Positions 1 to 64,000 of a stretch of DNA of 64,000 bases are shown piece after piece. The position numbers and the translations under genes were made by a program. The stretch is from positions 56,002 to 120,001 of the forward strand of contig CALAOT010000073.1 in assembly GCA_937889545.1 (NCBI GenBank), written 5' to 3'. Every line of letters starts with the position of its first letter. Within the stretch, counting starts at the first letter, position 1. This DNA is from an uncultured Opitutaceae bacterium. GTDB taxonomy: Bacteria; Verrucomicrobiota; Verrucomicrobiia; Opitutales; Opitutaceae. The notes under the pieces were generated by a model. That model worked only from the letters and a program-made list of their open reading frames with translations, was not told the origin of the DNA and did not search any database.

Positions 1-1358
1 TCGCCCAGGCGCTCCATTGCGGCGCCGAACTCGCCCACAACGGGATCCATCTTGGCGAGGGCGTACCTGGCGGGCTCGGAGCCCAGGTTGTCCGCTGCCG
101 CCTTGAACTGGAGCAGCGTGATCCGGTTCAAGGGCCGCGCGGGCTGATAGAGCATTCCGGAGGGGTGCGCACCGTGCGCCTGCGGCACGGACATCACGAA
201 TCCCAGGTCGACGATCCGGTTCAGGCACTCGTTGAGGACCTGGGTGGGCGCCCTCACCGCCTCGGAGAGCTCGGAGACCGACATCGGCGGCTGGCAGGCG
301 TGAAAGCGGCGGCAGATCGCCATGAGCACCGCAAGGGAGAGCCGCTCGCGATTGGCGGCGCTTAGGCCGCCCCACGCCAGCTGGCTGTTGCGGGCATGGA
401 CATTCTGTACGGCGTAGCTTATCTGGCCGCCCACAAGGACGAAGAGCCAGAAGACATAGAGGCCGAACATGAGAACCGGGATGATCCCGAGCGAACCGAA
501 CAGGCTCTTGGTCAGGAGCACGCGCCTGAGATACAGAACCCCGAGCAAGTTGTTCGCCGAGAGCAGGAGGGCGACCACGATGGCGCCCGACAGCGCCGCG
601 CCCCACCGGACCCGGGTGTTGGGAATCGCGTGGTAGAACGACACCAGCACCGCCGCAACCAGGACAAACGAGAACAACGGAAGCGACCAGCGCAGAAGCC
701 GGGCGATCTCGACGCCAAAGGGCATCCTCCCGACGAACACGTTCACAAAGGCCCCCGCTCCAAGAAGCGCCACCGCGGCGAAGAAGACCACGCCCCCGAG
801 CGTGAGGACGGTCCAGTAGAGGACGACACGCGTGAGGAGCGCGCGGCCGCGCCGCACGCCCCAGATTTCGTTGAAGGCGTCCTCGATGGATTTGAAGAGG
901 AACAGGACAATCACGACGAGCATGAGGCCTCCGACGACGCCCACCGCGTCCGACCGGGCGCCCTTTATGAAGCCGTCGATCAACGCGACGAGCTGCGGAT
1001 TGACCGCCACCGCGCCGCCATTGTTCGGGTTCTCATACTGGTTAAGCTGCGGCGCGACGAACGTAATCACGCGGTTCAGCGCATCGGCTGCCAGGTTGGG
1101 ATTCCTTTCGCCGAGGACGGTGGAGGCGACCAGCATGGCGATCGCGATCAGCGGCCCGAGGCCGAGCATGGAGCTGAAGCTCAGGTCCGCGGCCCGGCTG
1201 AGCGTCTTTGTCTCGAAGAATGACGTGGCCGAAATGGAGACGACCCTCAGCAGCGCGTAGAACCGGCCCCTGGGTGACCGGTCCGACAGGAGCGACGCCT
1301 GCCAGATGTCCTTGTGCCAAAGGAGGGATATCCTCGTTCCGATGCCTTGGAACGGCAT
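1..1358 (-). CDS. YihY/BrkB-family inner-membrane protein with a C-terminal winged-helix-like extension; the 3' end runs off the window
   Basis: Absent from the ORF track because it has no stop inside the window. My hand translation of the minus strand from the ATG at 1358-1356 gives MPFQGIGTRISLLWHKDIWQASLLSDRSPRGRFYALLRVV...DLSFSSMLGLGPLIAIAML...LYWTVLTLGGVVFF...GLYVFWLFVLVGGQISYAVQN, a multi-TM YihY-like pattern. An in-frame TGA lies 3 codons upstream of the ATG. Confidence 0.7.
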   Translation of the reverse strand, partial: MPFQGIGTRISLLWHKDIWQASLLSDRSPRGRFYALLRVVSISATSFFETKTLSRAADLSFSSMLGLGPLIAIAMLVASTVLGERNPNLAADALNRVITFVAPQLNQYENPNNGGAVAVNPQLVALIDGFIKGARSDAVGVVGGLMLVVIVLFLFKSIEDAFNEIWGVRRGRALLTRVVLYWTVLTLGGVVFFAAVALLGAGAFVNVFVGRMPFGVEIARLLRWSLPLFSFVLVAAVLVSFYHAIPNTRVRWGAALSGAIVVALLLSANNLLGVLYLRRVLLTKSLFGSLGIIPVLMFGLYVFWLFVLVGGQISYAVQNVHARNSQLAWGGLSAANRERLSLAVLMAICRRFHACQPPMSVSELSEAVRAPTQVLNECLNRIVDLGFVMSVPQAHGAHPSGMLYQPARPLNRITLLQFKAAADNLGSEPARYALAKMDPVVGEFGAAMERLG

Positions 1359-1367
1359 TTCGGTCCG

Positions 1368-2117
1368 TCAGACTGACAACAGGAAGTACGAGGCTCCCGC
1401 CATCCCCGCGATTCCGAGCAACGACACGACGATGACCGGAAACATGTTCATGCACACCGTCACCAAGAAGAGGCCTCCGGATCCCCCGATCACGGCGATC
1501 AGCGGGAGGTTGAGGCCCTGGGTGAAGTACACGAACCCGAACAATCCCAGCCCGAGCGCTGCCCGGAAGCGGACAAAGGGGTAGAAGGCAACGACGCCGA
1601 GACCGAGCATGACTGCAGTGAAGAGGTCGATCGCGCCGAGGAGTACGAGCGGCTGCTCGGCGAGCTTAGTCACGTCCAGGGCCTGGATCGCGTCGGCGGC
1701 GGGCAGGAGCTCGCCGGCGGCTGCGAGCACGAGGCACAGGACCGCTGCCCACATCCCGATCCTGGCTGCGTGGGCCTGCATTATTGCGGGATCAACCCGG
1801 TGCCTCGTCTCGGCGGTCTTTCCCTCCGCCCCCGCGAGCATGTCCTCAATCGTGATGGGCGCGAGCATGTCGGACCTCCGGGTCGGAGAGGGGGCCTCCT
1901 TCATCTTCATGCGGAGCTTGCGCTTCTCGGGGAACAGGGAGCTCTTGAGCTCCTCGGTGGCGCCGATCGCGGTCCAGTCCTCCAAGGCCGCGTCATACCA
2001 GAGCGTTTCGACCGTGACCTGGCCGGTCTCCGCCAGAGAAATGAGCTGCTCGACGTTGAAGGGACCGCGCGCCTCGTTTTCCGACGCCTCGCGAATGTAG
2101 TATTCCTGCGTGGCCAT
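1368..2117 (-). CDS. GYF_2 (DUF4339)-like N-terminal domain fused to a multi-TM membrane region; function unknown
   Basis: 249-aa ORF. The N-terminus YYIREASENEARGPFNVEQLISLAETGQVTVETLWYDAALEDWTAIG fits the GYF_2 pattern. The C-terminal half is hydrophobic with several predicted TM helices. Confidence 0.6.
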   Translation of the reverse strand: MATQEYYIREASENEARGPFNVEQLISLAETGQVTVETLWYDAALEDWTAIGATEELKSSLFPEKRKLRMKMKEAPSPTRRSDMLAPITIEDMLAGAEGKTAETRHRVDPAIMQAHAARIGMWAAVLCLVLAAAGELLPAADAIQALDVTKLAEQPLVLLGAIDLFTAVMLGLGVVAFYPFVRFRAALGLGLFGFVYFTQGLNLPLIAVIGGSGGLFLVTVCMNMFPVIVVSLLGIAGMAGASYFLLSV

Positions 2118-2166
2118 TGAATAGGGAGGGTGGTCCTGCGCGCTTTGGGCGGCAAGCGCGTTTTGC

Positions 2167-3915
2167 TCACATCCGCTCCAGCGTGCGAAGCCCGAGGAGG
2201 TCTAGGCCGGTCTCCAGGAAGAGGAGCGTCCGCGCGCAAAGCAGGAGCCGGCGGGCGCGGGCAGCCGGCTCGGGGACGATCACCTTGTCGGCATTGTAGA
2301 ATGTGCTGAAATCCCCTGCGAGCTCGTACAGGTAGAGGCAGAGGAAGTGCGGGCGGAGCGTCTCCATGGAGAGGCGCAGGGCGTCGGAGAACTTCACGAG
2401 CTTCCGGGCCAGGGCGATTTCGCCTGGCGTCTGGAAGGCGTCGGCCCCCGACTCGGCGGCGGGATCGCCGCATTCGAGCCCGTGTCGCCGGAATATTGAG
2501 CGGATCCGGGCGAGCGCGTAGAGCAGGTAGGCCGCGGTGTTGCCCTCCAGGGAGATCATCTTGTCCCAAGAAAAGACGTAGTCGCTCGAGCGGTTCTGCG
2601 AGAGGTCGGCGTATTGCACGGAGCCGACGCCCACGATCTCGGCGATGGTCCGGCGCTCTTCCTCGGAAAACTCCGGGCTCTTGCCGGTCACGAGCGCGAA
2701 CGCCCGTTGCGCGGCCTCGTCGAGCAGGTCGCCGAGCTTGACGTGGTCGCCCGTGCGCGTCTTGAGCGGCTTTCCGTCCTCGCCGAGCACGGTCCCGAAG
2801 TCGACGTGCTCGAGCTTCGGCAGGGGCCGGCCCAGCTTAACAAACCACGTGCGCGCGGTGAGGAAAAGCTGCTCGAAATGGTCCCCCTGGCGCTTGTCGA
2901 CTACGTAAAGGATGCCGTTTGCCCCAAAGTGCTCGAACCGGTACAGGATTGTCGCAAGGTCGGTCGTCGCGTAATTGGCGGCACCGTCCGACTTGCGCAC
3001 GATCATGGGCTGGGTCTTGAATCGCGGATGTTCCGGGTGGAAAACGACTTGCGCGCCCTCGCTCTGCGTCGAAATCCCGGCGGCGGATAGCTCCGCATAG
3101 ACGCGCCCGACCTTGTCGTTGTAGAAGCTTTCGCCCAGCGTCTCGTCAAATCGGATCCCGAGCCGGCCGTAGATCCGCTGGAACGCCGCGAGGCTCGCCT
3201 CGTTGATGCGCCTCCACAGAGCGAGGTTCTCGGGGTCGCCCGCCTGGAGCTTCACGAGCTCGGCCCGCGCCGCCTCCATGACGGCCGCGTCCGATTCGGC
3301 CGCGGAATTGCCGACCTTATAAAGGCGCTCGAACTCCTCTATCGCGTCGCGCGCGAGCGCCGCCTCGTCCAGGTGGCGTTTGCAGGCCCAGATCAGCTTG
3401 CCGTACTGGGTGCCCCAGTCGCCGATGTGGTTGTCGCGCACGACCCGCGCACCCGTGAACCCGAGAAGCCGCGCGATGGCCTCCCCGATCACCGCCGAGC
3501 GCAGGTGGCCGACATGCATCTGCTTTGCGGTGTTGGGCGAGCTGTAGTCGACGACCCAGGTTTCCCCGGCGTGCGCCGCCGAGGCCCCCGAGGCCAGGTC
3601 CTCCCTGGACCGGTGGGCCTGGAGCCAGGCGATCAGGAGGGGCGGCCGAGCCGCGAAGTTGATGAAGCCCGGCCCGGAGACGGACACCTCGAATCCTCCG
3701 CGGACGTCGTCGGTCAGGGCGGAGGCGATCGCCTCCGCCATCGGCCGCGGCGGCTTTCCTGACCTCTTGGCGGCCGCCAGCACGCCGTTCGCCTGGAAGT
3801 CGCCATGCCTCGGGTCGGCGGTGCGCACGCCGGGCTCAAACGTCGCGGGATCGCCGCCCGCGGCGGCCTTCAGAGCCCTTTCCAGCTCGCCGATCAAATC
3901 GAAGGCAAGGTGCAT
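2167..3915 (-). CDS. argS: arginine--tRNA ligase
   Basis: 582 aa. Contains the class I HIGH-type motif SSPNTAKQMHVGHLRSAVIGEAIARLL, the N-terminal GDFQAN/GPGFINF additional domain and a C-terminal anticodon-binding region typical of ArgRS. Confidence 0.95.
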   Translation of the reverse strand: MHLAFDLIGELERALKAAAGGDPATFEPGVRTADPRHGDFQANGVLAAAKRSGKPPRPMAEAIASALTDDVRGGFEVSVSGPGFINFAARPPLLIAWLQAHRSREDLASGASAAHAGETWVVDYSSPNTAKQMHVGHLRSAVIGEAIARLLGFTGARVVRDNHIGDWGTQYGKLIWACKRHLDEAALARDAIEEFERLYKVGNSAAESDAAVMEAARAELVKLQAGDPENLALWRRINEASLAAFQRIYGRLGIRFDETLGESFYNDKVGRVYAELSAAGISTQSEGAQVVFHPEHPRFKTQPMIVRKSDGAANYATTDLATILYRFEHFGANGILYVVDKRQGDHFEQLFLTARTWFVKLGRPLPKLEHVDFGTVLGEDGKPLKTRTGDHVKLGDLLDEAAQRAFALVTGKSPEFSEEERRTIAEIVGVGSVQYADLSQNRSSDYVFSWDKMISLEGNTAAYLLYALARIRSIFRRHGLECGDPAAESGADAFQTPGEIALARKLVKFSDALRLSMETLRPHFLCLYLYELAGDFSTFYNADKVIVPEPAARARRLLLCARTLLFLETGLDLLGLRTLERM

Positions 3916-4055
3916 CCGGTCACTTCACCATCCAGCTGGCGGCAGGCGCAAGGCAAGAGTCTATGGGTCGTTTTGACTCGACATTTTCAGGGATGCGTAT
4001 TGGGTCGTACGCTTTCCCCGCCCCGGGGCCCCTCCCTCAGCCGCCCATCAACTCC

Positions 4056-5402
4056 ATGACGAGCAAACGCAACATTCCCGCACGCCGCTTCATCAAGCCC
4101 ACGTTTAACTTCTTGATTGAGAAGAAGAGAGACGGGGGAGAGTTCACGCAGGAGGAGATCCGGTACATCATCGACAGCACGCTCGACGGCGAAATGCCGC
4201 TCCATCAGCTGGCCGCGCTCGCCATGGCGATCTACTTCTCGGGCATGTCGGCGCAGGAGACGGCGGACCTCACCGAGGAGATGATGCTTTCGGGCGAGGT
4301 GATCGACCTGTCACACATCGCGAAGCCGAAAATCGACAAGTATTCGACCGGCGGAGTGGGCGACAAGACCGCGCTTGTGCTCGTCCCGCTCGCGATGGCC
4401 TCCGGCGTCGTCGTCCCGATGATGTGCGGGGTCGAGCACGACTACGTCATCAACACGCTTGAGAAGCTCGCGGCCATCCCCGGTTTCAAGGGGCACCAGA
4501 CAAACGAGCAGTTCGCACTCCAGCTGGCCAAGATCGGGGGGGCCATCGTCGCCCAGAACGAGGACCTGGCTCCCGCCGACGCAAAGCTCTACGAGCTGCG
4601 CAAGGACACGGGCACGATCCCGAGCCTTCCGCTCATCACGGGCAGCGTCCTTTCGAAGAAGTTGGCCGAGGGGGCCGAGGGGCTCGTAATCGACGTGAAG
4701 TGGGGCAACGGCTCGTTCATCAAGGACCTGGAGCAGGCCAAGCAGCTTGCCCGCTCGATGACGCGCGTCGGCCGCTCGATGAAGCGCCGCTGCGTCGCGC
4801 TCGTGACGGACATGAACCAGCCGCTCGGCGACTCCGTGGGGACGGCGCTCGAGGTGAAGGAGGCGATCCAGCTGCTGAAGGGCGAGGGCCCCGAGGACGT
4901 GAAGGAGCTCGTGCTCAAGCTCGGCATGGAGATCGTCCGCCTGGCCGGTGTCGCCGGTTCGACGCTTTCGGCCAAGCAGACCGTCCAGCGCCACCTGACC
5001 GACGGATCGGCGCTCGAGAAGTTCAAGGAGCTGGTCAGGGCGCAGGGCGGAGACACCTCCTACATCGACCATCCGGATAAGTTCCCGCAGGCCAGGCATA
5101 TCCGTAAGCTTCCGGCGCCAAAGCGCGGCTATGTCCACACCATCAACGCGGCGATGATCGCCCGCGGCGTGCACCTGCTCGGGGCCGGCAGGGAGAACGC
5201 GCACGACAAGATCGACCATTCGGTCGGCGTGTCCGAGATCAAGAAGGTCGGAACCCAGGTGAAGCAGGGCGAGCCGCTGATGATGATCCATTACAACGAC
5301 GAGGCGAAGCTCGAGCAGGCGCTCGAGTACTTCAAGAACGCCTACCGCCTCGCCCCGAAGCGCCCGACACCGCCCCCGGCCATCGTCGAGCGGGTGGCCT
5401 GA
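4056..5402 (+). CDS. deoA: thymidine / pyrimidine-nucleoside phosphorylase
   Basis: The ORF track gives 3963..5402. Homology starts near FNFLIEKKRDGGEFTQEEIRYII...KIDKYSTGGVGDKTALVLVPL, so I prefer the ATG at 4056 (MTSKRN...), giving 448 aa. Confidence 0.88.
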   Translation: MTSKRNIPARRFIKPTFNFLIEKKRDGGEFTQEEIRYIIDSTLDGEMPLHQLAALAMAIYFSGMSAQETADLTEEMMLSGEVIDLSHIAKPKIDKYSTGGVGDKTALVLVPLAMASGVVVPMMCGVEHDYVINTLEKLAAIPGFKGHQTNEQFALQLAKIGGAIVAQNEDLAPADAKLYELRKDTGTIPSLPLITGSVLSKKLAEGAEGLVIDVKWGNGSFIKDLEQAKQLARSMTRVGRSMKRRCVALVTDMNQPLGDSVGTALEVKEAIQLLKGEGPEDVKELVLKLGMEIVRLAGVAGSTLSAKQTVQRHLTDGSALEKFKELVRAQGGDTSYIDHPDKFPQARHIRKLPAPKRGYVHTINAAMIARGVHLLGAGRENAHDKIDHSVGVSEIKKVGTQVKQGEPLMMIHYNDEAKLEQALEYFKNAYRLAPKRPTPPPAIVERVA

Positions 5403-5419
5403 CCCGGCTCCGACGGGTC

Positions 5420-6622
5420 GTGTCCACCGTGGTCGACCGATCGTCCTGGTCGCGGCCTTGGGCGCAGCTGAAATACGTCACCTTCCAGCCTGCGGTCTTT
5501 CCGCGCCTGCTCGGCAACGTGTCGCCGGACGCGCGCCCCGGCGACTGGGTATCCGTCTACGACAAGAACGGCGAGCGGGTGGGGGCGGGCATTTTCAATC
5601 CTCGGGCCAAGATCCCGCTCCGGGTCGTCGTGCACGGCACCGAGCCGATCGGGGAGGACTACTTCGAGAGGGCGATCCGGCGCGCCGTGGGGCTGCGCCG
5701 CGACCTTTTCAAGCTCGACGCCGAGACGGACGCCTATCGCCTTGTCAACTCCGACGGCGACGGGTTGAGCGGCCTGACGATCGACCGGTACGCCGACGTG
5801 CTCCTGTGCGAGGTGTTCAGCCTCGGGATCGCGCAGAGGCTCCCAGATTGGCTGCCGCTCCTGCACGAGCTGGCGGGCACGAAGTTCGCGCGCGTCCAGG
5901 TGGACCACGACCTCGGGAGCCTCGAGGGCATCAAGCCCTCCACGTTCAACGAGACCAACGCGGCGGCCCCGCGTGCCGTGAAGATCCGCGAGAACGGGGT
6001 GCGCTACGAGGTTGATTTTGCCGGGGGCCACAAGACGGGCTTTTTCTGCGACCAGCGCGACAACCGCAGGGCGATCGCGACATTCTCGAAAGGTGCGCGC
6101 GTGCTCGACCTCTGCTGCTACACGGGGGGATTCTCCCTGTGCGCGACGATCCTGGGCGGGGCGGACGAAGTCACGAGCGTCGACCTCGACGAGGCGGCCG
6201 TGGCCCAGGCCAGGCGGAACGCGAATCTGAACCAGGTTCGGCTCAACCTCGTCCACGCCGATGCGTTCGCCTACGCACGGCAGATGTACCAGAACAAGGA
6301 GGCGTGGGATCTTGTGGTGCTCGACCCCCCGAAGTTCATATTCACCCGCGACGCGCACGGGAATTGGGAGGGCCGCCAGAAATACGAGGACCTGAACCAG
6401 CTTGCGATTGGCCTTGTGAAGCCGGACGGGATTCTCGTCACCTGCTCGTGCTCGGGGCTGTTGAGCCTGGAGGATTTCGAGCAGCACGTGATCAAGGCTG
6501 CGCACAGGCAGAACCGGAGGCTGCAGTTCTTCAACCGCACGGGCCCCGGCCCGGATCATCCGGTCTATTCCAATTGCCTGGAAGGCCGGTACCTGAAGGT
6601 GCTCTGGTCGCGGGTGACGTGA
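5420..6622 (+). CDS. rlmI: class I SAM-dependent 23S rRNA (cytosine-C5) methyltransferase, RlmI-like (PUA + MTase)
   Basis: 400 aa with a GTG start. Contains HKTGFFCDQRDNRRAIATFSKGARVLDLCCYTGGFSLCA and VVLDPPKF, the RlmI/RlmK family signatures. Confidence 0.82.
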   Translation: MSTVVDRSSWSRPWAQLKYVTFQPAVFPRLLGNVSPDARPGDWVSVYDKNGERVGAGIFNPRAKIPLRVVVHGTEPIGEDYFERAIRRAVGLRRDLFKLDAETDAYRLVNSDGDGLSGLTIDRYADVLLCEVFSLGIAQRLPDWLPLLHELAGTKFARVQVDHDLGSLEGIKPSTFNETNAAAPRAVKIRENGVRYEVDFAGGHKTGFFCDQRDNRRAIATFSKGARVLDLCCYTGGFSLCATILGGADEVTSVDLDEAAVAQARRNANLNQVRLNLVHADAFAYARQMYQNKEAWDLVVLDPPKFIFTRDAHGNWEGRQKYEDLNQLAIGLVKPDGILVTCSCSGLLSLEDFEQHVIKAAHRQNRRLQFFNRTGPGPDHPVYSNCLEGRYLKVLWSRVT

Positions 6623-6680
6623 CGCAACGCCGGGCCTGCGGCTGAATTCCGTCCCGGCGCACTCGCTGGGCGCGGGCCTC

Positions 6681-7238
6681 TCAGGCGCGGCCCATGTACG
6701 CTCCGTCGGCGGTGCTGACCCGCACCAACTCGCCTTCCTTGACGAAGAGGGGAACCTGGATGACGAGCCCCGTCTCGAGCTTTGCCGGCTTCTGTACGTT
6801 GCTCGTCGTGTCACCCCTGATGCCGTCGGCGGATTCCACGATCTTGAGGGTCACCGTGGACGGCAGTTCAACGGTGATGGGCTTGTCGTCCACGAAGAGC
6901 ACGTCCACCTTTCCGCCCGGCGTTAGGAAGTTACTGACGTCCCCCAGGGTCTGCGCGCTCAGCTCGATCTGCTCGTATGTCGAGGGGTCGATGAAGGCGA
7001 ACGCATCGCGGTCGGCATAGCTGAACTCGAGCGTGCGGCGCTCCGTCGGGAGCACCTCGATGGTGTCGGTCGAAGCAAATCGCTGGTCGAGCGCCTTGCC
7101 ATAGCGCAGGTTGCGCATCTTGACCTGGACGAACGCGCGCAGGTTTCCCGGCGTGCGATGCTGCGTTTCCATTACGAGATGCGGCTCACCGTTATGCTTG
7201 ATTACCTGACCTTTGCGAATGTCGTTGGCTGCGGGCAT
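6681..7238 (-). CDS. efp: elongation factor P
   Basis: The ORF track gives 6681..7313. The EF-P homology begins at MPAANDIRKGQVIKHNGEPHLVMETQHRTPGNLRAFVQVKMRNL, corresponding to the ATG at 7238, giving 185 aa. Confidence 0.95.
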   Translation of the reverse strand: MPAANDIRKGQVIKHNGEPHLVMETQHRTPGNLRAFVQVKMRNLRYGKALDQRFASTDTIEVLPTERRTLEFSYADRDAFAFIDPSTYEQIELSAQTLGDVSNFLTPGGKVDVLFVDDKPITVELPSTVTLKIVESADGIRGDTTSNVQKPAKLETGLVIQVPLFVKEGELVRVSTADGAYMGRA

Positions 7239-7385
7239 GGCGTCTTGGCGGATCGTTCTGGGCGTTTTGTATGAGGGAAGGATCAGTCCTACAAAGACGG
7301 CCATCCCTGTCAAGGCCAGTGCCGCCGACTATCCGCGCTTGCGCTGCCCGGCACGAGTTGCCGACACTGTTTCACCAGCGAAACC

Positions 7386-8720
7386 ATGAAACAACGGACC
7401 CTGTCGCGCCCCGTTTCGGTAAAGGGCAACGCGCTCCACACCGGTGAAGCGGTGACCCTTACACTAAAGCCGGCTCCCGTGAACCATGGGGTCGTGTTCA
7501 AGCGCGTCGACCTGGGAGGCTCCCCGGAGATCCGCCCGCGCGTGGACCACGTCACCGACCTGGTGCGGGCGACGACGATCCAGGCCGGCCACGCGAAGAT
7601 CCACACCGTCGAGCATGTCCTCAGCGCCCTCAGCGGATGCTGCGTCGACAACGTCATAGTCGAAATGAACGCGTCGGAACCGCCCATCCTGGACGGATCG
7701 GCACGGCCCTTCGTGAACCTGATCATCGAGGGCGAGCCGGTCGAGCAGGACAGGGAGCGCGATTATTACGCGCTCGATGCGCCCGTGTCCGTCGCGAGGG
7801 GGAACTCGTCGATCATCGCCCTTCCGCACGACGGGCTGAAGATTTCCTGCACCTCGGCGGACGACCGCGGCACCCACACCCAGCACATGTCGATGTCCAT
7901 CGATCCCGAGACGTACGTGACCCAGATCGCGCCGGCGCGGACGTTCACGTTCTACGAGGACATCGAGGAGCTCCTCAGGCTCGGAAAGATCCGCGGCGGG
8001 TCGCTCGACTGCGCCGTCGTCATCAAGGGCGACAAGGTGATGTCCAAGGAACCCCTGCGGTTCAAGGACGAGTTCGTGCGCCACAAGATCCTCGACATCA
8101 TCGGGGACGTTTCGCTCCTCGGCATGCCGCTGAAGGCGCACATAGTCGCGATCCGCCCTGGCCATGCGATCAACGCGGAGCTGACGAAGGTTCTATTCGA
8201 CAGGCTCCAGGAGCGCAGGAAAGGCGGCGCGAGAAGGCGGGGCGCGGTTCGCGCGACGCCGGCCGACGACGTGTCGGCGCTCGATATCCGGAGCATCCTG
8301 GACTTGATACCCCACCGGTATCCGTTCGTCATGATCGACCGCGTGGTCAGCATCAAGGGGACGGACGAACTGATCGCGCTCAAGAACGTCACGTTCAACG
8401 AGCCCTACTTCAACGGCCATTTCCCGGGGAATCCCGTCATGCCCGGCGTCCTTCAGCTCGAGGCGATGGCGCAGGCCGCCGGCATTCTGATCGTTGCCCA
8501 CAACAACTGGGTGCCCATGCCCGCATTCTTCATGAGCGCGGACAAGGTCAAGTTCCGCAAGCCCGTCCGCCCGGGCGACCAACTCAGGATCCACGCGAAG
8601 CTGGCCAAGGTCCGGAACAACAAGATCGCGTTCGCCGAGGTGTCCTGCTCGGTGGACGGGCAGGTCGTGTCGAGCGCCGAGCTGATGGTGGGGGTGGTCG
8701 TGGAGCCCGGCAACGAGTGA
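7386..8720 (+). CDS. lpxC/fabZ: bifunctional UDP-3-O-acyl-GlcNAc deacetylase / 3-hydroxyacyl-ACP dehydratase (LpxC-FabZ fusion)
   Basis: 444 aa. The N-terminal half is LpxC-like ([20 protein letters not shown]...[10 protein letters not shown]...[10 protein letters not shown]). The C-terminal part is FabZ-like ([11 protein letters not shown]...[27 protein letters not shown]). Confidence 0.93.
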
Positions 8721-8758
8721 GCGGCCGGCCCCCGGCGGCCGGGGCCTTCCTGGCGCCG

Positions 8759-9220
8759 CTACTTCTTGTAGACCGTGGCCGGATCGAAGGCGCGCGTCGC
8801 TGCGAATTCGAGCTTGAGCGCCTTGGGCCCCTCCGGATCGGCCTCGGCGACCAGCTTGCGGTAGAAGCAGGACCGGTAGCCGTTGTGGCATGCGCCGGGC
8901 CCTAGGTTCTCGACCTTGAGCAGGATCACGTCCTGGTCGCAGTCGACGTAGAGGCCCACGACGTTCAGGGCGTGGCCGGATTGCTCGCCCTTGATCCAGA
9001 GCCTGTTCCGCGAACGGCTCCAAAAGGCGGCCCTCCTGTTGCGGATCGTGTAGTCGAGCGACTCGGCGTTCATGTACGCGAACATGAGCACCTCGTTGGT
9101 CGCAAGGTCCACGGTGATGCAGGGGATCAGCCCATCCGGGCCGAACTTTGGCTGGAGGAGCGTTCCCAGTTCGACCTCCGCGGTCGTTGTGCGCGGGGGA
9201 AATGAGGCGGGTGTTGCCAT
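8759..9220 (-). CDS. hisI: phosphoribosyl-AMP cyclohydrolase (stand-alone HisI)
   Basis: C-terminal 153 aa of track ORF 8759..9742, with the ATG at 9220. Contains GLIPCITVDLATNEVLMFAYMNAESL...RLWIKGEQSGHALNVVGLYVDCDQDVILLKVE..GPGACHNGYRSCFY. Confidence 0.9.
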   Translation of the reverse strand: MATPASFPPRTTTAEVELGTLLQPKFGPDGLIPCITVDLATNEVLMFAYMNAESLDYTIRNRRAAFWSRSRNRLWIKGEQSGHALNVVGLYVDCDQDVILLKVENLGPGACHNGYRSCFYRKLVAEADPEGPKALKLEFAATRAFDPATVYKK

Positions 9221-9222
9221 GG

Positions 9223-9564
9223 TCAGGGCGGGTTGAGGGCCCCGAGTCTTCGCAGGTAGTCGTACGTGTAAAGCCCGGTCGTGTGGCGGTCGCTGAATAC
9301 GAACCGCAGGGCATAGTTGCCGATGCGCTCCCACCCGAGCACCCGGACGCCGGAATAGTCGACCCCGCCGGCGCCGCCGTACTGGTTCCCAAAAACGTCG
9401 CGCTCCCCCTGCGTCTCGGCGCTCGGGGACGCGCGGCGCAGCAGGTCCTGGCGGATGTAGGATTCGGCTCCGTCGCTCCAGGCTATGGCGATCTCGTCGC
9501 CGATCATCTGGATGTTCGCGGGGGTCTGCATTCGAAACGCGGGGTGCGCGGGATCGTCGGCCAT
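9223..9564 (-). CDS. DUF971 (gamma-butyrobetaine hydroxylase-like N-terminal domain) protein
   Basis: C-terminal part of track ORF 9223..10338. Contains IAIAWSDGAESYIRQDLLR...VLGWERIGNYALRFVFSDRHTTGLYTYDYLRRLG. The start is at 9564 (MADDP) or 9531 (MQTPAN). It ends 2 nt before the hisI start. Confidence 0.7.
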   Translation of the reverse strand: MADDPAHPAFRMQTPANIQMIGDEIAIAWSDGAESYIRQDLLRRASPSAETQGERDVFGNQYGGAGGVDYSGVRVLGWERIGNYALRFVFSDRHTTGLYTYDYLRRLGALNPP

Positions 9565-9780
9565 GCGGGGCCGGATCGCAAACCCGATCTGCCGGGGGCG
9601 CGGCCTTGCGCCCGCCTCCATGCGGCGGCGTCCCTCGCCGGCTCTTGGGCACAGGCGTCTCGGGGCATTCGGGATCGGCGGCGCCGTGCCCGCGGGCCCG
9701 GCCGGGAGGGCATGCAACGGGCCTCTCCGGACTCTTTGCCATTGCCGGGATCGTGGCGCGGTGCTAGCCGTTCCAATCCC

Positions 9781-10512
9781 ATGGGACGTCAATGGCTTCA
9801 CGCGAAACGCGCGATCGTCAACTTGAAGAAGGGCCAGGTCGTGGGCAAGCTGGTGAAGGAGATTACGGTCGCGGCGAAGCTTGGCGGCCCCGAACCCGCG
9901 GCGAATGCGCGGCTCGCCGCCGCCCTTGAGAAGGCGCGCAAGGCGAGCGTGACCCGGGACGTCATCGAGCGGGCGATCAAGAAGGGGGCGGGCATCGGCG
10001 ACGAGAAGCACGCCCTCGAGCACGTTGTGTTCGAGGGCTACGCGCCCCACAAGATCCCCCTGATCATCGAGGCATACACCGACAACCATCAGCGGACCGC
10101 GGCCGAGATGCGGTTCCTCTTCAAGGGGGGCGTGCTGGGAAGCACGGGCAGCAACAAATTCCTGTTCGACCACGTCGGGCTCGTCGAGGCGCACCATCCG
10201 GACGCAGCGGCCGACCTCGAGGCCGCCGCGATCGAGGCGGGCGCCAATGCGGTCGAGGCGCTCACCCATCACCAGAACGACGACATTCCCGAGGGTCGCG
10301 CCGGGGGCCGGTTCATCACGGACCGGACGGCGGTGCACGCCGTTTCCTCCTGGCTATCGCAGCACGGATGGTCGGTCGTCACGAGCGAGCTCGGCTACAT
10401 CGCAAAGACATTTCCGGAACTCGACGAGGCGGCGCGGGCCGGCGTGGGGGAGTTCCTGCAGGCGCTCGATGACCACGACGACGTCCAGCGGGTCTGGGCT
10501 GCTGTAAAATGA
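9781..10512 (+). CDS. yebC: YebC/PmpR-family DNA-binding transcriptional regulator
   Basis: C-terminal 243 aa of track ORF 9148..10512, with the ATG at 9781. Contains MGRQWLHAKRAIVNLKKGQVVGKLVKEITVAAKLGGPEPAANARLAAALEKARKASVTRDVIERAIKKG. Confidence 0.93.
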   Translation: MGRQWLHAKRAIVNLKKGQVVGKLVKEITVAAKLGGPEPAANARLAAALEKARKASVTRDVIERAIKKGAGIGDEKHALEHVVFEGYAPHKIPLIIEAYTDNHQRTAAEMRFLFKGGVLGSTGSNKFLFDHVGLVEAHHPDAAADLEAAAIEAGANAVEALTHHQNDDIPEGRAGGRFITDRTAVHAVSSWLSQHGWSVVTSELGYIAKTFPELDEAARAGVGEFLQALDDHDDVQRVWAAVK

Positions 10513-10591
10513 CCCCGCGATCGCGTGTGCTGCAACGGTTGACACCGGGGTATGTTTTTCCCGAAATGGGTGTCGGTCCACCCAACCTGTC

Positions 10592-11347
10592 GTGAACATC
10601 CTAATCGTCGAGGACGAAGCCACTTCGCGCGAGATGCTCGTCAACATCCTCGAGATGGAGGGCAACCACACGATCCTGACGGCCGCGGATGGCGATGACG
10701 CCCTCAGGCTGATGGCCGATCCGCGGCATCCCTTCGACGTTGTGTTCCTCGACCTGATGCTCCCGTCGATTTCGGGCCTCGACCTGCTCGAGCGCGTGCG
10801 GGCCACGCCCGCGTGCCGCTACGTGAGGGTGATCATCTGCACGGTCTCCACCGACAGCGCGACGGTCGTGCGGGCGGCCCGTCTGGGCGTCCGCCATTAC
10901 ATGGTGAAACCCCCGGACAAGATCCGCGTTTTCGAGCAGCTGAACATCATCAAGGCCGAGATCGCGGGGCAGAAGAAGATCGAAAGCCCCGAGGAGGCCG
11001 CGAGCCGGCTGGGAATCGACGTTCCGGCATACAAGGCGAAAGTCGGCGTGACCCTCGACTACATGGAGCGCTGGCTGACCAAGGCGAAGGCCGGCGCGCG
11101 GTCCACCGACCGGCAGCAGCTGGCCACCGACACCAGCCAGCTGAAGGCCGACGCGCTCGATCTGGGCCTTCGCGAGGTGGGGCGGCGGTTCTCGACACTC
11201 GAGGCGAGGCTGGCCATCGAGCCCCAGGGCGAGGTGCCCGCCTCCCGGGCCATCGAGATCGCGTTCATCATGAGCCACCTTCACGGTGAACTCAACCGGG
11301 TTCGCTCGGTGCTCAAGATCATCGCGCCCGACAAACCCTTCTCGTGA
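10592..11347 (+). CDS. response-regulator receiver protein with a C-terminal Hpt-like helical domain that lacks the canonical His
   Basis: 251 aa with a GTG start. The REC domain reads NILIVEDEATSREML...FDVVFLDLMLPSISGLDLL...HYMVKP. In the C-terminal region, LATDTSQLKADALDLGLREVGRRFSTLEARL resembles the Hpt HxLKGxxxxxG helix, but Ser replaces His. Confidence 0.8.
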   Translation: MNILIVEDEATSREMLVNILEMEGNHTILTAADGDDALRLMADPRHPFDVVFLDLMLPSISGLDLLERVRATPACRYVRVIICTVSTDSATVVRAARLGVRHYMVKPPDKIRVFEQLNIIKAEIAGQKKIESPEEAASRLGIDVPAYKAKVGVTLDYMERWLTKAKAGARSTDRQQLATDTSQLKADALDLGLREVGRRFSTLEARLAIEPQGEVPASRAIEIAFIMSHLHGELNRVRSVLKIIAPDKPFS

Positions 11348-12132
11348 CGAGGGCTCGGGGCGCGGTAATCGGCGTCTGCCTGGGCCTGGGTGCGCCGATC
11401 GCGGCCTGCGGCGCCGGGACGCTGACCATCGCCGCCGCGTCCAACCTCAGCTACGCGCTCGAGGCCTTGAACGCGGGGTTCGCGGAGGCCTCGCCGGGCG
11501 TCGACGTGAAGACCGCCGTCGGCGCATCGGGCAACCTGGTCGCCCAGATTAGGAGCGGCGCGCCCTATGACGTGTTCCTTTCCGCCGACCCCGAATTCGC
11601 CGCTGCGCTCGTGAGGACGGGGCACGCGGATTCCAAGAGCCTCACCCCGTTTGCGGTCGGCCGGCTCGTGCTCTGGACGGTCAAACCCGGACTCGACGTG
11701 TCCGACATAGCCGCGACCGTGCGCAGCCCGGCCGTGCGCGCGCTCGCCATCGCAAACGCGGACAGCGCACCCTACGGCCGCGCCGCAAGGCAGGCGCTCG
11801 AGAAGCTGGGGCTCTGGGCCGATGCCCGGCCAAAGCTGGTCACGGGCGAGAACATCTCCCAGGCGACCCAGTTCGTCGAGACGGGCAACGCGGACGCCGG
11901 ATTCGTGGCGCTCTCAGCGGTGGTTTCCCCGGGGCTGAAGGGCAGGGGGCGTTGGGCCGAGGTGCCCGCGAGGCTCTACGAGCCCCTTACCCAGGTTGCG
12001 GTGATCACGGCCCACGGTTCAGGCAATCCCGGGGCGGCCAGCTATCTGGCGTTCCTTCGCAGCGAGGCGGCGCACAGGATCCTCGAGAGCTTCGGCTACG
12101 GGATGCCGGGCCCCGCGGCCGGGGCGCGCTGA
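11344..12132 (+). CDS. modA: molybdate ABC transporter substrate-binding protein
   Basis: 262 aa. The GTG start overlaps the stop of the upstream REC gene (GTGA). It has a signal/lipobox-like N-terminus (GLGAPIAACG), then LTIAAASNLSYALEALNAGF...GASGNLVAQIRSGAPYDVFLSAD...YGRAARQALEKLGLW...NISQATQFVETGNADAGFVALS. Confidence 0.87.
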   Translation: MTRARGAVIGVCLGLGAPIAACGAGTLTIAAASNLSYALEALNAGFAEASPGVDVKTAVGASGNLVAQIRSGAPYDVFLSADPEFAAALVRTGHADSKSLTPFAVGRLVLWTVKPGLDVSDIAATVRSPAVRALAIANADSAPYGRAARQALEKLGLWADARPKLVTGENISQATQFVETGNADAGFVALSAVVSPGLKGRGRWAEVPARLYEPLTQVAVITAHGSGNPGAASYLAFLRSEAAHRILESFGYGMPGPAAGAR

Positions 12133-12160
12133 AGGCAAACCCGCCTCGGACGGGGCCTGC

Positions 12161-13204
12161 TCAAGGGGTATTCGACGTGTAGAGCGCGACCAGCGCGGCC
12201 CCGATTGCCTGGGAGAGCTCGCCCAGCTCCGAGGCCGCAAACCTGATGGTCCCGCGCTGAACGGGCCAAAGGAAGGGCATCGCGGCCTCGCGCAGGATGT
12301 TGATGTACCGCTCGCGGAACTTGGGCGTGGTGGACTCGTGATCCATGAGGCCTCCGCCCACCACGACGAACCCGGGATCGAGCGCGAGGCACAGCGAAGC
12401 CGCATGCAGCCCCAGCGCCCGGGCCTGGAAGTCAAATATCTCCACCGCCAGGGGATCGTCCTTTTGCGCGAGTCCGCGCAGAGACATGGCCTTCTCCTTC
12501 GATACGAGCGGCGACCGCGCTAGCTCGTGGCCGGGGTGCCTTTTCAGGAACTCCTCAAGGAGGTAGGGCAGGCCCGACAGCGTCGTGTAGGTCTCGATGC
12601 ATCCCCACGTCCGGCCGCAGCCGCAAAGGAAGGGCTTTGTCATGCCAAGAAGGTGGAGCGGCGCGGGCATGTGCGCCGCCTCCATTCCCGAAAGCGTGTC
12701 GCCGTCCAGCGGAAGCCCGTTGGTGTCGATGTACGCGCAGCCGAGTCCGGAACCCGGCGCGAGCAGGAGCACGGAGGATTTCTTGCCGGCCCGCACGAGC
12801 TTTGCCTCCGCAACCCCGCCGAACTTGCCGTCGTTTCCGGCCACGAGGGGGATCGCGCGGCCCGCCGCCTGCTCGAGCGCGCGGCGGTAATCCTCGTGGA
12901 AATTCCAGCCGTCAAAGCTGGCGGGAAGGTTGGCGGCGCGCCCGAGCACCCCGTAGCGCAGATACGGGCCGGGAATCGCGAGGCCCACGCCCCGGACCTG
13001 GCCCCATGAAAGCTGGTTCTCGGCGAGGAAACCCGAGACGCCCTGGACCCAGCCCTTGAGCACGGCGGCGGTTCCTTGCTGGGCGTTCGTGGCGCTCTGC
13101 AGGAGCTTCATGGAAACCATGGAGCCGTCCGCCCAGACGCCTCCCGTCTTTGATGTCGTGGCGCCGCTGTCGGTGCCGATGAACACGTCCTTGGATGAAG
13201 TCAT
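12161..13204 (-). CDS. ROK-family sugar kinase
   Basis: 347 aa. Contains the N-terminal ATP-binding FIGTDSGATTSK, the LAPGSGLGCAYID motif and the ROK zinc motif HMPAPL...CGCGRTWGCIETY. Confidence 0.85.
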   Translation of the reverse strand: MTSSKDVFIGTDSGATTSKTGGVWADGSMVSMKLLQSATNAQQGTAAVLKGWVQGVSGFLAENQLSWGQVRGVGLAIPGPYLRYGVLGRAANLPASFDGWNFHEDYRRALEQAAGRAIPLVAGNDGKFGGVAEAKLVRAGKKSSVLLLAPGSGLGCAYIDTNGLPLDGDTLSGMEAAHMPAPLHLLGMTKPFLCGCGRTWGCIETYTTLSGLPYLLEEFLKRHPGHELARSPLVSKEKAMSLRGLAQKDDPLAVEIFDFQARALGLHAASLCLALDPGFVVVGGGLMDHESTTPKFRERYINILREAAMPFLWPVQRGTIRFAASELGELSQAIGAALVALYTSNTP

Positions 13205-13299
13205 TTTGGGGTGGTTGGAATGACAACATGCGGCGGACCGACTGCAAGTCCGCAGGCGGCAAAGCTGCGGGACCGGGGAAACCGTTTGCGCCGGGCTCG

Positions 13300-14244
13300 A
13301 TGTTGGTGCCTTATGGACACATCATGGTGCCGCCGACCTGCCCTCCCGAGCTCGACCTTACGGTGCGCGTGGGCTGCAGCCTGGCCTACGAGGTCACGGG
13401 AACGGCGTCGCTGCTCCTGAACGTGAGGCCGAGGCCCGACCCGCGCCACGTTGTGCTCGAGGAGGCGATAACCCTGGGAAACAACCTGCCGGCGGACGAG
13501 TTTGCCGACAGCCACGGCAATTCCATCTGCCGCGTGGCCCTTGCGCCAGGCAGCAATCTGTTCAGGCACGACGCCATAGTGGCTGTGTCGTCGAAGCCGG
13601 ACAACCACGGCCTCGGCGCCGCACCGCTTGCGCCGGGCGACCTTCCGCCCGCCATGCTGCGCTACACGCTTCCCAGCCGGTACTGCGATTCGGACAAGCT
13701 GGTCAATTTTGCCTGGGAAAAATTCGGCCGGGTCGAGCACGGCTGGCCGCGCGTGCAGGCCATCAGCGGGTGGATCCACGAGAACATCGAATACCGTTAC
13801 CTGTCCGGCCGCAGCGACCTTTCGGCCTGGGATGTCCTGCAGCGCGGCTACGGCGTGTGCCGCGATTTTGCGCACCTCACGGTCGCCCTGAACCGCACCT
13901 TCAACGTCCCCGCGCGCTATGTGACCGGCCACCTTCCCGACATCGGGTTTCCCGACCCCGAGAACCACATGGATTTCCATGCCTACGCCGAGGTGTTCCT
14001 CGGCGGCAGCTGGTTCACGACCGACGCGCGCTTCTTCGTGCCGCGAATCGGCCGGATCACAGTCTCGCGCGGCCAGGATGCCGTGGACGGTGCGTTCTCG
14101 ACGATCTACGGGGGAGCGACCCTCGCGTACTTCCAGGTCTGGGCCTACCAGGTTGCGCGCGGTTCGGTAAGGGTCGGCGACCCGCTCGACCTGTCGCTTC
14201 GCCTCGACAACCAGTGGGCGGTGCAGTTGGAGCCCTCCCGCTGA
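13300..14244 (+). CDS. transglutaminase-like cysteine peptidase family protein
   Basis: The track ORF starts at 13195. I prefer the ATG at 13300, which avoids overlap with the divergent ROK gene. The catalytic core is QRGYGVCRDFAHLTVALNRTFNVPARYVTGH...HAYAEVFLGGSWFTTDA (Cys-His-Asp arrangement). Confidence 0.84.
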   Translation: MLVPYGHIMVPPTCPPELDLTVRVGCSLAYEVTGTASLLLNVRPRPDPRHVVLEEAITLGNNLPADEFADSHGNSICRVALAPGSNLFRHDAIVAVSSKPDNHGLGAAPLAPGDLPPAMLRYTLPSRYCDSDKLVNFAWEKFGRVEHGWPRVQAISGWIHENIEYRYLSGRSDLSAWDVLQRGYGVCRDFAHLTVALNRTFNVPARYVTGHLPDIGFPDPENHMDFHAYAEVFLGGSWFTTDARFFVPRIGRITVSRGQDAVDGAFSTIYGGATLAYFQVWAYQVARGSVRVGDPLDLSLRLDNQWAVQLEPSR

Positions 14245-14254
14245 GGGGCGCGCC

Positions 14255-16438
14255 TCAGGCGGTCTCGGGAAGCAGGCTCAGGCGGTAGGTCGAACTCCAC
14301 TCCGTCCGGGGCGACGCCTTCAGGGAAAGCTCGAACGCGTCCGCCGAGACCGGCGGCAGCACCGCCTCGACGCCCGGGCCGGCGAGGTTCCTTCCCGCAG
14401 CGACCGGCGGGTGGGCCCAGAGCAGGAGCCTGGTCGAACGGCCGCCTGCGGCCAGCGTGACTTCCAGCTCGCCCGCCGGCAAGTCGTCCGCCGAGTCGTT
14501 GAGCAGCCAGATCTCCGCGGCAAAGGTCTCCCCGGACCGCCATTGGAACTTTGCAAAGCGCGCGCTTGCGAGGACCGGCCGGCACGCCAGCCGGACCGCA
14601 TGGTAGGCGGGCTTGGGCCGCGCCGGCCAGTTGACGATGCAGGGGCCGGCCACGCTCGGCCACGGCTCGTTGAAGCACCAGTTGAGCGCCATTGCGCATC
14701 CCGGCTTCTGCCGCCGCGCCTCCTCAAAGATCGCCTGGAGGCCGACGCATTGGAGCCAGGTCCCCCGGTCGACCAGGCTATCCAGGTCGCCGGACGGCCC
14801 GAAATAATGCTCGAGGGTCGCCGTGCAGAGCCACGAGGTCGGATCCGCCTCCCAGGCCTCGAAGCCGTGGTGCGTCTGCCAGCTGGTGCCCGGGCGCGGC
14901 GGCCAGAGCTCCGCTTCGGGAATGAAGGTCTTCAGGTATGCTGCGGGCGACGGTCCCGGGCACCCGAACTCCGAGTAGGCGGTGAAGCGGGCCCGCTGGA
15001 ATATCTCGAAAACCTCGCGGCCCCGCTCATCGCGGAACCGGTAGTCGCCATGTCCCATGCCGTCGACGGGCGAGGTGGGCAGGAAGGGGGTGCCGGGGTC
15101 GAGGTCGTAGCAGTTGCGGTTGAGCAGCCGGATCGGCAGGGACTGGTCCGTCATCCCCGACCACGCGTTGAAGAGCTCGTTTCCTCCACCCCACAGGCCG
15201 AGGCACGGGTGCTGGCGCACCCGGCGGATGATGGAGCGCGACTCCTGGTCGAGGATCCGCAGGTAGGCCGGATCATCGGGATAGCAGTTGCAGGCCAGCG
15301 GGAACTCCTGCCACACGAGCAGGCCGAGCTCATCGCACTGGTCGAAGAACGCGTCCGGGTTCACGATCGCGCCGCCCCAGCTGCGCAGCACGTTGAAATT
15401 CGCGTCCCGGGCCAGCCGCAGCAGAGGCCGGAGGGTGTCGGCGGTGATCGCGCCGGGGAAGATGTCCGCGTTCACCCAGTTGGATCCCTTGGCGAAGATG
15501 ACCCTGCCGTTCAGCTCCACGGTCACGGGAGGGTGGCTGCGCGACATAGGAAACCCCGAGGGGTGCTTCCAGCCGCCCTCCGGCATGACCAGCCGCACGC
15601 GCCTGAACCCGACGCGGCGGCGGTAGATGTCGCCGCCGCAGGTGACCTCCAGGGTGTAGAGGGACGGCTCCCCGTGGTCGTGCGTCCACCAGAGGCGGGG
15701 CCCGCGGAGCGAAACCGGGGCCGAGGCGCTCTCGGCGACCGTCGAGCCCCGCGCGTCCAGGAGCCGCCACCGGGGCTGCGCGTCGCCGCCTGCGGCCTCG
15801 GCCGCGACCGTGATGGCGGCCTCCGAGAGGTCGCCGCTCAGGGTGTACGCAAAGTCCACGTGCCGCAGGTGCGCCCTTGGGCGGGCGATGAAGCCGGCTG
15901 CGGCCCACAGGCCGAGCGGAATGAGCCGGGGATGCCAGTCCCATCCGTAGCTGACCGGCGGCTTGCACACGCGGCTGGCCTGCGTGCGGTCGGGCGGGGC
16001 TCCGGGGAGCTTTGGCGCGGGAAGGATCAGGACGTCGAGCTCCGCGCCCGGGGGGCAGTCGGAGACATCGATCTCGAACGGCGTGAACAGGCCCTCGTGC
16101 CGGAAGGCCAGCCGGCCCGCGACGCGCACCTCGCAGGCGTAGTCGACGCCCCCGCAGGCGAAGACCAGCTGCTCTCCCGCGGCCAGCCGCGCCCGCGGCA
16201 CGCGGGTCCGGTAGAGCCAGTGGTAGTCCTCCAGCCCCTCGTAGAGGCGCACGTTCTGGCCGATGGCAGCGTCCGGCAGCCCGCGGGCTCGCGCCCAGTC
16301 AAGCTGTACGGCTCCGGGCACGGTTGCGGCAATCCAGCCGCTTGGCGCGGCCTCGCGCCGGTCGAGCCTGGCGAGCTCCCAGGCCGCGGCGATGCTGCGC
16401 CACGCCGGGCGCCTCGAAATGGGATCGCCGCCGTTCAC
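14255..16438 (-). CDS. glycoside hydrolase family 2, beta-mannosidase-like
   Basis: The track ORF 14255..16705 overlaps the upstream kinase. The GTG at 16438 overlaps the kinase stop (GTGA). Contains NFNVLRSWGGAIVNPDAFFDQCDELGLLVWQEFPLACNCYP and WGGGNELFNAW (acid/base Glu region), typical of GH2 mannosidase-type enzymes. Confidence 0.84.
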   Translation of the reverse strand: MNGGDPISRRPAWRSIAAAWELARLDRREAAPSGWIAATVPGAVQLDWARARGLPDAAIGQNVRLYEGLEDYHWLYRTRVPRARLAAGEQLVFACGGVDYACEVRVAGRLAFRHEGLFTPFEIDVSDCPPGAELDVLILPAPKLPGAPPDRTQASRVCKPPVSYGWDWHPRLIPLGLWAAAGFIARPRAHLRHVDFAYTLSGDLSEAAITVAAEAAGGDAQPRWRLLDARGSTVAESASAPVSLRGPRLWWTHDHGEPSLYTLEVTCGGDIYRRRVGFRRVRLVMPEGGWKHPSGFPMSRSHPPVTVELNGRVIFAKGSNWVNADIFPGAITADTLRPLLRLARDANFNVLRSWGGAIVNPDAFFDQCDELGLLVWQEFPLACNCYPDDPAYLRILDQESRSIIRRVRQHPCLGLWGGGNELFNAWSGMTDQSLPIRLLNRNCYDLDPGTPFLPTSPVDGMGHGDYRFRDERGREVFEIFQRARFTAYSEFGCPGPSPAAYLKTFIPEAELWPPRPGTSWQTHHGFEAWEADPTSWLCTATLEHYFGPSGDLDSLVDRGTWLQCVGLQAIFEEARRQKPGCAMALNWCFNEPWPSVAGPCIVNWPARPKPAYHAVRLACRPVLASARFAKFQWRSGETFAAEIWLLNDSADDLPAGELEVTLAAGGRSTRLLLWAHPPVAAGRNLAGPGVEAVLPPVSADAFELSLKASPRTEWSSTYRLSLLPETA

Positions 16439-17448
16439 GGGAATGCGGCGAATCCGTGTTCGCGGCCGAAGGCCAGGCACTGCGCAGACGAGCGGACGCT
16501 GCCCGAGCAGGTGGGGTTCAGGAGCGAGGTGGCGGCGGCGCAGACGCCGAGCTCGAGCGCGCGCGCCATCGGCCAGCCCTCGTGCACGCCGTAGAGGACG
16601 CCGGCGGCCAGCGCGTCGCCCGCCCCGGCCGATCCCAGTACGAGCTCCGGCCGCACGCGGACCGCGGGCTGCCACGCGATTTCCCCGGAGGCGGAGCAGG
16701 CGCACGCCCCCTCGGGGGAATGCAGGACCGCCCAGCCGCGCACGCCTAGGTCGACGAGCGCGCGTGCGGCCCTTTCCACGGCGCGGCGGTCGATCGCCGC
16801 GCCGCGGCCGAGGGCGATGCCCGCAATCTGCTCGGCCTCGTAGTCATTGACGAAGAGCACATCGATGTCGGGCAGGACGGGCACGACGGTGGCGCGGAAG
16901 CGCTCGCTGGCCGCGCTCACGCAGTCGAGGGAGGTCTGCAGGCCGCTGGCGCGAGCGCTGCGCAGGACCTCGCGGGCGCGGGGGGCGCCGTCGGGGCCCG
17001 GCGCGTCGAGCGCGTCGAGGAGAAGGAGGTAGCCGAGGTAGAAGATGCGCTCGCGGGCTCGCGTGAAGTCAAAGTGCCCGGGCGCTAGCAGGGCGTTTGC
17101 GCCGCGGTGGTGGAAGAACGTGCGCCGGCCGGTGCCGCGCACCGTCATCACGTCGGTGTAGCTCGTGGAGAGGCCGGGCGCCGCTCGCAGCTGGGCGGTG
17201 CCTATCCCGGACGCCTCGCAGTCGGCGAGGATGGCGCGGCCGTCTTCGTCGTCGCCGAGAAGCCCGATGCCCGCGAGCGGGAACGGGGCGCCGAGCCTTG
17301 CGAGGTCCTTGAGCACGTTGTAGGGGCCGCCTCCGTTGCCCATGGAGCGCCCGAGGATAGTGACGAGGCCGTCCTGCTCGGGCCATGCGTCGACCGTCTT
17401 CACATGGTCGCGGATCCAGTTGCCGGCTGCGAGAATCCCGGAGCGCAT
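16435..17448 (-). CDS. PfkB-family carbohydrate kinase
   Basis: 337 aa. Contains GNGGGPYNVLKDL near the N-terminus and the C-terminal GAGDALAAGVLYG signature of the ribokinase/PfkB family. Confidence 0.87.
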   Translation of the reverse strand: MRSGILAAGNWIRDHVKTVDAWPEQDGLVTILGRSMGNGGGPYNVLKDLARLGAPFPLAGIGLLGDDEDGRAILADCEASGIGTAQLRAAPGLSTSYTDVMTVRGTGRRTFFHHRGANALLAPGHFDFTRARERIFYLGYLLLLDALDAPGPDGAPRAREVLRSARASGLQTSLDCVSAASERFRATVVPVLPDIDVLFVNDYEAEQIAGIALGRGAAIDRRAVERAARALVDLGVRGWAVLHSPEGACACSASGEIAWQPAVRVRPELVLGSAGAGDALAAGVLYGVHEGWPMARALELGVCAAATSLLNPTCSGSVRSSAQCLAFGREHGFAAFP

Positions 17449-17454
17449 GGGGGC

Positions 17455-18027
17455 TCAGTCGGAGACCAGGCGGACGGCGGGCGGCTCGTCCTCCTCGAGT
17501 CCGGGGAAGCGGCCGACCCCGGGGTCGAGGAAGAAGTTGTCGCCCACGTCGTCGTTGGCGGTGGACACTTCGCCGATGACGCACTCATCGGTCGCCGGCC
17601 AGAACGAGTGCCACACGCCGGGCAGGAGCGTGATCCGCGAGCCGGCCGCGAGGACGAAGGCCTCGCCCGTGCGGATCTCTACGGGCTCGCCGTCGATGCG
17701 CGCCAGGAATGAGCTCGGCAGCGGCGCTCCGGGGGCGGGCTTGGCCGGCCATAGCCGCAGGGTGAGCTCGCCGGCGCGGCAGATGATGTCCTCCTTCTTC
17801 CTGGCGTGCGTGTGGCAGGGCGTGGCCTGGCCGCGCCGCGCGAACATGAGCTTCTCGCAGTACTCGGGCTCGCTCGCAAGGTTGACGAGCGTCAGGCCGT
17901 GGCGGGCAAAGTCGCCGAGCCCGAAATCGGTGATGTCCCACCTCGGGCGCGGCGGAAGCGCCCAGCGGTGGCGGCCGAAGCAGGCGAGGGCGTCGCGGTA
18001 GGCCTGGTTGACGGCGGAGCGTTTCAT
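17455..18027 (-). CDS. D-lyxose/D-mannose ketol-isomerase-type cupin
   Basis: 190 aa. Contains EYCEKLMFARRGQATPCHTHARKKEDIICRAGEL...LLPGVWHSFWPA...IGEVSTANDDVGDNFF, matching my recollection of the YdaE-like lyxose isomerase family. Confidence 0.78.
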   Translation of the reverse strand: MKRSAVNQAYRDALACFGRHRWALPPRPRWDITDFGLGDFARHGLTLVNLASEPEYCEKLMFARRGQATPCHTHARKKEDIICRAGELTLRLWPAKPAPGAPLPSSFLARIDGEPVEIRTGEAFVLAAGSRITLLPGVWHSFWPATDECVIGEVSTANDDVGDNFFLDPGVGRFPGLEEDEPPAVRLVSD

Positions 18028-18039
18028 GCGGCCGGGCGG

Positions 18040-19185
18040 TCAGAGGTGCACGACCGACTGTTCGCGCTGGCTCGTGAGCGCGGCGGCCCAGATCTCATGC
18101 TGGGCCACCGCCTCGTCGGGCGTCGCGCAGCCGAAGCGGTCGCCAAGCAGTCCGGCGCGTTCCGACAGGAACGCGGCCCACATCTGCATGAGGATGTCCG
18201 GGAAGCCCGGCTCGAAAATCGAGCCGGTGATGGCCTTGAAGCCCATGTCGAATCCGAGGTCGGTCTTTTCCCACCACTGTTCCCTTTCGCGCCGGTAGGT
18301 CCAGAGGGTTTTTGGCTCCTTGGTGGAAAAACGCACGCCCCGGTCGGTGCCGATAGCCTCGAAAAGCCACGTGTTGGTCTCCGTGGGCGCCATGCGCTTC
18401 ATCTCCAGGGACATGGGCACGGGCTCGCCGCCGATGTCCACGGTGGCATGGAGGGCGGCGTTGTCCCAGGTGTCGCAGGGGACGGAGCCTCCCTTGCCGT
18501 CGGGGCGCGTGCGGTAGATCTTCTGGAGTTGGGCGTAGACACGGGCGGGCTTCCAGCCGAGGCGCAGCGGCAGGTGGGCGACGTGCAGGCCGAGGTCGTT
18601 CATGACACCGGCCTCGCCGCAGTACCGGTTCTGCCGCTTCCAGTTGATGGGCTTGGCAGGGTCCAGGTCGCTCGAATGGAGCAGGGCCGCCCGGATCCCG
18701 ATGATGCGGCCGAGCTGGCCCGAGGCCGCGAGCCTGAACGCGCGCTGGGCCCCGGGAAGAAAGGGGAACTCCGAGGACACCCGCACGAAGCGCCCGAGGC
18801 GCGCGGCCTCGTCGCGAATGCGCCGGGCGGCCCCGAGGTCGATCCCGAAAGGTTTTTCGGCGAAGAGATCCTTTCCGGCGCGCAGCACGTCGAGATAAAT
18901 GGCCTCGTGCAGATGGTGGGGCACGGCGACGTAGACGACGTCGATGTCGGGCCGGGCGAGGAGCGACCCGTGGTCGGTGTCGAAGTGCCGAACCGTTGGC
19001 AGCTTGCGGAACCAGTCCAGGGCGGCGGCGTTGACGTCGCACACGCCGGTGAGCTCCGGGCGCACGGGGCAGTCGAGGAGCGCGAACCAGCGGCCAAAGG
19101 CGCTGGCGACCTCGCGGCCCATCAGGCCGGCTCCGATGACGGCAACGTGGACCGGGGCTGCGGGCGATCCAGGGGGCGCGCTCAC
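18040..19185 (-). CDS. Gfo/Idh/MocA-family NAD(P)-dependent oxidoreductase
   Basis: 381 aa. The GTG start overlaps the aldolase stop (GTGA). It has the Rossmann N-terminus VHVAVIGAGLMGREV and the EKPF motif (LFAEKPFGIDL). Confidence 0.87.
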   Translation of the reverse strand: MSAPPGSPAAPVHVAVIGAGLMGREVASAFGRWFALLDCPVRPELTGVCDVNAAALDWFRKLPTVRHFDTDHGSLLARPDIDVVYVAVPHHLHEAIYLDVLRAGKDLFAEKPFGIDLGAARRIRDEAARLGRFVRVSSEFPFLPGAQRAFRLAASGQLGRIIGIRAALLHSSDLDPAKPINWKRQNRYCGEAGVMNDLGLHVAHLPLRLGWKPARVYAQLQKIYRTRPDGKGGSVPCDTWDNAALHATVDIGGEPVPMSLEMKRMAPTETNTWLFEAIGTDRGVRFSTKEPKTLWTYRREREQWWEKTDLGFDMGFKAITGSIFEPGFPDILMQMWAAFLSERAGLLGDRFGCATPDEAVAQHEIWAAALTSQREQSVVHL

Positions 19186-20012
19186 TGGAGGAAGGCGAGG
19201 GCCGCGGAAGGGGTCGCCCCGTCGTGGACGACGGCCATGAGGGCGCGGGTGATCTTCGCCGGCTGCGGGTGCTGGATGATGTTTCGGCCGTACACGATGC
19301 CAGCCGCGCCCTGCTGCAGGAGGGCGGCGGTGCGGGCGAGGACCTCGGCCTCGGGGGCCCTGCCACCGCCGCGCACCAGGACGGGGATGCCGCCGGCCGT
19401 CTCGACCACCTTGTGGTAGACCGAGATGTCGTTGGTGGGGTCGGCCTTGATGATGTCGGCCCCGAGCTCAACGGCCTGGCGGACGAGGGGGATGATCTTC
19501 TCCGGGTCGCCGTCCACGCCGTAGCCGCCGGACTTCGCGTTGGGCTGGAACACGAGCGGCTCGACCATGAGCGGCATGCCGCAACGGTCGCAGACGGACT
19601 TGAGCCGCATGACGTTCTGGATGCACTGGTCGGCGAGCTCCGGCTGGTCGGGGATGCAGAATAGGTTAACGACGACGCAGGCGGCGTCGAGGCGCACGGC
19701 CTGCCCGACGGGATCGTCGATCATGCGCGAGAAGAGGGTGCGCGGAAGCCGGGGGCCGTAGACGTTGGCGACGTCGGTTCGCAGGACAAGAGCGGGCTTG
19801 CCGCGCGCCGGGATGCCTTGCAGGTGGGGGGCCTGGCCGACGGTGAGCTGGATGGCGTCGGGCCCGGCGGCGACCAGCGTCGCGATCGCCCGCGGAAGGT
19901 TCTCGATGCCGGCGAGGAACGATCCCTCGTTGAAAAAACCGTGGTCGATGGCCACGTCGAAGCAGCGGCCGGTGCGGGGGTTGAATAGGCGGTGGAGGCG
20001 GGCGGATTTCAT
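19182..20012 (-). CDS. class I aldolase, DhnA/LsrF (FbaB-like) family
   Basis: C-terminal 276 aa of track ORF 19182..20147, with the ATG at 20012. Contains MKSARLHRLFNPRTGRCFDVAIDHGFFNE...VVNLF...GADIIKADPT...VLVRGGG...GAAGIVYGRNIIQHP. Confidence 0.83.
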   Translation of the reverse strand: MKSARLHRLFNPRTGRCFDVAIDHGFFNEGSFLAGIENLPRAIATLVAAGPDAIQLTVGQAPHLQGIPARGKPALVLRTDVANVYGPRLPRTLFSRMIDDPVGQAVRLDAACVVVNLFCIPDQPELADQCIQNVMRLKSVCDRCGMPLMVEPLVFQPNAKSGGYGVDGDPEKIIPLVRQAVELGADIIKADPTNDISVYHKVVETAGGIPVLVRGGGRAPEAEVLARTAALLQQGAAGIVYGRNIIQHPQPAKITRALMAVVHDGATPSAALAFLQ

Positions 20013-20776
20013 CGGGGCGACGCGGTGTGGACGCGCACCTGGGCCGCGTTGAGCGCGATTCGCTCGTCGCGGGAAAGCGCGCGGTCGGTGACGAAGTCGG
20101 TGAAGGCGGCCCAGGGCGCGAAGCGAAGCGCGGACGGGCGGTTCCATTTCTCGGCGTGGGCGACAAGAATGCGGCGGCGGGCGCGCCGCAGAACCTCGGC
20201 CTTAACCGCGGCCTCGCCCACCTCGGTCGTCGACGCCCCCGCCGCGCCGTCGAGGCCGGACGCTCCGAGCACGGCGACGTCGAAGCGGAGGTTTTCGAGC
20301 CAGCTCTGGGAAAGCCCCCCGGTGAGCGCAAGGCTCATGGGGCGAACCTCCCCGCCGACGGCGCTGACGGTTGCCCGGGCCTCCCCTGCGAGGGCCAGGA
20401 GCGGCACCGAGTTCGTGTAGATGCGCAGAGCGGCCCGCTCCAGGAGAGCGCGGCCGACCTCAAGGCACGTTGTGCCGGCGTCCACAAAGACGGTGCCGAC
20501 CTCCGGGACCAGGGCCGCGGCCGCGCGCCCAAGGCGAACCTTGGCGGTGACGGCCTTCTCGGTCTTCCGCGGGTAGGGCGGCTCGACCAGCGAGAAATCG
20601 TGCGGAAGCAGCGCGCCCCGGGTCCGGGTGGCCAGGCCGGCGCCGGACAGCTCGGTCACGTCGCGGCGCGCGGTCGCGACCGAAACCCCGAGGCGCGAGC
20701 AGATCTCAGCGGCCGTCACCCGGCCCCGTTCCCCGAGGAGGCGCAGAATCTGGCGGTGCCGTTCCGGGGCGAGCAT
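20009..20776 (-). CDS. DeoR/GlpR-family transcriptional repressor
   Basis: The ATG at 20776 gives MLAPERHRQILRLLGERGRVTAAEICSRLGVSVATARRDVTEL (HTH) plus a sugar-binding C-terminal domain. The stop overlaps the aldolase start (ATGA). Confidence 0.9.
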   Translation of the reverse strand: MLAPERHRQILRLLGERGRVTAAEICSRLGVSVATARRDVTELSGAGLATRTRGALLPHDFSLVEPPYPRKTEKAVTAKVRLGRAAAALVPEVGTVFVDAGTTCLEVGRALLERAALRIYTNSVPLLALAGEARATVSAVGGEVRPMSLALTGGLSQSWLENLRFDVAVLGASGLDGAAGASTTEVGEAAVKAEVLRRARRRILVAHAEKWNRPSALRFAPWAAFTDFVTDRALSRDERIALNAAQVRVHTASPR

Positions 20777-20824
20777 CCCAGATGAATAATGGAGCCGGGA
20801 ACGGGGAGGCAATTGCAATGCTCG

Positions 20825-20851
20825 AAATCGCTCAAATCGCTCAATATCGCT
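20825..20851. repeat. tandem 9-bp direct repeat (AAATCGCTC x2 plus degenerate AATATCGCT) in the GH116-DeoR spacer
   Basis: Read directly from the sequence: aaatcgctc at 20825-33, aaatcgctc at 20834-42 and aatatcgct at 20843-51. It is preceded by the overlapping palindromes GCAATTGC/ATTGCAAT at 20809-20819. It lies 49-75 nt upstream of the DeoR ATG. Confidence 0.5.
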
Positions 20852-23435
20852 ACCCGGCGGCCTTCTGGGCCTCGGTGTACCTCAGCTCCTTAACCTCTAT
20901 CCTGCCCACGACAACCTTCAGGAACGGCTTGCCGTCCGCCACCCCCACCGTGCCGAAGCCCGTGGCCGTGGAGAGGAAGCTGCGGAAGTCGCCCCGCAGC
21001 GCGGGCTGCAGGTGCAGCACGCCGTCCACCGCGTCGTAGCGTGCGCCGCTTAGCGCCTGGAGCAGCCCGTACGAGGCCATGGCGCGCGCGTACCAGTGGC
21101 CCCATTCGTACTCGTCGAACGGGTTGCGCGCCCGGCCGTCGTACCGGGCGCGACAGGCGCGGACGATCTCCAGGCCCTCTCCGACGAGCCCCATCAGGAT
21201 CATGTGCGAGGCCGCCTGGTATTCGATGCCGGTCCACACCTCGTTGGAATAGACGAAGGGCAGGGAGGGCATGTTGCCCAGCGGCCACGAGCACAGGAGG
21301 AGTCCTCCCTCGTGGCCGTTCGCGTAGGTCGCGCGCTGGGGATTCGCATGGCCCGCGAGGTCGCGCTTGAAGTTGTGCCGGTGGACGGCCTTCAGGTGGC
21401 TGCGCACCTTTTCGGGATCGAGCACCTGGCCGACGCCGCAGGCGAGCGCGAGCCATGATCCGAGGACCCCGTCCGAAAGGCAGCCGGCCCCGTATTGGTA
21501 TTTCGGGCCCTCCCTCTCGAGGAGCTCGGCCGCCTCCTTCGAGTAGTACTCCCCGTAGAACTTCCCGTCCACCGCGACCTTGGCCCTCAGGTTCTTCCAC
21601 TCCACCCTCTGGAAGTAGTACTCTCCGTTGAAAAGCTCCCCGTTGATCCGGGCCGCCCCGCGGGCAAGCAGGTCCTCGTAAAGCGCGACGTCCTCGCCCA
21701 GCGCACGCCCCATGGCGGCGGCCGCCTTCAGGGCTCCGGCGTAGAAACTCGATATCATGCCGTTTGGGCCCCAGAACTGGATGTCGTAGGTGTTGTGCTG
21801 CGGCTCCTCCGGCCATCCCCTGTGCTCGGGGTCCCAGGTGCCGATGCAATAGTCCAGGCTCGCTCGAATCCTTGGCCAGAGCCCGCGCAGCCAGGCCGTG
21901 TCGCCGCTTATCCGCCACTCGCGGTGGGCCTTCATGATGCCGCCGAGCTGGCCGTCCGCCGCGGCGTAGAAGTCGTGCGCCGAGGCCTGGATCGGCAGGG
22001 CGACCCGGAAATTCTGGTGGCCGTGCTCGTCCTGCCCGACCGAGAACTCGGTCTCGCGCAGGGTCCGCTCGAGCGACGGGAACAGGTGCGCGATCGACTG
22101 GGCGTAGTTCCAGACGTGGGTGCAGGTCCCGGGGCCCTGCGCGTTGTCCTCGTCGCAGCCCTCCCATCCCCACAGGCGCCCGTCGGCCTGGCGCAGCACC
22201 GTCGAAGATTTCAGGATGCTCAGGTTGGCGGCGGCGGCCTCGACGGCCTCGGCCGGAAGGGAGGAGTCGAAGAAGCAGTCGGAGAATCGCTCCGCCTTGC
22301 GGCGCAGGTCCATGTAGTGGTCGCGCCAGTAGGCCGCGAGCTCGTCGATGCCTGCGAATCGGCTGGCATACCACGGCTGGTAGTAGTCGGACGGGGCCCC
22401 GGCGTCGCCCAGCGGGGGGACTATGTCGCGCAACCGGGTCCTTGGGGCGTACCAGGCGATCCGCAGCCGGATCGTCTTGATAGCCCCCGGAACGAAATGG
22501 AACGGAACGAACAGCGATGCGCCCGTCGGCAGCCTGCCTTCGGCCGGGGCCGGGCGGTCGTAGGCCGCGCCCTGCTCGACGTCGCGCCAGGCCATTGTCT
22601 GCGGATCGAACCAGTTGCCGCGAAACCAGGCGAGGTTGACCTTGGCCGCCGGGTCGTCGGTGGCGAAGGCGCACCATGCCTCCTCCTGCTGCGCCGACGG
22701 CCACGCCGCCCCGTACAGGGTGAAGCCGCCGGGGGTGCCGCGGATGGCCCGCGCGGGCTCCGGCCCGCTCTGCCACTCATTCATGGCCGCCGGCACGAAA
22801 TTGCGCGCGTGGAACGAGAACACGGCGTCCAATTCCTCGTCGCCGGCGTTCGTGAACGTGTACTCGAGGCCCGCGACCGGCAGGCTCGAATTGTCGGCGT
22901 CGCCGGGCTCGAACGGGCTCCACCCGGTGATGCGGGCCGTGACGGGCACCGCCGGATCCGCGAGCTCGACGCGCGCGAAGGGAAAGTGCGCGCGGAACGT
23001 CGCCCGGTCGAAGCGCGGAAGCCCCAGACCCAGCGGCCCGCTGCCGGTCGCGGCATGCCTGCGTTCAAACAGCTTCCACTTCGGCACGGGGCCCTCGACC
23101 ACGCGGGCGATCTTCGCCGGGCCGCCGATCGAGATGGCCGCAAACAATCCCGGTTGGTTCTGGAGCACGGGCCGGTCGCGTATCGAGACATTCGTGAGGC
23201 CTCCGGGGCCTTCCAGGCACATCATTCCCGCGCCAAAGCCGCCCATGGGGAAGGAGATCTGGTCTAGCTGGTCGCCGGTGAACGCGGTGTCTGGCCCTCT
23301 CGGGGCCGGGGGCGCGGACGGCGCGGGCCCCGGAACATCTGCGGCCCGGGACAGGGAGGCGGCGGCTGCGATTGCCCCGAGGGTGCCCACGGAGCTTCGG
23401 ACGAATTCGCGGCGGGCTATGAGTCTTTCGGGCAT
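20850..23435 (-). CDS. glycoside hydrolase family 116 (GBA2-type beta-glucosidase) with a Tat signal
   Basis: The ATG at 23435 is preceded by AAGGAG. The N-terminus is MPERLIARREFVRSSVGTLGAIAAAASLSRA (twin-arginine). FPMGGFGAGMMCLEG and NYAQSIAHLFPSLERTLRETEF resemble GH116 N-terminal and catalytic-domain signatures. Confidence 0.83.
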   Translation of the reverse strand: MPERLIARREFVRSSVGTLGAIAAAASLSRAADVPGPAPSAPPAPRGPDTAFTGDQLDQISFPMGGFGAGMMCLEGPGGLTNVSIRDRPVLQNQPGLFAAISIGGPAKIARVVEGPVPKWKLFERRHAATGSGPLGLGLPRFDRATFRAHFPFARVELADPAVPVTARITGWSPFEPGDADNSSLPVAGLEYTFTNAGDEELDAVFSFHARNFVPAAMNEWQSGPEPARAIRGTPGGFTLYGAAWPSAQQEEAWCAFATDDPAAKVNLAWFRGNWFDPQTMAWRDVEQGAAYDRPAPAEGRLPTGASLFVPFHFVPGAIKTIRLRIAWYAPRTRLRDIVPPLGDAGAPSDYYQPWYASRFAGIDELAAYWRDHYMDLRRKAERFSDCFFDSSLPAEAVEAAAANLSILKSSTVLRQADGRLWGWEGCDEDNAQGPGTCTHVWNYAQSIAHLFPSLERTLRETEFSVGQDEHGHQNFRVALPIQASAHDFYAAADGQLGGIMKAHREWRISGDTAWLRGLWPRIRASLDYCIGTWDPEHRGWPEEPQHNTYDIQFWGPNGMISSFYAGALKAAAAMGRALGEDVALYEDLLARGAARINGELFNGEYYFQRVEWKNLRAKVAVDGKFYGEYYSKEAAELLEREGPKYQYGAGCLSDGVLGSWLALACGVGQVLDPEKVRSHLKAVHRHNFKRDLAGHANPQRATYANGHEGGLLLCSWPLGNMPSLPFVYSNEVWTGIEYQAASHMILMGLVGEGLEIVRACRARYDGRARNPFDEYEWGHWYARAMASYGLLQALSGARYDAVDGVLHLQPALRGDFRSFLSTATGFGTVGVADGKPFLKVVVGRIEVKELRYTEAQKAAG

Positions 23436-23712
23436 GGCATTATTCTCCTTGGGCGGTCGCGCCGCTGCCGCGGGATTCCGGCAGGGCAGGGGATGTCTTC
23501 GGCTGCGGCCCGACCCCGCACCCATCCGGGGCAGGACGCGGGTGTTTCGGACTATTCACGGGGCCCACTATCTGCTCTTTGAATCCGGCAGCCAAGCCAA
23601 AGAACGCCGGGCAGGCCTCCGCCCCGCGGGCTCATGTGCGGCGCCGCGTCCAAATGGGCACAAATCCCGGCCCATGGAGACGTTCTTGAGGCGGGCCCGG
23701 CCGGACATCTCC

Positions 23713-23785
23713 TTTCGGCAAAATGCCTGCCGAAAAACAAGCCGGGCCGCCGCCGTTGAGACTCGACCGGCAGGCGGCCCGGCTT
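23713..23785 (-). terminator. tandem hairpins with a T-run; candidate intrinsic terminator of the hybrid kinase gene
   Basis: A 13-bp inverted repeat, aagccgggccgcc (23739-51) / ggcggcccggctt (23773-85), lies 14 nt past the TAA at 23801-23799. On the minus strand it is followed by TTGTTTTT and a second hairpin, tttcggca (23713-20) / tgccgaaa (23728-35). Confidence 0.55.
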
Positions 23786-23798
23786 GCGCGCCGGCCAA

Positions 23799-25055
23799 TT
23801 AGGCGACTTCAGTCACAAGTTCGGGATGAAGCAGCTTGTTAACTGCCTCGAGAAGGGCTTCGACCTTGAAGGGCTTGAAGAGAAAGGCTCCGTTGAAACG
23901 GTGCGTCTTGGAGTCGCCACCCCCGCTGGACAACCCGCTCATGGCGAGGATCTTCACCGTGGGATTCAGATGCTGAACGATGTTGGCGAGGACGGAGCCG
24001 TCGAGGTTTGGCATGCTCATGTCCGTTACGACCAGGCTGATCTCGCTGCTGCGGGCGGCAAAGAGCGCCACGGCCTCGGAGCCGTCCCCGGCCATGAGCA
24101 CGCGGAAGCCGTGGCGCGAGAGGATGGCCCCCGTGATGTCGCGGATCTGGGCCTCGTCGTCGACAATCAGGATGAGCTCACCGTTGCCGCGGGCCGCGCT
24201 CGGCCGGACCGGGTCGAGTTGGTCGCCCTTGGCGGGTATCTCGGCGGCGGGCAGGTACACCCGGAACGTGGTGCCCCGGCCGGGTTGGGTCTTCAGGCTG
24301 ATGAAGCCCCGGTGATGCTCCACGATGGCGCGCACGGTCGAAAGGCCGAGCCCGGTGCCCTTGTTTGGGTCCTTGGTCGTGAAGAATGGCTCCCAAATGT
24401 GCGCGAGCGCCTCGGGAGGGATTCCCATGCCGGTATCCTCGACGTGGAGGACGACCCAGGCGCCAGCCATCGCGCCGTCAATCTTCTTTGCGGCTCGCTC
24501 GTCGAGCAGGCAGTTCTCGGCCCTGAGGCTGAGCACGCCTCCGGAGGGCATCGCGTCGCGGGCGTTGACGCAGAGGTTGAGGAGAACCTGGTGAATCTGC
24601 GTCGGGTTTCCCATGACGGACCAGAGGTCGGCCGCAACGTCGCATTCCAGGCGTATGTTCTTGGGGAAGGTCTCGCCGATGACGCCCGTGGTCTCCTTGA
24701 GGAGGGGCTTCACCTCGACGAGCTGGTGGCCGCCGCCCACGCCCTGGGTGAAACTGAGGATCTGGCGCACCAATTCGACGCCCCGCTCGGCGCTCTTCTC
24801 AAGGGAGGAAATGATGCGCAGGTCATCCGGATTGGTCGCGTGCTCGCGGAGCACGGGAGCAGCCAGGATGATGGGGGCCAGGACGTTGTTGAGGTCGTGG
24901 GCGATCCCGGAGGCCAGCATGCCGATGCTTTCCAGCCGCTGCGCCCGGAGAAACTGCTCGTCGAGGCGCCTCTTCGCGGCGACCTCAGGCCCCGCATCCG
25001 GGCGGGCCTTGGTTCGGTCGGAATCGTTGCAGATCAGGGTGGCGCTCATTTCCAT
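23799..25055 (-). CDS. cytoplasmic hybrid histidine kinase (HisKA-HATPase-REC) without a recognisable sensor domain
   Basis: The track ORF runs to 25121. I prefer the ATG at 25055 (MEMSATL). It has the H-box FLRAQRLESIGMLASGIAHDLNNVLAPI, the G-box GTGLGLSTVRAIVEHHRGFISL and the REC domain ELILIVDDEAQIRD...LVVTDMSMPNLDG. Confidence 0.87.
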   Translation of the reverse strand: MEMSATLICNDSDRTKARPDAGPEVAAKRRLDEQFLRAQRLESIGMLASGIAHDLNNVLAPIILAAPVLREHATNPDDLRIISSLEKSAERGVELVRQILSFTQGVGGGHQLVEVKPLLKETTGVIGETFPKNIRLECDVAADLWSVMGNPTQIHQVLLNLCVNARDAMPSGGVLSLRAENCLLDERAAKKIDGAMAGAWVVLHVEDTGMGIPPEALAHIWEPFFTTKDPNKGTGLGLSTVRAIVEHHRGFISLKTQPGRGTTFRVYLPAAEIPAKGDQLDPVRPSAARGNGELILIVDDEAQIRDITGAILSRHGFRVLMAGDGSEAVALFAARSSEISLVVTDMSMPNLDGSVLANIVQHLNPTVKILAMSGLSSGGGDSKTHRFNGAFLFKPFKVEALLEAVNKLLHPELVTEVA

Positions 25056-25230
25056 GGCAGGGAGCTTGCCCCGGTTGAAGCGCCGAGGGGACGCCCGGCA
25101 TCCCCAGAATCGGCCGCGCAAAAGCCATGGGCGTGAGGAGCTTCCCCATCGAAGCGCCCACCCAGAGGTCCTTTAGGGAGGCCGAGTTCTTCCATTTCAG
25201 AGCGCAACCTAGTGGCACTGCTGTGGGTAT

Positions 25231-25258
25231 TCTACGACGATTTCTACGTCTTTTTACG
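25231..25258. promoter_or_regulatory. three phased direct repeats T(C/T)TACG in the divergent kinase/LuxR-regulator promoter region
   Basis: TCTACG is at 25231-36, TCTACG at 25243-48 and TTTACG at 25253-58. The segment is locally AT-rich and ends 85 nt upstream of the GTG at 25343. Confidence 0.35.
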
Positions 25259-25342
25259 TAATCATGAGCCTTTCCCTTGGGCGACAGGTATTTGATGTGA
25301 GCGAGCTTGAGCTCGGTCGGCCAAGCAGTTTACAATGGCGCC

Positions 25343-26005
25343 GTGAAAATTGTAATCGTCGAAGACCACCTGATGATTCGCGATGTCGTGCGGAAGGTCT
25401 GCAGCTCCGAATTTGGCTATACCGTCGTCGGCGAGACGGATTCGGGCGTTCAGGCGGTGGAGATGATTCTGAAGCACAAGCCGGACGCCGTGGTCCTGGA
25501 CCTGTCGCTTCCCGACATGGACGGCTTCAACGTGGCGGACCGCGTGCTCAAGGCCATACCGAGCCTGCGGATCCTGATGCTGTCGTCGCACTGCGACGAC
25601 TACACCTTGTTCCGCGTGGAGAAGTCGGGCGTGCACGGCTTTATCGACAAGAACTCCAACACGATAGAGACCCTGCGGGACGCCCTTTCGGCGATCGCCG
25701 CCGGGCGCATCTATTTCTCGCAGGCGTTCCAGGCGGCCCGGATAGCCCGGCGGTCCGATCCGCGCTCCTTCATCAAGGTGCTGTCGGACTGGGAGCGGGC
25801 GATCCTCTCGCTCATCGGCCAGGGCCTCAATGACGACGAAATCGGCGAGCGCCTCAACCTTTCGCCACGCACGGTCCAGACCCACCGCAGCAACATCCTG
25901 CGCAAGCTCGACCTAAAGGGGACCCCCAAGCTGATCGCCTTCGCCGTCGAGCACGGCTTCACGCAGGTCCAGTCGAAGAGCGGATCGATTCCAGTTTATA
26001 CCTGA
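25343..26005 (+). CDS. NarL/FixJ (LuxR-type HTH) response regulator
   Basis: The track ORF starts at a TTG at 25307. I prefer the GTG at 25343 ([16 protein letters not shown]). It has the REC domain ([12 protein letters not shown]) and the C-terminal Lux[47 protein letters not shown]. Confidence 0.9.
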
Positions 26006-29000
26006 ACGCGGCGAATTCGCGCTCAAAGTCGTCGAAGAGCTGCTGGAGCTTGTCGGGATGGACCGTGGCGGCGCTGTTCTGGAGCTCGAGCGCCTTGCGG
26101 CTCAGCCGCTCGTATTTCACCACGCTGCAGTGCGACAGGAGCCGGTGCGCTATGCGGTGGATCTCCTCGCGCTCGCCCGTGGCGACGATCTTGCGGGCGC
26201 TTTCGCGGTCGCTCTCAAACGCGGCCAGGAACCGGTCGATCTGGCTGTTGAGGCCCTCCAGGGTCTCGTTGCCGAGGAAGCGCAGCATCTCCAGGTCGAT
26301 CTCCGTGGGCTGCTCCAGGGTGATCTTCTGGGAGCGGACCTCGACCGAGGCGGCGGTGCGCATGGGGCCCCCCAGGTCGCGCAACGCGTCCGCAATCTTC
26401 GCCGGGGTGATCGGCTTGGAGATGAACGCATCCATGCCGGCCTGGAGGCAGGCCTCCCTGTTGAAGTCGGCGGAATAGGCGGTGGTGGCGATGATGATGG
26501 TGCGCTGCGTGGATGGCTCGACCGCGCGGTAGCGCGACGCGACCTCCGTGCCGATGAGCCCGGGCAGGCTCCAGTCGAGGAACGCGACGTCGTAGTGGGT
26601 GGCCTTCAGTCGCTCCAGGGCGGCGAGCCCGTCGTTCACGACGTCCGACTGGATGTCGAGCTTGCGCAGCATGGCCTGCATGGCGATGACGTTGTATTCG
26701 ATGTCCTCGACTATCAGCGCGCGAAGCGGCGCTGAGCGGCGGGTGACGGGCGCCTCGGTCGTGCCTGCATCGCGCATGGTGACGAACGGGATCTCCGCCC
26801 AGAAGCAGGAACCCTCGCCGGGCTTGGATTCGACGCCGACCCGTCCCCCCATCTTGCCCGCGAGAAGCTTACAGACGGCGAGGCCGAGCCCCGTGCCTCG
26901 GATGTTGCCGGTCCGGGCCGACTCGAGCCGGGTGAACTTGGTGAAGAGGGTGGCGATCTCCGCCTCGGTCATGCCGGCGCCCTGGTCGCGAACGAAGAAC
27001 CGCACCCGGCCGTGGAAGCCGGGGGAGGCGCCGACCTCGATCGGCTTTCCCGCCCCGAACTTGACAGCGTTGGTGAGGAAGTTGAGCACGATCTGCTGCA
27101 CGCGGGCCGAGTCGCCCACGAGATGCTCCGGCACCCCGGGCGCGATTGAAATGGTGATGCCGGTCCCGTCGGCGTGCGCGTTCATGGTGACCATCGAGAC
27201 GCACTGCTCGAGGAGTACGCGAAGGGAGAACGGCGCGGAGCGCAGCTCCATCTTTCCCGCCTCGATCTTCGAGAAGTCGAGCACGTCGTCGACCAGGGTC
27301 GCCAGCAGGGTGGCACAGCTGTTTATGGAATCCGCCAGGTAGCGCTGGCGCTTGTCGAGCACCGTCTCCTCGAAGGCGAGCGCGAGGCCGAGTATGCCCG
27401 AGATAGGATTGCGTATCTCGTGGCTCATGTTGGCCAGGAACTCGGACTTTGCCTCGTTGGCCTTCTCGAGTTGCTCCGTCTTCTTCCGGACGAGCGCCTC
27501 CAGGCGGACATTCTGCCGGCGCAGGAACGCGAGGCGCCACTGGAAGGCGCCAAAAAAGGCCGCGACCACCAGCAGTCCGAAGCCGACGAGGGCGGGGACG
27601 GTCCTGTACCAGGGGGGCAGGACCGTGAACCTCCAGACCGTGGCCGGGCTCGCAAGGCCGGCGTCGTTGATCACGCGCGCGGCGAACTCGTACCTGCCGA
27701 TCTGGAGCCGGACAAGGTCGAGGTGATTGCTGTTCGTGGGCGCGGACCACTCGCTGCCGCCTCCGGAAAGCATGGTCTGGAAGCGGACGGATTCGCGCCG
27801 GCCAAACTCCGCCGCGGAAAAATCGAAGCTGACGGAATTCTTGGCGGCAGGGATCCTCGCATCCGCCGCCACGCTCGCGCGGAGGAGCGGCGCGCGCGGA
27901 TTGCCGACCGCCTCGAGCTGGCCGGGGGCGAGACGCAGCAGCCCCTCCGTGCCCCCTAGCCAGACGATGCCGCGGGAATCGACGAAGAGAGATTCGACTT
28001 CGCCTACCTGCGCCAAACCCGGGACGGCGAATGGCTCCCAGGAAGCCTCGCTACCGGCCCTGACCGACAATCGGCCTAGGATCGGGATTCTGGGGCCATC
28101 GGTGAAGGGGCCGTCGAACGCCACCCATACTGCGCCCGAGGATTCGCGATTGGAAATCGCGGCAGCTGGCGTCTTTGGAGCATTCTTAATGAGGACGGGT
28201 GCCTTCAGCGCCAACGGATACAGCTCCACCCCCTTGCCGGTAAATACCGCGATTGCATCGTTGATGCGGGCGACCGCCCCGCGCCCGGTGCCGGGCAGGC
28301 CATCGGTCGGCGTGACGCGAATTGGAGCCGTGGAAACGCCGGCGCCCTGGGGTATTTGGAACGCGCCGCGGGAGACGGTGCCGATCCAGATGTTTCCGTC
28401 TCCGTCCTCGGCCAGGGTCTCGGGCTTGTCGGGCAGATGCGCCAGCGCGTTTGCCTCCATTTCTCCTCCGGCAGCTGGGGAGAGCCGCTCGATGTCGAAG
28501 CCGTCGGCCATAAGAAAGCTGCTGGGACTCGCCAGGGATCGGCGGACAAGGAACACGTTCTTTTTTGAGGCGAAAATCTGGGTTGCCCGGCCTGCCTGAA
28601 TCCGATCGACCCGCCCGATGCCGGATGCGAAAATCGAGCCGTCGGGTTCGGACTCAAGGTCGGCATAGCGGGCTGTCAGGTCGGGGAGCGCTGCGAAACG
28701 CGCCGTTCCATCATTGCCTATGGGAAGGCCGAACACGCCCTCTTCGGTGGCCACGAGGATTTGGGATCCGGTCTGGGTCAAGCTGATGCAATGTTTACCG
28801 GTCAATCCTTGCCGCGCGTCGAAAAACGAAACGCCGGATTCGAGCGCGATTCGCGTAATGCCGTCAGCTGAGGTGGCCCACAGCGCGCCGTCGCGGGTAA
28901 CGAAGAGGGAAAACACACCGCGCGACGGCAAACCGTCGTCTGTCGAGATGACCCGTTTCAACGCTCCCGTGGGACCGACAATTGCAATGCCGCCGTTCAG

Positions 29001-29813
29001 CGTGCCGAGGCAAAGGTCTCCGCGCGGAAGCCGACAGGCGCAAAGGAGCACGTTCTTGCGGATGAACTCTTTGGCATCCGGAGCGAACTCGGAGATCTTC
29101 CCGTCGATGAGGCGGAACAGCCCGTTTGTGGTTCCGAGCAGCCAGCCTCCCTCGGCCTTTTCCATCCAGATGACCCCGGCGCTTCTCAGGATTTCCGGCG
29201 AAATGAACTCATGCAGTCCGTCCGCGTCGAGCGTCCGAACCCCCGAATCGGTGCGGCTTATAAAGATCCTTCCGTCCGCCTGCATCGCCTGCACTCGTGC
29301 CGTTCCCGGCGATCCATGGAGCCTGAAGGCCTTTCCGTCCCAGACCAGAACGGCACTTAAGGTTACGAATACGGCTCCTTCGCCGTTGGAAAACACCTTC
29401 CAGACCTCGCCCAAAGCCCTCGCCGCTTCCGGCAGGCTTTCCACAAGTGAATGATAGGCCGAGAGCCCCTGCTCAGTTCGATCAAAATAGCCGATCTCGT
29501 TCACGGCTCCAACCCAGAGACGCCCGTGAGGGCCGAGTGCCAAGGCGCGGACCGCGTAGCTGCCGGGAACGGGGTACCTGTTCCAGCGCTCTCCATCAAA
29601 GGTGAATACCTCGTCGCAGCCAAAATAGAGTATGCCGTTATCATCCTGCGTTGTCGCCCAGGTAAATCCCCCAATCCCCGTGTCCCGCGCTGTGTATCCC
29701 GTCACGATCAGGCGACCCTCCTCGCTTCGGACCGCGGGCGCCAGCGCCACGGCCAACCAGGCTAGGCATAGGACGGGTTTGAATTTTCGCACAGTTTTTA
29801 CGACTGGAAGCAA
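25959..29813 (-). CDS. large hybrid sensor kinase: periplasmic two-component-regulator beta-propeller repeats + Y_Y_Y, TM, HisKA, HATPase, REC, Hpt
   Basis: 1284 aa. It has a signal/TM N-terminus followed by about 700 aa of repeat-rich propeller-like sequence. The TM segment is [19 protein letters not shown], the H-box is [19 protein letters not shown] and the G-box is [18 protein letters not shown]. The REC domain is [12 protein letters not shown]...[10 protein letters not shown] and the Hpt helix is [15 protein letters not shown]. The start codon (TTG at 29813) is uncertain. Confidence 0.9.
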
Positions 29814-29955
29814 TCTGCAGGATAGCCTTCCCTAGCCCTTCCCTTGCAAGCAGAAGCGGCGCCTGACTACTGAAAAAAGCGTAATAAAGAACGTGAAAAT
29901 AGGCGAATTATTAATTCGGTTTCAGGGGCGGGGCGTAAGTAGTTTTGCGTACGAC

Positions 29956-30159
29956 ATGAAGACATTCAATCGCATGGCATTGGGCGTAGCATCCAGCGTG
30001 CTCTTATCAGCAGGCTTTTCCCGGGCGGCCCAACGGCTTGACCCGTTGACTAAGTTGGTTGGACGTTCGAGTTCTGGGGACAGCAGTGGCGAGGCGTCGG
30101 CGTGCTCCTGCGCATGTCAATGCACGATGCCCTGCATGCACGAAGCCAAGTCGGTCTAA
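29956..30159 (+). CDS. candidate RiPP precursor peptide (67 aa): signal-peptide-like leader plus Cys-rich C-terminal core
   Basis: MKTFNRMALGVASSVLLSAGFSRAAQRLDPLTKLVGRSSSGDSSGEASACSCACQCTMPCMHEAKSV. The track ORF begins at a GTG at 29893; the ATG at 29956 is preferred. This is the only ORF in an otherwise non-coding 386-nt gap. It is on the same strand as the YcaO-like gene and ends 40 nt upstream of it. No clear SD sequence is present. Confidence 0.45.
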   Translation: MKTFNRMALGVASSVLLSAGFSRAAQRLDPLTKLVGRSSSGDSSGEASACSCACQCTMPCMHEAKSV

Positions 30160-30199
30160 GAGGCCACGCCGAGAGAGAACTTCGAGAGGCGCCGTCGCT

Positions 30200-31093
30200 A
30201 TGCTTAGCGTCGCTGGATATCGCTATCGAAACGTACTGGAGTCCGAGGGGGGACCCGTTGCGCGGATATCCCTTCGCGAGTTCCCCGTATACGGCTGTCC
30301 GATGTATCAGGCGAATGCCTGGCTGTCGGACAGCCTGGTGTCGCACCAGAGGAATTTTGCCCTCTACAGCGATGCTGACGGCACGGGCGCCTCCGCCGTG
30401 CCGATGGTCGCGCGCCACATGGCGATTTCCGAGGCGATGGAGCGTTGGGCTTTCCGGGTGAAGGTGCGGGCTCCTGACCGGGAGCTGTACGGATTCGATA
30501 TCGACGAGTCGTCCAACGGGATGGCGGCGTTTCCGGGGCTCTTTCATACCGAGGCCCGGAAGCGGGCTCTTCTAGAGGCGGTGGAGCGCGCCAGCGTGAT
30601 CGCCTGGTGGGAGGGCGTGCTGGACGGCGAGGTTCGCAGCACCGACTGGCCGGGCATAAGCGCCCTCGTCCTGCCGAGTCCGATAGGGCTGGGCCTGACC
30701 GTCATCGCGTTTCGAGAGGTGAGGCCGGGCTGCTTCGCCTACGGCCACGGGGCGGCCAAGGACTTCTTCGGCGCGGCCGAGCGTTCGGTCATGGAGCTGG
30801 CGCGCAACGAATACGTGCTCGACCTGCGGCGCGTGTCCCAGGGACTTGCGGCTGAGAAGACGGCGTCGGACCTGTTTGAGCGGCGCTGCCTGTTCTTCTC
30901 GTCCTCGGAGGGGCACGCGATGTTCCAGGAGAGGATCCATCGCAAGATGACAGGGCCGCGCTTCCAGTCGGAGATCATCTGCGACACGGAGATTCCGGGG
31001 CCGTGGTCGGAGTATGCCTCGGTGTGGCGCGTCCTTATACGGCCTGCGACCACCGAGTTTCTGGCCAACACCGAGAGGTATTTCTTCTGGTGA
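30200..31093 (+). CDS. minimal YcaO-domain protein (about 297 aa)
   Basis: Track ORF 30059..31093; I prefer the ATG at 30200, with GAGAGG 10 nt upstream. Three YcaO-type motifs were recognised by eye: DADGTGASAVPMVARHMAISEAMERWAF, ESSNGMAAFPGLFHTEARKRALLEAVERASVIAWWEG and AYGHGAAKDFFGAAERSVMELARNEY. No HMM was run. Confidence 0.72.
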   Translation: MLSVAGYRYRNVLESEGGPVARISLREFPVYGCPMYQANAWLSDSLVSHQRNFALYSDADGTGASAVPMVARHMAISEAMERWAFRVKVRAPDRELYGFDIDESSNGMAAFPGLFHTEARKRALLEAVERASVIAWWEGVLDGEVRSTDWPGISALVLPSPIGLGLTVIAFREVRPGCFAYGHGAAKDFFGAAERSVMELARNEYVLDLRRVSQGLAAEKTASDLFERRCLFFSSSEGHAMFQERIHRKMTGPRFQSEIICDTEIPGPWSEYASVWRVLIRPATTEFLANTERYFFW

Positions 31094-31100
31094 GTGCAGG

Positions 31101-31124
31101 TCCATCCCGGGCTTCCGGGATGGA
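31101..31124 (+). terminator. perfect 10-bp stem / 4-nt loop hairpin 8 nt after the YcaO stop (no U-tract)
   Basis: tccatcccgg-gctt-ccgggatgga, read directly from the sequence. A second inverted repeat, gtgccggc...gccggcac, spans 31139-31180. Confidence 0.35.
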
Positions 31125-31331
31125 TCGGCCTGAATCGCGTGCCGGCTTGGGTGCGCGGTTTTGCGCAAGCGCGCCGGCACGGGGCGGGCGGCGGAGTTTT
31201 CCGAAACGTGACAAGGGCGGGTTGAAATCCGCGCGATTCGGCTTGAGCTGCAGTGCCCGGCAAGTTGGCCGGGAATACCTAGGAACAGTTTTCGGAAAAC
31301 CGCGTCAGAACCGCTAGCACTTGAAGAAGCC

Positions 31332-31556
31332 GTGAAACTCGCCAAGAAGACGACCCAATCGAAGGCCCCCTCCCTGGAGGGGGACCTGCTGCGGCTGGAA
31401 CTGCGGATCGCAAGGCGGGCGGACAGGCTTTGGCGGAAGGCGGGATGCTGCAGCGGCAGGGACCTGATCCACTGGCTGCAGGCGGAGGGCGAGGTGCTCG
31501 AGAGGCATTTCGCCACCGGGCGCCCCATGGGGGCGATGCTGCCCGCGGAGCAATGA
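31332..31556 (+). CDS. DUF2934-family small protein
   Basis: 74 aa with a GTG start. LRLELRIARRADRLWRKAGCCSGRDLIHWLQAEGEVLE fits the DUF2934 pattern (RAYElW...G..G.DledWLqAE). Confidence 0.65.
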   Translation: MKLAKKTTQSKAPSLEGDLLRLELRIARRADRLWRKAGCCSGRDLIHWLQAEGEVLERHFATGRPMGAMLPAEQ

Positions 31557-31718
31557 GGCCCCTCGGGGTCGCTGGTGCCTTGCCTTCGGCGCGCCGGCGC
31601 AGGATAAACACGCGCGGCGGCGAACCGCCCGGGATTGAACGGATCTCGCGCCGGCGCGAAAGGGATGCGGCCCAACCTCCATCAGCTTCCTGTATCCGGA
31701 AACTCCTCCGGCTTCCGC

Positions 31719-34076
31719 ATGCCGGGAGCGGGACGCCCGCGCTGCAACGAGTGGATCCGGCTCGCGCCGGCGCTCATAGCCGCGATGGGCCTGGCCCATG
31801 GCAAAGCCCGGGCGGACCCGGGCGGCCCGGTCGTCGTGGGCGGCGATCTTGTCCGGGTGGAGGCCCAGGTTCGGGAGGGACGGCTGGTCGAGCGCTACCT
31901 GGCCCGCCGCGACGGGGAATGGATCCTGGTCGCCGCAGGTGAGGAAGGCGGCACGATGGGGCCGACCGCAGCGATCTCCGCCGACCATGAGGTCGAGGCG
32001 GGCGCGCTCGCAAGGATAGGGAAGGACGGAGCGGACCTGGTCGAGGAGTTCACGGCGGGCGGGCTGCGCGTGCTCCGGAGGGTGGCCGTCGACGGCGGTG
32101 GGCCGTGGGTCCATGTGACCACGCGGCTCAATCCGGGCCGCCCGGCGAAGCTCCATGCGTTTGTCGACCGGTTCAGATTCCCGCTGGCGCCGGACTGGTC
32201 CTTCGCCCCCTCGGTCCGCGGATTCGTCCCCGACGCGCAGTACAAGGCCCCGCTGATCCTTGTGCAGGCGGGTTGGGTCGCCTTCGGGATCGTCCCGGAC
32301 GTGGCCGGGCTCGACCGCCCGGCGTTGAAGCGGTGCAACCACGCCCTGGACCTGGACGTGCCGGGCGGCCCCGTCCTGAGCGTGGGCTTCGTGCCCGCCC
32401 GCCTCGCATACCATTCCGTCTATGCGCCGGACGAGGCGCGGTCGTGGACGGCGGAGGGCCCTCTCGGGAACGCCTACTACCTTCTGGTCACGGCCGCGGC
32501 CCGGCCCGGCGAGGCCTACCGCGAGGCCGTGCGCCTGCACTGGGCGCGCTTTGGCCGGGCGGGCCAGGCCCTGGCGGCCGCCCAGCAGGCGGCCACGGAC
32601 CCGCATTACCTAGGGCTGGCGCTCTGGGACGACTGGCGCAAGGCGGCCTGGCAGGTGCAGTCGCGGGCGGAATGGCTCACGGTGCCGCTTCCCGGCGGCT
32701 CGACGGGCGGCGGCGTGGCTACGCGCCGCTGGGGGCCGGGTCCCTCGGTGTACCTTTCGGCCTGGTTCAACACCCTGCGGACCTCGTATGGCATGGCCCT
32801 GTACGCGCGCCGGACGGGCGACGGGGAGCTGCTCGGGATGGCGAGGGAAACCGTGGACCTGGCGCTCCAGGCGCAGGGCAGCGGCGGGGCCTTCAAGTGC
32901 ATCGCGGTGCCGGGCGGCCCGGGCGGGGCGACCTTGTGGGCGGCCGGCGACGGAAGCGGGGACAGCACCAAGGAGGGTTTCCTGGGCTACGACATGAGCT
33001 GGACGGCCTACTGGCTCCTCAAGTGGAGGGAGGCCGGGCTGCCGGGCGGCGAGGCCGTCCTGCCGCGCTGCCGCGCCCTGGCCCGGTTCTTCGCGGACAG
33101 GCAGCGCGACGATGGGATGCTGCCCACGCGGTTCCGCGAGGACGGGACCGTGATCGGGGAGCTGTCGGAGACCGTCAAGGCCGAGACCGGCCCGGTCGCG
33201 CTCTTCCTCCTGGAGCTCCACTCCCAGGATCCGGATCCGAGGTGGCTCGCCGCGGCCCTCAAGGGGCTGGATTTCCTCGGGGAAAGCGTGGCGAAGACGC
33301 GCCAGTGGTATGACTTCGAGACGTTCTGGAGCTGCAGCCCGCGCAGGGCCGCCCTCGATCCGCGGACGCGGCAGTGGCCGGCCAACGACCTGGCCCTCGG
33401 GCAGGCAGTGTCCGCGTACCTGGCGGCGTTCCGCGCAACCCGCGACCGCGCCTATCTCGAGCGGGGCGAGCGGCTGCTCGACTACCTGCTGCTCTACCAG
33501 CAGTGCTGGACCAATCCCGTGCTGGAGAACCTGACGGGGCCGGAGATGCTCCTGGGCGGCTTCACGACCCAGAATTCCGATGCCGAATGGTCGGACGCCC
33601 GGCAGAGCCAGGTCGGGAACACCCTGCTGGACTACTACCGTGCGACGGGAAAGGCCGAGTACCTCCAACGGGGGATCGCCGCCCTTCGCGCGCAGTTTCC
33701 GGTGTCCCCGTCCGAGAACTGGGCCCACGAGGGCTACGGCCGCAAGGCCGGCGTGAGCAGCTTCCACTGGGGGACGGGCAGCGGGATGGCCGGGATCGAG
33801 ATGGAGGAGGAGTTCCTGCGCGACGGAGTCGTGGACGTGGCCTCGGGGACCGGGGTGGGGGTCAACGGGCTTGACGTGACGGAATGCTCCGTTTGGGCCG
33901 GCGAGATCCGGCTGCGGGTGGCGAGCCCCTTTGCCTGGCGGCGGGAAGCCGTCCTCGTATTCCGCCGCGCGGAGCCTTCACAGTCCTATCGCGTGGTGGT
34001 GAACGGCGCCGATCTGGGCGTCCGGCTCGGTGCCGACCTGGAAAAGGGCCTTCCCGTGACACCATGCGCGGAATGA
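31719..34076 (+). CDS. large uncharacterised, probably exported protein (helical-repeat / possible alpha-alpha-barrel region)
   Basis: Track ORF 31635..34076 (813 aa, TTG start). The ATG at 31719 gives MPGAGRPRCNEWIRLAPALIAAMGLAHGKARA, which is signal-like. I recognise no family motif. Codon usage and composition look like real coding sequence. Confidence 0.6.
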   Translation: MPGAGRPRCNEWIRLAPALIAAMGLAHGKARADPGGPVVVGGDLVRVEAQVREGRLVERYLARRDGEWILVAAGEEGGTMGPTAAISADHEVEAGALARIGKDGADLVEEFTAGGLRVLRRVAVDGGGPWVHVTTRLNPGRPAKLHAFVDRFRFPLAPDWSFAPSVRGFVPDAQYKAPLILVQAGWVAFGIVPDVAGLDRPALKRCNHALDLDVPGGPVLSVGFVPARLAYHSVYAPDEARSWTAEGPLGNAYYLLVTAAARPGEAYREAVRLHWARFGRAGQALAAAQQAATDPHYLGLALWDDWRKAAWQVQSRAEWLTVPLPGGSTGGGVATRRWGPGPSVYLSAWFNTLRTSYGMALYARRTGDGELLGMARETVDLALQAQGSGGAFKCIAVPGGPGGATLWAAGDGSGDSTKEGFLGYDMSWTAYWLLKWREAGLPGGEAVLPRCRALARFFADRQRDDGMLPTRFREDGTVIGELSETVKAETGPVALFLLELHSQDPDPRWLAAALKGLDFLGESVAKTRQWYDFETFWSCSPRRAALDPRTRQWPANDLALGQAVSAYLAAFRATRDRAYLERGERLLDYLLLYQQCWTNPVLENLTGPEMLLGGFTTQNSDAEWSDARQSQVGNTLLDYYRATGKAEYLQRGIAALRAQFPVSPSENWAHEGYGRKAGVSSFHWGTGSGMAGIEMEEEFLRDGVVDVASGTGVGVNGLDVTECSVWAGEIRLRVASPFAWRREAVLVFRRAEPSQSYRVVVNGADLGVRLGADLEKGLPVTPCAE

Positions 34077-34189
34077 GCCCGCCGATGAAAAGAAGGGTCC
34101 GACTGCGGCGCGTGACGGGACTGCGAAAGTCGGCGATCGCCCTCAAGCCTCCGGCAGCCTAATCCGTCCTTCTGAAACGCCATCCGCCA

Positions 34190-37100
34190 ATGAACCCAAG
34201 ACTCCCGATTCCACCTCCCGTTCCCCGCCGCATGCCGATTTCCCGGGTCGCGAATGCAGACGCATCCGATGCCGTCGGCTTCTCGGCCCGCCTGCGGGCC
34301 GCCCGGATGCTGCTCCCGGCGCTCCTGTGCGCCGCCTCGGCAACCGCGGCCGGCGACTTTACGCGCGGAGTCGGCGTCTACCCGGGCGATCCCGCTGCGT
34401 TCCAAGGGCCGACGATGGTCCCGGACGCCGCGGCCTACCGCAACCTCGCGCTGCACCGTCCGGCGACTGCGTCGAGCAACTACGACTACAGCCTGACAGC
34501 CCAGCTAATCACCGACGGGATCATCGACGGCCGGATGCCCCGCTGGCTCGTGGTGTCCTCGAGCGCGGAGGGCATCCTGCCCCGGCACGAGCGGGAGCAC
34601 CTGGTAGACAACTACGCGAGCACGGCAGTCAGCCTTCCGGCCGAGGGAGGATGGGTGCAGATCGAGCAGGCCGGGCGGCTCGACGTGCCCGATGTCGACC
34701 GCATCGAGGTGGTCGCCATGCCTCGCACGCAGGACGCGAAGCCGCAGCGGTGGACGTGCGTGGTCCGTGCCTCCGACGACGCCAGCGCCTGGAGGGAGCT
34801 GGGGCGCGCAGGCGGGGAGGAGAGCCTGGCTTCAAAGGCCTTCTGGATTCCGAAGGTCGTCAAGGCGGCGTTTGACGTGCCGGCGAACGGGAAGGCCCGT
34901 TTCTACCGCGTCCAGATCGACGCGCCCTCCGTGACCGGCTGGAGGGTCGCAAGCGTTGACACCTTCGCCCGGGGGCAGCGGGTGAACCTGGGCGGACCCC
35001 ACGATTTCACGAGCGCCTGGAAGAGCGCGGGCAACGCGGCCGAGTGGGTCCAGGTCGACCTGGGCGCGGTCTGCACCTTCGACCGCGTCGCCCTGCACTG
35101 GATCGAGCGCGCCGCCGCGGGCGCGATCGAGGCCTCCGACGACGGGGCGGGCTGGCGCTCTCTCGCGCCGCTCGTGGCCGCCGCCGACGACTACCGGCTG
35201 GCGAAGCCGGCGAGCGCCCGCTACGTGCGGGTGCGGATGGAGCGTCCCGTCGCGGCCGACGGCTACATCTTGAGCGAGATGGAGGTGTTCGGGCGCGGCG
35301 GCCTCGTGCCCCGTGCCCAGCCCGCCGCGGCTCCGCGTCCCGGCGAGCGCCAGGATCTCGTGCGCGGATCGTGGCGCATCCAGCGTGATTCGCTGGTGAC
35401 GCTGGGCGGCGAGGAGCTCTCCCGGCCCGGCGCGGACTGCCGCGGCTGGCTGCCGGCCACCGTGCCGGGATCGGTGCTGGTGAGCTACTGGAACGCGGGC
35501 GCGCTGCCGGATCCGAACTACGGCGACAACCAGCTGCAGATCTCGGATTCCTTCTTCTACTCGGATTTCTGGTATCGTGACGAGTTCGCGATCGCCGCCC
35601 CGCCTCCCGGCCGGAGGGTCTGGCTCAACTTCGACGGCATCAACTGGAAGGCCGACGTCTACCTCAACGGAACCCGCGTGGGCCGCATCGACGGCGCCTT
35701 CACGCGGGCGAGCTTCGACGTGACGGGCCTCGCCCGCCCCGGGGCGGCCAACGCCCTGGCGGTGCGGATTCACAAGCCGGACACGCCCGGTTCCGTTCGC
35801 GAAAAGACCGCCGACGAGACGGGAAGCAACGGCGGCGCGCTGGGCGCGGACAACCCGACCTTCCACGCCACCGCGGGCTGGGACTGGATCCCCAGCATCC
35901 GCGGCCGCAACATCGGCATCTGGTCCGACGTCTATGTGACCACGACGGGGCCGGTCGTCCTCGAGCACCCCTTTGTCTCCGCCAAACTGCCGCTGCCCGA
36001 CACGGGCAGCGCCGATGTGACGGTGGAGGTGGCGCTGCGCAACACCGAATCCAAACCCGTGAGCGGCGTGCTGAGCGGCCAGTTCGGGGACGTGCATTTC
36101 GAGCAACGCGTCGACGTGCCCGCGGCGGCATCCACCGTCGTGAGGCTCGACCCGTCGACGGTGGCCGGATTGCACCTGATGCACCCCAGGCTTTGGTGGC
36201 CCGCCGGCTACGGAGAGCCGAACCTCTACGACGTCCGCCTTGACTTCGACGCCGCCGGGGTCCGGTCCGATTCGAAGTCATTCCGCGCGGGGGTGAGGCA
36301 GTTCACGTATGCCGAGGAGGGCGGCGCCCTGAAGCTATTCGTCAACGGCCGCAGGTTCATCGGCCGCGGCGGCAACTGGGGGTTCTCGGAATCGAACCTT
36401 CTGTACCGCGACCGTGAATACGAGGCCGCAGTGCGCTACCACCGCGAGATGGGCTTCACGATGATCCGGAACTGGGTCGGCCAGGTCGGCGACGACGCCT
36501 TCTTCGAGGCCTGCGACCGCAACGGCGTCGTGGTCTGGCAGGATTTCTGGCTCGCCAACCCGCTGGATGGTCCGGACCCGGCCGACAACGCCATGTTTCT
36601 GCAGAACGCCGCCGACTTCATCGACCGCATCCGCAACCATCCCTCGGTGGGCCTCTACTGCGGCCGCAACGAGGGGGACCCGCCGCCGGTTCTGAACGCG
36701 GGCCTGCAGAAGCTCGTTGCGTCGCTTCACCCCGGCATCCGCTACATCGCGAACTCGGCCTTCGGGCTCGTCAGCGGGGGAGGGCCCTACCACCTGATGC
36801 CGATCAACTATTACTTTGACCAGCGCGCCACGACCAAGCTCCACAGCGAGCTCGGCATGCCGAACATCGTCACCCTGGACAGTCTGCGGCAGATGATGCC
36901 GGTGGCGGACCAGTGGCCGCAGGGGGCGGTCTGGGGCCTGCACGACTTCACGACCCGCGGCGCTCAGGGGGGAGGCGAGCTGCGAGCGACAATCGAAAAG
37001 TCCTACGGCGGCGCCGCGGACGCCGCGGAGTGGGTGGAACTCGCGCAGTTCACCAATTACGACGGCCATCGCGCGATGTTCGAGGCGCAGAGCAAGCACC

Positions 37101-37876
37101 GCATGGGGGTTCTCATGTGGATGAGCCACCCGTGCTGGCCCTCGTTTGTGTGGCAGACCTACGACTACTACCTCGAGCCGACCGCCGGCTACTTCGGGGC
37201 AAAGAAGGGCAGCGAACCCCTGCACGTCCAGTGGAACCCGCTGGACGGCACGGTCGAAGTCGTGAACTACAGCGGCGGCCACCGCCCCAGCCTCGAGGTC
37301 AGTGCCGCCATCCTGAACATGGACGGCTCGGCGCAGTGGGAGCAGTCCGCGACGATCGACAGCGCCGAGGACACGGTCATGTCGCCCATCACGCTCGCCT
37401 TCCCCGGGGCCGGGCTGTCGCCCATCCACTTTGTGCGCCTGAGGCTCACCGAGGGCGGCAAGACAGTGTCGGAAAACACCTACCTGCGCAGTCTCACGAC
37501 CTACAAAGTCCCCGGATTCTCGTTCGGGCCCTTCCACATCCCCGACTTCCCGGCGTTTGATTTTCACGCGATCCGCGCGCTGCCGAAGGCGCCCGTGCGC
37601 AGCGTCACCGCGGCCGAGCGCCACGGCAGCCAATGGGTCTTGTCGACGGAGCTCGAAAACGCCTCAAAGACCCCGGCGCTGATGGTCCGCCTGAAGGCCG
37701 TGCGCGAGAAGAGCGGCGACCGCATCCTGCCGGCCCTGTACGACGACAACTACATCACGCTGATGCCCGGCGAAAGGCGCCGCCTGCGAACCGAGTTGGA
37801 GGAGGCAGACACGCGGGGCGAACGCCCTCGGATCGTGGTCGAGGGCTTCAATCTCGGCCGAGAAGGCGGGCGGTAG
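34190..37876 (+). CDS. glycoside hydrolase family 2 with N-terminal F5/8 type C (discoidin) module(s)
   Basis: 1228 aa. A signal-like segment, RAARMLLPALLCAASATAAG, follows the N-terminus. Discoidin-like segments are NLALHRPATASSNYDYSLTAQLITDG and WVQVDLGAVCTFDRVALHW...ARYVRVRMERP...ILSEMEVFG. The GH2 core is WLPATVPGSVLVSYWNAGALPDPNYGDN...GFTMIRNWVGQVGDDAFFEACDRNGVVVWQDFWLANP. The exact start is uncertain (34190, 34232 or 34307). Confidence 0.84.
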   Translation: MNPRLPIPPPVPRRMPISRVANADASDAVGFSARLRAARMLLPALLCAASATAAGDFTRGVGVYPGDPAAFQGPTMVPDAAAYRNLALHRPATASSNYDYSLTAQLITDGIIDGRMPRWLVVSSSAEGILPRHEREHLVDNYASTAVSLPAEGGWVQIEQAGRLDVPDVDRIEVVAMPRTQDAKPQRWTCVVRASDDASAWRELGRAGGEESLASKAFWIPKVVKAAFDVPANGKARFYRVQIDAPSVTGWRVASVDTFARGQRVNLGGPHDFTSAWKSAGNAAEWVQVDLGAVCTFDRVALHWIERAAAGAIEASDDGAGWRSLAPLVAAADDYRLAKPASARYVRVRMERPVAADGYILSEMEVFGRGGLVPRAQPAAAPRPGERQDLVRGSWRIQRDSLVTLGGEELSRPGADCRGWLPATVPGSVLVSYWNAGALPDPNYGDNQLQISDSFFYSDFWYRDEFAIAAPPPGRRVWLNFDGINWKADVYLNGTRVGRIDGAFTRASFDVTGLARPGAANALAVRIHKPDTPGSVREKTADETGSNGGALGADNPTFHATAGWDWIPSIRGRNIGIWSDVYVTTTGPVVLEHPFVSAKLPLPDTGSADVTVEVALRNTESKPVSGVLSGQFGDVHFEQRVDVPAAASTVVRLDPSTVAGLHLMHPRLWWPAGYGEPNLYDVRLDFDAAGVRSDSKSFRAGVRQFTYAEEGGALKLFVNGRRFIGRGGNWGFSESNLLYRDREYEAAVRYHREMGFTMIRNWVGQVGDDAFFEACDRNGVVVWQDFWLANPLDGPDPADNAMFLQNAADFIDRIRNHPSVGLYCGRNEGDPPPVLNAGLQKLVASLHPGIRYIANSAFGLVSGGGPYHLMPINYYFDQRATTKLHSELGMPNIVTLDSLRQMMPVADQWPQGAVWGLHDFTTRGAQGGGELRATIEKSYGGAADAAEWVELAQFTNYDGHRAMFEAQSKHRMGVLMWMSHPCWPSFVWQTYDYYLEPTAGYFGAKKGSEPLHVQWNPLDGTVEVVNYSGGHRPSLEVSAAILNMDGSAQWEQSATIDSAEDTVMSPITLAFPGAGLSPIHFVRLRLTEGGKTVSENTYLRSLTTYKVPGFSFGPFHIPDFPAFDFHAIRALPKAPVRSVTAAERHGSQWVLSTELENASKTPALMVRLKAVREKSGDRILPALYDDNYITLMPGERRRLRTELEEADTRGERPRIVVEGFNLGREGGR

Positions 37877-37950
37877 CGCGCCGCCCTGGGGAAGCCCTCC
37901 TCGAAGCCGTTGGAAAAGTGCATATTAGCGGCAGTCTTTGCTTGACCAGG

Positions 37951-37985
37951 GTGGGTTAAAATGGGTTGAAATGGGGTATTGTGGG
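37951..37985 (+). promoter_or_regulatory. four direct (G/A)TGGG repeats with exact 10-bp phasing; candidate MraZ operator in the dcw promoter
   Basis: gTGGGttaaa aTGGGttgaa aTGGGgtatt gTGGGacggg, with TGGG at 37952, 37962, 37972 and 37982. The last repeat ends 23 nt upstream of the mraZ ATG. A TTGACC hexamer lies at 37942-47. Confidence 0.6.
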
Positions 37986-38008
37986 ACGGGTCACCGCCCG
38001 CTCACCCC

Positions 38009-38461
38009 ATGGAGCATCCCGGCAAAGCATTTTTCACGGGCCTTTTCAGGCACACCCTCGACGACAAGGGTCGCGTCACGATCCCTTCGGCATGGCGTGC
38101 CGCGCATGAAGACGGGGACGTCTTCCTGGCGACACCGCACCCCGATGGCTACGTGGCCGTGCTGCCCCCGTCCGAGGTCGAGAAGCTCCATGCCAAGATC
38201 GCGCAGATGGCGCTCAGCGACGGGGCCGGGCAGGACTTCGCGTCGCGGTTCTTCGCGCAGACGCAGTCATTCTCGTTCGACAAGCAGGGACGCGTCGGCC
38301 TCACCGCCGATTTGCTGGAGCATGCGGGGATCGCAAAGGACGCGGTCCTCGTCGGTTCCCTGACCAAGTTCAACCTGTATTCGCCGTCCCGATGGCAAAA
38401 GGTCGAGGCGCGCACCTCGGGCGAAAACTTTGGCGACATCATGCGCCGCCTCGGAATCTGA
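38009..38461 (+). CDS. mraZ: division/cell wall cluster transcriptional regulator MraZ
   Basis: The ATG at 38009 gives MEHPGKAFFTGLFRHTLDDKGRVTIPSAWR...SFDKQGRVGLTADLLEHAGI. The two SpoVT/AbrB-like DxxGR repeats are present. The protein is 150 aa. Confidence 0.93.
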   Translation: MEHPGKAFFTGLFRHTLDDKGRVTIPSAWRAAHEDGDVFLATPHPDGYVAVLPPSEVEKLHAKIAQMALSDGAGQDFASRFFAQTQSFSFDKQGRVGLTADLLEHAGIAKDAVLVGSLTKFNLYSPSRWQKVEARTSGENFGDIMRRLGI

Positions 38462-38665
38462 ACATGCGAAACATTGCGAGAATCTCCGCGACCGGAACGC
38501 TTCTGGAAAAGGCTGCCTCAATCACGGTTTCACGCACGTTTCCCGGATGGGTCGACGCCGCCGGATACGCGGCCGCCCCCTCGGTCGTCATGCCGCGCGT
38601 TCGCGACAATCTCGTGCTTCGGCTTGTCGCAGGCAGGCGGCAGGAGCGAGCCAAGGACCCCCTCC

Positions 38666-39622
38666 ATGCGACCGGCGCTACTTGAATTCGTTGCCGCGAG
38701 CATGATCCCCGGTCACCAGCCCGTCCTCCTTCGCGAGGTGCTTGGGCTACTTGCACCCGGTGCCGGCGGAAAGTACCTGGACTGCACGTTCGGGGGAGGG
38801 GGGCATTCCCGGGCCATCCTCGAGGCCGCGCGAGACGTCCGGGTCGTGGCGCTCGACCGGGACCCCGGGGCGGCTTCGCGCGGGGAGACGTTGGCCGCCG
38901 AGTTTCCATGTCGTTTGACGCTGATTGACAGTGACTTCGGTAAACTTGGAAGCATCGCGGACTCGGATTTCGACGGCGCCCTCTTCGACTTTGGCCTTTC
39001 CTCGTTCCAGCTTGACGATCCCGACCGCGGCTTCTCATTCCGCGACGACGGCCGTGCGGACATGAGGATGGACCGCCGGGCGGGCGTGCCCGCCGCGCGC
39101 TGGCTCGAGACGGCTACGGAGGAAATGCTGGTTCGGGCCATCCGCGATTTCGGCGAGGAGACCCATTGGCGCCGTGTCGTCCGCGCCCTTGTAGCCGCTA
39201 GAGGCAGCGGCTCGCTCGAGAGGACCGCCTCGCTCGCCGGCGTCATCTGCGGGGCGATACCGGCGCGCGACCGGCGCGCCTCGCGGATCCATCCCGCCAC
39301 GCGCTCCTTCCAGGGGATACGGATCGCGGTAAACGACGAGCTTGGCGCGATCGAGCGCGCGCTGCCGGCTGCGTTCGCCAAGCTCCGGCCGAACGGCGTC
39401 CTGTGCGCGATCAGCTTTCACTCGCTCGAGGACCGCCCTGTGAAGCATTTTTTTCGCCGGATGTGCGGCCAGCCGGAAAGCTCGGACGACGCGACCCCGC
39501 AGGATCTGCGGATTCGCCTTGCCGAGCCGCTCACCCGCCGCCCCGTCACCCCGTCGGACGCCGAGACCGCGGACAATCCCCGCAGCAGGTCGGCCAAGCT
39601 GCGTGCCATAAGGAAATTGTGA
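38666..39622 (+). CDS. rsmH: 16S rRNA (cytosine1402-N4)-methyltransferase
   Basis: The track ORF starts at 38474. Homology starts at HQPVLLREVLGLLAPGAGGKYLDCTFGGGGHSRAILEA, followed by FDFGLSSFQLDDPDRGFSF and ISFHSLEDRPVK. The start is the ATG at 38666 or 38702. Confidence 0.92.
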   Translation: MRPALLEFVAASMIPGHQPVLLREVLGLLAPGAGGKYLDCTFGGGGHSRAILEAARDVRVVALDRDPGAASRGETLAAEFPCRLTLIDSDFGKLGSIADSDFDGALFDFGLSSFQLDDPDRGFSFRDDGRADMRMDRRAGVPAARWLETATEEMLVRAIRDFGEETHWRRVVRALVAARGSGSLERTASLAGVICGAIPARDRRASRIHPATRSFQGIRIAVNDELGAIERALPAAFAKLRPNGVLCAISFHSLEDRPVKHFFRRMCGQPESSDDATPQDLRIRLAEPLTRRPVTPSDAETADNPRSRSAKLRAIRKL

Positions 39623-40020
39623 TGCGCACGGGAAAAAAGGCGGGCGCCGATGCATTTGTGAGCCAGTTCCTGGTTTATGCGCTGGTTGCGATCTGCTGCA
39701 GCGCATCCATCGGCCTGGGCACGGTCTGGATGCGCCACCAGATCTCGGTCGCAGCCAACGCAAACAAGGTCCTCGAGGCCAAGATCGCCGGCCTCGAGCG
39801 TCGCATTGAGGAAACGGACGCCGCCATCTCGGCGGAGCAGGATCCCGCGGTGCTTAACCGGCGCAATTCCGAATGGCGGCTGGGGCTGGTGCAGCCTGGG
39901 GAAACGCAGGTGCGCCGCGTCTCCGAGGACCCGGTCACGCGCCTCGCGGCGCTGCACAACCGCACGCTCTTTGGGGAGCGACCGGCGACCGTGAGCCTGC
40001 GCGTCGCCCTCGTGCGCTGA
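39622..40020 (+). CDS. ftsL: FtsL-like cell division protein (positional call)
   Basis: 132 aa. The ATG overlaps the rsmH stop by 1 nt (TGATG). It has a single N-terminal TM helix (FLVYALVAICCSASIGLGTVW) followed by a coiled-coil-like KVLEAKIAGLERRIEETDAAI. It sits between rsmH and ftsI, as ftsL does in canonical dcw clusters. Confidence 0.6.
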   Translation: MRTGKKAGADAFVSQFLVYALVAICCSASIGLGTVWMRHQISVAANANKVLEAKIAGLERRIEETDAAISAEQDPAVLNRRNSEWRLGLVQPGETQVRRVSEDPVTRLAALHNRTLFGERPATVSLRVALVR

Positions 40021-40036
40021 CGCAAGCTGGAACCCC

Positions 40037-42016
40037 ATGTCGAAGGGCTTCACCAGCAACCACCGGATCGCCCTTCTAGCGGGCCTCGTCCTGGCGATGT
40101 TCGCAGGGCTCGAAGCGCGGCTGGTGTGGCTTCACATTGTCGACAGGGAGGATCTTCTGCGGTCGGTCGGCGAGGCCCGCCGGCAGCTGATCGTGGATTA
40201 CTCGCGGCGCGGCGACATTCTCGATGCCAACGGGGCGCTCCTCGCCACGAGCCATTCCGTCGTCGTATTGGGGGTCGATCCCCAGTCCGTGCGGTCCGAG
40301 GACTTGGCCAAGCTGCCTCGGTTGGCCGCGTTGCTTGGGATGCCGCTTGCGGACCTGGAAAGGGTCTGCACGACGAAGGAGCGTCCGGCCGCGGCCGGCA
40401 CCGGCCCGCAGGCGCCGGCACCCTCCGCCGGGATGGTGATCAATTTCGGCCGCGCGGCTGCGGCCGAGGCGGCCCACGACGCCGAGGCCGCCAGAAGGGA
40501 CGACACGGAGCTCGACGAGCCGGACAGGGAGGGCAACCGGCCCATCCGCTGGGCCAAGCTGAGCGACCAGGTGCCGGAGTCCGTCTACGACCAGGTTTCG
40601 AAGCTCGGCGTCCGGGGTGTGTACGGTAGCCGGGTCTACCGGCGCGACTACCCGCACAACGACATGGCCGCCCACATCATCGGATACGTGGACCGCGAGG
40701 AGCGGCCGGTCGCGGGGATTGAGCACTTCGCCGATTTCTACCTCCGGGGCGAAAACGGGTGGCTCGAGTCGGAACGGGACGGGAGGAGCCGGGAACTCGC
40801 CCAGTTCCGCACGCGGGAGGTGCCCGCGAGCGACGGTTTCAGCGTGTCCCTGACGATTGACGCCACCATCCAGCGCATGGCCGAGGACGAGCTGGCGACG
40901 GTCGCCGCCCAGTACGAGCCGGGAAAGGCGACCATCATCGTTAGCGATCCGCAGACGGGCTTCATCCTCGCCCTCGCCAACTACCCGTCCTTCGACCTGA
41001 ACCGCTACAACGAGCTGCCCCGCGCGGATCAGGGAAGGATGCGCAACATCGCCGTGGCCGACGAGTACGAGCCGGGCTCGGTGTTCAAGATCGTCGCGGT
41101 CTCCGGCGCTCTCAACGACGGCCTGGTAACGACGCGCTCCGAGTTCGACTGCACTCTTGAGAAGATCGACTACAACGGCATCACGCGAAGCCTCCCCCGG
41201 GAGGACGGGTCGGATCAGTTCAACCGCCCGCTCACCGTCGCCGAGATCATAGAGAAGTCCTCCAACAAGGGGGCTGCGCAGCTTGCGATGGCGCTTGGCG
41301 ACCGCAGGTTCTACGACTACGCGCGCGCGTTCGGGTTCGGGCAGAGGACGGGCTTCCCCGTCGGCGGCGAGGTCGCCGGGAAGCTGAAGCCCCCGGAGAA
41401 ATGGGACAGCCTCACCATCACCCGGATGCCCATGGGACAGTCGGTCACCGCGACGGCGCTGCAGATGCAGCAGGCGATGGGGGTCATTGCGAACGGCGGG
41501 ATGCTGCTCAAGCCCCAGATCATCCACAAGGTTCGCGACGCCCAGGGCGAGCCCGTCTACACCTTTCTCCCCGTTGAGGTGCGCAGGGTGATCTCGGAGC
41601 AGACGGCCCTGACGATGGCCCGCCTCCTGACGGCCGTCGTGTCGTCGGAAGGCACCGCCCCCGAGGCCGCCATCCCGGGATTCGACGTCGCGGGGAAGAC
41701 GGGTACGGCCAACAAGCTTGTGCCCGTCGAGATCGCGCCCGGGGTGACGGTGCCGCGCTACTCCGACCGGCACCACGTTGCGTCGTTCATCGGGTTCTTC
41801 CCCGCAGTCATTCGCCATCCGGGCGACAGGCAGGTGGCGATCGCGGTGATCGTCGACGACGCGGACGCCCGCTGTCCCGGCGGGGTAGCTTATGGGCACA
41901 TGGTCGCGGCACCCGTCTTCAAGCGCCTGGGGGAGCGGCTGATACCGTATCGCAACATCCGCCCCCAGATCGACAACGAGGCCCCGCGCGCCCTCGCAAT
42001 GGGAGGTGCCCGGTGA
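40037..42016 (+). CDS. ftsI: peptidoglycan D,D-transpeptidase FtsI (class B PBP)
   Basis: 659 aa. It has an N-terminal TM anchor and the motifs SxxK (GSVFKIV), SxN (KSSNKG) and KTG (GKTGTA). Confidence 0.92.
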   Translation: MSKGFTSNHRIALLAGLVLAMFAGLEARLVWLHIVDREDLLRSVGEARRQLIVDYSRRGDILDANGALLATSHSVVVLGVDPQSVRSEDLAKLPRLAALLGMPLADLERVCTTKERPAAAGTGPQAPAPSAGMVINFGRAAAAEAAHDAEAARRDDTELDEPDREGNRPIRWAKLSDQVPESVYDQVSKLGVRGVYGSRVYRRDYPHNDMAAHIIGYVDREERPVAGIEHFADFYLRGENGWLESERDGRSRELAQFRTREVPASDGFSVSLTIDATIQRMAEDELATVAAQYEPGKATIIVSDPQTGFILALANYPSFDLNRYNELPRADQGRMRNIAVADEYEPGSVFKIVAVSGALNDGLVTTRSEFDCTLEKIDYNGITRSLPREDGSDQFNRPLTVAEIIEKSSNKGAAQLAMALGDRRFYDYARAFGFGQRTGFPVGGEVAGKLKPPEKWDSLTITRMPMGQSVTATALQMQQAMGVIANGGMLLKPQIIHKVRDAQGEPVYTFLPVEVRRVISEQTALTMARLLTAVVSSEGTAPEAAIPGFDVAGKTGTANKLVPVEIAPGVTVPRYSDRHHVASFIGFFPAVIRHPGDRQVAIAVIVDDADARCPGGVAYGHMVAAPVFKRLGERLIPYRNIRPQIDNEAPRALAMGGAR

Positions 42017-42117
42017 TCGGATATCTCGTTCAAGACCATGCGCTGGTGCGCGCATTCCGCAACCGGCCCTTGCACCGGCGCACCGGCGAATACCTTGAGT
42101 TCAACCGCGCTTTCAAA

Positions 42118-43608
42118 ATGGCACCCATACTCTCCGACTACATCAGCGAAGACGAAATCCTCGCCGCAAAGGGAAGGCTGGATTGTCCGATCTCGGGGCT
42201 CGTGATGGACAGCCGGAGGGTCGTCCCCGGAAACCTCTTCTTCGCGCTGCCCGGACGCCGCGCGGACGGGGTCTCGTTCATCGACGAGGCCGTCAGCAGG
42301 GGCGCCTCGGCCGTGGTCGCCCAGAGGATGCCCTCTCATCCGCCGGTCAGGGTAACGTTTGTCCAGGTGGCCGACGCCCGCGCCGTGCTCGCACGCGTCG
42401 CGCAGCGGTACTACAAGTTTCCCGACCGGGACCTTTCGGTGGTCGGCGTCACCGGCACGAACGGGAAGACGACCGTCAGCTACCTCATCCGGCATCTCCT
42501 GAACGGGAGCGAGCGGGTCGGGCTCCTGGGGACGATCAGCTACGATCTCGGGGTGCGGACCGTTCCATCCTTCCGGACGACGCCCGAGTCGATCGACATT
42601 TTCGGGATGCTCGCCCAGATGCGCGACGCCGGATGCCGGCACGCGGTCATGGAGGTGAGCTCCCACGGGATCGCGCAGCAGCGCGTGCTCGGGCTCCGCT
42701 TCGGGGTCGCTGTATTCACAAATCTGACACAGGACCACCTTGATTTTCACGGGACGCTCGAGTCCTATTTCGACGTGAAAACCCGGCTCTTCACGGGAAG
42801 CCTGGGACCCGTGCCGGGCGTGGCCGTCGTCAACCTAGACGACGCCCATGGCGAAAGGCTCGCGGCGAAGATCGCCGCCGAGGTGCCGTCGGCGCGGCTT
42901 GTCACCTTCGGGGAGAATCCGATCGCGGACGTCCGGGCTCAGGACGTCGTCCTGAACTTCAGGGACACGGCGTTCAGGCTGGCGTGGCCGGGGGGGGCGG
43001 CCTCCGTCGCGTCCCCGCTGATCGGGCGCTACAATGTGTCCAACGTGCTCGCGGCGGTCGCGGCGGCGTGGGCCCTCGGGCGCGACCCGGCGGTCTTCAG
43101 CGAGAGGATCCGGATCTTCAAGGGCGTTCCGGGGCGCATGGAGAGGATCGAGGAGGGGCAGGCGTTCAATGTGCTGGTCGACTATGCGCACACCGACGAC
43201 GCGCTGCGAAACGCGCTCGGGATGCTCAGGGCGATCACGCCGGGCCGCCTGCTTGTCGTCTTCGGCTGCGGCGGGAACCGGGACCGGACAAAGCGGCCCC
43301 GGATGGTAAGGGCCGTCCAGGAGGTCGCCGACCACGCGTTCGCCACCGCCGACAATCCTCGCGGGGAGCAGTTGGAGAAGATCTTTGCCGACATGAGGGA
43401 GGGCGTGGTCGACCCGTCGAAGGTCACCTGGGTAGACGACCGCCGGCGCGCCATAAGCCTCGCCCTCGACAGCGCCAGGGCGGGCGACAGCCTGCTGATT
43501 GCGGGCAAGGGCCACGAGGGCTACCAGGAATTTGCCGACACCGTAATCCCGTTCGACGACCGGCAGGTCGTGCGCGAACTGATCGCCGTCAAGACGCTGC
43601 GAAGCTGA
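42118..43608 (+). CDS. murE: UDP-N-acetylmuramoyl-L-alanyl-D-glutamate--2,6-diaminopimelate ligase
   Basis: The track ORF starts at a GTG at 42013 (GTGA overlap with ftsI). The usual MurE N-terminus fits the ATG at 42118 (MAPILSDY...ISGLVMDSRRVVPGNLFFALPG). Also present are the P-loop VVGVTGTNGKTT, and DNPR. Confidence 0.92.
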   Translation: MAPILSDYISEDEILAAKGRLDCPISGLVMDSRRVVPGNLFFALPGRRADGVSFIDEAVSRGASAVVAQRMPSHPPVRVTFVQVADARAVLARVAQRYYKFPDRDLSVVGVTGTNGKTTVSYLIRHLLNGSERVGLLGTISYDLGVRTVPSFRTTPESIDIFGMLAQMRDAGCRHAVMEVSSHGIAQQRVLGLRFGVAVFTNLTQDHLDFHGTLESYFDVKTRLFTGSLGPVPGVAVVNLDDAHGERLAAKIAAEVPSARLVTFGENPIADVRAQDVVLNFRDTAFRLAWPGGAASVASPLIGRYNVSNVLAAVAAAWALGRDPAVFSERIRIFKGVPGRMERIEEGQAFNVLVDYAHTDDALRNALGMLRAITPGRLLVVFGCGGNRDRTKRPRMVRAVQEVADHAFATADNPRGEQLEKIFADMREGVVDPSKVTWVDDRRRAISLALDSARAGDSLLIAGKGHEGYQEFADTVIPFDDRQVVRELIAVKTLRS

Positions 43609-45014
43609 TGCCTGCCTTCGACGCAGATTCCCTTGCAGCCTGGACCGGAGGCCGGTGGTCGGGGCGACCCGCGTCCGAGCCCACTGGGTTCTCGGTCGAC
43701 TCGCGCCGGCTGTCGCCCGGCCAAGCGTTTGTAGCCCTCAGGACGGGGCGGCGCGACGGGCACGATTTTCTGGGCGCGGCCCTTGAGGCGGGGGCGGCCG
43801 CAGCGATCGTCGCCCGTGCCTGTCCGAAGGTGGCGCTTGCCCAACTCGTGGTCGACGATCCCCTTGGGGCTCTGCAGGCCGTGGCCCGCGAGCACCGAAG
43901 GAGATTTCAGGGAACCGTGGCCGGCATTACGGGCAGCGCTGGAAAGACCTCCACAAAGGAGCTCCTGGCGCTCCTTCTCGGAGGGGAGGACGCTGGGGTG
44001 CTCGCGACCGAGAGCAACCTCAACAACCAGATAGGCGTCGCGCTCACGCTGACGCGGCTTGATCCGGCGCGGCATCGGTGCGCGGTGGTCGAGGCGGGGA
44101 TCAGCGCCCCGGGCGAAATGCGCGCGCTCGCAGCGATGATCGATCCCGACGTGGCCCTGGTGACGCTCGTCGGCCCCGCCCATCTGGCCGGTCTTGGGGG
44201 ACTCGACTCGGTGGCGCGCGAGAAGGCGGTGCTCGCGGGATCCATCCGCAAGGGGGGCTTCTGCGTGTTTCCGAGCTCGTGCGAGGCTTATCCCGAGTTC
44301 CGTTCGCTTCCGGCATCAAGCTGCCTGGTGATCGAGACGGCCGAGGAGATGGAAGACCGCGAGCCGGCGAGGGGGCGGGTGCGCTTTGCGGCGCTCCACT
44401 CCGGTGACTTTACGACCGTCGCGGTGGCTTACGGCGCCCCGCCGCCGGTGACGGCCAGGCTCTCCCGCGTGACCGACGGCATGGCTCAGAACGCCGCGAT
44501 GGCGGTCTGTGCCGCCTTGAGGATCGGGGTGCACAGGGATGATATTCAGGGAAGGCTCCTCTCGTGGCGTCCGTCGCCGCTCAGGGGAGAATGGAAAGCC
44601 CTGGAGGGCCGGAGGCTCTACCTCGACTGCTACAACGCGAACCCGGCCTCGATGGCGGATGCATTGGCGGCATTCGACGCCGTCGCGCCCCGGGACGAGC
44701 CGCGGCTCTTTGTGATCGGCTGCATGGAGGAACTGGGGGTTGACTCGCAGCGCTACCACGTCGATCTCGGTAGGTCCCTCGCGCTGCGCAAGGGCGACCA
44801 CCTGGTCGCCGTCGGCGGCCAGGCAGATTCGATCCGGCTTGGCGCGCTCGAAGCCGGGTGCGACCCGGACCAGAGCGAGGTCGCCGATTCGATTGAGCCA
44901 CTGGCTGCACGGCTGGCGGCCTTCCGGGGATCGGTCTTCGTCAAGGGCAGCCGGCGCCACGAGCTGGAAAAGGCCTTTGCCGGAAACGAATTTGCGGAGG
45001 CCTCCCATGCTTAG
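43608..45014 (+). CDS. murF: UDP-N-acetylmuramoyl-tripeptide--D-alanyl-D-alanine ligase
   Basis: The ATG at 43608 overlaps the murE stop (TGATG). Contains MPAFDADSLAAWTGGRW...FSVDSRRLSPGQAFVAL and AGITGSAGKTSTKE. Confidence 0.9.
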   Translation: MPAFDADSLAAWTGGRWSGRPASEPTGFSVDSRRLSPGQAFVALRTGRRDGHDFLGAALEAGAAAAIVARACPKVALAQLVVDDPLGALQAVAREHRRRFQGTVAGITGSAGKTSTKELLALLLGGEDAGVLATESNLNNQIGVALTLTRLDPARHRCAVVEAGISAPGEMRALAAMIDPDVALVTLVGPAHLAGLGGLDSVAREKAVLAGSIRKGGFCVFPSSCEAYPEFRSLPASSCLVIETAEEMEDREPARGRVRFAALHSGDFTTVAVAYGAPPPVTARLSRVTDGMAQNAAMAVCAALRIGVHRDDIQGRLLSWRPSPLRGEWKALEGRRLYLDCYNANPASMADALAAFDAVAPRDEPRLFVIGCMEELGVDSQRYHVDLGRSLALRKGDHLVAVGGQADSIRLGALEAGCDPDQSEVADSIEPLAARLAAFRGSVFVKGSRRHELEKAFAGNEFAEASHA

Positions 45015-46119
45015 CTACCTGTCCAGCTACGCCGACGTTTTCGGGCCGCTTCGCATCCTGCGCTACATCACGCTTCGAACGCTCCTTGCTGCGGGGACAG
45101 CCGCCCTGATCGGATTCGTGATCGGCCCATGGCTCATCGCGCACCTGCGCCGGCTGAAGTTCGGGCAGCACTATGACGACGACCGGACCGGCGACCTCGC
45201 GAGCCGATTCGACAAGAAGAACACCCCGACCATGGGGGGTCTGCTGATTTTTGCGTGCGTGTTCCTGAGCACCTTCCTCTGGGCGGCGCCCAACATATGG
45301 GTGGTCGTGGCCCTCTTCGTGTACACGGCCCTCACCTTTGTGGGGTTCAGGGACGACTACCTGAAGGTGGTGCGCAAGAACCGGAACGGGATCTCTCCTG
45401 GGGCGAAGATCTTCTTGCAGTCGGTCACGACCGCGCTCGCGCTCACGGCGCTCCTGATGCACCCGGCGAGCTCGGAGAAGATACGCGAGCTCTGGGTGCC
45501 CTTCATCAAGCATCCCGTGGTCGCCAGCATGCCAATCGCGGCGCTTGCCGTCCTGATCTACCTTTGGATCGTGGGATTCTCGAACGCGATCAACGTGACC
45601 GACGGCCTCGACGGTCTCGCCATCGGCTGCACGATCACGGTGGCCCTGACCTTCGGCCTCATGGCGTACGCTGCCGGCAATGCCAAGATCGCCGACTACC
45701 TGCTCATCAGCTTCGTGCCCGGCACGGGAGAACTCGCGGTCGTCTGCGGGGCGCTGGTCGGGGCGGGCCTTGCTTTCCTCTGGTACAACTCGCATCCGGC
45801 CGAGCTCTTCATGGGCGACACCGGGTCGCTTGCGCTCGGGGGCATCCTCGGCATGATCGCCTTCATGGTGCAGCAGCCACTGACGCTCGTCCTTATCGGA
45901 GGGGTGTTCGTGTGGGAGCTTGTGTCGGTTGTCATCCAGGTCGGCTATTTCAAGTTCACGCGCAGCCGCTACGGGGAGGGCAGGAGGGTCTTCCTCATGG
46001 CGCCCATCCACCACCACTTCCAGAAGCTCGGGTGGCCGGAGTCGAAGATCGTTGCGCGCTTCTGGATCCTCTCTCTCATTTTCGCCCTCGCTGGCCTCGG
46101 AACGCTGAAGCTTCGCTAA
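45007..46119 (+). CDS. mraY: phospho-N-acetylmuramoyl-pentapeptide transferase
   Basis: The ATG at 45007 overlaps murF by 8 nt. Contains MLSYLSSYADVFGPLRILRYITLR..., KKNTPTMGG, NAINVTDGLDGLA and PIHHHF. Confidence 0.95.
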   Translation: MLSYLSSYADVFGPLRILRYITLRTLLAAGTAALIGFVIGPWLIAHLRRLKFGQHYDDDRTGDLASRFDKKNTPTMGGLLIFACVFLSTFLWAAPNIWVVVALFVYTALTFVGFRDDYLKVVRKNRNGISPGAKIFLQSVTTALALTALLMHPASSEKIRELWVPFIKHPVVASMPIAALAVLIYLWIVGFSNAINVTDGLDGLAIGCTITVALTFGLMAYAAGNAKIADYLLISFVPGTGELAVVCGALVGAGLAFLWYNSHPAELFMGDTGSLALGGILGMIAFMVQQPLTLVLIGGVFVWELVSVVIQVGYFKFTRSRYGEGRRVFLMAPIHHHFQKLGWPESKIVARFWILSLIFALAGLGTLKLR

Positions 46120-46122
46120 ACG

Positions 46123-47400
46123 ATGCCCTTCGCCATCCCAGAATTCCTCAGCTCAAGGCTCGCCCTTCCCGTGGCCGTCCTCGGGTGCGGCGTGAGCGGA
46201 GACGGCGTCCTTTCGCTCCTGTCGAAGCTCGGCGCGAGAGCCGCGGTTTACGATCGGAACGGGGACGAATTCACGGCGGAAACGGCCCGTGAGCACGGCC
46301 TCGTCGTATTCTCACCCGGATTCTCCCTCCATCATCCCTGGCTGGAGCTTGCGCGGAAGGCCGGCTGCATCTGCATGGCGGAGATGGACTTTGCCTCCGT
46401 GTTCTGGCTCGGCCGGATTGTCGCGGTGACCGGAACCAACGGCAAGACCACCCTCACCGAGTTCCTGGCTCATGCGCTTTGCGGCGCGGGGATGCGCGCG
46501 CGGGCGGCGGGCAACATCGGGCTGCCGCTCACCAGGCTTGTCGCCGACGAGGACGGGGGCGGGCCGCAGACGCTGGCGGTTTGCGAGGTGAGCTCGTTCC
46601 AGGCCGAGCAGCTGGGGCACTTCCGCGCGGATTCGTTGCTCTGGACGAATTTCGCAGAGGACCACCTGGAGCGGCATCCGGGGATGGAGGCCTATTTTGC
46701 GGCCAAGTGGGAGCTGGTGACCCGGACGCCGGCGGATCGATTCTTCGCGGGGAGCTCGGTGTGGCGCTACGCCGCGCTAGCCAGGCGCCCGATCGCTTCC
46801 GGAGCGTGCGTCGCAACGGAGGGCCAGCGCGCCGACACCGGGCTCGAGGGGACGCCATTTGAGTCCTATCCCCAGCGGGAGAACTTCATGCTCGCGGCCG
46901 TCTGGTGGAGGAGCGAGGGCCTGGACGAGTCGGCGCTCTACGCCGCGGCAAGAACCTTCCGGCTGGGCCGTCACCGGCTTGCCAGGGTGGCGGAGATAGA
47001 TGGGGTGACCTATTGGAACGACTCCAAGGCCACGAATTTCCATGCCGTCGAGGCCGCGCTCGCGAGCCTCCGGGGCCCCACCGTGCTGATCGCCGGCGGC
47101 AGGTCAAAAGGGGGCGACCTGGCTGGCTTCGCCCGAAGGGTCGCTCCGCGGGTTGCGCACGCCCTGCTCATCGGCGAGACCGGCCCGGCGCTTGCCGCGG
47201 CATTCCAGGCGTGCGGCGTCTCCCACGCGGTGTGCGACACGCTCGACGAAGCGGTTCGCGGCGCTGCCGCGGCCGCCCAGCCGGGGGGAAACGTGCTGCT
47301 CAGCCCGGGCTTCACGAGCTTTGACATGTTCCGCAGCTACGAGGACCGGGGCAACCGCTTCGAAAGGGCCGTAACCGAGCTTCATGCGGCCCGAGTTTGA
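46123..47400 (+). CDS. murD: UDP-N-acetylmuramoylalanine--D-glutamate ligase
   Basis: 425 aa. Contains VAVLGCGVSGDG, the P-loop VAVTGTNGKTT and WNDSKATN. Confidence 0.92.
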   Translation: MPFAIPEFLSSRLALPVAVLGCGVSGDGVLSLLSKLGARAAVYDRNGDEFTAETAREHGLVVFSPGFSLHHPWLELARKAGCICMAEMDFASVFWLGRIVAVTGTNGKTTLTEFLAHALCGAGMRARAAGNIGLPLTRLVADEDGGGPQTLAVCEVSSFQAEQLGHFRADSLLWTNFAEDHLERHPGMEAYFAAKWELVTRTPADRFFAGSSVWRYAALARRPIASGACVATEGQRADTGLEGTPFESYPQRENFMLAAVWWRSEGLDESALYAAARTFRLGRHRLARVAEIDGVTYWNDSKATNFHAVEAALASLRGPTVLIAGGRSKGGDLAGFARRVAPRVAHALLIGETGPALAAAFQACGVSHAVCDTLDEAVRGAAAAAQPGGNVLLSPGFTSFDMFRSYEDRGNRFERAVTELHAARV

Positions 47401-47461
47401 AATGGCTTTGGAAACGACAAACGACAACCTGTGAGCTACGCGATAATTCGACACTAATTCC

Positions 47462-48325
47462 ATGAAAATAATCAAGATACTGGGAATTGCGGCGGGCATC
47501 CATGCGCTTGCCCTGATCCTCATCTTTTCCAATCCGGGCTGCAGCTACACCAAGGCGGCTGGCCCCGACCCATCGCCGATAACGCCGGCACCCTTGGCCG
47601 ATGCGTCCGCGTCCGGCGCCACCCCCGAGACCCCAACGATCCGGTACAGCCCCACGCGCCCAGGAACCGCGGTCGCGTCCGCGCTCGAGGCGGAGCCGGT
47701 GTCCGGCGTGACGCCCGCCACCACCTACACCGTGGCCCGGGGCGACAGCCTTTGGAGCATCGCCAAGGCGAACCAGATTTCTCGGACGGACCTTGCCGTC
47801 GCCAACAACCTGAGCGCGGCGGCGATCCTGCACGTCGGCCAAAAACTGATCATTCCGACAAGGTCGATGCCGGCCGCCGCCGCCGCCGCCGTCGCCCCCG
47901 TCGGCGCCGCCGCCAGCGCCGCCAGCCCCGCAGCCCCTGAGAGGGCGGCCGGGGAGGCGCAGAGGCACGTCGTAAAAACGGGCGAAACACTTGGGGCGAT
48001 AGCGCACAAGTATGGCGTCCGCCAGGGAGACATTGCGGTGGCGAACAACATAACCGATCCGAGGAAGATCCAGCCCGGCATGGAGCTCGTGATCCCCTCC
48101 AAGTCCACGCCAGCCGGCGCCAGGCAGGCCAAGGGCGCAAAGGCCAAGGCGGAAGCGACCGATGCCTCGAAGGCCACGTCCGCTGCGACGCAAGGCAAGC
48201 CTGCGATCGTGGCTCCCGGCACGGAGCAGGATCTGGATGCGGGCCTGAAGCCGCCAAGCGCCTCCGAAGTTCCGGTGGTCAAGATCGAGGATGCACCCAC
48301 GGCCACGCAGCCGAAGAACCCCTGA
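47462..48325 (+). CDS. membrane-anchored/lipoprotein-like protein with two LysM peptidoglycan-binding domains
   Basis: 287 aa. The N-terminus is MKIIKILGIAAGIHALALILIFSNPGCS. The LysM domains are YTVARGDSLWSIAKANQISRTDLAVANNL..GQKLIIP and HVVKTGETLGAIAHKYGVRQGDIAVANNI...GMELVIP. They are separated by an Ala/Pro-rich linker. Confidence 0.85.
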   Translation: MKIIKILGIAAGIHALALILIFSNPGCSYTKAAGPDPSPITPAPLADASASGATPETPTIRYSPTRPGTAVASALEAEPVSGVTPATTYTVARGDSLWSIAKANQISRTDLAVANNLSAAAILHVGQKLIIPTRSMPAAAAAAVAPVGAAASAASPAAPERAAGEAQRHVVKTGETLGAIAHKYGVRQGDIAVANNITDPRKIQPGMELVIPSKSTPAGARQAKGAKAKAEATDASKATSAATQGKPAIVAPGTEQDLDAGLKPPSASEVPVVKIEDAPTATQPKNP

Positions 48326-48337
48326 CGCACGAGCGCC

Positions 48338-49501
48338 ATGGCAAGCGAGAGGCCCGCTGAATCCTTCCGTGCCCGGTCGGTCGCAAACCCCGTGGCCGTC
48401 ATACTGGTCTGCGCGATCGGCCTGACATTCCTCGGCCTCACGATACTCTTTAGCGCCAGCGTCTCGCTAAAGCAGGATCCCTACTTCTACCTCGACAAGC
48501 AGTTGCTGGGCGTGGTGGCTGCCGGGTTGCTCTGCTTCGTCGCAAGCAGGATCAACCTTGATTACGCGCGTCGGGCGTCGGCATGGATCGCCGCGGGGGC
48601 GCTCCTCCTGCTCGTCCTCGTGATTATCCCGCACCTCGGCGTCTCGGTCAAGGGCAGCCGCCGATGGCTGGGCTTCGGCGCGGCGAGGCTGCAGGTGTCC
48701 GAGTTTGCCAAGCTCGCGATGGTGTTCTGCATGGCCCACTACCTCGCCCTCAACCAGACGCGGATCGGCGATTTCAAGAGAGGCTATCTCTATCCCCTCG
48801 GGATCATCGGCGCGTTCGCCGGGCTGATCCTCGTCGAGCCCGACTTCGGGACCGCGGCCCTCGCGCTCTCGGTCGGGCTCATCCTCCTGTTCCTTGCGGG
48901 GGCCAAGTGGCGCTACATCCTTCCCACAATCGGTCTATCGGCGGCGGCGTTTGCGGTGCTCGTTGCGCACAACCCGAACCGGCTGCGGCGGTTCACGGCG
49001 TTCCTGGACGTGGAAGGCAACAGGCAGGGCGGCACATACCAGCTTTACCAGTCCCTGGAGGCGTTTGCGGCGGGCGGGGTGGGAGGCGCAGGTCTGGGCC
49101 AGGGCCGGCAGCAGATCAATTTCCTGCCGGAGGCGCACACCGACTTCATCTTCGCAGTTGTCGGCGAGGAGCTGGGAATGTGGTTCACGCTGGGCGTGGT
49201 CGGGGTCTTCGCCGTCATCTTCGTTGCCGGTCTCGCGCACCTGCGAAGGGCGCCGAACCTGTTCCATTTCCTGCTCGCCGCCGGGTGCCTGCTCCTCATG
49301 TGCCTGCAGTCCATCATCAACCTTGGCGTGGTGACGGGCGTCCTGCCGACAAAGGGGATATCGCTGCCCTTCATCAGCGCGGGGCTGTCCAACCTTCTGC
49401 TCATGGGCCTGCTGGTCGGCATCCTCATCAACACGCAGCGGACCTGGGGTCGGGCGGCGCTCCGGCCGGGTTCAGGTTCGATGCGCGAGGTCCTGGCATG
49501 A
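48338..49501 (+). CDS. ftsW: peptidoglycan glycosyltransferase FtsW (SEDS family)
   Basis: 387 aa and polytopic. Contains the SEDS signatures LQVSEFAKLAMV and PEAHTDFIFAVVGEELG. Confidence 0.92.
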   Translation: MASERPAESFRARSVANPVAVILVCAIGLTFLGLTILFSASVSLKQDPYFYLDKQLLGVVAAGLLCFVASRINLDYARRASAWIAAGALLLLVLVIIPHLGVSVKGSRRWLGFGAARLQVSEFAKLAMVFCMAHYLALNQTRIGDFKRGYLYPLGIIGAFAGLILVEPDFGTAALALSVGLILLFLAGAKWRYILPTIGLSAAAFAVLVAHNPNRLRRFTAFLDVEGNRQGGTYQLYQSLEAFAAGGVGGAGLGQGRQQINFLPEAHTDFIFAVVGEELGMWFTLGVVGVFAVIFVAGLAHLRRAPNLFHFLLAAGCLLLMCLQSIINLGVVTGVLPTKGISLPFISAGLSNLLLMGLLVGILINTQRTWGRAALRPGSGSMREVLA

Positions 49502-50628
49502 GCCGCTTCCTGATATCCTGCGGCGGCACCGGCGGGCATGTGTCACCCGGCATATCGGTCGCCGAGGGGCTTGTTGCGCGAGGCCATGAGGCTTTGCTCC
49601 TCATAAGCACGAAGGGGGTGGACGCGCGCCTGGTCGGGAAGTACCCCCACCTGCGGTTTGAGCGCATGCCGGGGACGGGATTCTCGTGGAACCCATTCAG
49701 GATGGCGCGGTTCGGCGTCTCCCAGGCGGCCGGGCTGGCGTACTGCCTCCGGCTCATGCGGGCGATGCGCCCCGACGCCGTCGTCGGTTTCGGCGGCTTC
49801 ACGTCGGCGCCCGTCGCGGTGGCGGGGTTCTTGCTGGGCGTCCCGGTGGCGCTGCACGAGGCAAACCGCGTGCCCGGCCTTGCGATACGCACGTTTGGGC
49901 CCTTCGCAGCGCGCGTGTACCTCCCTCATGGCATCCGGGTCCGGGGCGTGCGGGCAGCGGCGACCCGCTATGCGGGCCTTCCTGTCCGCCGCGAGATTGC
50001 CCGCATGCCCTCCGCGGCGGCGCGCCAGGCGCTCGGCCTGGATCCGCAGCAGAAGGTGCTCGTCGTCCTGGGCGGGAGCCAGGGCGCGTCGTCGCTCAAC
50101 GCATGGGCCCGCAGCCGGCTTGAGATGCTTGCTTCCGAGGGGATCCAGGTGGTGTGCGTGACCGGGCCCGGGAAGGGTGTTCCCGAGGCGAAGTCGCTCC
50201 AGCTGCAGACGGGCGAGCAGGTGAAGGCCATATTCATGCCGTTCTGCGACCGGGTCGCCGAGCTTTTTTCGGCGGCCGACGTCGTCGTATCGCGCGCAGG
50301 GGCCGGCACGCTGGCAGAGCTGATCCGGTGCGAGGTTCCCGCGATCCTCGTGCCCTATCCGCGCGCCGCCTCGGACCACCAGCGCGCAAACGCGGCCTTC
50401 TTTGAGCGCCAGGGCGGCGGTTTTGTCGTGGAGGAGGCGGCCCTCGGAGCGCTGCACTCCGAGGTGCTCGATGTGATCTTCAACGACTGGCTGCTACGCC
50501 AGTTCCGCAGCAACCTCAGGAGGATGGACCGGGCCAACTCGCTCGAGCTGATGCTGGCGGACCTGGACGGCATCGCCGGAAAGGGGACCGAAGCCCGTCA
50601 CAACCCGACGATGGAGGCCGCCGCATGA
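49498..50628 (+). CDS. murG: undecaprenyldiphospho-muramoylpentapeptide beta-N-acetylglucosaminyltransferase
   Basis: The ATG at 49498 overlaps the ftsW stop (ATGA). Contains MSRFLISCGGTGGHVSPGISVAE and VVSRAGAGTLAEL. Confidence 0.93.
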   Translation: MSRFLISCGGTGGHVSPGISVAEGLVARGHEALLLISTKGVDARLVGKYPHLRFERMPGTGFSWNPFRMARFGVSQAAGLAYCLRLMRAMRPDAVVGFGGFTSAPVAVAGFLLGVPVALHEANRVPGLAIRTFGPFAARVYLPHGIRVRGVRAAATRYAGLPVRREIARMPSAAARQALGLDPQQKVLVVLGGSQGASSLNAWARSRLEMLASEGIQVVCVTGPGKGVPEAKSLQLQTGEQVKAIFMPFCDRVAELFSAADVVVSRAGAGTLAELIRCEVPAILVPYPRAASDHQRANAAFFERQGGGFVVEEAALGALHSEVLDVIFNDWLLRQFRSNLRRMDRANSLELMLADLDGIAGKGTEARHNPTMEAAA

Positions 50629-52937
50629 GGCCGCCTCCGCTTCCGACCCTCTTTGGCCGTGCGGTGCTCCGAATCCACTGCCTCGGCGTGGGCGGGATGG
50701 GCGTCGCGCCGCTCGCGATATACCTTGCGCGGTCGGGATGGCGGGTGTCGGGCGAGGACGACGCGCTATCAGGCGAGGTATCGCTGCTGCTCGCCGGCGC
50801 CGGGGTCGAGGTCGGGCCCCTTCCTGCCGAGTGCGATCTGGTCGTCCGGTCGTCGGCCATCCCCGACTCGCACCCCTCGTTTGCCGGCGCGGCGCAGCGC
50901 GGCCTGGTGCCCGTCAGGCGGGGCGAATTGCTGGCGGAGGTCCTGCGCGACAAGAAGCTTGTCGCCGTCTGCGGCTCGCACGGGAAGACGACGACGACTG
51001 CCATGCTGGTCGTCGCGCTCCGCAATGCCGGGTTTCCGGCAGGATATGTCGCGGGCGGGCTCTTCAACGACACGACTCCGCCCGCGGACCTGGGATCCAA
51101 CGAATGGGCCGTGGCCGAGGTGGACGAAAGCGACGGGACGATCGGCGGGTTCGCGCCCGAGATCACGGTGATCGTGAATCTCGACTGGGACCATCCGGAC
51201 CACTACGGGAGCCCGGCCGAACTTGAGGCCGAGTTCGCCGCCCTTTGCGCGCGCACGCGGGGCTCAGTCCTTGTCAGCGATGCCTGCGCCCTCTCACTCC
51301 GGCTCGCCCCGTCCGCCGCGACCTTCGGGCGGAGCGGCAGCTATTCCGGCACCTTCGTTGGGGAGGCGGAGGGGCGCATGACGCTGGCTCTCGGCGGCCG
51401 CTTCAAGCCGACGGAGGTCCTCGTCAGGGCGCGGGGCGACTTCAACGCGGCAAACGCGACCGCGGCTCTGGCCGCCGCGCAGTTGATGGGAGTGGAGCCG
51501 GCGTGTGGATCGCTTGCGGAATACCCGGGCGTGCGCAGGCGCCAGGGCGTGCTCATGGAGGAGGGCGGGATGACCGTCATGGAGGACTACGCCCACCATC
51601 CCGCCGAGATTCGCGCGCTCCTGTCGAGCCTCCGCCGGCGGATCCCTCCTCGGGGAAGGCTGATCGCGGTGTTTCAGCCCCATCGCCACAGCCGCACGGC
51701 CCAGTTCAAGGCGGAATTCGCCGCGTCACTGGCGCTGGCCGACAGCGTGCACCTGCTCGACGTCTATTCGGCGGGAGAATCCCCGGTTTCGGGGGGGACG
51801 ACGGCCGACGTCTACGCAGAAATCAAGAAGGGGGCAACGCGGCTTCCGGTGAGCTACCTGCCCGGGCAGGGGGCGGGCGGCCTTCCCGCGCTCCTTCGCG
51901 ACGCAAGGCGGGGCGACCTGGTCGTGTTTGTCGGCGCGGGCGACATCGACAAGATCGCCAGGACCTGGGTGGAGGCTGCGAGGAAAGGGATAGCCCGCTC
52001 GCTCCAGTGGGACCGGTTCGCCGAGTCGGTCCGGCCCCTCTTGTCCAGGACTTCGAAGCTCACCCGGGACGAGCCCCTGGCCGCGAAGACGACCCTCAGG
52101 GTCGGCGGCGCGGCCCGGCTTTACGCCGAGCCATCGACCGAGGACGACCTACGCGTCCTGCTCGTCGAGGCCGGCCGGAACGCGGTTCCGGTCTTCATCC
52201 TTGGGCGCGGCTCCAACCTGATCGTGCCCGACGAGGGCGTCGAGGGCCTCGTCGTCTCGCTTTCGCAGGATTCATGGTCGGGCTTCGGGACCCTTCCGGA
52301 CGGCAGGGTCCGGGCGGGAGCGGGCCTGAGGCTCAAGAATCTCTGCGGGCTCGCGGCGGCCGCCGGACTCGCGGGCTTTGAGTTTCTCGAGGGGATCCCG
52401 GGAAGCGTTGGCGGCGCCCTGAGAATGAACGCGGGCGCCATGGGCGGCTGGATTTTCGACGTCGTGGACGAGGTGCGGCTGATGTCCGCGGGCGGCGCGG
52501 TCAGCACGCTCCCGCGATCCTCGATGAACGTGGACTACCGGCAGTGCGCCGAGCTGCGGGACGCGATAGCGCTCAGCGCCGTCCTGCGGCCCGTATCCAG
52601 GAGCGACGCCGGCACCGTGGGACGGAAGATCGAGGACTATCGCCGGAAGAGGCACGAGTCGCAGCCCCGCGAGCCGAGCGCCGGGTGCATCTTCAAGAAT
52701 CCTCCGGGCGTTTCCGCGGGCCGGCTGATAGAGGAAAGCGGCCTGAAGGGCGCGCGGGTGGGGGGCGCGGAGGTTTCCCGCGTGCATGCGAACTTTGTCG
52801 TGAACCGCGGTGACGCCACGAGCGCGGACATCCTCGAGCTGGTGCGCCGGGTGAGGGCCCGAGTCCGCCAGGCCAAGGGCGTGGAGCTTGAGCCCGAGGT
52901 GCTGCTGTACGGCAAGGACTGGAGGGACGTCCTGTGA
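50625..52937 (+). CDS. murC/murB: fused UDP-N-acetylmuramate--L-alanine ligase / UDP-N-acetylenolpyruvoylglucosamine reductase (MurC-MurB)
   Basis: 770 aa. The ATG overlaps the murG stop (ATGA). The N-terminal part is MurC-like (IHCLGVGGMGVAPLAIYLARSGWRVSGED, VCGSHGKTTTT, EDYAHHPAE). From about residue 470 it is MurB-like (PLAAKTTLRVGGAARLY...FILGRGSNLIV...GIPGSVGGALRMNAGA...PREPSAGCIFKNP). Confidence 0.92.
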   Translation: MRPPPLPTLFGRAVLRIHCLGVGGMGVAPLAIYLARSGWRVSGEDDALSGEVSLLLAGAGVEVGPLPAECDLVVRSSAIPDSHPSFAGAAQRGLVPVRRGELLAEVLRDKKLVAVCGSHGKTTTTAMLVVALRNAGFPAGYVAGGLFNDTTPPADLGSNEWAVAEVDESDGTIGGFAPEITVIVNLDWDHPDHYGSPAELEAEFAALCARTRGSVLVSDACALSLRLAPSAATFGRSGSYSGTFVGEAEGRMTLALGGRFKPTEVLVRARGDFNAANATAALAAAQLMGVEPACGSLAEYPGVRRRQGVLMEEGGMTVMEDYAHHPAEIRALLSSLRRRIPPRGRLIAVFQPHRHSRTAQFKAEFAASLALADSVHLLDVYSAGESPVSGGTTADVYAEIKKGATRLPVSYLPGQGAGGLPALLRDARRGDLVVFVGAGDIDKIARTWVEAARKGIARSLQWDRFAESVRPLLSRTSKLTRDEPLAAKTTLRVGGAARLYAEPSTEDDLRVLLVEAGRNAVPVFILGRGSNLIVPDEGVEGLVVSLSQDSWSGFGTLPDGRVRAGAGLRLKNLCGLAAAAGLAGFEFLEGIPGSVGGALRMNAGAMGGWIFDVVDEVRLMSAGGAVSTLPRSSMNVDYRQCAELRDAIALSAVLRPVSRSDAGTVGRKIEDYRRKRHESQPREPSAGCIFKNPPGVSAGRLIEESGLKGARVGGAEVSRVHANFVVNRGDATSADILELVRRVRARVRQAKGVELEPEVLLYGKDWRDVL

Positions 52938-53869
52938 GCGACCCGGTTATCGCCGTGTTTGCCGGCGGGACCTCCGCCGAGCGCGAGGTCTCCAGCGGAT
53001 CGGGGCGCGCGTGCGCGCTTGCAATGGCGCGGTCGTTCACGACGCGGCTATTCAACATCGCGGCGGACGCTCTTCCCGACGGCTACGACCCGGAGAGGCA
53101 CGTCGTCTTTTCCACGCTTCACGGCACCTTTGGCGAGGACGGCGGAATGCAGCGGCTGCTCGACGCCGCCGGGGGGGCGTACGCGGGCTGCGACGCCGCC
53201 TCGAGCGCGTTGACGATGGACAAGGCGCTCACGAAGGAGGCCGTGTCGTCGCGCGGCGTGCGGGTGGCCGAAGGGATCGTGTTCGACGCCGAGGCGAAGC
53301 CGCAGGCGGCCGAGGTCGCTCGGCGCCTGGGGGTCCGCGTCATAGTCAAGCCCAACAACCAGGGCAGCAGCGTGGGGTTGAGCGTCGTCGCGGACATGAA
53401 GGGGCTAGAGGCCTCGATGGGCGCAATCGCCCGGGGCCGCTGGATCGTCGAACGCCGGATCGACGGGCGGGAGCTTTCGGTGGGGGTTCTCGGGGGCTCG
53501 GCGATGGGGATCGTCGAGATCAGGCCGGCCTCGGGGGTGTACGACTACGCGAGCAAGTACACGAAGGGCATGACCGAATACCTTGTGCCGGCGCCGCTCG
53601 AAGGCGCCCTCTGCGATAGGGTCAGGACGGCGGCGGAGGCCGCGTTTGCGGCGTGCGGGTGCCGCGACTACGCGCGCGTCGATTTCATCCTCAGCGCGCA
53701 GGGCGAGCCGCTGCTGCTCGAGATCAACACGCTCCCCGGCATGAAGGAGACGAGCCTGCTGCCGATGAGCGCGCGCTGCTCGGGACTGGATTTCACGGCC
53801 CTGGTTAGGGAGATGGTCTCGCCGGCGGTCGAGCGCTTCCGTTCGAGGATCGCCTCGTTGCGCCCATGA
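52934..53869 (+). CDS. ddl: D-alanine--D-alanine ligase
   Basis: 311 aa. The GTG overlaps the murC/B stop (GTGA). Contains VFAGGTSAEREVS, HGTFGEDGGMQRLLD, VKPNNQGSSVG and LEINTLPGM. Confidence 0.92.
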   Translation: MSDPVIAVFAGGTSAEREVSSGSGRACALAMARSFTTRLFNIAADALPDGYDPERHVVFSTLHGTFGEDGGMQRLLDAAGGAYAGCDAASSALTMDKALTKEAVSSRGVRVAEGIVFDAEAKPQAAEVARRLGVRVIVKPNNQGSSVGLSVVADMKGLEASMGAIARGRWIVERRIDGRELSVGVLGGSAMGIVEIRPASGVYDYASKYTKGMTEYLVPAPLEGALCDRVRTAAEAAFAACGCRDYARVDFILSAQGEPLLLEINTLPGMKETSLLPMSARCSGLDFTALVREMVSPAVERFRSRIASLRP

Positions 53870-54873
53870 GCAAGGACACCTACGCCCTTCCCGAGACCCG
53901 GACCTGGAGGGACATCCCCCAGCAGGTGAAGCCTCGCGCGATGTCGCGAGAGGGGCGCCGACGCGTGGCCATGGGCACGATACGCGCGGCGCTGGGCGCG
54001 GTGGCGCTTGGCGCGGTGGCATGGGGCGCGTGGGAGATGACGGCCGTTCTCCGGGAGAATCCCTCGGCGATGGCCGGGGGAGTCAAGTCAGACCGGGTCC
54101 GCAGCCTGGTTCTCGTCACCGACGGCGTCCTCGACAAGAACTGGCTGGCGCGGACCCTCGCGATTCCCGGCGACGCCACGCTCATGGGTCTCGACCTGAT
54201 CAAGCTGCGCTCCAGGGTCCTCGGAGACGCCCAGGTGAGCTCCGCGACGGTCGGCCGGAACTTCCCCGACACGCTTGTCGTCCGCATCTCCGAGCGGTCG
54301 CCCGTTGCCCGTCTGCTGGCCCAGTCCGGAGGCGACTCTCCCAGGATGCTGCTGGTTGCGAGGGACGGGGTCGCCTTTGCCGGAACGGGCTTCGATGACG
54401 CCATGGTCGCCTCGCTGCCCTGGGTGGACGGCGTCAAGCTCGTCCGCCACGGTGCGTCGATCGCCCCCATAGATGGGATGGCGGCCGTGTCGGGCCTCCT
54501 CGCCTCCGCCAAGCTCGAGGCGGAGAACCTCTACCGCACCTGGCAGGTCGTCTCGCTCGCGCGGCTGGCGTCGGACGGAGAGATCGAGGTCCACACCCGG
54601 GCGGGGATGAGGGTCGTCTTCGGGGCGAACGAGAACTACCTGAGGCAGATCGCCCGGCTCGACCTGCTGATCGACGCCTCCTCGGACCCGACCCGCCCCC
54701 TGCGGGAGGTCAACCTCGCGCTCGGCGCCCAGGTGCCCGTGTCCTATGGGACGGCGGCCCCGACCCTCGGCGAACCGGCTTTTGTCCCGGGGAATACGTC
54801 CCCCGCCCGGCCCTCGGTCGCCCTTCCCGCGTTTTTTTCCAGCTTTCACATCGACACGCATCGTGAGCTCTAG
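53866..54873 (+). CDS. ftsQ: cell division protein FtsQ (TM + POTRA)
   Basis: 335 aa. The ATG overlaps the ddl stop (ATGA). It has a single TM helix (IRAALGAVALGAVAWGAW) and a POTRA-like region (VTDGVLDKNWLARTL...LRSRVLGDAQVSSATVGRNFPDTLVVRISER). Its position in the cluster supports the call. Confidence 0.8.
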   Translation: MSKDTYALPETRTWRDIPQQVKPRAMSREGRRRVAMGTIRAALGAVALGAVAWGAWEMTAVLRENPSAMAGGVKSDRVRSLVLVTDGVLDKNWLARTLAIPGDATLMGLDLIKLRSRVLGDAQVSSATVGRNFPDTLVVRISERSPVARLLAQSGGDSPRMLLVARDGVAFAGTGFDDAMVASLPWVDGVKLVRHGASIAPIDGMAAVSGLLASAKLEAENLYRTWQVVSLARLASDGEIEVHTRAGMRVVFGANENYLRQIARLDLLIDASSDPTRPLREVNLALGAQVPVSYGTAAPTLGEPAFVPGNTSPARPSVALPAFFSSFHIDTHREL

Positions 54874-56077
54874 ATCGACCTTCATCGGGGCAGTTGAGAT
54901 CGGAACGTCAAAAATCGTTGCGCTCGTCGGCGAGTACACCGGCCGCGAGATCGCGATCATCGGGTGCGGGGAGTGCTCGTCCCGGGGCGTCAAGAAGGGC
55001 TCGGTTGTCAATTTCCGGGAGGCGGCCGAGTGCACCCAGACCGCGCTCGAGCTCGCCGAGCGCGACGCGAAGGAGCGGATCGACCACGTCTACCTGGCCC
55101 AGACGGGCGGCCACCTGGAGGGGTTCTACAACGAGGCCACCCTCAACGTTAAGGCGGCGGACAACATGATCGAGAAGGACGACATCCGGACGGTCTGCGA
55201 GCTTGCGAAGGCCAAGGACCTTCCCCTGGGACGAATGGTGGTGCACAACATCCGCCGGCCGTTCCGCGTTGACGGACGGCTGGTCCCCACCTCGCCCGAG
55301 AACCTGGTGGGCCAGAAGCTCGAGGTCGGATACTGGACGGTCCACGGACAGGAGCAGCGGCTCGCCGACAACATCCACGTGATCCGCGGCTCCAACCTTG
55401 AGGTGAGCGAGCTCGTTCTCTCCAGCCTCGCTTCAGGGCACATGGTCACGAGCATGGAGGAGAGGCAGAACGGAGTGCTCGCGATCGACATCGGCGGGGG
55501 AACGACGGACTATGTGCTCTACCGAAACGGCTCTCCGCACACGACCGGCGTTGTGGCTGTCGGGGGGGACCATTTCACGAATGATCTCAGCATCGGGCTC
55601 AGGCTCACCGAGCCCCAGGCCGAGAAGCTCAAGCTCCGGTTCGGCCGCGCGGTCGTCCAGGCACGCGAGAAGAGCGAGAAGGTCTGGCTCGACGGCAACT
55701 TCTCGATCGGCGACAGGCAGTTTCCCCGGCACGCGATCGAGCAGATCACCCACGCCCGGGCCTGGGAGCTCCTGGAGGTGGTAAAGAGGAAGCTCGGGCA
55801 GGCGTTCGCGCCCGAGACGTGCCCCGGAGGTGTCGTCCTCACCGGCGGGGCGGCCAAGCTGCCCTCCCTTGCGGTGTGCGCGGCGAGGATCTTCGGCACC
55901 CCGGCACGGCTCGGCGAGGCCCCGTCCTGGATCAACGAGAACCTCCGCGATCCCGGGTTCCACACGGCGCTGGGGATCCTGTATTACGGGGTGGGAGCCC
56001 AGGGCGACAAGTCCGCGGCAGCCAGCGGCAGGGGCGGCTTCCTGCGTAAAATGACCCGCCTGTTTTCGTCGACGTGA
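54863..56077 (+). CDS. ftsA: cell division protein FtsA
   Basis: The track ORF starts at 54746, inside ftsQ. I prefer the GTG at 54863 (VSSRSTFIGAVEIGTSKIVALVG). It has an actin-like fold, with DIGGGTTD and VLTGGAAKLP. Confidence 0.9.
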   Translation: MSSRSTFIGAVEIGTSKIVALVGEYTGREIAIIGCGECSSRGVKKGSVVNFREAAECTQTALELAERDAKERIDHVYLAQTGGHLEGFYNEATLNVKAADNMIEKDDIRTVCELAKAKDLPLGRMVVHNIRRPFRVDGRLVPTSPENLVGQKLEVGYWTVHGQEQRLADNIHVIRGSNLEVSELVLSSLASGHMVTSMEERQNGVLAIDIGGGTTDYVLYRNGSPHTTGVVAVGGDHFTNDLSIGLRLTEPQAEKLKLRFGRAVVQAREKSEKVWLDGNFSIGDRQFPRHAIEQITHARAWELLEVVKRKLGQAFAPETCPGGVVLTGGAAKLPSLAVCAARIFGTPARLGEAPSWINENLRDPGFHTALGILYYGVGAQGDKSAAASGRGGFLRKMTRLFSST

Positions 56078-57318
56078 ACAACCCCAACGAACTTCCCCTC
56101 GAACACCAGGTCGCTGAAGACCGCAGCGTGGCCATCAAGCTCGTGGGGGTGGGCGGCGCGGGCTCCAACGCGGTGGACCGCCTGAAGATGGAATGCCTTG
56201 AGCGGCTGCAGCTGGCGGTCATCAACACCGACCACCAGGCCCTTTCGAGCTCCCCGGTCCAGGACAAGGTCCTCATAGGCATGGGGACGACGCGCGGCCT
56301 GGGCGCCGGCGGCGATCCCGAGCTGGGGCGCGAGGCGGCCGAGGCCGACCGCGAGAAGATCGCCAACGTCGTCAAGGAGTGCGACCTGGTCTTCCTGATC
56401 GCCGGCATGGGGGGCGGCACGGGCGGCGGCGCCTCGCCTGTCGTCGCCGAGATCGCCGCCGAGCAGGGGGCGCTGGTCATCGCGTTTGTGACGCTCCCGT
56501 TCAGCTTCGAGGGCGGGCGCCGCCTGAGGCAGGCCGAGGAGGGGCTCGCCGCTCTCCGGCGGGTGTGCGACGCCGTCATCCCCCTGCCCAACGACATCCT
56601 TCTCCAGGAGGCCGCCGACGATGAAAGCGTGCTCGATTCATTCTCTCGCGCCGACGAGTGGATCGGAAGGGGAGTCAAGTCCATCTGGTCCATGCTCTCG
56701 AAGACGGGGCTGATCAACGTGGATTTCGCGACGCTGCGCCAGGCCTTCCAGCAGCGCGGGGCCAAGACTCTCTTCGGCCTCGCCGAGGGCGCGGGGGAGA
56801 ACGCGGCCGCAGAGGCGATCGCGAGCCTGAAGCTCTGCCCGCTTCTCCACACCCCGGAGTTCTCGCGCAAGGCGGACCGGCTCCTCGTGAACATCACGGG
56901 TGGGACGGACCTGACGCTCCCCAAGGTGAACGAGATCATGAACGCGATCGCGGACCAATTCGGCCGCGACTCCCATATCATCATGGGCGCGGTGATCGAC
57001 GAGGGGATGCAGGGCCGCGTTGAGATCTCTGTGCTGGGCGCCAGCGACATGGGTACGCGGGGCGCGGTCCCGCGCAGACCCCCCGTTGCGCGGCCGCGGG
57101 GGCCGGCCCCTCGGGCCGAGGAGTCCGCCCCGGCACAAAAGACGCCGCCCGTGCCCGCGCCCCCGGAGGTTGCGGCTGCCAAGCCGACCCAGGAGGAATT
57201 CGGCTTTGGCGAGGTGGAGCATCGCGGGCAGTTCGAGCGCACGGACCGCAACCTTTTTGACGGGCAGGACCTTGACGTTCCGACCTACCTCCGAAGGGGA
57301 ATCAAGATCGCGATTTGA
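56074..57318 (+). CDS. ftsZ: cell division GTPase FtsZ
   Basis: 414 aa. The GTG overlaps the ftsA stop (GTGA). Contains IKLVGVGGAGSNAV, the tubulin signature GMGGGTGGGASPVVAEIA, a Pro-rich linker and the C-terminal peptide DLDVPTYLRRGIK. Confidence 0.96.
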   Translation: MNNPNELPLEHQVAEDRSVAIKLVGVGGAGSNAVDRLKMECLERLQLAVINTDHQALSSSPVQDKVLIGMGTTRGLGAGGDPELGREAAEADREKIANVVKECDLVFLIAGMGGGTGGGASPVVAEIAAEQGALVIAFVTLPFSFEGGRRLRQAEEGLAALRRVCDAVIPLPNDILLQEAADDESVLDSFSRADEWIGRGVKSIWSMLSKTGLINVDFATLRQAFQQRGAKTLFGLAEGAGENAAAEAIASLKLCPLLHTPEFSRKADRLLVNITGGTDLTLPKVNEIMNAIADQFGRDSHIIMGAVIDEGMQGRVEISVLGASDMGTRGAVPRRPPVARPRGPAPRAEESAPAQKTPPVPAPPEVAAAKPTQEEFGFGEVEHRGQFERTDRNLFDGQDLDVPTYLRRGIKIAI

Positions 57319-57346
57319 TCGCCCGCGGTATTTCGGTAGCTTCTGA

Positions 57347-58387
<1,041 letters not shown>

Positions 58388-58422
58388 GGCAAACTTCAGT
58401 CACAGTGGCCACAACGTCGGCA

Positions 58423-59010
58423 ATGTCCCCCGAGAACCGTTCGCTGCTCATGCGGGCGAACCGCCTGCTGGGCACGTCGCTCGTCGAGCACAACCTTGTG
58501 AAGGTTGAGGACCTGGAGAAGGCAAACGAGCGCCTGCTCGAGCTCATCGCAACGAACCAGCCGCGTCAGGCGACAGTCCTCGGCGTCCTTGCCTACGAGA
58601 TCAAGGCGTTTAGGGAAGAGGATGTCCTGCAGCATATTGTGGAAACCGAGGGCCTCGGCCTCGTTGACCTGCGCGCCTACGACCCTCCGGACGAAATCAA
58701 GAAGGGTCTGGACTTGGACGCCTGCTGGGCGACCTGGTCGGTGCCCTTCGACCTGGAGGAGGACTTCATGTTCATCGCCTCGGCGTATTACCTGAGCCCG
58801 GCTGTGCGCACGTACTGGGAAAAGCGCTTTGCGGGCCCCCTGCTCTGGTATGGGACAACGCTGGAAGGAATCGGTGAGCAGCTCGACCGCCTCGCCGATT
58901 CCACGGGCTACAAGGCGGCCGACCCGACCCTCCATGAGCCCTCGGTGGGCCAGGGCACCCAAGGTTCCCGGCCGCCGATACCGCCGGCCGCGGTGAAGAA
59001 ATCCGCCTGA
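58423..59010 (+). CDS. stand-alone T2SSE_N (GspE/PilB N-terminal)-like domain protein
   Basis: The ATG at 58423 lies within track ORF 58285..59010 and gives 195 aa. [25 protein letters not shown]...[54 protein letters not shown] resembles the N-terminal domain of secretion ATPases. The call is weak and made by eye only. Confidence 0.5.
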
Positions 59011-59026
59011 CAGACTCCGACCCCAC

Positions 59027-60739
59027 ATGCCATTAGGCAAAGTCCAGTCCCAGATCGTCGCAAAGCTCATCTCGATGGGCCGGCTTACCGCCGAACAGCG
59101 CGATCAGATCGCGGCCCGCCCGCAGGACCTGAACGGCGACGCGCTCGACCGGCTGCTGCAGGAGGACTACAAGATAACCCCCTTCCAGTGCCTCGTCGCG
59201 AAGGGAAGGGCGCTCGGCCTGGCCCCCTTCAACGTCTCCCACTACAAGGTCTCGAACTCGACGTTTGAACGGATCCCCCTGGATTTCTGCAAGGAGAACC
59301 TCGTCATTCCAGTCGGCCAGGTGGGAGACCTCCTCTTGGTGGCCTTCGCAAACCCGTTCGAGGTCACCCTTCCGGCAAAGATCCAGGAGATGACCGGCAT
59401 GCACGTCGTCCGGATGCTCGCCCGGGAGAAGGAAATCAAGGACAAGTTCAGCAAGGGGAGCGACGAGTCCGGTGGATTTGACGACGTCGTCCAGAAGATC
59501 GGCGTCGAGTATGGCACGACGGCGGACACAGAGGCCATCTCGGACACCGACGTCAACGAGGAGTCGGGCCCGATCATCCAGCTCGGCAACCGCATCATCG
59601 AGGACGCCTATTTCGGGGGGGCGAGCGACATCCATATAGAGCCGCAGGAGAAGGATGTCATCGTGCGGTACCGGATCGATGGGTTGTGCCAGGAAAAGCT
59701 CCGGCTGCCGGTCAAGGTGGGCCCGGCTCTTGTCGCCCGGCTCAAGATCATGTGCAACCTGGACATCTCGGAGCGGAGGCTCCCCCAGGACGGCCGTATC
59801 GTCTTCAAGCAGTACACCAAGAAGAACCTCGATCTGGACTTGCGCGTCTCGACCGCCCCCCTGAACCACGGCGAAGGGGTGGTCATGCGCATCCTGGACA
59901 AGCAGAAGAGCACGCTGCCGCTGACGGCGCTCGGTTTCACCGAGGCGAACCTGGCGAAATACCGCGAGTGCATCCGCCAGCCCTACGGCATGATCCTGCA
60001 CTGCGGGCCCACGGGATCAGGCAAGTCGATGACGCTCTACTCGGCGCTCAACGAGATCAACAGCCCCGAGCTCGTCATCCGCACGGCCGAGGACCCGATC
60101 GAGTACACGCTCGCCGGAATCAACCAGATGCAGATGCACCGGCAGATCGGGCTCACCTTCGCGACGGCGCTCAGGTCGTTCCTGCGCCAGGATCCCGACA
60201 TTATACTCGTGGGTGAAATCCGCGACGTCGAGACCGCGGAAATCGCGGTCGAGGCGGCGCTCACGGGCCACTTGCTCCTCTCGACCCTTCACACCAATGA
60301 CGCGCCCTCCGCCATCGCGCGTCTGACGGACATGGACATCGAGCCGTTCATGATCTCCTCGTCAGTCCTGTGCATCTGCGCCCAGCGCCTGATGCGTCGC
60401 GTGTGCAAGCAGTGCAAGATCCAGTACGATCCGAAGGGGCGGGAGAAGGAGATCCTGGAAAAGGCGATCGGGTGGAGCGGGCCGATCTTCAAGCACAACG
60501 CCCGGGGCTGCCCGAAGTGCTCCGGGAGCGGCTATCGCGGGCGCGTCGGCATCCATGAGCTGATGACCGTGAGCGAGGAACTGATCGATGGCATCAACAG
60601 GAAGGTGGAGACGTCCGAATTGAAGAAGATCGCTGTGCGCCACGACATGAAGACCCTGCACCAGGACAGCCTGATCAAGGTGAAGGAAGGCGTCTCGACG
60701 ATCGAGGAGGCGATTGCCACGGTCCCGCCGGATCTGTGA
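59027..60739 (+). CDS. type IV pilus / type II secretion assembly ATPase (PilB/GspE family)
   Basis: 570 aa. It has a T2SSE_N domain, the Walker A motif CGPTGSGKS, the Asp box/Walker B ILVGEIRD, the His box [10 protein letters not shown] and the tetracysteine cluster CKQCK...[12 protein letters not shown]. Confidence 0.9.
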
Positions 60740-61236
60740 TGATATCCCGCGTGGCCCTGTTTTCGGCGGCGGCGCTCGCCCTCGCGGGCTGCCGCGCGAG
60801 GGAGATTACGTCCCTGCAGCGCATGGAGGCGGCCAACGTGCTGAGCGAGGCTAAGTTTGCGGTGATGATGCGTGACTGGAAGAGGGCGGAGGGACTGTAC
60901 GCCAAGGCCGCGGACCTGTGCCCCGACGCCGGCGACTCCTGGCTGAACCTGGGCATGGTCCGGATGCATCTCGACGACCGCAATGGCGCCCGGTCCGCCT
61001 ACAAGTCCGCGCTTTCCGCCTACAAGGCCGATTACGACCGGGATCCGGCGAACTCCCAGGCCATGGTTCGCCGGGCCTATGTCCTGGTCATCCTGGGACG
61101 CACAGAGGAGGCCCGGGCCGCCGTGGAGAAGGCGCGCTCGAGGCGCCCCGAGGACTGGCGCTTGCGCAGCTTTGTCGAGAATCACGGGGTGGACGGGCTT
61201 CTCCTGGATCCCGGGTTGAAAGAAATCACGCCCTAA
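60736..61236 (+). CDS. TPR-repeat lipoprotein
   Basis: 166 aa. The start (GTG 60736 or ATG 60739) overlaps the ATPase stop. It has the lipobox ALALAGC and TPR-like repeats ([25 protein letters not shown]...[12 protein letters not shown]). Confidence 0.72.
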
Positions 61237-61245
61237 GCAGGGACC

Positions 61246-61899
61246 GTGCACGGCTACTGGGCACAGTTCCTCAAGGTCGCGGTCGCTCACCTGCTGGCCG
61301 TCGCTAGCCCGGGGCCCGATTTTGCGATGGTGGTGCGCCAGAGCATTGCGCACGGGCGGCGCGCCGCGGTGTGGACCAGCATTGGCATCGGGAGCGCCAT
61401 CCTCCTGCACGTCGCCTACTCGCTCCTGGGAATCGGGATACTCCTGATGAGCTCCCGTGCCGCGTTCACGGTTGTGAAGTTCGCCGGCGCCGGCTACCTC
61501 GCGTGGATCGGCTTCAAGGCGCTCGCAAGCCGCCCCGGGCGCGAATTGTCCGCGGCGCCGGCGGGGGCCGAGGCGGTGCTTTCGCGGCCCGCGCAACCCG
61601 CGCCTCGCGAGGCATGGGCGACCGGTTTCCTGACGAACGCCCTCAACCCCAAGGCCACGCTGTTCTTCGTCGCCGTTTTCGCGACTGTGATCGACCCGGC
61701 GACCCCCAAAGTGATCCAGGGGGCCTACGGGCTGTGGATGTCGGCCGCCACGATGGCCTGGTTCTCCATGGTTTCGGTGCTCTTCACGCGAGAGCAGGTG
61801 AGGCGCGCCTTCCTGAGGGGCGGCCACTGGATTGACAGGGCCATGGGCGCCGTGCTCATAGGCCTGGCCGCCGCGCTCGCGCTCGCGACCGCGCGCTGA
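61246..61899 (+). CDS. LysE/RhtB-family amino-acid exporter
   Basis: 217 aa with a GTG start. Contains AVASPGPDFAMVVRQSIAHGRRAA, FLTNALNPKATLFFVAVF and six hydrophobic segments. Confidence 0.87.
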   Translation: MHGYWAQFLKVAVAHLLAVASPGPDFAMVVRQSIAHGRRAAVWTSIGIGSAILLHVAYSLLGIGILLMSSRAAFTVVKFAGAGYLAWIGFKALASRPGRELSAAPAGAEAVLSRPAQPAPREAWATGFLTNALNPKATLFFVAVFATVIDPATPKVIQGAYGLWMSAATMAWFSMVSVLFTREQVRRAFLRGGHWIDRAMGAVLIGLAAALALATAR

Positions 61900-61930
61900 C
61901 CCGGGCGGGGGGGCCGGGCCGGCTGCGGCG

Positions 61931-63013
61931 CTAGGCGTAGACGCCGCCGCCGAGAAGACGGTCGCCCTCGTAGAGCGCCAGCACCTGTCCTGCCGCCAGG
62001 GCGCGCTGCGGCCTCTCGAAATGGACGAGCGCCGTCCCGTCGCCTTCGGGGACGAAGCGGATCGGGACGCGGGGATCGCGGTAGCGTACGCGGCCCTCGA
62101 GGGCGCGCGCCCCCGGGACCGGCCCGCCCGTCCAACTGAGCGAATGGACGCGAACCTGGGACTGGAAGAGGCCGGGCGCGTCGGGATGGTCGAATCCGAC
62201 AAGCAGGGCATTGTCGGCCATGCGCTTACCGACGACGACATAGCGCTCGTGGTTGGCGTTGGACGGGACGCCGATGCCCCTTCGCTGGCCGAGAGTGTAA
62301 TAGTGCAGCCCGCGATGGCGGCCGAGCTCGCGGCCGTCCGAGGCGCGGACGATGGGGCCCGGCCTTTCCGGAACGTGGGCCCGCAGGAAATCGCCCATCC
62401 GCACTTCGCCGATGAAGCAGATGCCCTGGCTGTCCCTCTTGTCGGCCGTCGCGAGGCCCGCGTCCCTTGCGATCCGCCGAAGCTCCGGCTTCTCGAGGTC
62501 GCCGACGGGAAAGCGCGCGTCGCGGAGCTGGTCCTGCCCGAGGAGCGAGAGGAAATACGTCTGGTCCTTGTTGCGGTCCGCGCCCTCGAATACCTCAACG
62601 GAGCCTGAGTCGGCGATGCGGCGCCGCGCATAATGCCCCGTTGCCACGGCCGAAAACCCGTTCTCCAGCGCCCATGTGCGGAACACACCGAACTTGATCT
62701 CGCGGTTGCACATGATGTCGGGATTCGGGGTGAGGCCGCGCCCGTAGCCGTCGAGGAGGTACTGGACGACCTTCTCGCGGTAGTCCCGCATGAGGTTGAC
62801 GACCTGGAACCCGATCCCGATCTGCCCGGCGACGCGCCTGGCGTCCTCGATGTCCTCCATCCAGGGGCAATGGCCAACCGCGCCGTCCTCGTTGATCCAG
62901 TTCTTCATGTACGCCCCGGCAACGTCGCACCCCTGCCTCTTGAGAAGGAGCGCGGCGACCGAACTGTCGACGCCGCCGGACATGGCGACGAGGATTCGTT
63001 CAGGCGCTTGCAC
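61931..63013 (-). CDS. mnmA: tRNA 2-thiouridine(34) synthase
   Basis: 360 aa. Contains the PP-loop [31 protein letters not shown] and KDQTYFL. Confidence 0.95.
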
Positions 63014-63058
63014 GGCATCCCAACGACGGGCCGCTACACGGCCCCTGTCAACCCAACG

Positions 63059-63922
63059 TCAGGCGGCTGGCGATTCGCTGGGGGCGTGCTCAAGCCTCGG
63101 CGTGAGGGCTTCCTCGTGAGAGTCGGCGTCCAGCGCGCCCCGCCCTTGGGAGAACTCGTCGTCCTCGACCGGAAACTCCCGCAGGAAGCTCGAGTACTCG
63201 ACGAGCTCGTAACGGCCGTCCCAGTGCTCAACGATCGCGGTCAGCGACTCGATCCAGTCGCCGGAGTTGAGGTAGTGGATCTCGCCGAGCATCTTGTCGG
63301 CGGGCGTGTGGATGTGGCCGCACATGACGCCCGCGCAGCCGCGGGAACGGGCGAGCTCGGCGATATGGCCCTCGAAGTTTGAAACATGGCTGACCGCGGA
63401 CTTGACGCGGGCCTTGATCGCCCTGCTCAGAGACCAGTACTCCAGGCGGCGCCAGGACCGCCAGACATTGTAGGCGCGGTTGATCCCGAGAAGCGTTCGG
63501 TATCCCCAGTCGCCCAGGTGAGCGAGGAAGACGAGGTTCTTCGTCACCGTGTCGAACACGTCGCCGTGGAGCACGAGATAGCGGCCCCTGACGCCCTCGT
63601 GCACGTACTCGTCGGCGATCAGCAGGTTCTCGAATTCAAGCGGGAGGAACTTGGAGAGGATGTCGTCGTGGTTTCCCCGGAGGTACACGATCTGCGTGTC
63701 CCGCTTCTCGAGCATCTTCAGCACGATTCGGATGAAGTGGGTGTGCGCCTTCGTCCACTGCCCGTGTCGCCTCAGTTGCCAGCCGTCGATGATGTCGCCG
63801 TTCAAGACGAGTTTCTCGCAGCGGACGTGCCGGAGAAAGTGGTTCACCTCGGCGACCTTGGAATCAACGGTTCCCAGGTGGATGTCGGATATGATGACGG
63901 TCCTTACGCGGAGTCTTTTCAC
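63059..63922 (-). CDS. LpxH/YbbF-type metallophosphoesterase (probable UDP-2,3-diacylglucosamine diphosphatase)
   Basis: 287 aa with a GTG start. Calcineurin-like motifs are present: VIISDIHLG, LNGDIIDGW, LRGNHDD, VLHGD and CGHIH. Confidence 0.75.
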   Translation of the reverse strand: MKRLRVRTVIISDIHLGTVDSKVAEVNHFLRHVRCEKLVLNGDIIDGWQLRRHGQWTKAHTHFIRIVLKMLEKRDTQIVYLRGNHDDILSKFLPLEFENLLIADEYVHEGVRGRYLVLHGDVFDTVTKNLVFLAHLGDWGYRTLLGINRAYNVWRSWRRLEYWSLSRAIKARVKSAVSHVSNFEGHIAELARSRGCAGVMCGHIHTPADKMLGEIHYLNSGDWIESLTAIVEHWDGRYELVEYSSFLREFPVEDDEFSQGRGALDADSHEEALTPRLEHAPSESPAA

Positions 63923-64000
63923 GGGAACTGCAGGGCGAATCCCGCAGCGGAACGGTCTTCGGCGGGGACGATTGCCGCGCAGTCCGCCGGCACGATTAAC
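63919..64000 (-). CDS. 3' end of an unidentified upstream gene (partial)
   Basis: Hand translation of the minus strand gives ...LIVPADCAAIVPAEDRSAAGFALQFP*, with its TGA overlapping the GTG of the phosphoesterase gene (GTGA). It is too short to assign a product. Confidence 0.35.
   Translation of the reverse strand, partial: LIVPADCAAIVPAEDRSAAGFALQFP

What the first reader, a model, noticed from the sequence alone, without database searches (positions are those of the whole stretch)
29956..31093. Candidate undescribed RiPP system: Cys-rich small ORF directly upstream of a minimal stand-alone YcaO
Seen in sequence: a 67-aa ORF ends in ...GEASACSCACQCTMPCMHEAKSV, with five Cys in an 11-residue stretch, four of them at i/i+2 spacing and interleaved with Ser/Thr. 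A gene follows 40 nt downstream on the same strand. Its product carries three motifs I recognise as YcaO-type: GTGAS...SEAMERWAF, SSNGMAAF...LLEAVERASVIAWW and GHGAA...AERSVMELA. Established knowledge: YcaO enzymes (PF02624) use ATP to activate peptide backbone amides, producing azol(in)es from Cys/Ser/Thr, thioamides or amidines. Their substrates are typically short precursors encoded next to them with Cys/Ser/Thr-rich cores. Inference: this pair is a two-gene RiPP module that does not match any named class I know. The leader type, enzyme size and missing partner genes are treated in separate findings.
Basis: partly seen in the sequence, partly recalled or inferred. Interest (0 to 1): 0.88.

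Follow-up and report, generated by a model that had tools for sequence, protein, structure and literature searches.

The report
Mini-YcaO peptide module wired to sensor kinase
A small exported-looking peptide gene and an unusually small YcaO peptide-modifying enzyme are real and conserved, and across soil and water Verrucomicrobia they sit beside a sensor kinase whose sensing domain evolves in step with the peptide. This suggests an undescribed modified-peptide signalling system rather than a simple two-gene antibiotic cluster.

Summary
A 67-aa ORF (29956..30159) lies 40 nt upstream of a 297-aa protein (30200..31093). That protein is a very divergent but genuine YcaO: it passes the Pfam gathering score, its only significant fold match is McbD, and the ATP/Mg-binding Glu/Arg residues are conserved.

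In 76 of 81 related loci a small ORF with a conserved, signal-peptide-like leader and a hypervariable core sits directly upstream. The core usually reads C-x-x-P-C-x-aromatic and is sometimes repeated 2-5 times.

The "two-gene" reading is incomplete. Every locus with enough DNA, except one, also carries two more genes:
- a divergently transcribed hybrid histidine kinase with a periplasmic double-propeller sensor (25959..29813, minus strand);
- a NarL-type response regulator (25307..26005).

A 16-bp TAC-N10-GTA palindrome sits upstream of both the peptide operon and the regulator gene. The peptide core and the kinase sensor are the two fastest-evolving parts, and they co-diversify. A remote branch replaces the propeller with an OppA-like binding protein plus a kinase.

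Best reading (about 0.5): a YcaO-modified, exported signal peptide sensed by its own two-component system. The chemistry (thiazoline at the conserved Cys) is inferred. I found no literature on this system.

The parts
29956..30159 (+). Precursor peptide gene (67 aa). Residues 1 to about 32 are a conserved signal-peptide-like leader (MKTFNRMALGVASSVLLSAGFSRAAQRLDPLT). A variable linker follows, then the core ...CTMPCMH with a short tail.
   Evidence: Searches give the sequence. One search finds the leader HMM in 76 of 81 loci. One search gives the alignment. One search scores the n-region and h-region features.
30200..31093 (+). Minimal stand-alone YcaO (297 aa), predicted to be cytoplasmic. It has three long helices carrying S77-E78-x-x-E81-R82, E126-x-x-E129-R130 and E194-R195-x-x-x-E199, an SSNG turn at residues 104-107, and a conserved aromatic C-terminus ...YFFW-COOH.
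29868..29883 (.). 16-bp palindrome-like operator TACTGAAAAAAGCGTA (TAC-N10-GTA, a NarL 7-2-7-like layout). It lies 88 nt upstream of the precursor ATG, in the 142-bp divergent HK/precursor intergenic region.
   Evidence: conserved block in the alignment; 2 matches in 64 kb against 0.03 expected; fixed position of -84 to -88 in the near clade; other clades carry other palindromes at the same place.
25959..29813 (-). Hybrid sensor histidine kinase (1284 aa by the longest ORF). It has an N-terminal signal/TM segment, a periplasmic sensor of about 715 aa of the two-component-regulator propeller type, a TM segment, and then HisKA, HATPase_c, a receiver domain and Hpt.
   Evidence: Pfam; nearest solved structures are the Bacteroides hybrid two-component periplasmic sensors 4a2l, 3v9f and 3va6.; present, divergently oriented, in every locus with enough upstream DNA except L074.
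25307..26005 (+). NarL/GerE-family response regulator (232 aa by the longest ORF; the true start is probably about 12 codons further in), convergent with the kinase gene.
   Evidence: The regulator is 94% to 36% identical across loci. In L077 and L078 it is relocated to directly downstream of the YcaO gene.
25245..25260 (.). Second copy of the operator type, TACGTCTTTTTACGTA, in the intergenic region upstream of the response-regulator gene.
   Evidence: In one search the same or a nearly identical sequence lies upstream of the regulator gene in 12 near-clade loci (L004-L020); three more distant loci or the window carry other TAC-N10-GTA sites there.
23802..25121 (-). Soluble hybrid kinase (HisKA, HATPase_c, receiver; 440 aa), divergent from the regulator gene. 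It is linked only in the window's near clade, so it is a possible clade-specific relay component.
   Evidence: One search finds it in 11 loci, L004 to L020 only.
31096..31181 (+). Two GC-rich hairpins (31096-31129 and 31138-31181) just after the YcaO stop codon. They may mark the operon end, although they lack a T-tract.
   Evidence: The consensus terminator scan did not call them.

Best explanation
The locus is a four-gene signalling module, not a two-gene antibiotic cluster. The proposed steps follow.

1. A promoter carrying a TAC-N10-GTA palindrome drives the precursor-YcaO operon. The palindrome is the likely site of the adjacent NarL-type regulator.
2. The cytoplasmic 297-aa YcaO recognises the conserved leader without any RRE/E1-like partner. 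It uses ATP to activate the backbone amide preceding the conserved core Cys (Pro-Cys in ...CTMPCMH). The most likely product is a thiazoline. No dehydrogenase is linked, so an azole is not expected.
3. The signal-peptide-like N-terminus sends the modified peptide through the general Sec pathway. That would explain why no dedicated transporter or protease is linked.
4. In the periplasm or outside the cell, the short modified peptide (about 11-13 residues, judging from repeat units in multi-core homologues) binds the double-propeller sensor of the divergently encoded hybrid kinase.
5. A His-Asp-His-Asp phosphorelay activates the regulator. The regulator acts on its own promoter and on the peptide operon, giving autoinduction.

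Shown here: gene content, linkage, conservation, the operator motif, conservation of active-site residues, and co-diversification of core and sensor.

Inferred: the chemistry, export, ligand-receptor binding and the feedback loop.

Sub-claim probabilities: YcaO plus precursor form a genuine enzyme-substrate pair, about 0.9. They are functionally coupled to the two-component system, about 0.85. The peptide is the kinase's ligand, about 0.5. The modification is an azoline at the conserved Cys, about 0.5.
For: YcaO identity
- Pfam PF02624 scores above its gathering score.
- The confident AF2 model has McbD as its only significant fold match.
- E126/E129/R130 and E194/R195/E199 align with E. coli YcaO E199/E202/R203 and E285/R286/E290.
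- E78, E81, R82, E126, E129, R130, E199 and R202 are conserved in at least 133 of 140 cluster representatives, and all end in an aromatic C-terminus.

Precursor
- It is present in 76 of 81 loci, with a conserved leader and a hypervariable core.
- The Cys position is replaced by Ser or Thr in L064, L066, L073, L077, L078 and L079. This is what is expected if a side-chain nucleophile is needed.
- Identical cores are repeated 2-5 times in L007, L022, L026/27, L044, L067, L072 and L075.

Linkage to the two-component system
- The propeller kinase is divergent from the peptide operon, with the NarL regulator nearby, in every locus with sufficient DNA except L074. This holds down to 36% YcaO identity, while all other flanking genes differ.
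- The regulator has moved to just after the YcaO gene in L077 and L078.
- The operator-like palindrome occurs twice in 64 kb against 0.03 expected, upstream of the peptide operon and of the regulator gene.
- It is positionally conserved, and other clades carry clade-specific palindromes at the same place.

Ligand-receptor relationship
- Among close pairs the mean distances are YcaO 0.18, kinase cytoplasmic part 0.24, leader 0.28, sensor 0.49 and core 0.60.
- In a partial Mantel test, core against sensor controlling for the cytoplasmic part gives r=0.36 (p<=5e-4). The reciprocal controls give r<=0.
- L004 and L007 differ by 5% in YcaO but 39% in sensor, and their cores differ. L046 and L056 differ by 19% in YcaO but only 18% in sensor, and their cores are nearly the same.
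- Synonymous divergence in the sensor is about twice that of the cytoplasmic half of the same gene, which is a mosaic-like pattern.
- A remote branch (30-39% identity) has kinase <- | -> small ORF, SBP_bac_5 (an OppA-type peptide-binding protein fold, exported), YcaO. One locus also has a sigma54-dependent regulator and a second kinase.
Against: - There are no biochemical, transcript or export data.
- Periplasmic sensor domains generally evolve faster than kinase cores. Two fast-evolving characters can correlate through shared phylogeny, so the Mantel result is suggestive only.
- dS values above 1 are saturated, and the comparisons are between metagenome-assembled genomes of different species.
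- The nearest solved sensors (Bacteroides hybrid two-component systems) bind glycans, not peptides, and the window is full of glycoside hydrolases.
- The signal-peptide reading is heuristic. In 13 of 76 homologues the hydrophobic stretch is interrupted by polar residues, and the -3/-1 cleavage site is ambiguous.
- Remote-branch cores are Gly/Asn-rich and lack Cys, so azoline formation cannot be the chemistry of the whole family.
- The fold match is moderate (TM 0.54), and only one solved YcaO scored significantly.
- The upstream operator near the regulator gene is seen mainly in the near clade.
Confidence: 0.5

Rival explanations
1. The two-component system only regulates the peptide. The propeller kinase senses an environmental cue such as a glycan, metal or envelope stress, and the regulator switches on a YcaO-modified exported peptide whose job is something else. 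That job could be periplasmic metal buffering, by analogy with bufferins (the window core is rich in Cys, Met and His), or antagonism of competitors.
For: The sensor is most similar to the glycan-sensing Bacteroides hybrid two-component sensors. Glycoside hydrolases flank the locus in the window. The C-x-x-x-C motif with Met and His in ...CTMPCMH is typical of soft-metal ligands. Sec-signal RiPPs that chelate copper exist (PMC11626156, PMC12452194). Linkage and an operator are equally expected for plain regulation.
Against: The flanking hydrolase genes are not conserved between loci. The core is hypervariable except for one Cys, which is atypical for a conserved chelator. The core co-diversifies with the sensor domain rather than with the rest of the module. 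The remote branch swaps the propeller for an OppA-like peptide-binding protein. No immunity or export genes are linked, as an antimicrobial would usually need.
Confidence: 0.25
2. The small protein is a membrane-tethered kinase modulator. Its N-terminus is an uncleaved signal anchor, so the protein stays in the inner membrane with a YcaO-modified periplasmic tail. It modulates the neighbouring kinase directly, in an MgrB/PhoQ-like way, rather than acting as a diffusible signal.
For: The hydrophobic N-terminus is far more conserved than ordinary signal peptides, and many homologues have poor -3/-1 cleavage sites. The gene is always adjacent to the kinase gene. The periplasmic tail carries Cys residues, as in MgrB (my own knowledge).
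Against: Tandem identical cores, up to five in L075, imply proteolytic release of several short peptides. In the remote branch a soluble or anchored binding protein is interposed, which suits a free ligand. Leader conservation is also explained if the leader is the YcaO recognition sequence.
Confidence: 0.12
3. The architecture is the same but the chemistry differs. The YcaO does not make an azoline. It installs another amide-activation product instead, such as a thioamide, an amidine or other ring, or a cleavage or cyclisation involving the residues after Cys. The conserved Cys would then serve another role, for example a disulfide or metal ligand.
For: Remote-branch precursors have Gly/Asn-rich cores with no Cys (GGGNGGGGW, GAGAGNGKYGGA). 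No partner or dehydrogenase typical of azole synthetases is linked. TIGR03604 scores far below its cut-off, and the C-terminus is aromatic rather than PxPxP. YcaO enzymes are known to make thioamides and amidines (PMC5589413; my own knowledge for bottromycin).
Against: Within the window's branch the key position tolerates only Cys, Ser or Thr. These are exactly the azoline-competent nucleophiles, and the position is usually preceded by Pro. No TfuA or sulfur-transfer gene is linked.
Confidence: 0.3
4. The pairing is coincidental. The small ORF is an ordinary secreted peptide, or is not expressed, and the YcaO acts on another substrate such as a cellular protein, as in ribosomal or MCR thioamidation.
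For: No experimental link exists. E. coli-type and methanogen YcaOs modify proteins rather than adjacent peptides (PMC5589413, PMC13063428 abstracts). One homologue (L074) lacks both the small ORF and the kinase.
Against: In 76 of 81 loci the small ORF lies upstream of the YcaO gene on the same strand, usually within 5-45 nt (range -7 to 261 nt). This persists down to about 36% enzyme identity and into the remote branch. The split into a conserved leader and a hypervariable, repeated core is the RiPP precursor signature.
Confidence: 0.05

Closest known systems
Azoline-forming YcaO cyclodehydratases of linear azol(in)e peptides and cyanobactins (McbD, BalhD, LynD/PatD; TIGR03604)
   Same: Same superfamily and fold; McbD is the only significant fold match. 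The three-helix Glu/Arg ATP-Mg site and the Ser/Thr-x-Gly turn are the same (PMC6395948). The substrate is an adjacent leader-plus-core peptide with Cys, Ser or Thr at the target position, and some precursors are multi-core, as in cyanobactins.
   Different: It is about 100 or more residues shorter. No sequence-level hit to any solved YcaO was found. TIGR03604 scores 16.9 against a cut-off of 219. No E1-like/Ocin-ThiF/RRE partner, dehydrogenase, protease or transporter is linked. The C-terminus is ...F-[FLY]-[FW] rather than PxPxP. The leader looks like a signal peptide. There is typically one target residue, not a poly-azole.
Stand-alone YcaOs of bottromycin biosynthesis (BotC and BotCD types)
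   Same: They act without an RRE/E1-like or TfuA partner, and there is one heterocyclisation per peptide (my own knowledge; cited in PMC12452194 ref. 8).
   Different: No detectable sequence relationship was found here. Bottromycin uses a follower peptide and a large multi-enzyme cluster and yields an antibiotic. This locus has an N-terminal leader and only a two-component system as conserved neighbours.
Bufferins and oxazolins (MNIO-modified, Sec-exported copper-binding RiPPs)
   Same: The precursors carry an N-terminal Sec-type signal instead of a classical leader. Cys is the modified residue. No dedicated exporter is present, and the product is destined for the periplasm (PMC11626156, PMC12452194).
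   Different: The enzyme family is unrelated: DUF692/MNIO plus a DUF2063 partner there, YcaO here. Bufferin cores are conserved domains, whereas these cores are hypervariable and co-vary with a sensor kinase.
Peptide pheromone circuits with a dedicated modifying enzyme and cognate kinase (agr AgrBDCA; Bacillus ComQXPA)
   Same: The locus logic is the same: precursor, modifying enzyme, sensor kinase and regulator are encoded together. The hypervariable peptide and hypervariable sensor co-diversify while the rest stays conserved. A Cys nucleophile is occasionally replaced by Ser, as in AIPs. There is probably autoregulation.
   Different: No homology was detected to AgrB/AgrC or ComQ/ComP. The host is a Gram-negative-type (diderm) Verrucomicrobium. 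The receptor is a periplasmic beta-propeller, or an OppA-like binding protein in the remote branch, rather than a polytopic membrane sensor. The modification is made by a YcaO. Function is untested.
Bacteroides hybrid two-component systems (for example BT4663; PDB 4a2l)
   Same: The periplasmic sensor is of the same propeller type and gives the best sequence hits in the PDB (E about 1e-10). It is likewise a hybrid kinase with a receiver domain.
   Different: The Bacteroides systems sense glycans and carry a fused AraC DNA-binding output. This one ends in Hpt, signals to a separate NarL-type regulator, and is invariably paired with a peptide-YcaO operon.

Membership tests
YcaO superfamily (PF02624) | Match to the Pfam YcaO model above the gathering score | tested here: met
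   The score is 29.3 bits against a gathering score of 25.7 (E 7e-7), but only residues 102-204 align. Most homologues carry precomputed PF02624 hits.
YcaO superfamily (PF02624) | YcaO fold | tested here: met
   The AF2 model has pLDDT 91.5 and pTM 0.89. Against the PDB, Foldseek finds only McbD (6gos_D) as significant: E 2.7e-6, probability 1.00, TM 0.54 normalised to the query. The similarity is moderate, and other solved YcaOs did not reach significance.
YcaO superfamily (PF02624) | ATP/Mg2+-coordinating Glu/Arg residues on three long helices, plus the Ser/Thr-containing turn | tested here: met
   hhalign places E126/E129/R130 on E. coli YcaO E199/E202/R203, E194/R195/E199 on E285/R286/E290, and SSNG on SNG 180-182. 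The alignment probability is low because the template is a single sequence. E78, E81, R82, E126, E129, R130, E199 and R202 are conserved in at least 133 of 140 representatives.
YcaO superfamily (PF02624) | ATP-dependent backbone amide activation | not testable with these tools
   This needs an in vitro assay.
Thiazole/oxazole-modified microcin cyclodehydratase, SagD family (TIGR03604) | Score at or above the NCBIfam cut-off | tested here: not met
   16.9 bits against a cut-off of 219.25.
Thiazole/oxazole-modified microcin cyclodehydratase, SagD family (TIGR03604) | E1-like/Ocin-ThiF (RRE) partner and FMN dehydrogenase in the cluster | tested here: not met
   Clustering of all ORFs in 81 loci finds only the kinase and regulator as conserved neighbours. 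A partner encoded elsewhere in the genome cannot be excluded.
Thiazole/oxazole-modified microcin cyclodehydratase, SagD family (TIGR03604) | Pro-rich C-terminal tail (PxPxP) inserted into the active site | tested here: not met
   The C-terminus is ...ERYFFW. The family consensus is x-F-[FLY]-[FW]-COOH. The tail is conserved to the last residue, so an analogous role is possible but untested.
Thiazole/oxazole-modified microcin cyclodehydratase, SagD family (TIGR03604) | Adjacent precursor with Cys/Ser/Thr target residues | tested here: met
   The conserved position is Cys, with Ser or Thr in six loci. This does not hold in the remote branch.
TfuA-associated thioamide-forming YcaO | Adjacent tfuA gene or sulfur-transfer genes | tested here: not met
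   No such conserved neighbour was found, and there are no TfuA Pfam hits among the scanned neighbours.
Bufferin-type Sec-signal RiPPs | MNIO (DUF692) enzyme plus a DUF2063 partner | tested here: not met
   Neither appears among the conserved neighbours. Only the signal-like leader is shared.
Bufferin-type Sec-signal RiPPs | Precursor with a functional Sec signal peptide | tested here: inconclusive
   A heuristic check finds a positive n-region in 59 of 63 precursors, a median 16-residue h-region, and candidate -3/-1 sites. In 13 of 76 the h-region is interrupted by polar residues. No signal-peptide predictor or export assay was available.
Autoinducing-peptide quorum-sensing locus (agr/ComQXPA-like logic) | Precursor, modifying enzyme, sensor kinase and response regulator encoded together | tested here: met
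   This is an analogy only; none of the parts gave a Pfam or NCBIfam match to an agr or ComQXPA component.
Autoinducing-peptide quorum-sensing locus (agr/ComQXPA-like logic) | Co-diversification of the peptide and the receptor sensor domain (pherotypes) | tested here: inconclusive
   The partial Mantel test gives r=0.32-0.36 (p<=5e-4) and there are illustrative pairs. Sensor dS is elevated. Phylogenetic non-independence and saturation limit the inference.
Autoinducing-peptide quorum-sensing locus (agr/ComQXPA-like logic) | The peptide activates its own kinase, and there is density-dependent autoinduction | not testable with these tools
   The only support is the shared palindromes upstream of the peptide operon and the regulator gene.

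The most novel reading that the evidence does not exclude
This would be a previously unrecognised class of peptide pheromone (pherotype) systems in diderm bacteria of the Opitutales and some unassigned low-GC lineages. A minimal, partner-independent YcaO installs a backbone modification on an autoinducer routed through the Sec pathway. The autoinducer is then read in the periplasm by a beta-propeller hybrid kinase or, in a sister architecture, by an OppA-like binding protein plus a kinase. Peptide and receptor diversify together into specificity groups.
Probability: 0.4. Interest if true: 0.9.

Novelty: new variant of a known kind. Interest (0 to 1): 0.8.

Why it matters
Three points would be of interest if this holds.

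1. **Smallest stand-alone YcaO.** The enzyme would be the smallest self-sufficient YcaO. It has about 297 residues, no RRE, E1-like or TfuA partner, and an aromatic rather than Pro-rich C-terminal tail. That makes it a compact scaffold for studying leader recognition and for engineering backbone heterocycles.

2. **A second Sec-routed RiPP route.** It would be a second, independent route to RiPPs that use the general Sec pathway instead of a dedicated exporter. So far this is known mainly for the MNIO-modified bufferins and oxazolins.

3. **Modified-peptide signalling in a diderm phylum.** Modified-peptide signalling with a cognate kinase is a hallmark of Firmicutes. Finding an analogous but non-homologous circuit with pherotype-like diversification in Verrucomicrobiota would open cell-cell communication in an abundant, poorly studied soil and aquatic phylum. 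It would also assign a non-glycan ligand class to the propeller-type two-component sensors.

Opitutus terrae PB90-1 is cultured and carries a 75%-identical copy (P0076), so the hypothesis can be tested directly.

Tried and rejected
- **Sequence searches against solved structures.** Profiles of the family (14 and 64 sequences) found no YcaO. The relationship is visible only through Pfam and fold comparison.
- **NCBIfam.** No family reached its cut-off for the enzyme, and there was no hit for the peptide.
- **Pfam on the peptide.** No hit.
- **First regex for the leader.** It was too strict and found only 31 of 81 loci. I replaced it with an HMM.
- **Raw ORF clustering.** In these high-GC loci it produced many spurious overlapping-frame clusters. 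I resolved this by greedy gene choice and tblastn with the window proteins.
- **Promoter and terminator scan.** The sigma-70 and intrinsic-terminator consensus scan gave nothing useful.
- **Rfam.** No match around the locus.
- **Poly-azole from the CSCACQC stretch.** Considered and rejected, because that stretch is not conserved.
- **Lipoprotein reading of the leader.** Considered and rejected, because there is no canonical lipobox.
- **Glycan-utilisation regulator explanation for the kinase.** Considered and rejected as the main explanation, because the hydrolase neighbours are not conserved.
- **Literature.** Five full-text searches (YcaO with signal peptide, Opitutus, Verrucomicrobiota, histidine kinase/quorum sensing, solute-binding protein) found no description of this system. 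Subscription-only papers are not covered.
- **Structure prediction of an enzyme-leader complex.** Not possible, because fused or non-window sequences are not accepted.
Full report
**1. What is in the sequence**

The ORF at 29956..30159 (+) encodes 67 aa: MKTFNRMALGVASSVLLSAGFSRAAQRLDPLTKLVGRSSSGDSSGEASACSCACQCTMPCMHEAKSV. Forty nucleotides after its stop codon, ATG 30200 opens a 297-aa ORF that ends at 31093. A longer GTG-initiated version of the small ORF (from 29893) is not supported by homologues.

**2. The enzyme is a very divergent YcaO**

- Pfam PF02624 scores 29.3 bits against a gathering score of 25.7, covering residues 102-204 only.
- NCBIfam TIGR03604 (SagD-type cyclodehydratase) scores 16.9 against a cut-off of 219.
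- Profiles of the family find no solved YcaO by sequence.
- An AlphaFold2 model built on 64 diverse homologues is confident (pLDDT 91.5, pTM 0.89).
- The model's only significant PDB fold match is the microcin B17 cyclodehydratase McbD (6gos_D; E 2.7e-6, probability 1.0, TM 0.54).

A profile-sequence alignment to E. coli YcaO places E126/E129/R130 on E199/E202/R203. It places E194/R195/E199 on E285/R286/E290, and the SSNG turn on SNG 180-182. These residues lie on the long helices that the McbBCD paper describes as providing the ATP coordination sphere (PMC6395948).

Across 140 cluster representatives, E78, E81, R82, E126, E129, R130, E199 and R202 are conserved in at least 133. Every protein ends in x-F-[FLY]-[FW]-COOH. 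So the C-terminal tail is conserved to the last residue but is aromatic, not PxPxP.

The family is compact and distinct:
- 974 clusters at 90% identity;
- only 492 clusters at 50% identity with E<=1e-3 among 1.84 billion representatives;
- nearly all listed members are 285-340 aa long.

Named members are Opitutaceae, Lacunisphaera, Oleiharenicola, Coraliomargarita/Thalassobacterium, Puniceicoccaceae and Opitutus terrae. The window itself is closest (92% identity) to an Opitutaceae metagenome-assembled genome (L001).

**3. The small ORF is a conserved precursor-like gene**

A leader HMM finds a small ORF upstream of the YcaO gene on the same strand in 76 of 81 loci. Gaps range from -7 to 261 nt and are mostly 5-45 nt. 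Four of the five misses simply lack upstream sequence, and L074 is the only true orphan.

The first 32 or so residues are conserved: MK(T/S)IN+..LG..SSLLL..G(L/F)...A.(K/R)LDP(L/V/M)(T/S). The remainder is hypervariable, except for a core near the C-terminus that usually reads C-x-x-P-C-x-[F/Y/W].

Three details matter.
- The window's CSCACQC run is lineage-specific; only the last C-x-x-P-C is conserved.
- The second Cys is replaced by Ser or Thr in L064, L066, L077 and L078 (CVPSAF, CLPTGF, CVPSI, CLPTV) and in L073 and L079 (P-S-x-W). The position therefore tolerates exactly the azoline-competent nucleophiles.
- Several precursors carry 2-5 tandem, often identical, cores. Examples are L075 with five copies of KSSAFSELPCQFS, and L044, L072, L067, L007, L022 and L026/27. 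This implies release of mature units of about 11-13 residues (up to 21 in L072).

The N-terminus has signal-peptide features: a positive n-region in 59 of 63 precursors, a median 16-residue uncharged stretch, and candidate -3/-1 sites. In 13 of 76 homologues the stretch is interrupted by polar residues, and the cleavage site is ambiguous. Export is therefore inferred, not shown.

**4. The conserved unit is larger than two genes**

I clustered all ORFs from the 81 loci and ran tblastn with the window's neighbours. Every locus with enough upstream DNA, except L074, carries two further genes.

- **A hybrid histidine kinase of about 1,280-1,370 aa**, divergently transcribed from the precursor (window 25959..29813, minus strand). 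Its sensor aligns over its full length.
- **A NarL/GerE response regulator** (window 25307..26005, plus strand). In L077 and L078 this gene has moved to just after the YcaO gene.

All other flanking genes differ between loci. The kinase has a propeller-type periplasmic sensor (Reg_prop), then HisKA, HATPase_c, a receiver domain and Hpt. Its sensor is most similar to Bacteroides hybrid two-component periplasmic sensors (4a2l, 3v9f, 3va6; E about 1e-10). Its core resembles TorS, BarA, ArcB and LuxQ, and the regulator resembles NarL and UvrY.

**5. A shared operator**

The alignment of the divergent intergenic region shows a conserved block. The pattern CTACNNNAAAANNCGTA, with up to one mismatch, occurs twice in the 64-kb window against 0.03 expected:
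- at 29867-29883, 88 nt upstream of the precursor ATG;
- at 25245-25261, upstream of the regulator gene.

The 16-bp TAC-N10-GTA palindrome sits at -84 to -88 (-73 in L022) in 23 of 25 near-clade loci. TACGTCTTTTTACGTA, or a near-identical sequence, lies upstream of the regulator gene in 12 near-clade loci with sequence available.

Other clades carry other palindromes at the equivalent place: a perfect TACCGGAATTCCGGTA in L031, L034 and L036, with near-perfect variants in L029, L030, L032, L033 and L061, and CACCTGCATTTAGGTG in L041-L075. The 7-2-7 layout resembles NarL-family sites (my own knowledge). Binding by this regulator is an inference.

**6. Peptide core and kinase sensor co-diversify**

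For pairs with YcaO distance below 0.25, the mean distances are YcaO 0.18, kinase cytoplasmic part 0.24, leader 0.28, sensor 0.49 and core 0.60.

Partial Mantel tests on 63 loci:

| Comparison | r | p |
|---|---|---|
| core vs sensor, controlling for kinase cytoplasmic part | 0.36 | <=5e-4 |
| core vs sensor, controlling for YcaO | 0.32 | <=5e-4 |
| core vs cytoplasmic part, controlling for sensor | -0.13 | not significant |
| core vs YcaO, controlling for sensor | -0.06 | not significant |

Illustrative pairs:

| Pair | YcaO distance | Sensor distance | Cores |
|---|---|---|---|
| L004 / L007 | 0.05 | 0.39 | different |
| L046 / L056 | 0.19 | 0.18 | nearly identical |

Nei-Gojobori estimates show sensor dS about twice that of the cytoplasmic half of the same gene. 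For L004/L009 the values are 1.22 and 0.50, with dN/dS of about 0.2 and 0.1. This mosaic pattern is reminiscent of pherotype loci.

Caveats: the data points are not phylogenetically independent, dS is saturated, and the genomes compared come from different species.

**7. A sister architecture points the same way**

Homologues at 30-39% identity come from unassigned, lower-GC contigs. Their layout is kinase <- | -> small ORF (46-60 aa), an exported SBP_bac_5 protein (the OppA-type fold; 68 bits in L085), then the YcaO. One locus (L082) adds a sigma54-dependent regulator and a second kinase.

The L086 small ORF matches the leader HMM at E 2e-8 (...LSLGLVKIAGKLDPLARK). Its cores are rich in Gly and Asn and lack Cys (GGGNGGGGW, GAGAGNGKYGGA). 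Two conclusions follow:
- the link between the small exported peptide, the mini-YcaO and a periplasmic receptor with a two-component system is older than the Opitutales architecture;
- the chemistry cannot be Cys-dependent throughout the family.

**8. Interpretation**

The best-supported model is a modified-peptide signalling circuit with five steps:
1. regulator-dependent transcription;
2. partner-independent YcaO modification of the conserved Cys, most likely to a thiazoline since no dehydrogenase is linked;
3. Sec-dependent export, which would explain the missing transporter and protease;
4. sensing by the periplasmic propeller;
5. phosphorelay to the NarL-type regulator, with feedback on both promoters.

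My probability estimates are about 0.9 for the enzyme-substrate pair and about 0.85 for functional coupling to the two-component system. I give about 0.5 that the peptide is the kinase's ligand and about 0.5 for azoline chemistry.

The rivals are a two-component-regulated metallophore or antimicrobial, a membrane-tethered MgrB-like modulator, alternative YcaO chemistry, and a coincidental pairing.

**9. Comparison with known systems and novelty**

The enzyme belongs to the YcaO superfamily but fails the tests for the SagD/TOMM family, the TfuA-associated class and the bufferin class. It works most like a stand-alone azoline-forming YcaO. The locus logic most resembles agr or ComQXPA pheromone systems, although none of the parts gave a Pfam or NCBIfam match to those systems' components.

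Five full-text literature searches found no description of this system. I rate it a new variant of a known kind, with high interest. A cultured carrier, Opitutus terrae PB90-1, makes it testable.

Noticed in passing
window 23802..25121 (-): A soluble hybrid kinase (HisKA, HATPase_c, receiver; no obvious TM segment) lies divergent from the response-regulator gene and shares the intergenic region that holds the second palindrome. It is conserved only in the near clade (11 loci, L004-L020).
   Followed up: partly
window 31332..31556 (+): A small 74-aa ORF matches DUF2934 (37.9 bits) in the 540-nt gap after the YcaO gene. It is not part of the conserved module.
   Followed up: partly
window 31096..31181: Two GC-rich hairpins (15-nt and 19-nt arms) lie immediately after the YcaO stop codon, without T-tracts. 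The consensus terminator scan did not call them.
   Followed up: partly
window 20850..23525 (-), 31635..34076 (+), 34190..37876 (+): Glycan-degradation genes flank the module: GH116, an 813-aa protein with a weak C5-epimerase-C hit, and a 1228-aa GH2-like protein with an F5/8 type C domain. They are not conserved next to the module in other genomes.
   Followed up: partly
L044 and L075 (contigs JANYAM010000206 and JANYAM010000101, the same Opitutus sp. MAG): One genome bin appears to carry two complete systems with different multi-copy cores (three copies of AFTETVCNF; five copies of KSSAFSELPCQFS), each with its own kinase. L037 has two tandem precursor-like ORFs.
   Followed up: no
L074 (CAYZBG010000064): This is the only homologue with full flanks that lacks the precursor, the kinase and the regulator. 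It is an orphan copy at 41% identity in a different gene context.
   Followed up: partly
L082-L087 (remote branch): The cores there are Gly/Asn-rich and have no Cys (for example GGGNGGGGW, GSGGGNGSSNGGGG), with a recurring [G/S]-N-[G/K] motif. The YcaO gene is translationally coupled to an SBP_bac_5 gene. The kinases have a small periplasmic loop of about 90-100 aa containing two Cys, and hit the GHKL HATPase_c_5 model weakly.
   Followed up: partly
L013 5770..5973: The precursor homologue has a normal leader but a Cys-less, Arg-rich tail (…RQYVRHAVLLRRRRVVRFE). This looks like a frameshifted or decayed core.
   Followed up: no
HK gene, window 27579..29723 versus 25962..27500, and the equivalent regions in the loci: Synonymous divergence is about two-fold higher in the sensor-encoding half than in the kinase-core half of the same gene in most close pairs. 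YcaO is intermediate. This suggests a mosaic or recombinant history around the sensor-precursor junction.
   Followed up: partly
L059 (JAWXBZ010000149, labelled Candidatus Eisenbacteria): This is a complete type-A locus almost identical in its peptide to the Lacunisphaera loci L046, L049 and L056. It is probably a mis-binned Verrucomicrobial contig rather than a true occurrence in another phylum.
   Followed up: no

What the first reader, a model, noticed from the sequence alone, without database searches (positions are those of the whole stretch)
29956..30159. Putative precursor has a Sec signal-peptide-like leader instead of a classical RiPP leader
Seen in sequence: the N-terminus MKTFNRMALGVASSVLLSAGFSRA|AQ has a basic n-region (K2, R6), an uncharged hydrophobic h-region of about 14 residues and a small-residue SRA-type cleavage context. 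A Ser/Gly-rich spacer (GRSSSGDSSGE) follows, then the Cys-rich core. Inference: the peptide would be modified in the cytoplasm, because YcaO needs ATP, and then exported by Sec and cleaved by signal peptidase. That would explain why the locus has no dedicated protease or ABC exporter. From memory, Sec-dependent export is known for the MNIO-modified bufferins, but I do not know of it for YcaO-modified peptides. An alternative reading is an unmodified secreted metal-binding, metallothionein-like peptide.
Basis: partly seen in the sequence, partly recalled or inferred. Interest (0 to 1): 0.7.

Follow-up and report, generated by a model that had tools for sequence, protein, structure and literature searches.

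The report
Signal-peptide-led precursor of a mini-YcaO
A 67-residue cysteine peptide with an export-signal-like front end always sits just before a small YcaO peptide-modifying enzyme and beside a sensor kinase in Opitutales bacteria, which suggests a YcaO-modified peptide exported by the cell's general secretion route, something I found no description of.

Summary
Window 29956-30159(+) encodes a 67-aa peptide with a basic n-region, a 15-16-residue uncharged h-region, an S-R-A|A site, a Ser/Gly spacer and a Cys core.

It is a real gene family. Ninety-eight of 107 sequences holding the adjacent 297-aa YcaO carry the same peptide directly upstream on the same strand. Its conserved residues use all synonymous codons.

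In a rule-based test, 86 of 89 distinct peptides look like type I signal peptides. SignalP was not available. The signal-like part is far more conserved than an ordinary signal peptide: 0.48 mean pairwise identity, against 0.14 for the signal peptide of the neighbouring kinase in the same loci. An invariant A-x-R-L-D-P-L motif follows it. So the N-terminus probably serves as both export signal and enzyme-recognition leader.

The enzyme is a divergent minimal YcaO. Its only significant structural match is McbD. It has no E1-like, TfuA or dehydrogenase partner, and no protease or transporter is conserved nearby.

The only other conserved neighbours are a divergent hybrid sensor kinase (68 of 70 loci) and a LuxR-type regulator.

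Only Cys56 and Cys60 (CxxPC) are broadly conserved. The extra cysteines are clade-specific.

The 88-aa GTG form is not supported. I found no published YcaO system with a Sec-type precursor. The chemistry and the export are inferred, not shown.

The parts
29956..30159 (+). Precursor peptide gene (67 aa plus stop)
   Evidence: The ORF and its translation are. Homologues lie directly upstream of the YcaO gene in 98 of 107 sources. Conservation is at the protein level with synonymous codon turnover. The ATG start is supported by upstream in-frame stops in 49 of 87 regions.
29956..30027 (+). Signal-peptide-like leader, residues 1-24 (MKTFNRMALGVASSVLLSAGFSRA)
   Evidence: It passes the rule-based signal-peptide test, as do 86 of 89 family members. 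Its length is 24 residues in 82 of 88 peptides. Position -1 is Ala in 67 of 88, and position -3 is A, S, V or T in 74 of 88. The uncharged run has a median of 16 residues. Mean pairwise identity is 0.48, against 0.14 for the neighbouring kinase's signal peptide. Only 3 of 88 have a twin arginine.
30028..30048 (+). Conserved post-junction motif A25-Q-R-L-D-P-L31
   Evidence: In the 67 loci, A0 is found in 100%, D+4 in 99% and P+5 in 90%, with L or F at +3 (searches give the counts).
30049..30102 (+). Variable spacer (T32-A49, Ser/Gly-rich in this window)
   Evidence: It is not conserved in sequence or length among homologues.
30103..30156 (+). Cys-containing core (C50-V67). The conserved element is C56-T-M-P-C60.
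   Evidence: C56, P59 and C60 are invariant in alignment A1. CxxPC occurs in 41 of 88 peptides, and the core is repeated two or three times in L005, L009, L022, L024, L061 and L086.
30200..31093 (+). Minimal YcaO-like enzyme (297 aa), 40 nt downstream of the precursor
   Evidence: Pfam PF02624 scores 29.3 bits against a cut-off of 25.7. The AF2 model has pLDDT 94.6. The only significant Foldseek PDB hit is McbD, 6gos_D, E 6.7e-6. SExxER, ExxER and ExxR motifs are conserved on the three long helices. The family has 427 clusters at 50% identity with E below 1e-3.
25959..29813 (-). Divergently transcribed hybrid sensor histidine kinase (Reg_prop propeller region, HisKA, HATPase, REC, Hpt). The exact start codon is uncertain.
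   Evidence: The domains come from Pfam. A homologue of its extracytoplasmic region lies on the opposite strand upstream in 68 of 70 loci that have more than 1.5 kb of upstream sequence.
25307..26005 (+). LuxR/GerE-type response regulator
   Evidence: The domains come from Pfam. It is conserved at the same relative position in 15 of the genome loci.
29867..29883 (+). Conserved upstream DNA motif CTACTGAAAAAAGCGTA, 89 nt before the ATG
   Evidence: The motif is found in 54 of 79 distinct upstream regions at -106 to -64. The background is 0.0085 per 150 nt.

Best explanation
The ORF is the precursor of a family of ribosomal peptides specific to Opitutales (Verrucomicrobiota), for which I found no description.

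**Parts of the peptide**
1. A 24-residue N-terminus that is both a type I (Sec) signal peptide and, judging by its unusual conservation, part of the recognition leader.
2. An invariant A-x-R-L-D-P-L motif.
3. A free-evolving spacer.
4. A short acidic C-terminal core built around CxxPC, sometimes repeated.

**Proposed steps (all inferred)**
1. The peptide is too short for co-translational targeting, so it is released into the cytoplasm.
2. The adjacent stand-alone 297-aa YcaO, a cytoplasmic ATP-using enzyme, activates a backbone amide next to the conserved Cys. The most likely product is a thiazoline.
3. The modified, still linear peptide is exported post-translationally through SecYEG and cut by signal peptidase I after S-R-A. 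This releases a peptide of about 43 residues into the periplasm.
4. There it probably acts with the divergently encoded hybrid sensor kinase and LuxR-type regulator, either as their ligand or as the output they control.

**What is shown:** the gene, its anatomy, the conservation pattern, the linkage to the YcaO and the kinase, and the YcaO fold and motifs.
For: - **Real, translated, conserved gene.**
- **Signal-peptide anatomy.** It is kept in 86 of 89 peptides, against 2-3% in the controls. The length is fixed at 24 residues, position -1 is Ala in 67 of 88, position -3 is small or neutral in 74 of 88, and the uncharged run has a median of 16, which is short for a membrane anchor.
- **Constraint beyond export.** Identity is 0.48 against 0.14 for the kinase's signal peptide in the same 67 loci. 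The peptide's value is higher in 99.3% of pairs, and G-15, G-5, A0 and D+4 are invariant.
- **Obligate pairing with the YcaO.** The two genes are on the same strand with a median gap of 35 nt.
- **The YcaO is a confident globular model with no N-terminal hydrophobic segment.** It has the YcaO fold and conserved Glu/Arg motifs on three long helices, the elements that form the ATP sphere in McbD according to PMC6395948.
- **No conserved protease, transporter, E1-like, TfuA or dehydrogenase gene** within about 6 kb on either side.
- **Multi-core precursors** indicate a short modified unit.
- **Precedent.** Heterocycle-bearing RiPPs do pass through Sec, as shown for the bufferins (PMC11626156).
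- **Kinase linkage** in 68 of 70 loci.
Against: - No trained signal-peptide predictor could be run, and no experiment exists.
- The high sequence conservation is atypical of a plain signal peptide. It could mean the segment is only a leader or a membrane helix.
- Position -1 is not A, S or G in 19 of 88 peptides.
- The YcaO lacks the PxPxP tail and the partner proteins of characterised azoline-forming enzymes. It matches no solved YcaO by sequence, so its reaction, and even its catalytic competence, are not established.
- Ten of 88 peptides have no Cys. Seven of these are the second peptide of a two-peptide locus.
- The conserved RLDP motif would stay on the exported product, which is unusual for a leader element.
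Confidence: 0.6

Rival explanations
1. The N-terminal segment is an uncleaved signal-anchor. The peptide would then be a small single-pass membrane protein whose periplasmic Cys tail, modified by the YcaO, regulates the adjacent hybrid kinase. This resembles MgrB acting on PhoQ.
For: The kinase is linked in 68 of 70 loci. The helix is unusually conserved in sequence, with invariant or small residues spaced along it (G-15, S-12, S-11, G-5), as expected for helix-helix packing. The peptide has an N-terminal hydrophobic segment and a C-terminal extracytoplasmic Cys motif, like MgrB (my own knowledge of MgrB).
Against: The uncharged run is only 16 residues in 63 of 88 peptides and is bracketed by R-19 and R/K-2, which is short for a stable membrane span. 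A canonical A-x-A|A site is kept in most members.
Confidence: 0.15
2. The N-terminus is only a hydrophobic RiPP leader bound by the YcaO, and its likeness to a signal peptide is incidental. The product would stay in the cytoplasm or leave by an unlinked transporter.
For: Sequence-specific conservation is far above that of a control signal peptide. The YcaO has no separate leader-binding partner, so it must recognise the peptide itself.
Against: The full n/h/c layout, the fixed 24-residue length and the -3/-1 pattern are kept in 86 of 89 peptides. A free hydrophobic, basic N-terminus of this kind would be a Sec substrate anyway (inference). No transporter or protease is conserved nearby.
Confidence: 0.12
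3. The peptide is an unmodified secreted Cys peptide that binds metal or carries a disulfide, and the YcaO neighbour acts on something else.
For: This clade has five Cys. A CxxxC pair could form a disulfide or bind metal (inference). The enzyme's substrate has not been shown.
Against: The peptide and the YcaO co-occur on the same strand, with a median gap of 35 nt, over 38-100% enzyme identity. Only one or two Cys are conserved, and some members have none. Repeated short cores are typical of modified peptides.
Confidence: 0.08
4. The peptide is exported by the Tat pathway rather than by Sec.
For: The h-region is moderately hydrophobic and rich in Gly and Ser, and there is a basic residue in the c-region (R or K at -2 in 65 of 88), as in Tat signals. 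A few members have T-R-R-F.
Against: A twin arginine is present in only 3 of 88 peptides and KR in 17 of 88. This window has N-R.
Confidence: 0.05

Closest known systems
Bufferins and oxazolins (MNIO/DUF692-modified RiPPs; PMC11626156, PMC12452194)
   Same: Both have a small Cys-containing precursor with an N-terminal Sec-type signal peptide, encoded directly before its cytoplasmic modifying enzyme. Neither has a dedicated exporter or protease. In both, Cys residues are probably turned into heterocycles before export to the periplasm.
   Different: The enzyme here is an ATP-dependent YcaO, not an iron-dependent MNIO, and there is no DUF2063/RRE partner. The peptide is shorter, with a short unstructured core that is sometimes repeated. 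The signal segment here is strongly conserved, whereas the bufferin signal peptide was dispensable for modification. The system is linked to a hybrid kinase rather than to copper-stress genes.
Microcin B17 synthetase McbD and linear azol(in)e peptide cyclodehydratases (PMC6395948)
   Same: McbD is the best and only significant structural match. Both have three long helices carrying conserved acidic residues and a conserved C-terminal tail. Both have Cys in the substrate core.
   Different: This protein has 297 residues against 396. There is no E1-like McbB or dehydrogenase McbC. The C-terminus is YFxW, not Pro-rich. The TIGR03604 score is 16.9 against a cut-off of 219. Microcin B17 has a non-secretory leader, a TldD/E protease and an ABC exporter.
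Stand-alone YcaOs of bottromycin biosynthesis (Schwalen et al. 2017, cited in PMC12452194; details from my own knowledge)
   Same: The YcaO enzymes act without an E1-like or RRE partner and recognise the peptide directly.
   Different: Bottromycin precursors have a C-terminal follower peptide and no signal peptide. Those enzymes are larger and sit in a multi-enzyme cluster.
Secreted peptide plus two-component system circuits (nisin NisRK, staphylococcal agr; my own knowledge)
   Same: A ribosomal, modified, exported peptide is encoded next to the sensor kinase and regulator that could sense it.
   Different: Those systems are Gram-positive, use dedicated exporters and proteases, and have membrane-embedded or small sensor domains. 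Here export would be by Sec into a periplasm, and the sensor is a large beta-propeller hybrid kinase. Sensing of the peptide by the kinase is pure inference.
MgrB-type small membrane regulators of sensor kinases (my own knowledge)
   Same: Both are peptides of about 50-60 residues with an N-terminal hydrophobic segment and periplasmic conserved cysteines, functionally tied to a sensor kinase.
   Different: MgrB is uncleaved and is not enzymatically modified. Here the hydrophobic run is shorter, an A-x-A site follows it, and a YcaO is obligately linked.

Membership tests
YcaO superfamily (PF02624) | Match to the family profile above the curated threshold | tested here: met
   The score is 29.3 bits against a cut-off of 25.7, E 7.2e-7. 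Only profile positions 113-231 of 325 are matched.
YcaO superfamily (PF02624) | YcaO fold | tested here: met
   The AF2 model has pLDDT 94.6. Foldseek against the PDB gives one significant hit, McbD 6gos_D, with E 6.7e-6 and TM 0.53 on the query. No PDB chain matches by sequence at E up to 1.
YcaO superfamily (PF02624) | Conserved Mg/ATP-coordinating acidic residues on three long helices | tested here: inconclusive
   S77-E78-x2-E81-R82, E126-x2-E129-R130 and E199-x2-R202 are invariant or nearly so. They lie on helices 68-88, 117-137 and 189-214, which fits the description of McbD in PMC6395948. I could not superpose them residue by residue on a nucleotide complex.
YcaO superfamily (PF02624) | ATP-dependent activation of a peptide backbone amide | not testable with these tools
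   This needs an enzyme assay.
Azoline-forming cyclodehydratase systems (TOMM / linear azol(in)e peptides) | E1-like / Ocin-ThiF / RRE partner for leader binding | tested here: not met
   No such gene is in the conserved neighbourhood, nor within about 6 kb either side in the window.
Azoline-forming cyclodehydratase systems (TOMM / linear azol(in)e peptides) | Pro-rich (PxPxP) C-terminus of the YcaO | tested here: not met
   The C-terminus is ...RYFFW. The family consensus is YFxW or YFxF.
Azoline-forming cyclodehydratase systems (TOMM / linear azol(in)e peptides) | SagD-family profile TIGR03604 | tested here: not met
   The score is 16.9 bits against a cut-off of 219.25.
Azoline-forming cyclodehydratase systems (TOMM / linear azol(in)e peptides) | Cys, Ser or Thr in the core as the nucleophile | tested here: met
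   Cys is present in 78 of 88 cores, and CxxPC in 41 of 88.
Thioamide-forming YcaO-TfuA systems | Adjacent TfuA gene | tested here: not met
   There is none in the window neighbourhood or in the conserved neighbourhood. TfuA-independent thioamidation cannot be excluded.
Type I (Sec) signal peptide | Basic n-region, hydrophobic h-region, small or neutral residues at -3 and -1 | tested here: met
   K2 and R6; an uncharged run of 16; S-R-A|A. The rule is passed by 86 of 89 peptides, against 7 of 306 window ORFs. Position -1 is Ala in 67 of 88, and position -3 is A, S, V or T in 74 of 88.
Type I (Sec) signal peptide | Positive call by a trained predictor (SignalP, DeepSig) | not testable with these tools
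Type I (Sec) signal peptide | Export and cleavage in vivo | not testable with these tools
   This needs PhoA or Bla fusions and mass spectrometry.
Tat signal peptide | Twin-arginine motif | tested here: not met
   RR occurs in 3 of 88 peptides. This window has N-R.
Lipoprotein signal peptide | Lipobox ending in Cys | tested here: not met
   There is no Cys in residues 1-49 of the window peptide. The invariant position is Gly, followed by F, L or M.
Bufferin/oxazolin RiPPs | MNIO (DUF692) enzyme with a DUF2063 partner | tested here: not met
   The adjacent enzyme is a YcaO, and no DUF692 or DUF2063 was found in the annotated neighbours.
RiPP precursor (general) | Small gene next to the modifying enzyme, with a conserved leader and a variable core | tested here: met
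   It is found in 98 of 107 sources with a median gap of 35 nt. The N-terminal 31 residues are conserved, the spacer and core vary, and some precursors have repeated cores.

The most novel reading that the evidence does not exclude
One 24-residue segment serves as both Sec signal peptide and YcaO recognition leader. The exported heterocycle-bearing peptide, starting at the invariant AxRLDPL motif, is the periplasmic ligand of the divergently encoded beta-propeller hybrid kinase. The module would then be a self-contained autocrine or quorum-type RiPP signalling circuit in a diderm bacterium: kinase, regulator, peptide and mini-YcaO. The Bdellovibrionota relatives, which have a peptide-binding-protein-like gene, a YcaO and a kinase, would be a variation on the same theme.
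Probability: 0.2. Interest if true: 0.85.

Novelty: new variant of a known kind. Interest (0 to 1): 0.66.

Why it matters
- **It could extend a recent finding.** Sec-dependent export was experimentally established for RiPPs only recently, and only for MNIO-modified bufferins. A second, unrelated enzyme class (YcaO) using the same route would suggest that hijacking the general secretion pathway is a recurring solution for periplasmic modified peptides in diderm bacteria. Genome-mining tools that discard signal-peptide-bearing ORFs as precursors would then miss whole families.
- **It is very compact.** The system is one 297-aa enzyme and one peptide of about 60 residues. That makes it attractive for working out how a YcaO recognises its substrate without a partner protein, and how modification competes in time with export.
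- **It points to signalling.** The fixed link to a large hybrid sensor kinase points to a possible signalling role for a YcaO product, which can be tested directly. Opitutus terrae, a species with a complete genome, carries a homologue of the enzyme at 75% identity (P0076).

Tried and rejected
- **Profile searches of the peptide.** Pfam, NCBIfam and PADLOC gave nothing.
- **Sequence search of solved structures.** A family profile of the YcaO gave no hit at E up to 1. Only the fold comparison found McbD.
- **The 88-aa GTG-initiated form.** Rejected, because 49 of 87 upstream regions have an in-frame stop.
- **Tat export.** Rejected as a family property, with RR in 3 of 88 peptides.
- **Lipoprotein signal.** Rejected, because there is no lipobox Cys.
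- **Conservation due to a DNA or RNA element rather than to protein.** Rejected, because all synonymous codons are used at the invariant residues.
- **Metallothionein-like reading.** Weakened, because the extra cysteines are clade-specific.
- **Sigma-70 promoter scan.** It found nothing between 29700 and 31800.
- **Literature.** Searches for YcaO together with signal peptide, Sec, periplasm, Verrucomicrobia, Opitutus or histidine kinase found no description of this system.
- **Context of the more distant short-YcaO relatives.** Six loci could be examined: L025 and L026 from the genome scan and L107-L110 from the look-ups.

Full report
**1. The observation**

Window 29956-30159(+) is an ATG-to-TAA ORF of 67 codons. 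It encodes MKTFNRMALGVASSVLLSAGFSRAAQRLDPLTKLVGRSSSGDSSGEASACSCACQCTMPCMHEAKSV.
- two basic residues in the first six
- an uncharged stretch from M7 to S22
- S-R-A followed by A-Q
- a Ser/Gly-rich stretch
- five cysteines, at positions 50, 52, 54, 56 and 60.

Forty nucleotides downstream, at 30200-31093(+), lies a 297-aa protein. It passes the Pfam YcaO threshold, with 29.3 bits against a cut-off of 25.7, although only the central third of the profile is matched.

**2. It is a real, conserved gene paired with the enzyme**

A protein search with the peptide found nine relatives besides the window's own gene call. The N-terminal 31 residues were the most conserved part, and C56, P59 and C60 were the only invariant core positions.

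I then fetched 26 genome loci and 80 metagenome loci that encode relatives of the YcaO at 31-96% identity. I built a profile of the peptide's N-terminus and searched all six frames of every locus and of the window.
- The search found 107 peptides in 98 of the 107 sources. All are on the YcaO strand, and all but one lie directly upstream of it.
- The window has exactly one copy.
- Of the nine sources without a hit, six have too little upstream sequence and two are Bdellovibrionota loci. The ninth, L100, has a divergent but still signal-like peptide.
- The gap between peptide and enzyme has a median of 35 nt.
- 61% of identical amino acids in the first 30 aligned codons are encoded by different codons, and the invariant residues use all their synonymous codons. 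The conservation is therefore selection on a translated protein, not on a DNA element.
- In 49 of 87 distinct upstream regions an in-frame stop lies within 21 codons of the ATG. The 67-aa form is the gene, and the 88-aa GTG form is not supported.

**3. Is the N-terminus a signal peptide?**

No trained predictor was available, so I wrote an explicit rule. It requires a net positive n-region of at most 10 residues, an uncharged run of at least 8 residues whose best 10-residue Kyte-Doolittle mean is at least 1.6, and an allowed -3/-1 pair 1-9 residues after that window.
- The rule is passed by 86 of 89 distinct peptides.
- It is passed by 7 of 306 ATG ORFs of at least 40 aa in the six frames of the window.
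- It is passed by 165 of 5000 shuffles of the peptide.

Aligned on the junction, the family reads [A/S/V/T]-[R/K]-A | A-[Q/E/D]-[R/K/S]-[L/F]-D-P-[L/V/M].
- The segment before the junction is 24 residues long in 82 of 88 peptides.
- Position -1 is Ala in 67 of 88.
- Position -3 is A, S, V or T in 74 of 88.
- The longest uncharged run is 16 residues in 63 of 88. That length is typical of a cleavable h-region and short for a membrane span.
- A twin arginine occurs in only 3 of 88, so Tat is not the family's route. There is no lipobox cysteine.

It is clearly not met.

**4. It is more than a signal peptide**

As an internal control I took the signal peptide of the neighbouring hybrid kinase from the same loci. 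Over 67 non-redundant loci (2211 pairs) the mean pairwise identities were as follows.

| Segment | Mean pairwise identity |
|---|---|
| 22 residues before the peptide's junction | 0.48 |
| 22 residues before the mature kinase | 0.14 |
| First 30 mature kinase residues | 0.34 |

- The peptide's value is the higher of the first two in 99.3% of pairs.
- G-15, G-5 and A0 are invariant, and D+4 is found in 99%.
- R-19, S-12, S-11, L-9 and P+5 are found in 79-91% of the loci.

An ordinary signal peptide evolves freely within its physicochemical limits, and this one does not. The enzyme has no separate leader-binding partner (section 5). The most economical reading is that the signal segment plus the RLDP motif is also the recognition leader. 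This differs from the bufferins, where the Sec signal peptide was dispensable for modification (PMC11626156).

**5. The enzyme**

The 297-aa protein belongs to a well-populated family of YcaO-like proteins of about 300 residues. The family has 427 clusters at 50% identity with E below 1e-3, and 196 below 1e-30.
- A 60-sequence alignment shows invariant or nearly invariant S77-E78-x2-E81-R82, E126-x2-E129-R130 and E199-x2-R202, and a conserved C-terminal YFxW.
- AlphaFold2 gives a confident model with pLDDT 94.6 and pTM 0.91. The three motifs sit on its three long helices.
- Foldseek against the PDB returns one significant hit: McbD, the YcaO cyclodehydratase of microcin B17 synthetase, with E 6.7e-6. 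A profile-to-sequence search of the PDB finds nothing.
- The McbD paper describes three long helices that form the ATP coordination sphere, Mg-coordinating glutamates, and a conserved C-terminal tail inserted into the active site (PMC6395948). The motifs here fit that description, but I could not superpose the residues.

The protein fails the tests for a canonical azoline-forming system.
- TIGR03604 scores 16.9 bits against a cut-off of 219.
- There is no PxPxP tail.
- No E1-like, RRE, dehydrogenase or TfuA gene was found nearby.

It is therefore a divergent, stand-alone, minimal YcaO. Its chemistry is not known. The one broadly conserved core feature is a cysteine, so thiazoline formation is my best guess, at a probability of about 0.4. 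Thioamide or amidine formation is not excluded.

**6. The core**

Only the closest relatives are Cys-rich. Among the 88 aligned peptides the cores divide as follows.

| Core pattern | Peptides |
|---|---|
| CxxPC | 41 |
| CxPC | 5 |
| Another CxxxC | 7 |
| Other Cys patterns, often a single Cys followed by an acidic tail | 25 |
| No Cys | 10 |

- Seven of the ten peptides without Cys are the second peptide of a two-peptide locus.
- Six loci carry the core two or three times in one precursor, for example three copies of SSLGCAQLPCYH in L022 and L024. Repeated cores are a hallmark of modified-peptide precursors. They argue against a folded small protein or a metallothionein.
- The predicted mature peptide is acidic, with a median net charge of -3.

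**7. Neighbourhood**

An all-against-all comparison of ORFs within about 6 kb of the YcaO in the genome loci shows what else is conserved:
- the divergently transcribed hybrid kinase, which has Reg_prop repeats, HisKA, HATPase, REC and Hpt domains
- a LuxR/GerE response regulator.

A homologue of the kinase's extracytoplasmic region lies on the opposite strand upstream in 68 of 70 loci with more than 1.5 kb of upstream sequence. The two exceptions are the Bdellovibrionota loci.

In the window, the genes downstream are a DUF2934 protein, a secreted 813-aa protein and a GH2 glycosidase. They are not conserved partners.

I examined the context of four more distant relatives of the enzyme.
- Two (L108, L110) have the same arrangement of kinase, peptide and YcaO.
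- Two Bdellovibrionota loci (L107, L109), like L025 and L026, have in place of the peptide a gene whose end overlaps the YcaO start. In L107 it is an SBP_bac_5 protein. In L109 and L026 it shares that protein's C-terminal sequence. L107 and L109 again lie next to a kinase.

The recurring kinase link suggests a signalling role. Whether the peptide is the kinase's ligand or merely its regulated output is not shown.

**8. Mechanism proposed**

- **Shown:** the gene, its anatomy, the conservation, the linkage, and the enzyme's fold and motifs.
- **Inferred from established knowledge:**
  - YcaO enzymes use ATP, and this one has no export signal, so any modification is cytoplasmic.
  - A peptide of about 60 residues is finished before its signal can be engaged co-translationally, so it must be exported post-translationally. 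That leaves a time window for modification.
  - Small heterocycles are compatible with SecY, as the bufferins show.
- **Inferred from sequence:** cleavage after A24, giving a periplasmic peptide of about 43 residues that starts with AQRLDPL.
- **Speculative:** interaction with the propeller domain of the kinase.

**9. Comparison and novelty**

The closest analogue by mode of action is the bufferin/oxazolin group, which has a Sec-signal precursor, a cytoplasmic Cys-modifying enzyme and no dedicated exporter. The enzyme class differs, and the membership test for that family fails. By enzyme, the closest solved relative is McbD, but the partner proteins and the tail motif of that system are absent.

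The literature I could search describes Sec-type RiPP precursors only for MNIO systems, with a suggestion for cinnamycin. It holds nothing on a YcaO with such a precursor, nor on this Opitutales locus. Subscription-only papers are not covered.

I rate it a new variant of a known kind. The evidence that the family exists and has this anatomy is solid. The evidence for export, cleavage and chemistry is indirect.

Noticed in passing
window 29867-29883 (+) and 25245-25261 (-): A DNA motif of the form [C/T]TAC-N1-2-RRAAW-N2-4-GTA lies 64-106 nt upstream of the precursor ATG in 54 of 79 distinct loci. The background is 0.0085 per 150 nt. The window's only other copy is on the minus strand, about 125 nt upstream of a second kinase gene at 23799-25121(-), which has HisKA, HATPase and REC domains. 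It may be a shared promoter or regulator site.
   Followed up: partly
window 29905-29917: A perfect palindrome, GAATTA-T-TAATTC, lies between the conserved motif and the precursor start. It is only partly conserved in relatives. It may be a binding site for the LuxR-type regulator.
   Followed up: no
L005, L009, L022, L024, L061, L086: These precursors carry two or three tandem copies of the Cys core. An example is three copies of SSLGCAQLPCYH separated by ASRSG in L022 and L024.
   Followed up: partly
L019, L095, L096, L097, L098, L101, L103, L106: These loci have two tandem leader-bearing peptide genes upstream of the YcaO. The first ends in a single-Cys motif (for example PGCIFPH), and the second has no Cys at all.
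   Followed up: no
L107, L109, L025, L026 (Bdellovibrionota): Relatives of the short YcaO at about 31-38% identity have no small peptide. A larger gene ends just upstream of the YcaO or overlaps its start. In L107 it is an SBP_bac_5 (peptide-binding protein) gene, and in L109 and L026 it shares that protein's C-terminal sequence. L107 and L109 also have a histidine kinase alongside.
   Followed up: partly
window 31332-31556 (+): A small ORF downstream of the YcaO matches DUF2934 with E 1.4e-9. It is conserved only in the closest relatives and is probably unrelated.
   Followed up: yes
window 31635-34076 (+) and 34190-37876 (+): There is an 813-aa protein with a weak match to the glucuronyl C5-epimerase C-terminus and an apparent internal signal-peptide start, followed by a 1228-aa GH2-family glycosidase with F5/8 type C and exo-glucosaminidase Ig domains. 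These are polysaccharide-degradation genes and are not part of the conserved module.
   Followed up: no
window about 38474-46119 (+): By eye, the ORF translations look like a cell-division and cell-wall (dcw) cluster in the order mraW, ftsL-like, ftsI, murE, murF, mraY. I did not test this with profiles.
   Followed up: no
P0121: The database holds a 100-aa gene call that contains this peptide at 100% identity with a longer, non-conserved N-terminal extension. Automatic gene callers seem to over-extend this ORF, which would hide the signal peptide from precursor-mining pipelines.
   Followed up: no

What the first reader, a model, noticed from the sequence alone, without database searches (positions are those of the whole stretch)
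29956..31093. Candidate undescribed RiPP system: Cys-rich small ORF directly upstream of a minimal stand-alone YcaO
Seen in sequence: a 67-aa ORF ends in ...GEASACSCACQCTMPCMHEAKSV, with five Cys in an 11-residue stretch, four of them at i/i+2 spacing and interleaved with Ser/Thr. A gene follows 40 nt downstream on the same strand. Its product carries three motifs I recognise as YcaO-type: GTGAS...SEAMERWAF, SSNGMAAF...LLEAVERASVIAWW and GHGAA...AERSVMELA. Established knowledge: YcaO enzymes (PF02624) use ATP to activate peptide backbone amides, producing azol(in)es from Cys/Ser/Thr, thioamides or amidines. Their substrates are typically short precursors encoded next to them with Cys/Ser/Thr-rich cores. 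Inference: this pair is a two-gene RiPP module that does not match any named class I know. The leader type, enzyme size and missing partner genes are treated in separate findings.
Basis: partly seen in the sequence, partly recalled or inferred. Interest (0 to 1): 0.88.

Follow-up and report, generated by a model that had tools for sequence, protein, structure and literature searches.

The report
Conserved precursor peptide and compact YcaO pair
This soil Verrucomicrobium carries a conserved two-gene module, found across its order and in the cultured bacterium Opitutus terrae: a small secreted-looking peptide with a conserved Cys-x-x-Pro-Cys core and a compact ATP-using YcaO enzyme right after it. 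It looks like an undescribed family of ribosomally made, enzyme-modified peptides (RiPPs), often placed next to a sensor kinase.

Summary
There is a 67-aa ORF at 29956-30159 (+). Its C-terminus has five Cys within 11 residues. A 297-aa YcaO ORF starts 40 nt later (30200-31093, +). Pfam finds YcaO above the gathering score. An AlphaFold model (pLDDT 95) aligns over its whole length with solved YcaOs: McbD at Z 17, Methanopyrus YcaO at Z 16, LynD at Z 16. So this is a compact but complete YcaO domain. Comparative genomics shows that the small ORF is a real and conserved precursor. A conserved N-terminal segment looks like a Sec signal peptide followed by AA(Q/E)RLDP(L/V)T. The rest is a hypervariable core whose only conserved element is C-x-x-P-C. 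Some relatives carry 2-3 tandem repeats of that core. The peptide sits directly upstream of a YcaO homologue in more than 40 loci, with YcaO identities from 100% down to 43%, including the cultured Opitutus terrae. A peptide HMM searched over 301 genomes of the order found 19 peptides, and every one is followed by a YcaO. A divergent hybrid sensor histidine kinase is usually conserved next to the pair. No E1/ocin-ThiF partner, TfuA, dehydrogenase, protease or transporter is present. The best reading is an undescribed YcaO-type RiPP family. The chemistry is not shown.

The parts
29813..29955 (.). Intergenic region shared by the divergent hybrid-HK gene (-) and the precursor gene (+); likely holds both promoters
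   Evidence: ORF positions. Short upstream conserved region in-frame 'SFAYD' in window/L001/L002.
25959..29813 (-). Hybrid sensor histidine kinase: periplasmic Reg_prop beta-propeller, HisKA, HATPase, REC, Hpt. Divergent from the peptide and conserved next to the module.
   Evidence: Pfam. Homologues at 22-66% identity sit at the same place in 15/25 genome-contig loci and in L038, L046, O. terrae L068.
29956..30159 (+). Precursor peptide gene, 67 aa (P0001)
   Evidence: Conserved homologues upstream of YcaO in more than 40 loci.
29956..30030 (+). Residues 1-25: Sec-signal-peptide-like segment (n-region MKTFNR with +2 charge, hydrophobic h-region MALGVASSVLLSAGF, small residues at -3/-1)
   Evidence: Kyte-Doolittle 15-aa mean 1.6-2.6 and +2/+3 n-region in all family members. 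Conserved.
30028..30051 (+). Conserved leader motif AAQRLDPLT (residues 24-32); DPL kept even in a Cys-less distant precursor. Candidate recognition element.
   Evidence: alignment A1; L046 peptide 'IDPLS'; order-wide peptides
30091..30159 (+). Hypervariable core region (residues 46-67) with Cys cluster C50-C60
   Evidence: Mean top-residue frequency 0.36 in core vs 0.65 in leader
30121..30135 (+). C-T-M-P-C: the family's conserved C-x-x-P-C motif (residues 56-60); likely modification site
   Evidence: Cys56 95%, Pro59 80%, Cys60 89% in alignment. Repeated 2-3 times in multicore relatives L005, L009, L022, L024, L051, L062.
30185..30190 (+). Shine-Dalgarno-like GAGAGG for the YcaO gene; 40-nt spacing suggests co-transcription
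   Evidence: sequence. Gap peptide to YcaO 10-45 nt in most relatives.
30200..31093 (+). Compact stand-alone YcaO-domain protein, 297 aa (P0003)
   Evidence: Pfam YcaO. AF2 model pLDDT 95.4. Foldseek/VIA top hits YcaO, McbD, LynD, MusD at Z 14-17 over residues 1-297.

Best explanation
The small ORF encodes the precursor of an undescribed RiPP (ribosomally synthesised, post-translationally modified peptide), and the YcaO gene right after it encodes the enzyme that modifies it. The likely steps: the precursor is made with an N-terminal leader, which begins with a Sec-signal-like segment and carries a conserved AA(Q/E)RLDP(L/V)T motif. The compact YcaO binds the leader directly; no E1/ocin-ThiF partner or RRE is encoded. 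It then uses ATP and Mg2+ to activate backbone amides in the C-x-x-P-C core. The most likely outcome is cyclodehydration of one or both Cys to thiazolines: Cys60 onto the Pro carbonyl, Cys56 onto the preceding residue. A macrocyclic amidine is the main alternative. The modified peptide is then probably exported through Sec and freed by signal peptidase and unlinked proteases. In multicore precursors, unlinked proteases would also release each core. The divergent hybrid histidine kinase probably regulates the operon from the shared intergenic region, and might sense the exported product. Shown: the gene pair, the YcaO fold, the precursor-like conservation pattern and the tight co-occurrence. 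Inferred: that the YcaO modifies the peptide, the chemistry, export, and the role of the kinase.
For: The YcaO is confirmed by Pfam and by structure: AF2 model pLDDT 95 matching McbD, Mk YcaO and LynD at Z 16-17 over its whole length. Profile alignment puts its conserved E-x-x-E-R motifs with those of TruD/MusD. Invariant or near-invariant S77, E78, E81, R82, E126, E129, R130 across 71 homologues at 30-100% identity. The peptide is conserved directly upstream of YcaO homologues in 20/26 genome-contig loci and in all 10 genus-relative loci. It is also upstream of distant YcaOs at 52%, 45% and 43% identity and in cultured Opitutus terrae. An order-wide peptide HMM found 19 peptides in 301 genomes, and every one is followed by a YcaO 10-250 bp downstream on the same strand. 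The pattern is RiPP-like: conserved leader versus hypervariable core, whose only conserved element is C-x-x-P-C. Multicore precursors carry tandem repeated cores. The peptide matches no known protein family. No other conserved tailoring gene is present apart from the divergent HK. The YcaO region is present in metatranscriptome RNA contigs.
Against: No modification, product or activity has been observed. The YcaO has no E1/RRE partner, and heterocyclisation by TOMM-type YcaOs normally needs one; stand-alone precedents exist (bottromycin BotC/BotCD, methanogen YcaOs), but the chemistry here is a guess. A leader that looks like a Sec signal peptide is unusual for a cytoplasmically modified RiPP. 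Some relatives keep only one Cys (L013, L014, L021, L058-L060) or none (L046), so Cys cyclisation cannot be the whole story across the family. The RNA contigs did not cover the peptide ORF, so its expression is unshown. Some YcaO subfamilies lack the peptide altogether and sit next to an SBP_bac_5 peptide-binding protein instead.
Confidence: 0.65

Rival explanations
1. The YcaO is an ATP-dependent peptidase, like MusD of the muscoride pathway. It cleaves the precursor, for example removing the leader or excising the repeated cores of multicore precursors, rather than making heterocycles; or it does both.
For: MusD (7u58) is among the structural matches at Z 14.8. YcaO peptidase activity is known (PMC10885120). 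Multicore precursors need processing, and no protease is encoded nearby.
Against: The strongest structural matches are cyclodehydratases and the methanogen YcaO, not MusD. The conserved C-x-x-P-C looks more like a modification site than a cleavage site, and MusD-type cleavage acts at a C-terminal recognition sequence.
Confidence: 0.12
2. The peptide is a secreted, unmodified Cys-rich peptide (a pheromone-, metal- or disulfide-binding peptide) made from the same operon. The YcaO modifies some other target, for example a protein or a tRNA/ribosome-related substrate as E. coli YcaO does.
For: The leader has Sec signal-peptide features. The adjacent hybrid HK has a periplasmic sensor domain. C-x-x-P-C could bind a metal or form a disulfide.
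Against: The core is hypervariable, with one invariant motif and tandem repeats, which fits an enzyme-substrate relationship. The peptide never occurs without the YcaO in 301 genomes, and the two genes are 10-45 nt apart and likely co-transcribed.
Confidence: 0.15
3. The YcaO forms a thioamide or another backbone modification with a sulfur donor encoded elsewhere, as in TfuA-dependent systems.
For: YcaO-dependent thioamidation is a known chemistry. The Methanopyrus thioglycine YcaO is a top structural match.
Against: The genome has no TfuA. No sulfur-transfer gene is conserved in the neighbourhood.
Confidence: 0.05
4. Artefact: the small ORF is a chance ORF in high-GC DNA and not a gene.
For: High GC (about 66%) gives many spurious ORFs.
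Against: It is conserved at the protein level, with a conserved start and conserved leader, at the same position in more than 40 independent loci across the order and beyond. Its variation is that of a coding sequence.
Confidence: 0.02

Closest known systems
Bottromycin stand-alone YcaOs BotC/BotCD (Streptomyces)
   Same: YcaO-domain enzymes without an E1/RRE partner that modify a ribosomal precursor: macroamidine (BotCD) and thiazoline from Cys (BotC).
   Different: Bottromycin precursors have a C-terminal follower, not an N-terminal leader. The clusters hold many further tailoring genes (methyltransferases, P450, peptidases). It is actinobacterial. None of these features is present here. Basis: own knowledge plus the summary in PMC8442711.
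Streptamidine (ami) family: stand-alone YcaO + precursor (PMC8442711)
   Same: A widespread family of precursor peptides found next to stand-alone YcaOs, with a small variable core; product is an amidine-containing RiPP.
   Different: It is actinobacterial/Firmicute. Its precursors (motif A/B) lack Ser/Thr/Cys-rich cores and signal-peptide leaders. The BGC has conserved FecBCDE iron transporters, a hydrolase, a flavin dehydrogenase and ABC transporters. The present module has only peptide + YcaO (+ a divergent HK).
TOMM/LAP cyclodehydratases (McbBCD, LynD, TruD)
   Same: Closest solved structures (Z 17.1 McbD, 15.9 LynD). Conserved ExxER motifs. Cys-containing cores that could be cyclodehydrated.
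   Different: These require an E1-like/ocin-ThiF partner with an RRE, often a dehydrogenase, and a TIGR03604-type YcaO. Here there is no partner and TIGR03604 is below its cut-off. The YcaO is much shorter (297 aa vs about 390-780).
Methanogen stand-alone YcaO (Methanopyrus kandleri 6ci7; M. jannaschii 6peu) for McrA thioglycine
   Same: Stand-alone YcaO of similar compact size, structurally close (Z 16.3).
   Different: It acts on a protein (McrA) with TfuA. Here there is no TfuA, the substrate is a dedicated small precursor, and the host is bacterial.
MusD YcaO peptidase (muscoride cyanobactin pathway; 7u58)
   Same: YcaO fold (Z 14.8). ATP-dependent cleavage of RiPP precursors is a documented YcaO chemistry (PMC10885120).
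   Different: MusD is part of a cyanobactin cluster with PatA-like precursors and other enzymes, and cleaves a C-terminal recognition sequence. None of that is present here.

Membership tests
YcaO superfamily (PF02624) | YcaO domain fold and ATP/Mg-binding motifs | tested here: met
   Pfam E=7.2e-7 above gathering. Whole-length structural match to solved YcaOs at Z 14-17. Conserved E-x-x-E-R motifs aligned to TruD/MusD.
TOMM/LAP cyclodehydratase (SagD/TIGR03604 with E1-like partner) | TIGR03604-type YcaO above cut-off | tested here: not met
   16.9 bits vs cut-off 219
TOMM/LAP cyclodehydratase (SagD/TIGR03604 with E1-like partner) | E1-like/ocin-ThiF (RRE) partner and FMN dehydrogenase encoded in the cluster | tested here: not met
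   No such genes among the window neighbours or among genes conserved across 25 loci
Thioamide-forming YcaO-TfuA systems (thioamitides, McrA thioglycine) | TfuA partner | tested here: not met
   No PF07812 in the own genome
Bottromycin-type | Precursor with C-terminal follower and a multi-gene BGC (methyltransferases, P450, amidohydrolase) | tested here: not met
   The precursor has an N-terminal leader. No such genes nearby.
Streptamidine (ami) family | Motif A/B precursor and conserved ami gene set (FecBCDE, hydrolase, flavin dehydrogenase, ABC transporters) | tested here: not met
   Gene set absent. Precursor motifs differ (vs PMC8442711).
Any curated RiPP precursor family (NCBIfam/Pfam) | Precursor matches a known precursor HMM | tested here: not met
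   20 precursors scanned; only chance single-member hits at E>0.02
RiPP precursor (general) | Conserved leader plus hypervariable core, encoded next to a modifying enzyme | tested here: met
   Leader 0.65 vs core 0.36 mean column conservation. Invariant C-x-x-P-C. Tandem cores. Always adjacent to a YcaO.
RiPP precursor (general) | Precursor is post-translationally modified | not testable with these tools
   Needs MS of expressed peptide
Sec-secreted peptide | Functional Sec signal peptide cleaved by signal peptidase | tested here: inconclusive
   Signal-peptide-like composition. No SignalP available. Export not tested.

The most novel reading that the evidence does not exclude
The module is a peptide-based cell-to-cell signalling system in diderm Verrucomicrobia. 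The YcaO-modified peptide is exported via its Sec signal and sensed by the periplasmic beta-propeller of the divergently encoded hybrid histidine kinase, which controls the operon and perhaps the neighbouring genes. That would be a RiPP pheromone circuit unlike the known Gram-positive Phr/AIP systems.
Probability: 0.12. Interest if true: 0.75.

Novelty: new variant of a known kind. Interest (0 to 1): 0.62.

Why it matters
YcaO-dependent RiPPs include antibiotics (microcin B17, klebsazolicin, bottromycin) and unusual backbone chemistry. This would be a widespread family with several features not reported together before: a signal-peptide-type leader, a C-x-x-P-C core, a compact partner-free YcaO of about 297 aa, and frequent coupling to a two-component sensor. 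It comes from an under-explored phylum (Verrucomicrobiota), and the cultured Opitutus terrae carries it. That makes the chemistry (how a stand-alone YcaO recognises a leader without an RRE, and what it does to Cys-x-x-Pro-Cys) and the biological role (antibiotic vs signal) directly testable. No literature describing this family was found.

Tried and rejected
Checked whether the metatranscriptome (Logan RNA contigs) covers the precursor. YcaO and the HK 5' region are covered, but no RNA contig spans the peptide ORF; this proves nothing either way. Searched the solved-structure sequences with P0003 alone: no hit. The profile gave only weak hits to TruD/MusD; the fold relationship came from structure instead. 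Searched for TfuA in the own genome: none. Looked for other copies of the precursor in the own genome: only chance hits. Scanned the precursor alignment against NCBIfam/Pfam: no family. One single-member chance hit to Phr_nterm (Rap phosphatase inhibitor pheromone, E=0.077) is not taken as evidence. The sigma-70 promoter scan was uninformative in high-GC DNA. An R-rich 83-aa ORF after the HK (25711-25962, -) that clustered across loci was judged a likely spurious shadow ORF and not part of the module. Only the C-x-x-P-C element is conserved, and several relatives have 1-2 Cys. Considered and not run: complex prediction of leader with YcaO (enzyme-substrate pairs are low-value for that tool) and a SignalP-type prediction (tool not available).

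Full report
What is in the window. The window is 64 kb of high-GC DNA (about 64-71%). It lies on contig C73 (56002-120001) of a 4.33-Mb, 92%-complete genome, from a soil metagenome. Homologues point to an Opitutaceae (Verrucomicrobiota) bacterium. A 67-aa ORF starts with ATG at 29956 and ends with a TAA stop at 30157-30159. Its C-terminus is GEASACSCACQCTMPCMHEAKSV: Cys at 50, 52, 54, 56 and 60. After a 40-nt spacer holding a GAGAGG Shine-Dalgarno (30185-30190) comes a 297-aa ORF (30200-31093, +; P0003). Pfam assigns it to YcaO (PF02624; 29.3 bits vs gathering 25.7). It is only sub-threshold for the TOMM SagD-type model TIGR03604.

The enzyme. Homologues are many: 974 in the 90%-clustered database, and 427 representatives at 50% clustering, almost all 285-315 aa. 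So this is a whole family of compact YcaOs, not a truncated gene. The family includes a protein named 'YcaO-like family protein [Opitutus terrae]'. An AlphaFold2 model built on a 71-sequence alignment is confident (pLDDT 95.4, pTM 0.92). It matches solved YcaO proteins along its full length. VIA Z-scores are 17.1 for McbD, the microcin B17 synthetase YcaO; 16.3 for Methanopyrus kandleri YcaO; 15.9 for LynD; 14.8 for MusD; 14.6 for M. jannaschii YcaO; 12.6 for E. coli YcaO. A profile of the family aligns its SEAMERW and EAVERASVIAWW motifs to the conserved E-x-x-E-R stretches of TruD and MusD. Across the family, S77, E78, E81, R82, E126, E129 and R130 are invariant or near-invariant. It is a complete, compact YcaO domain with conserved ATP-binding-type motifs. 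Its length (297 aa) is below that of the solved YcaOs it matched (361-783 aa).

The precursor. A tblastn of the 67-aa peptide against 26 loci carrying YcaO homologues finds it in the same position in 20 of them. The five loci without it either begin at or near the YcaO gene or belong to distant subclades. The peptide is also upstream of the YcaO in all ten genus-relative loci. Across these sequences the N-terminal 33 residues are conserved (mean column conservation 0.65). That segment has a positively charged start (MKT..R, +2/+3), a 15-residue hydrophobic stretch (Kyte-Doolittle 1.6-2.6), small residues at the -3/-1 positions, and then the motif AA(Q/E)RLDP(L/V)T. It looks like a Sec signal peptide fused to a conserved leader motif. 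The C-terminal core is hypervariable (mean conservation 0.36), except for Cys56 (95%), Pro59 (80%) and Cys60 (89%). This gives a conserved C-x-x-P-C followed usually by an aromatic residue. Several relatives carry tandem copies of the core: 2x CVAPCFIL in L005, 2x PALPCARS in L009, 3x SSLGCAQLPCYHRDF in L022 and L024, 3x DTCTWPCE in L062. This pattern (conserved leader, variable core with one invariant motif, multicore variants) is the standard signature of RiPP precursors. The peptide matches no Pfam or NCBIfam family. The genome has only one copy.

Reach of the pairing. The pairing holds far beyond near relatives. Precursors with the same leader architecture and a C-x-x-x-C / C-x-x-P-C core sit upstream of distant YcaOs at 52% (L037; core DCSAPC), 45% (L038; DCGYTC) and 43% (L043; DCGMPCG) identity. 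A precursor with the DPL motif but no Cys sits upstream of a 33%-identity YcaO on an NCBI assembly (L046-L048). The reverse test is the strongest. An HMM of the precursor alignment was run over 301 genomes of the order. It found precursors in 19 genomes of several families, and in every one a YcaO homologue (35-100% identity) is encoded on the same strand 10-250 bp downstream. None was found alone. The cultured type strain Opitutus terrae PB90-1 (CP001032.1) carries the same module: a 72-aa precursor ending ...GCAVPCVLNV and YcaO P0079. Some YcaO subclades lack the precursor. Bdellovibrionota-type loci L025/L026 and L039/L045 place the YcaO after a gene ending in a conserved C-terminus that in L039 is an SBP_bac_5 oligopeptide-binding protein. 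These are probably a different functional branch.

Neighbourhood. In the window, the peptide and YcaO genes are flanked upstream by a divergently transcribed 1284-aa hybrid sensor histidine kinase, sharing the 143-nt intergenic region. The kinase has a Reg_prop beta-propeller sensor, HisKA, HATPase, REC and Hpt domains. Downstream come two glycoside hydrolase family 2 proteins and then the dcw cluster (MraZ, MraW, PBP, Mur ligase). Across 25 loci the only genes conserved with the YcaO are the precursor and this divergent hybrid HK. The HK is present in 15/25 loci, at 22-66% identity to the window's, and in L038, L046 and O. terrae. Most loci lacking it have contigs that end before it. No E1/ocin-ThiF partner, TfuA (absent from the genome), dehydrogenase, protease or transporter is conserved.

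Interpretation. The best-supported explanation (confidence about 0.65) is an undescribed RiPP family whose precursor is modified by the compact stand-alone YcaO. Shown: the genes, the YcaO fold, and the tight precursor-enzyme co-occurrence across more than 40 loci in at least two orders and possibly other phyla. Inferred: that the YcaO acts on the peptide, binding the conserved leader without an RRE partner. The chemistry is open. Cyclodehydration of the core Cys to thiazoline(s) is the simplest reading, with Cys60 cyclising onto Pro59's carbonyl; a macroamidine or MusD-like ATP-dependent cleavage are the alternatives. The Sec-signal-like leader suggests the product is exported, which would be unusual for a YcaO-modified RiPP. 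The conserved divergent hybrid HK suggests transcriptional control of the operon and possibly sensing of the product. The latter is the most novel reading and is not excluded (probability about 0.12).

Comparison with known systems. Membership in the YcaO superfamily is met. Membership in TOMM/LAP, thioamitide/TfuA, bottromycin and streptamidine systems is tested and not met, for missing defining partners or gene sets and different precursor architecture. Literature searches found no description of this family. It is therefore best called a new variant of the known YcaO-RiPP kind. It works like stand-alone YcaO systems such as BotC/BotCD and methanogen YcaOs, but is not a member of any named class. 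The defining core feature is C-x-x-P-C, not a Cys-rich run. The leader is signal-peptide-like. The unit often includes a divergent sensor kinase. The RiPP status and chemistry remain inferred until the mass-spectrometry tests are done, for which Opitutus terrae is a cultured host.

Noticed in passing
window 31635-43608: Downstream of the module: two GH2-family glycoside hydrolases (813 aa and 1228 aa), then the dcw cluster start (MraZ 37979, MraW 38474, PBP transpeptidase 40037, Mur ligase 42013).
   Followed up: partly
window 29893-29955 and L001/L002 equivalents: An in-frame upstream extension ('...SFAYD' before the MKT start) is conserved in several loci. This probably reflects conserved 5'UTR/promoter DNA rather than a longer protein.
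   Followed up: no
L013, L014, L015, L019, L021: A subclade with single-Cys cores carries a second histidine kinase (~625 aa, +) downstream of the YcaO. L019 has two tandem precursor ORFs upstream.
   Followed up: partly
L025, L026, L039, L045: Distant YcaO family members (32-40% identity, including Bdellovibrionales MAGs) have no precursor. They follow a gene whose C-terminus ('FMF(L/R)SKEGI..LPD') is conserved; in L039 it is an SBP_bac_5 oligopeptide-binding protein. This may be a different functional branch.
   Followed up: partly
L046/L047 (GCA_050331815.1): A Cys-less DPL-motif precursor + YcaO flanked by a Y_Y_Y/Reg_prop hybrid HK, a TonB-dependent receptor and a LuxR-type response regulator.
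   Followed up: partly
window 25711-25962 (-): An R-rich 83-aa ORF just past the HK stop clusters across several loci. It is probably a shadow ORF of high-GC DNA rather than a gene.
   Followed up: partly
window 25959-29813 (-): The hybrid HK also carries a weak Vgb_lyase-like beta-propeller match (E=0.0046) besides Reg_prop. Its periplasmic sensor ligand is unknown.
   Followed up: no
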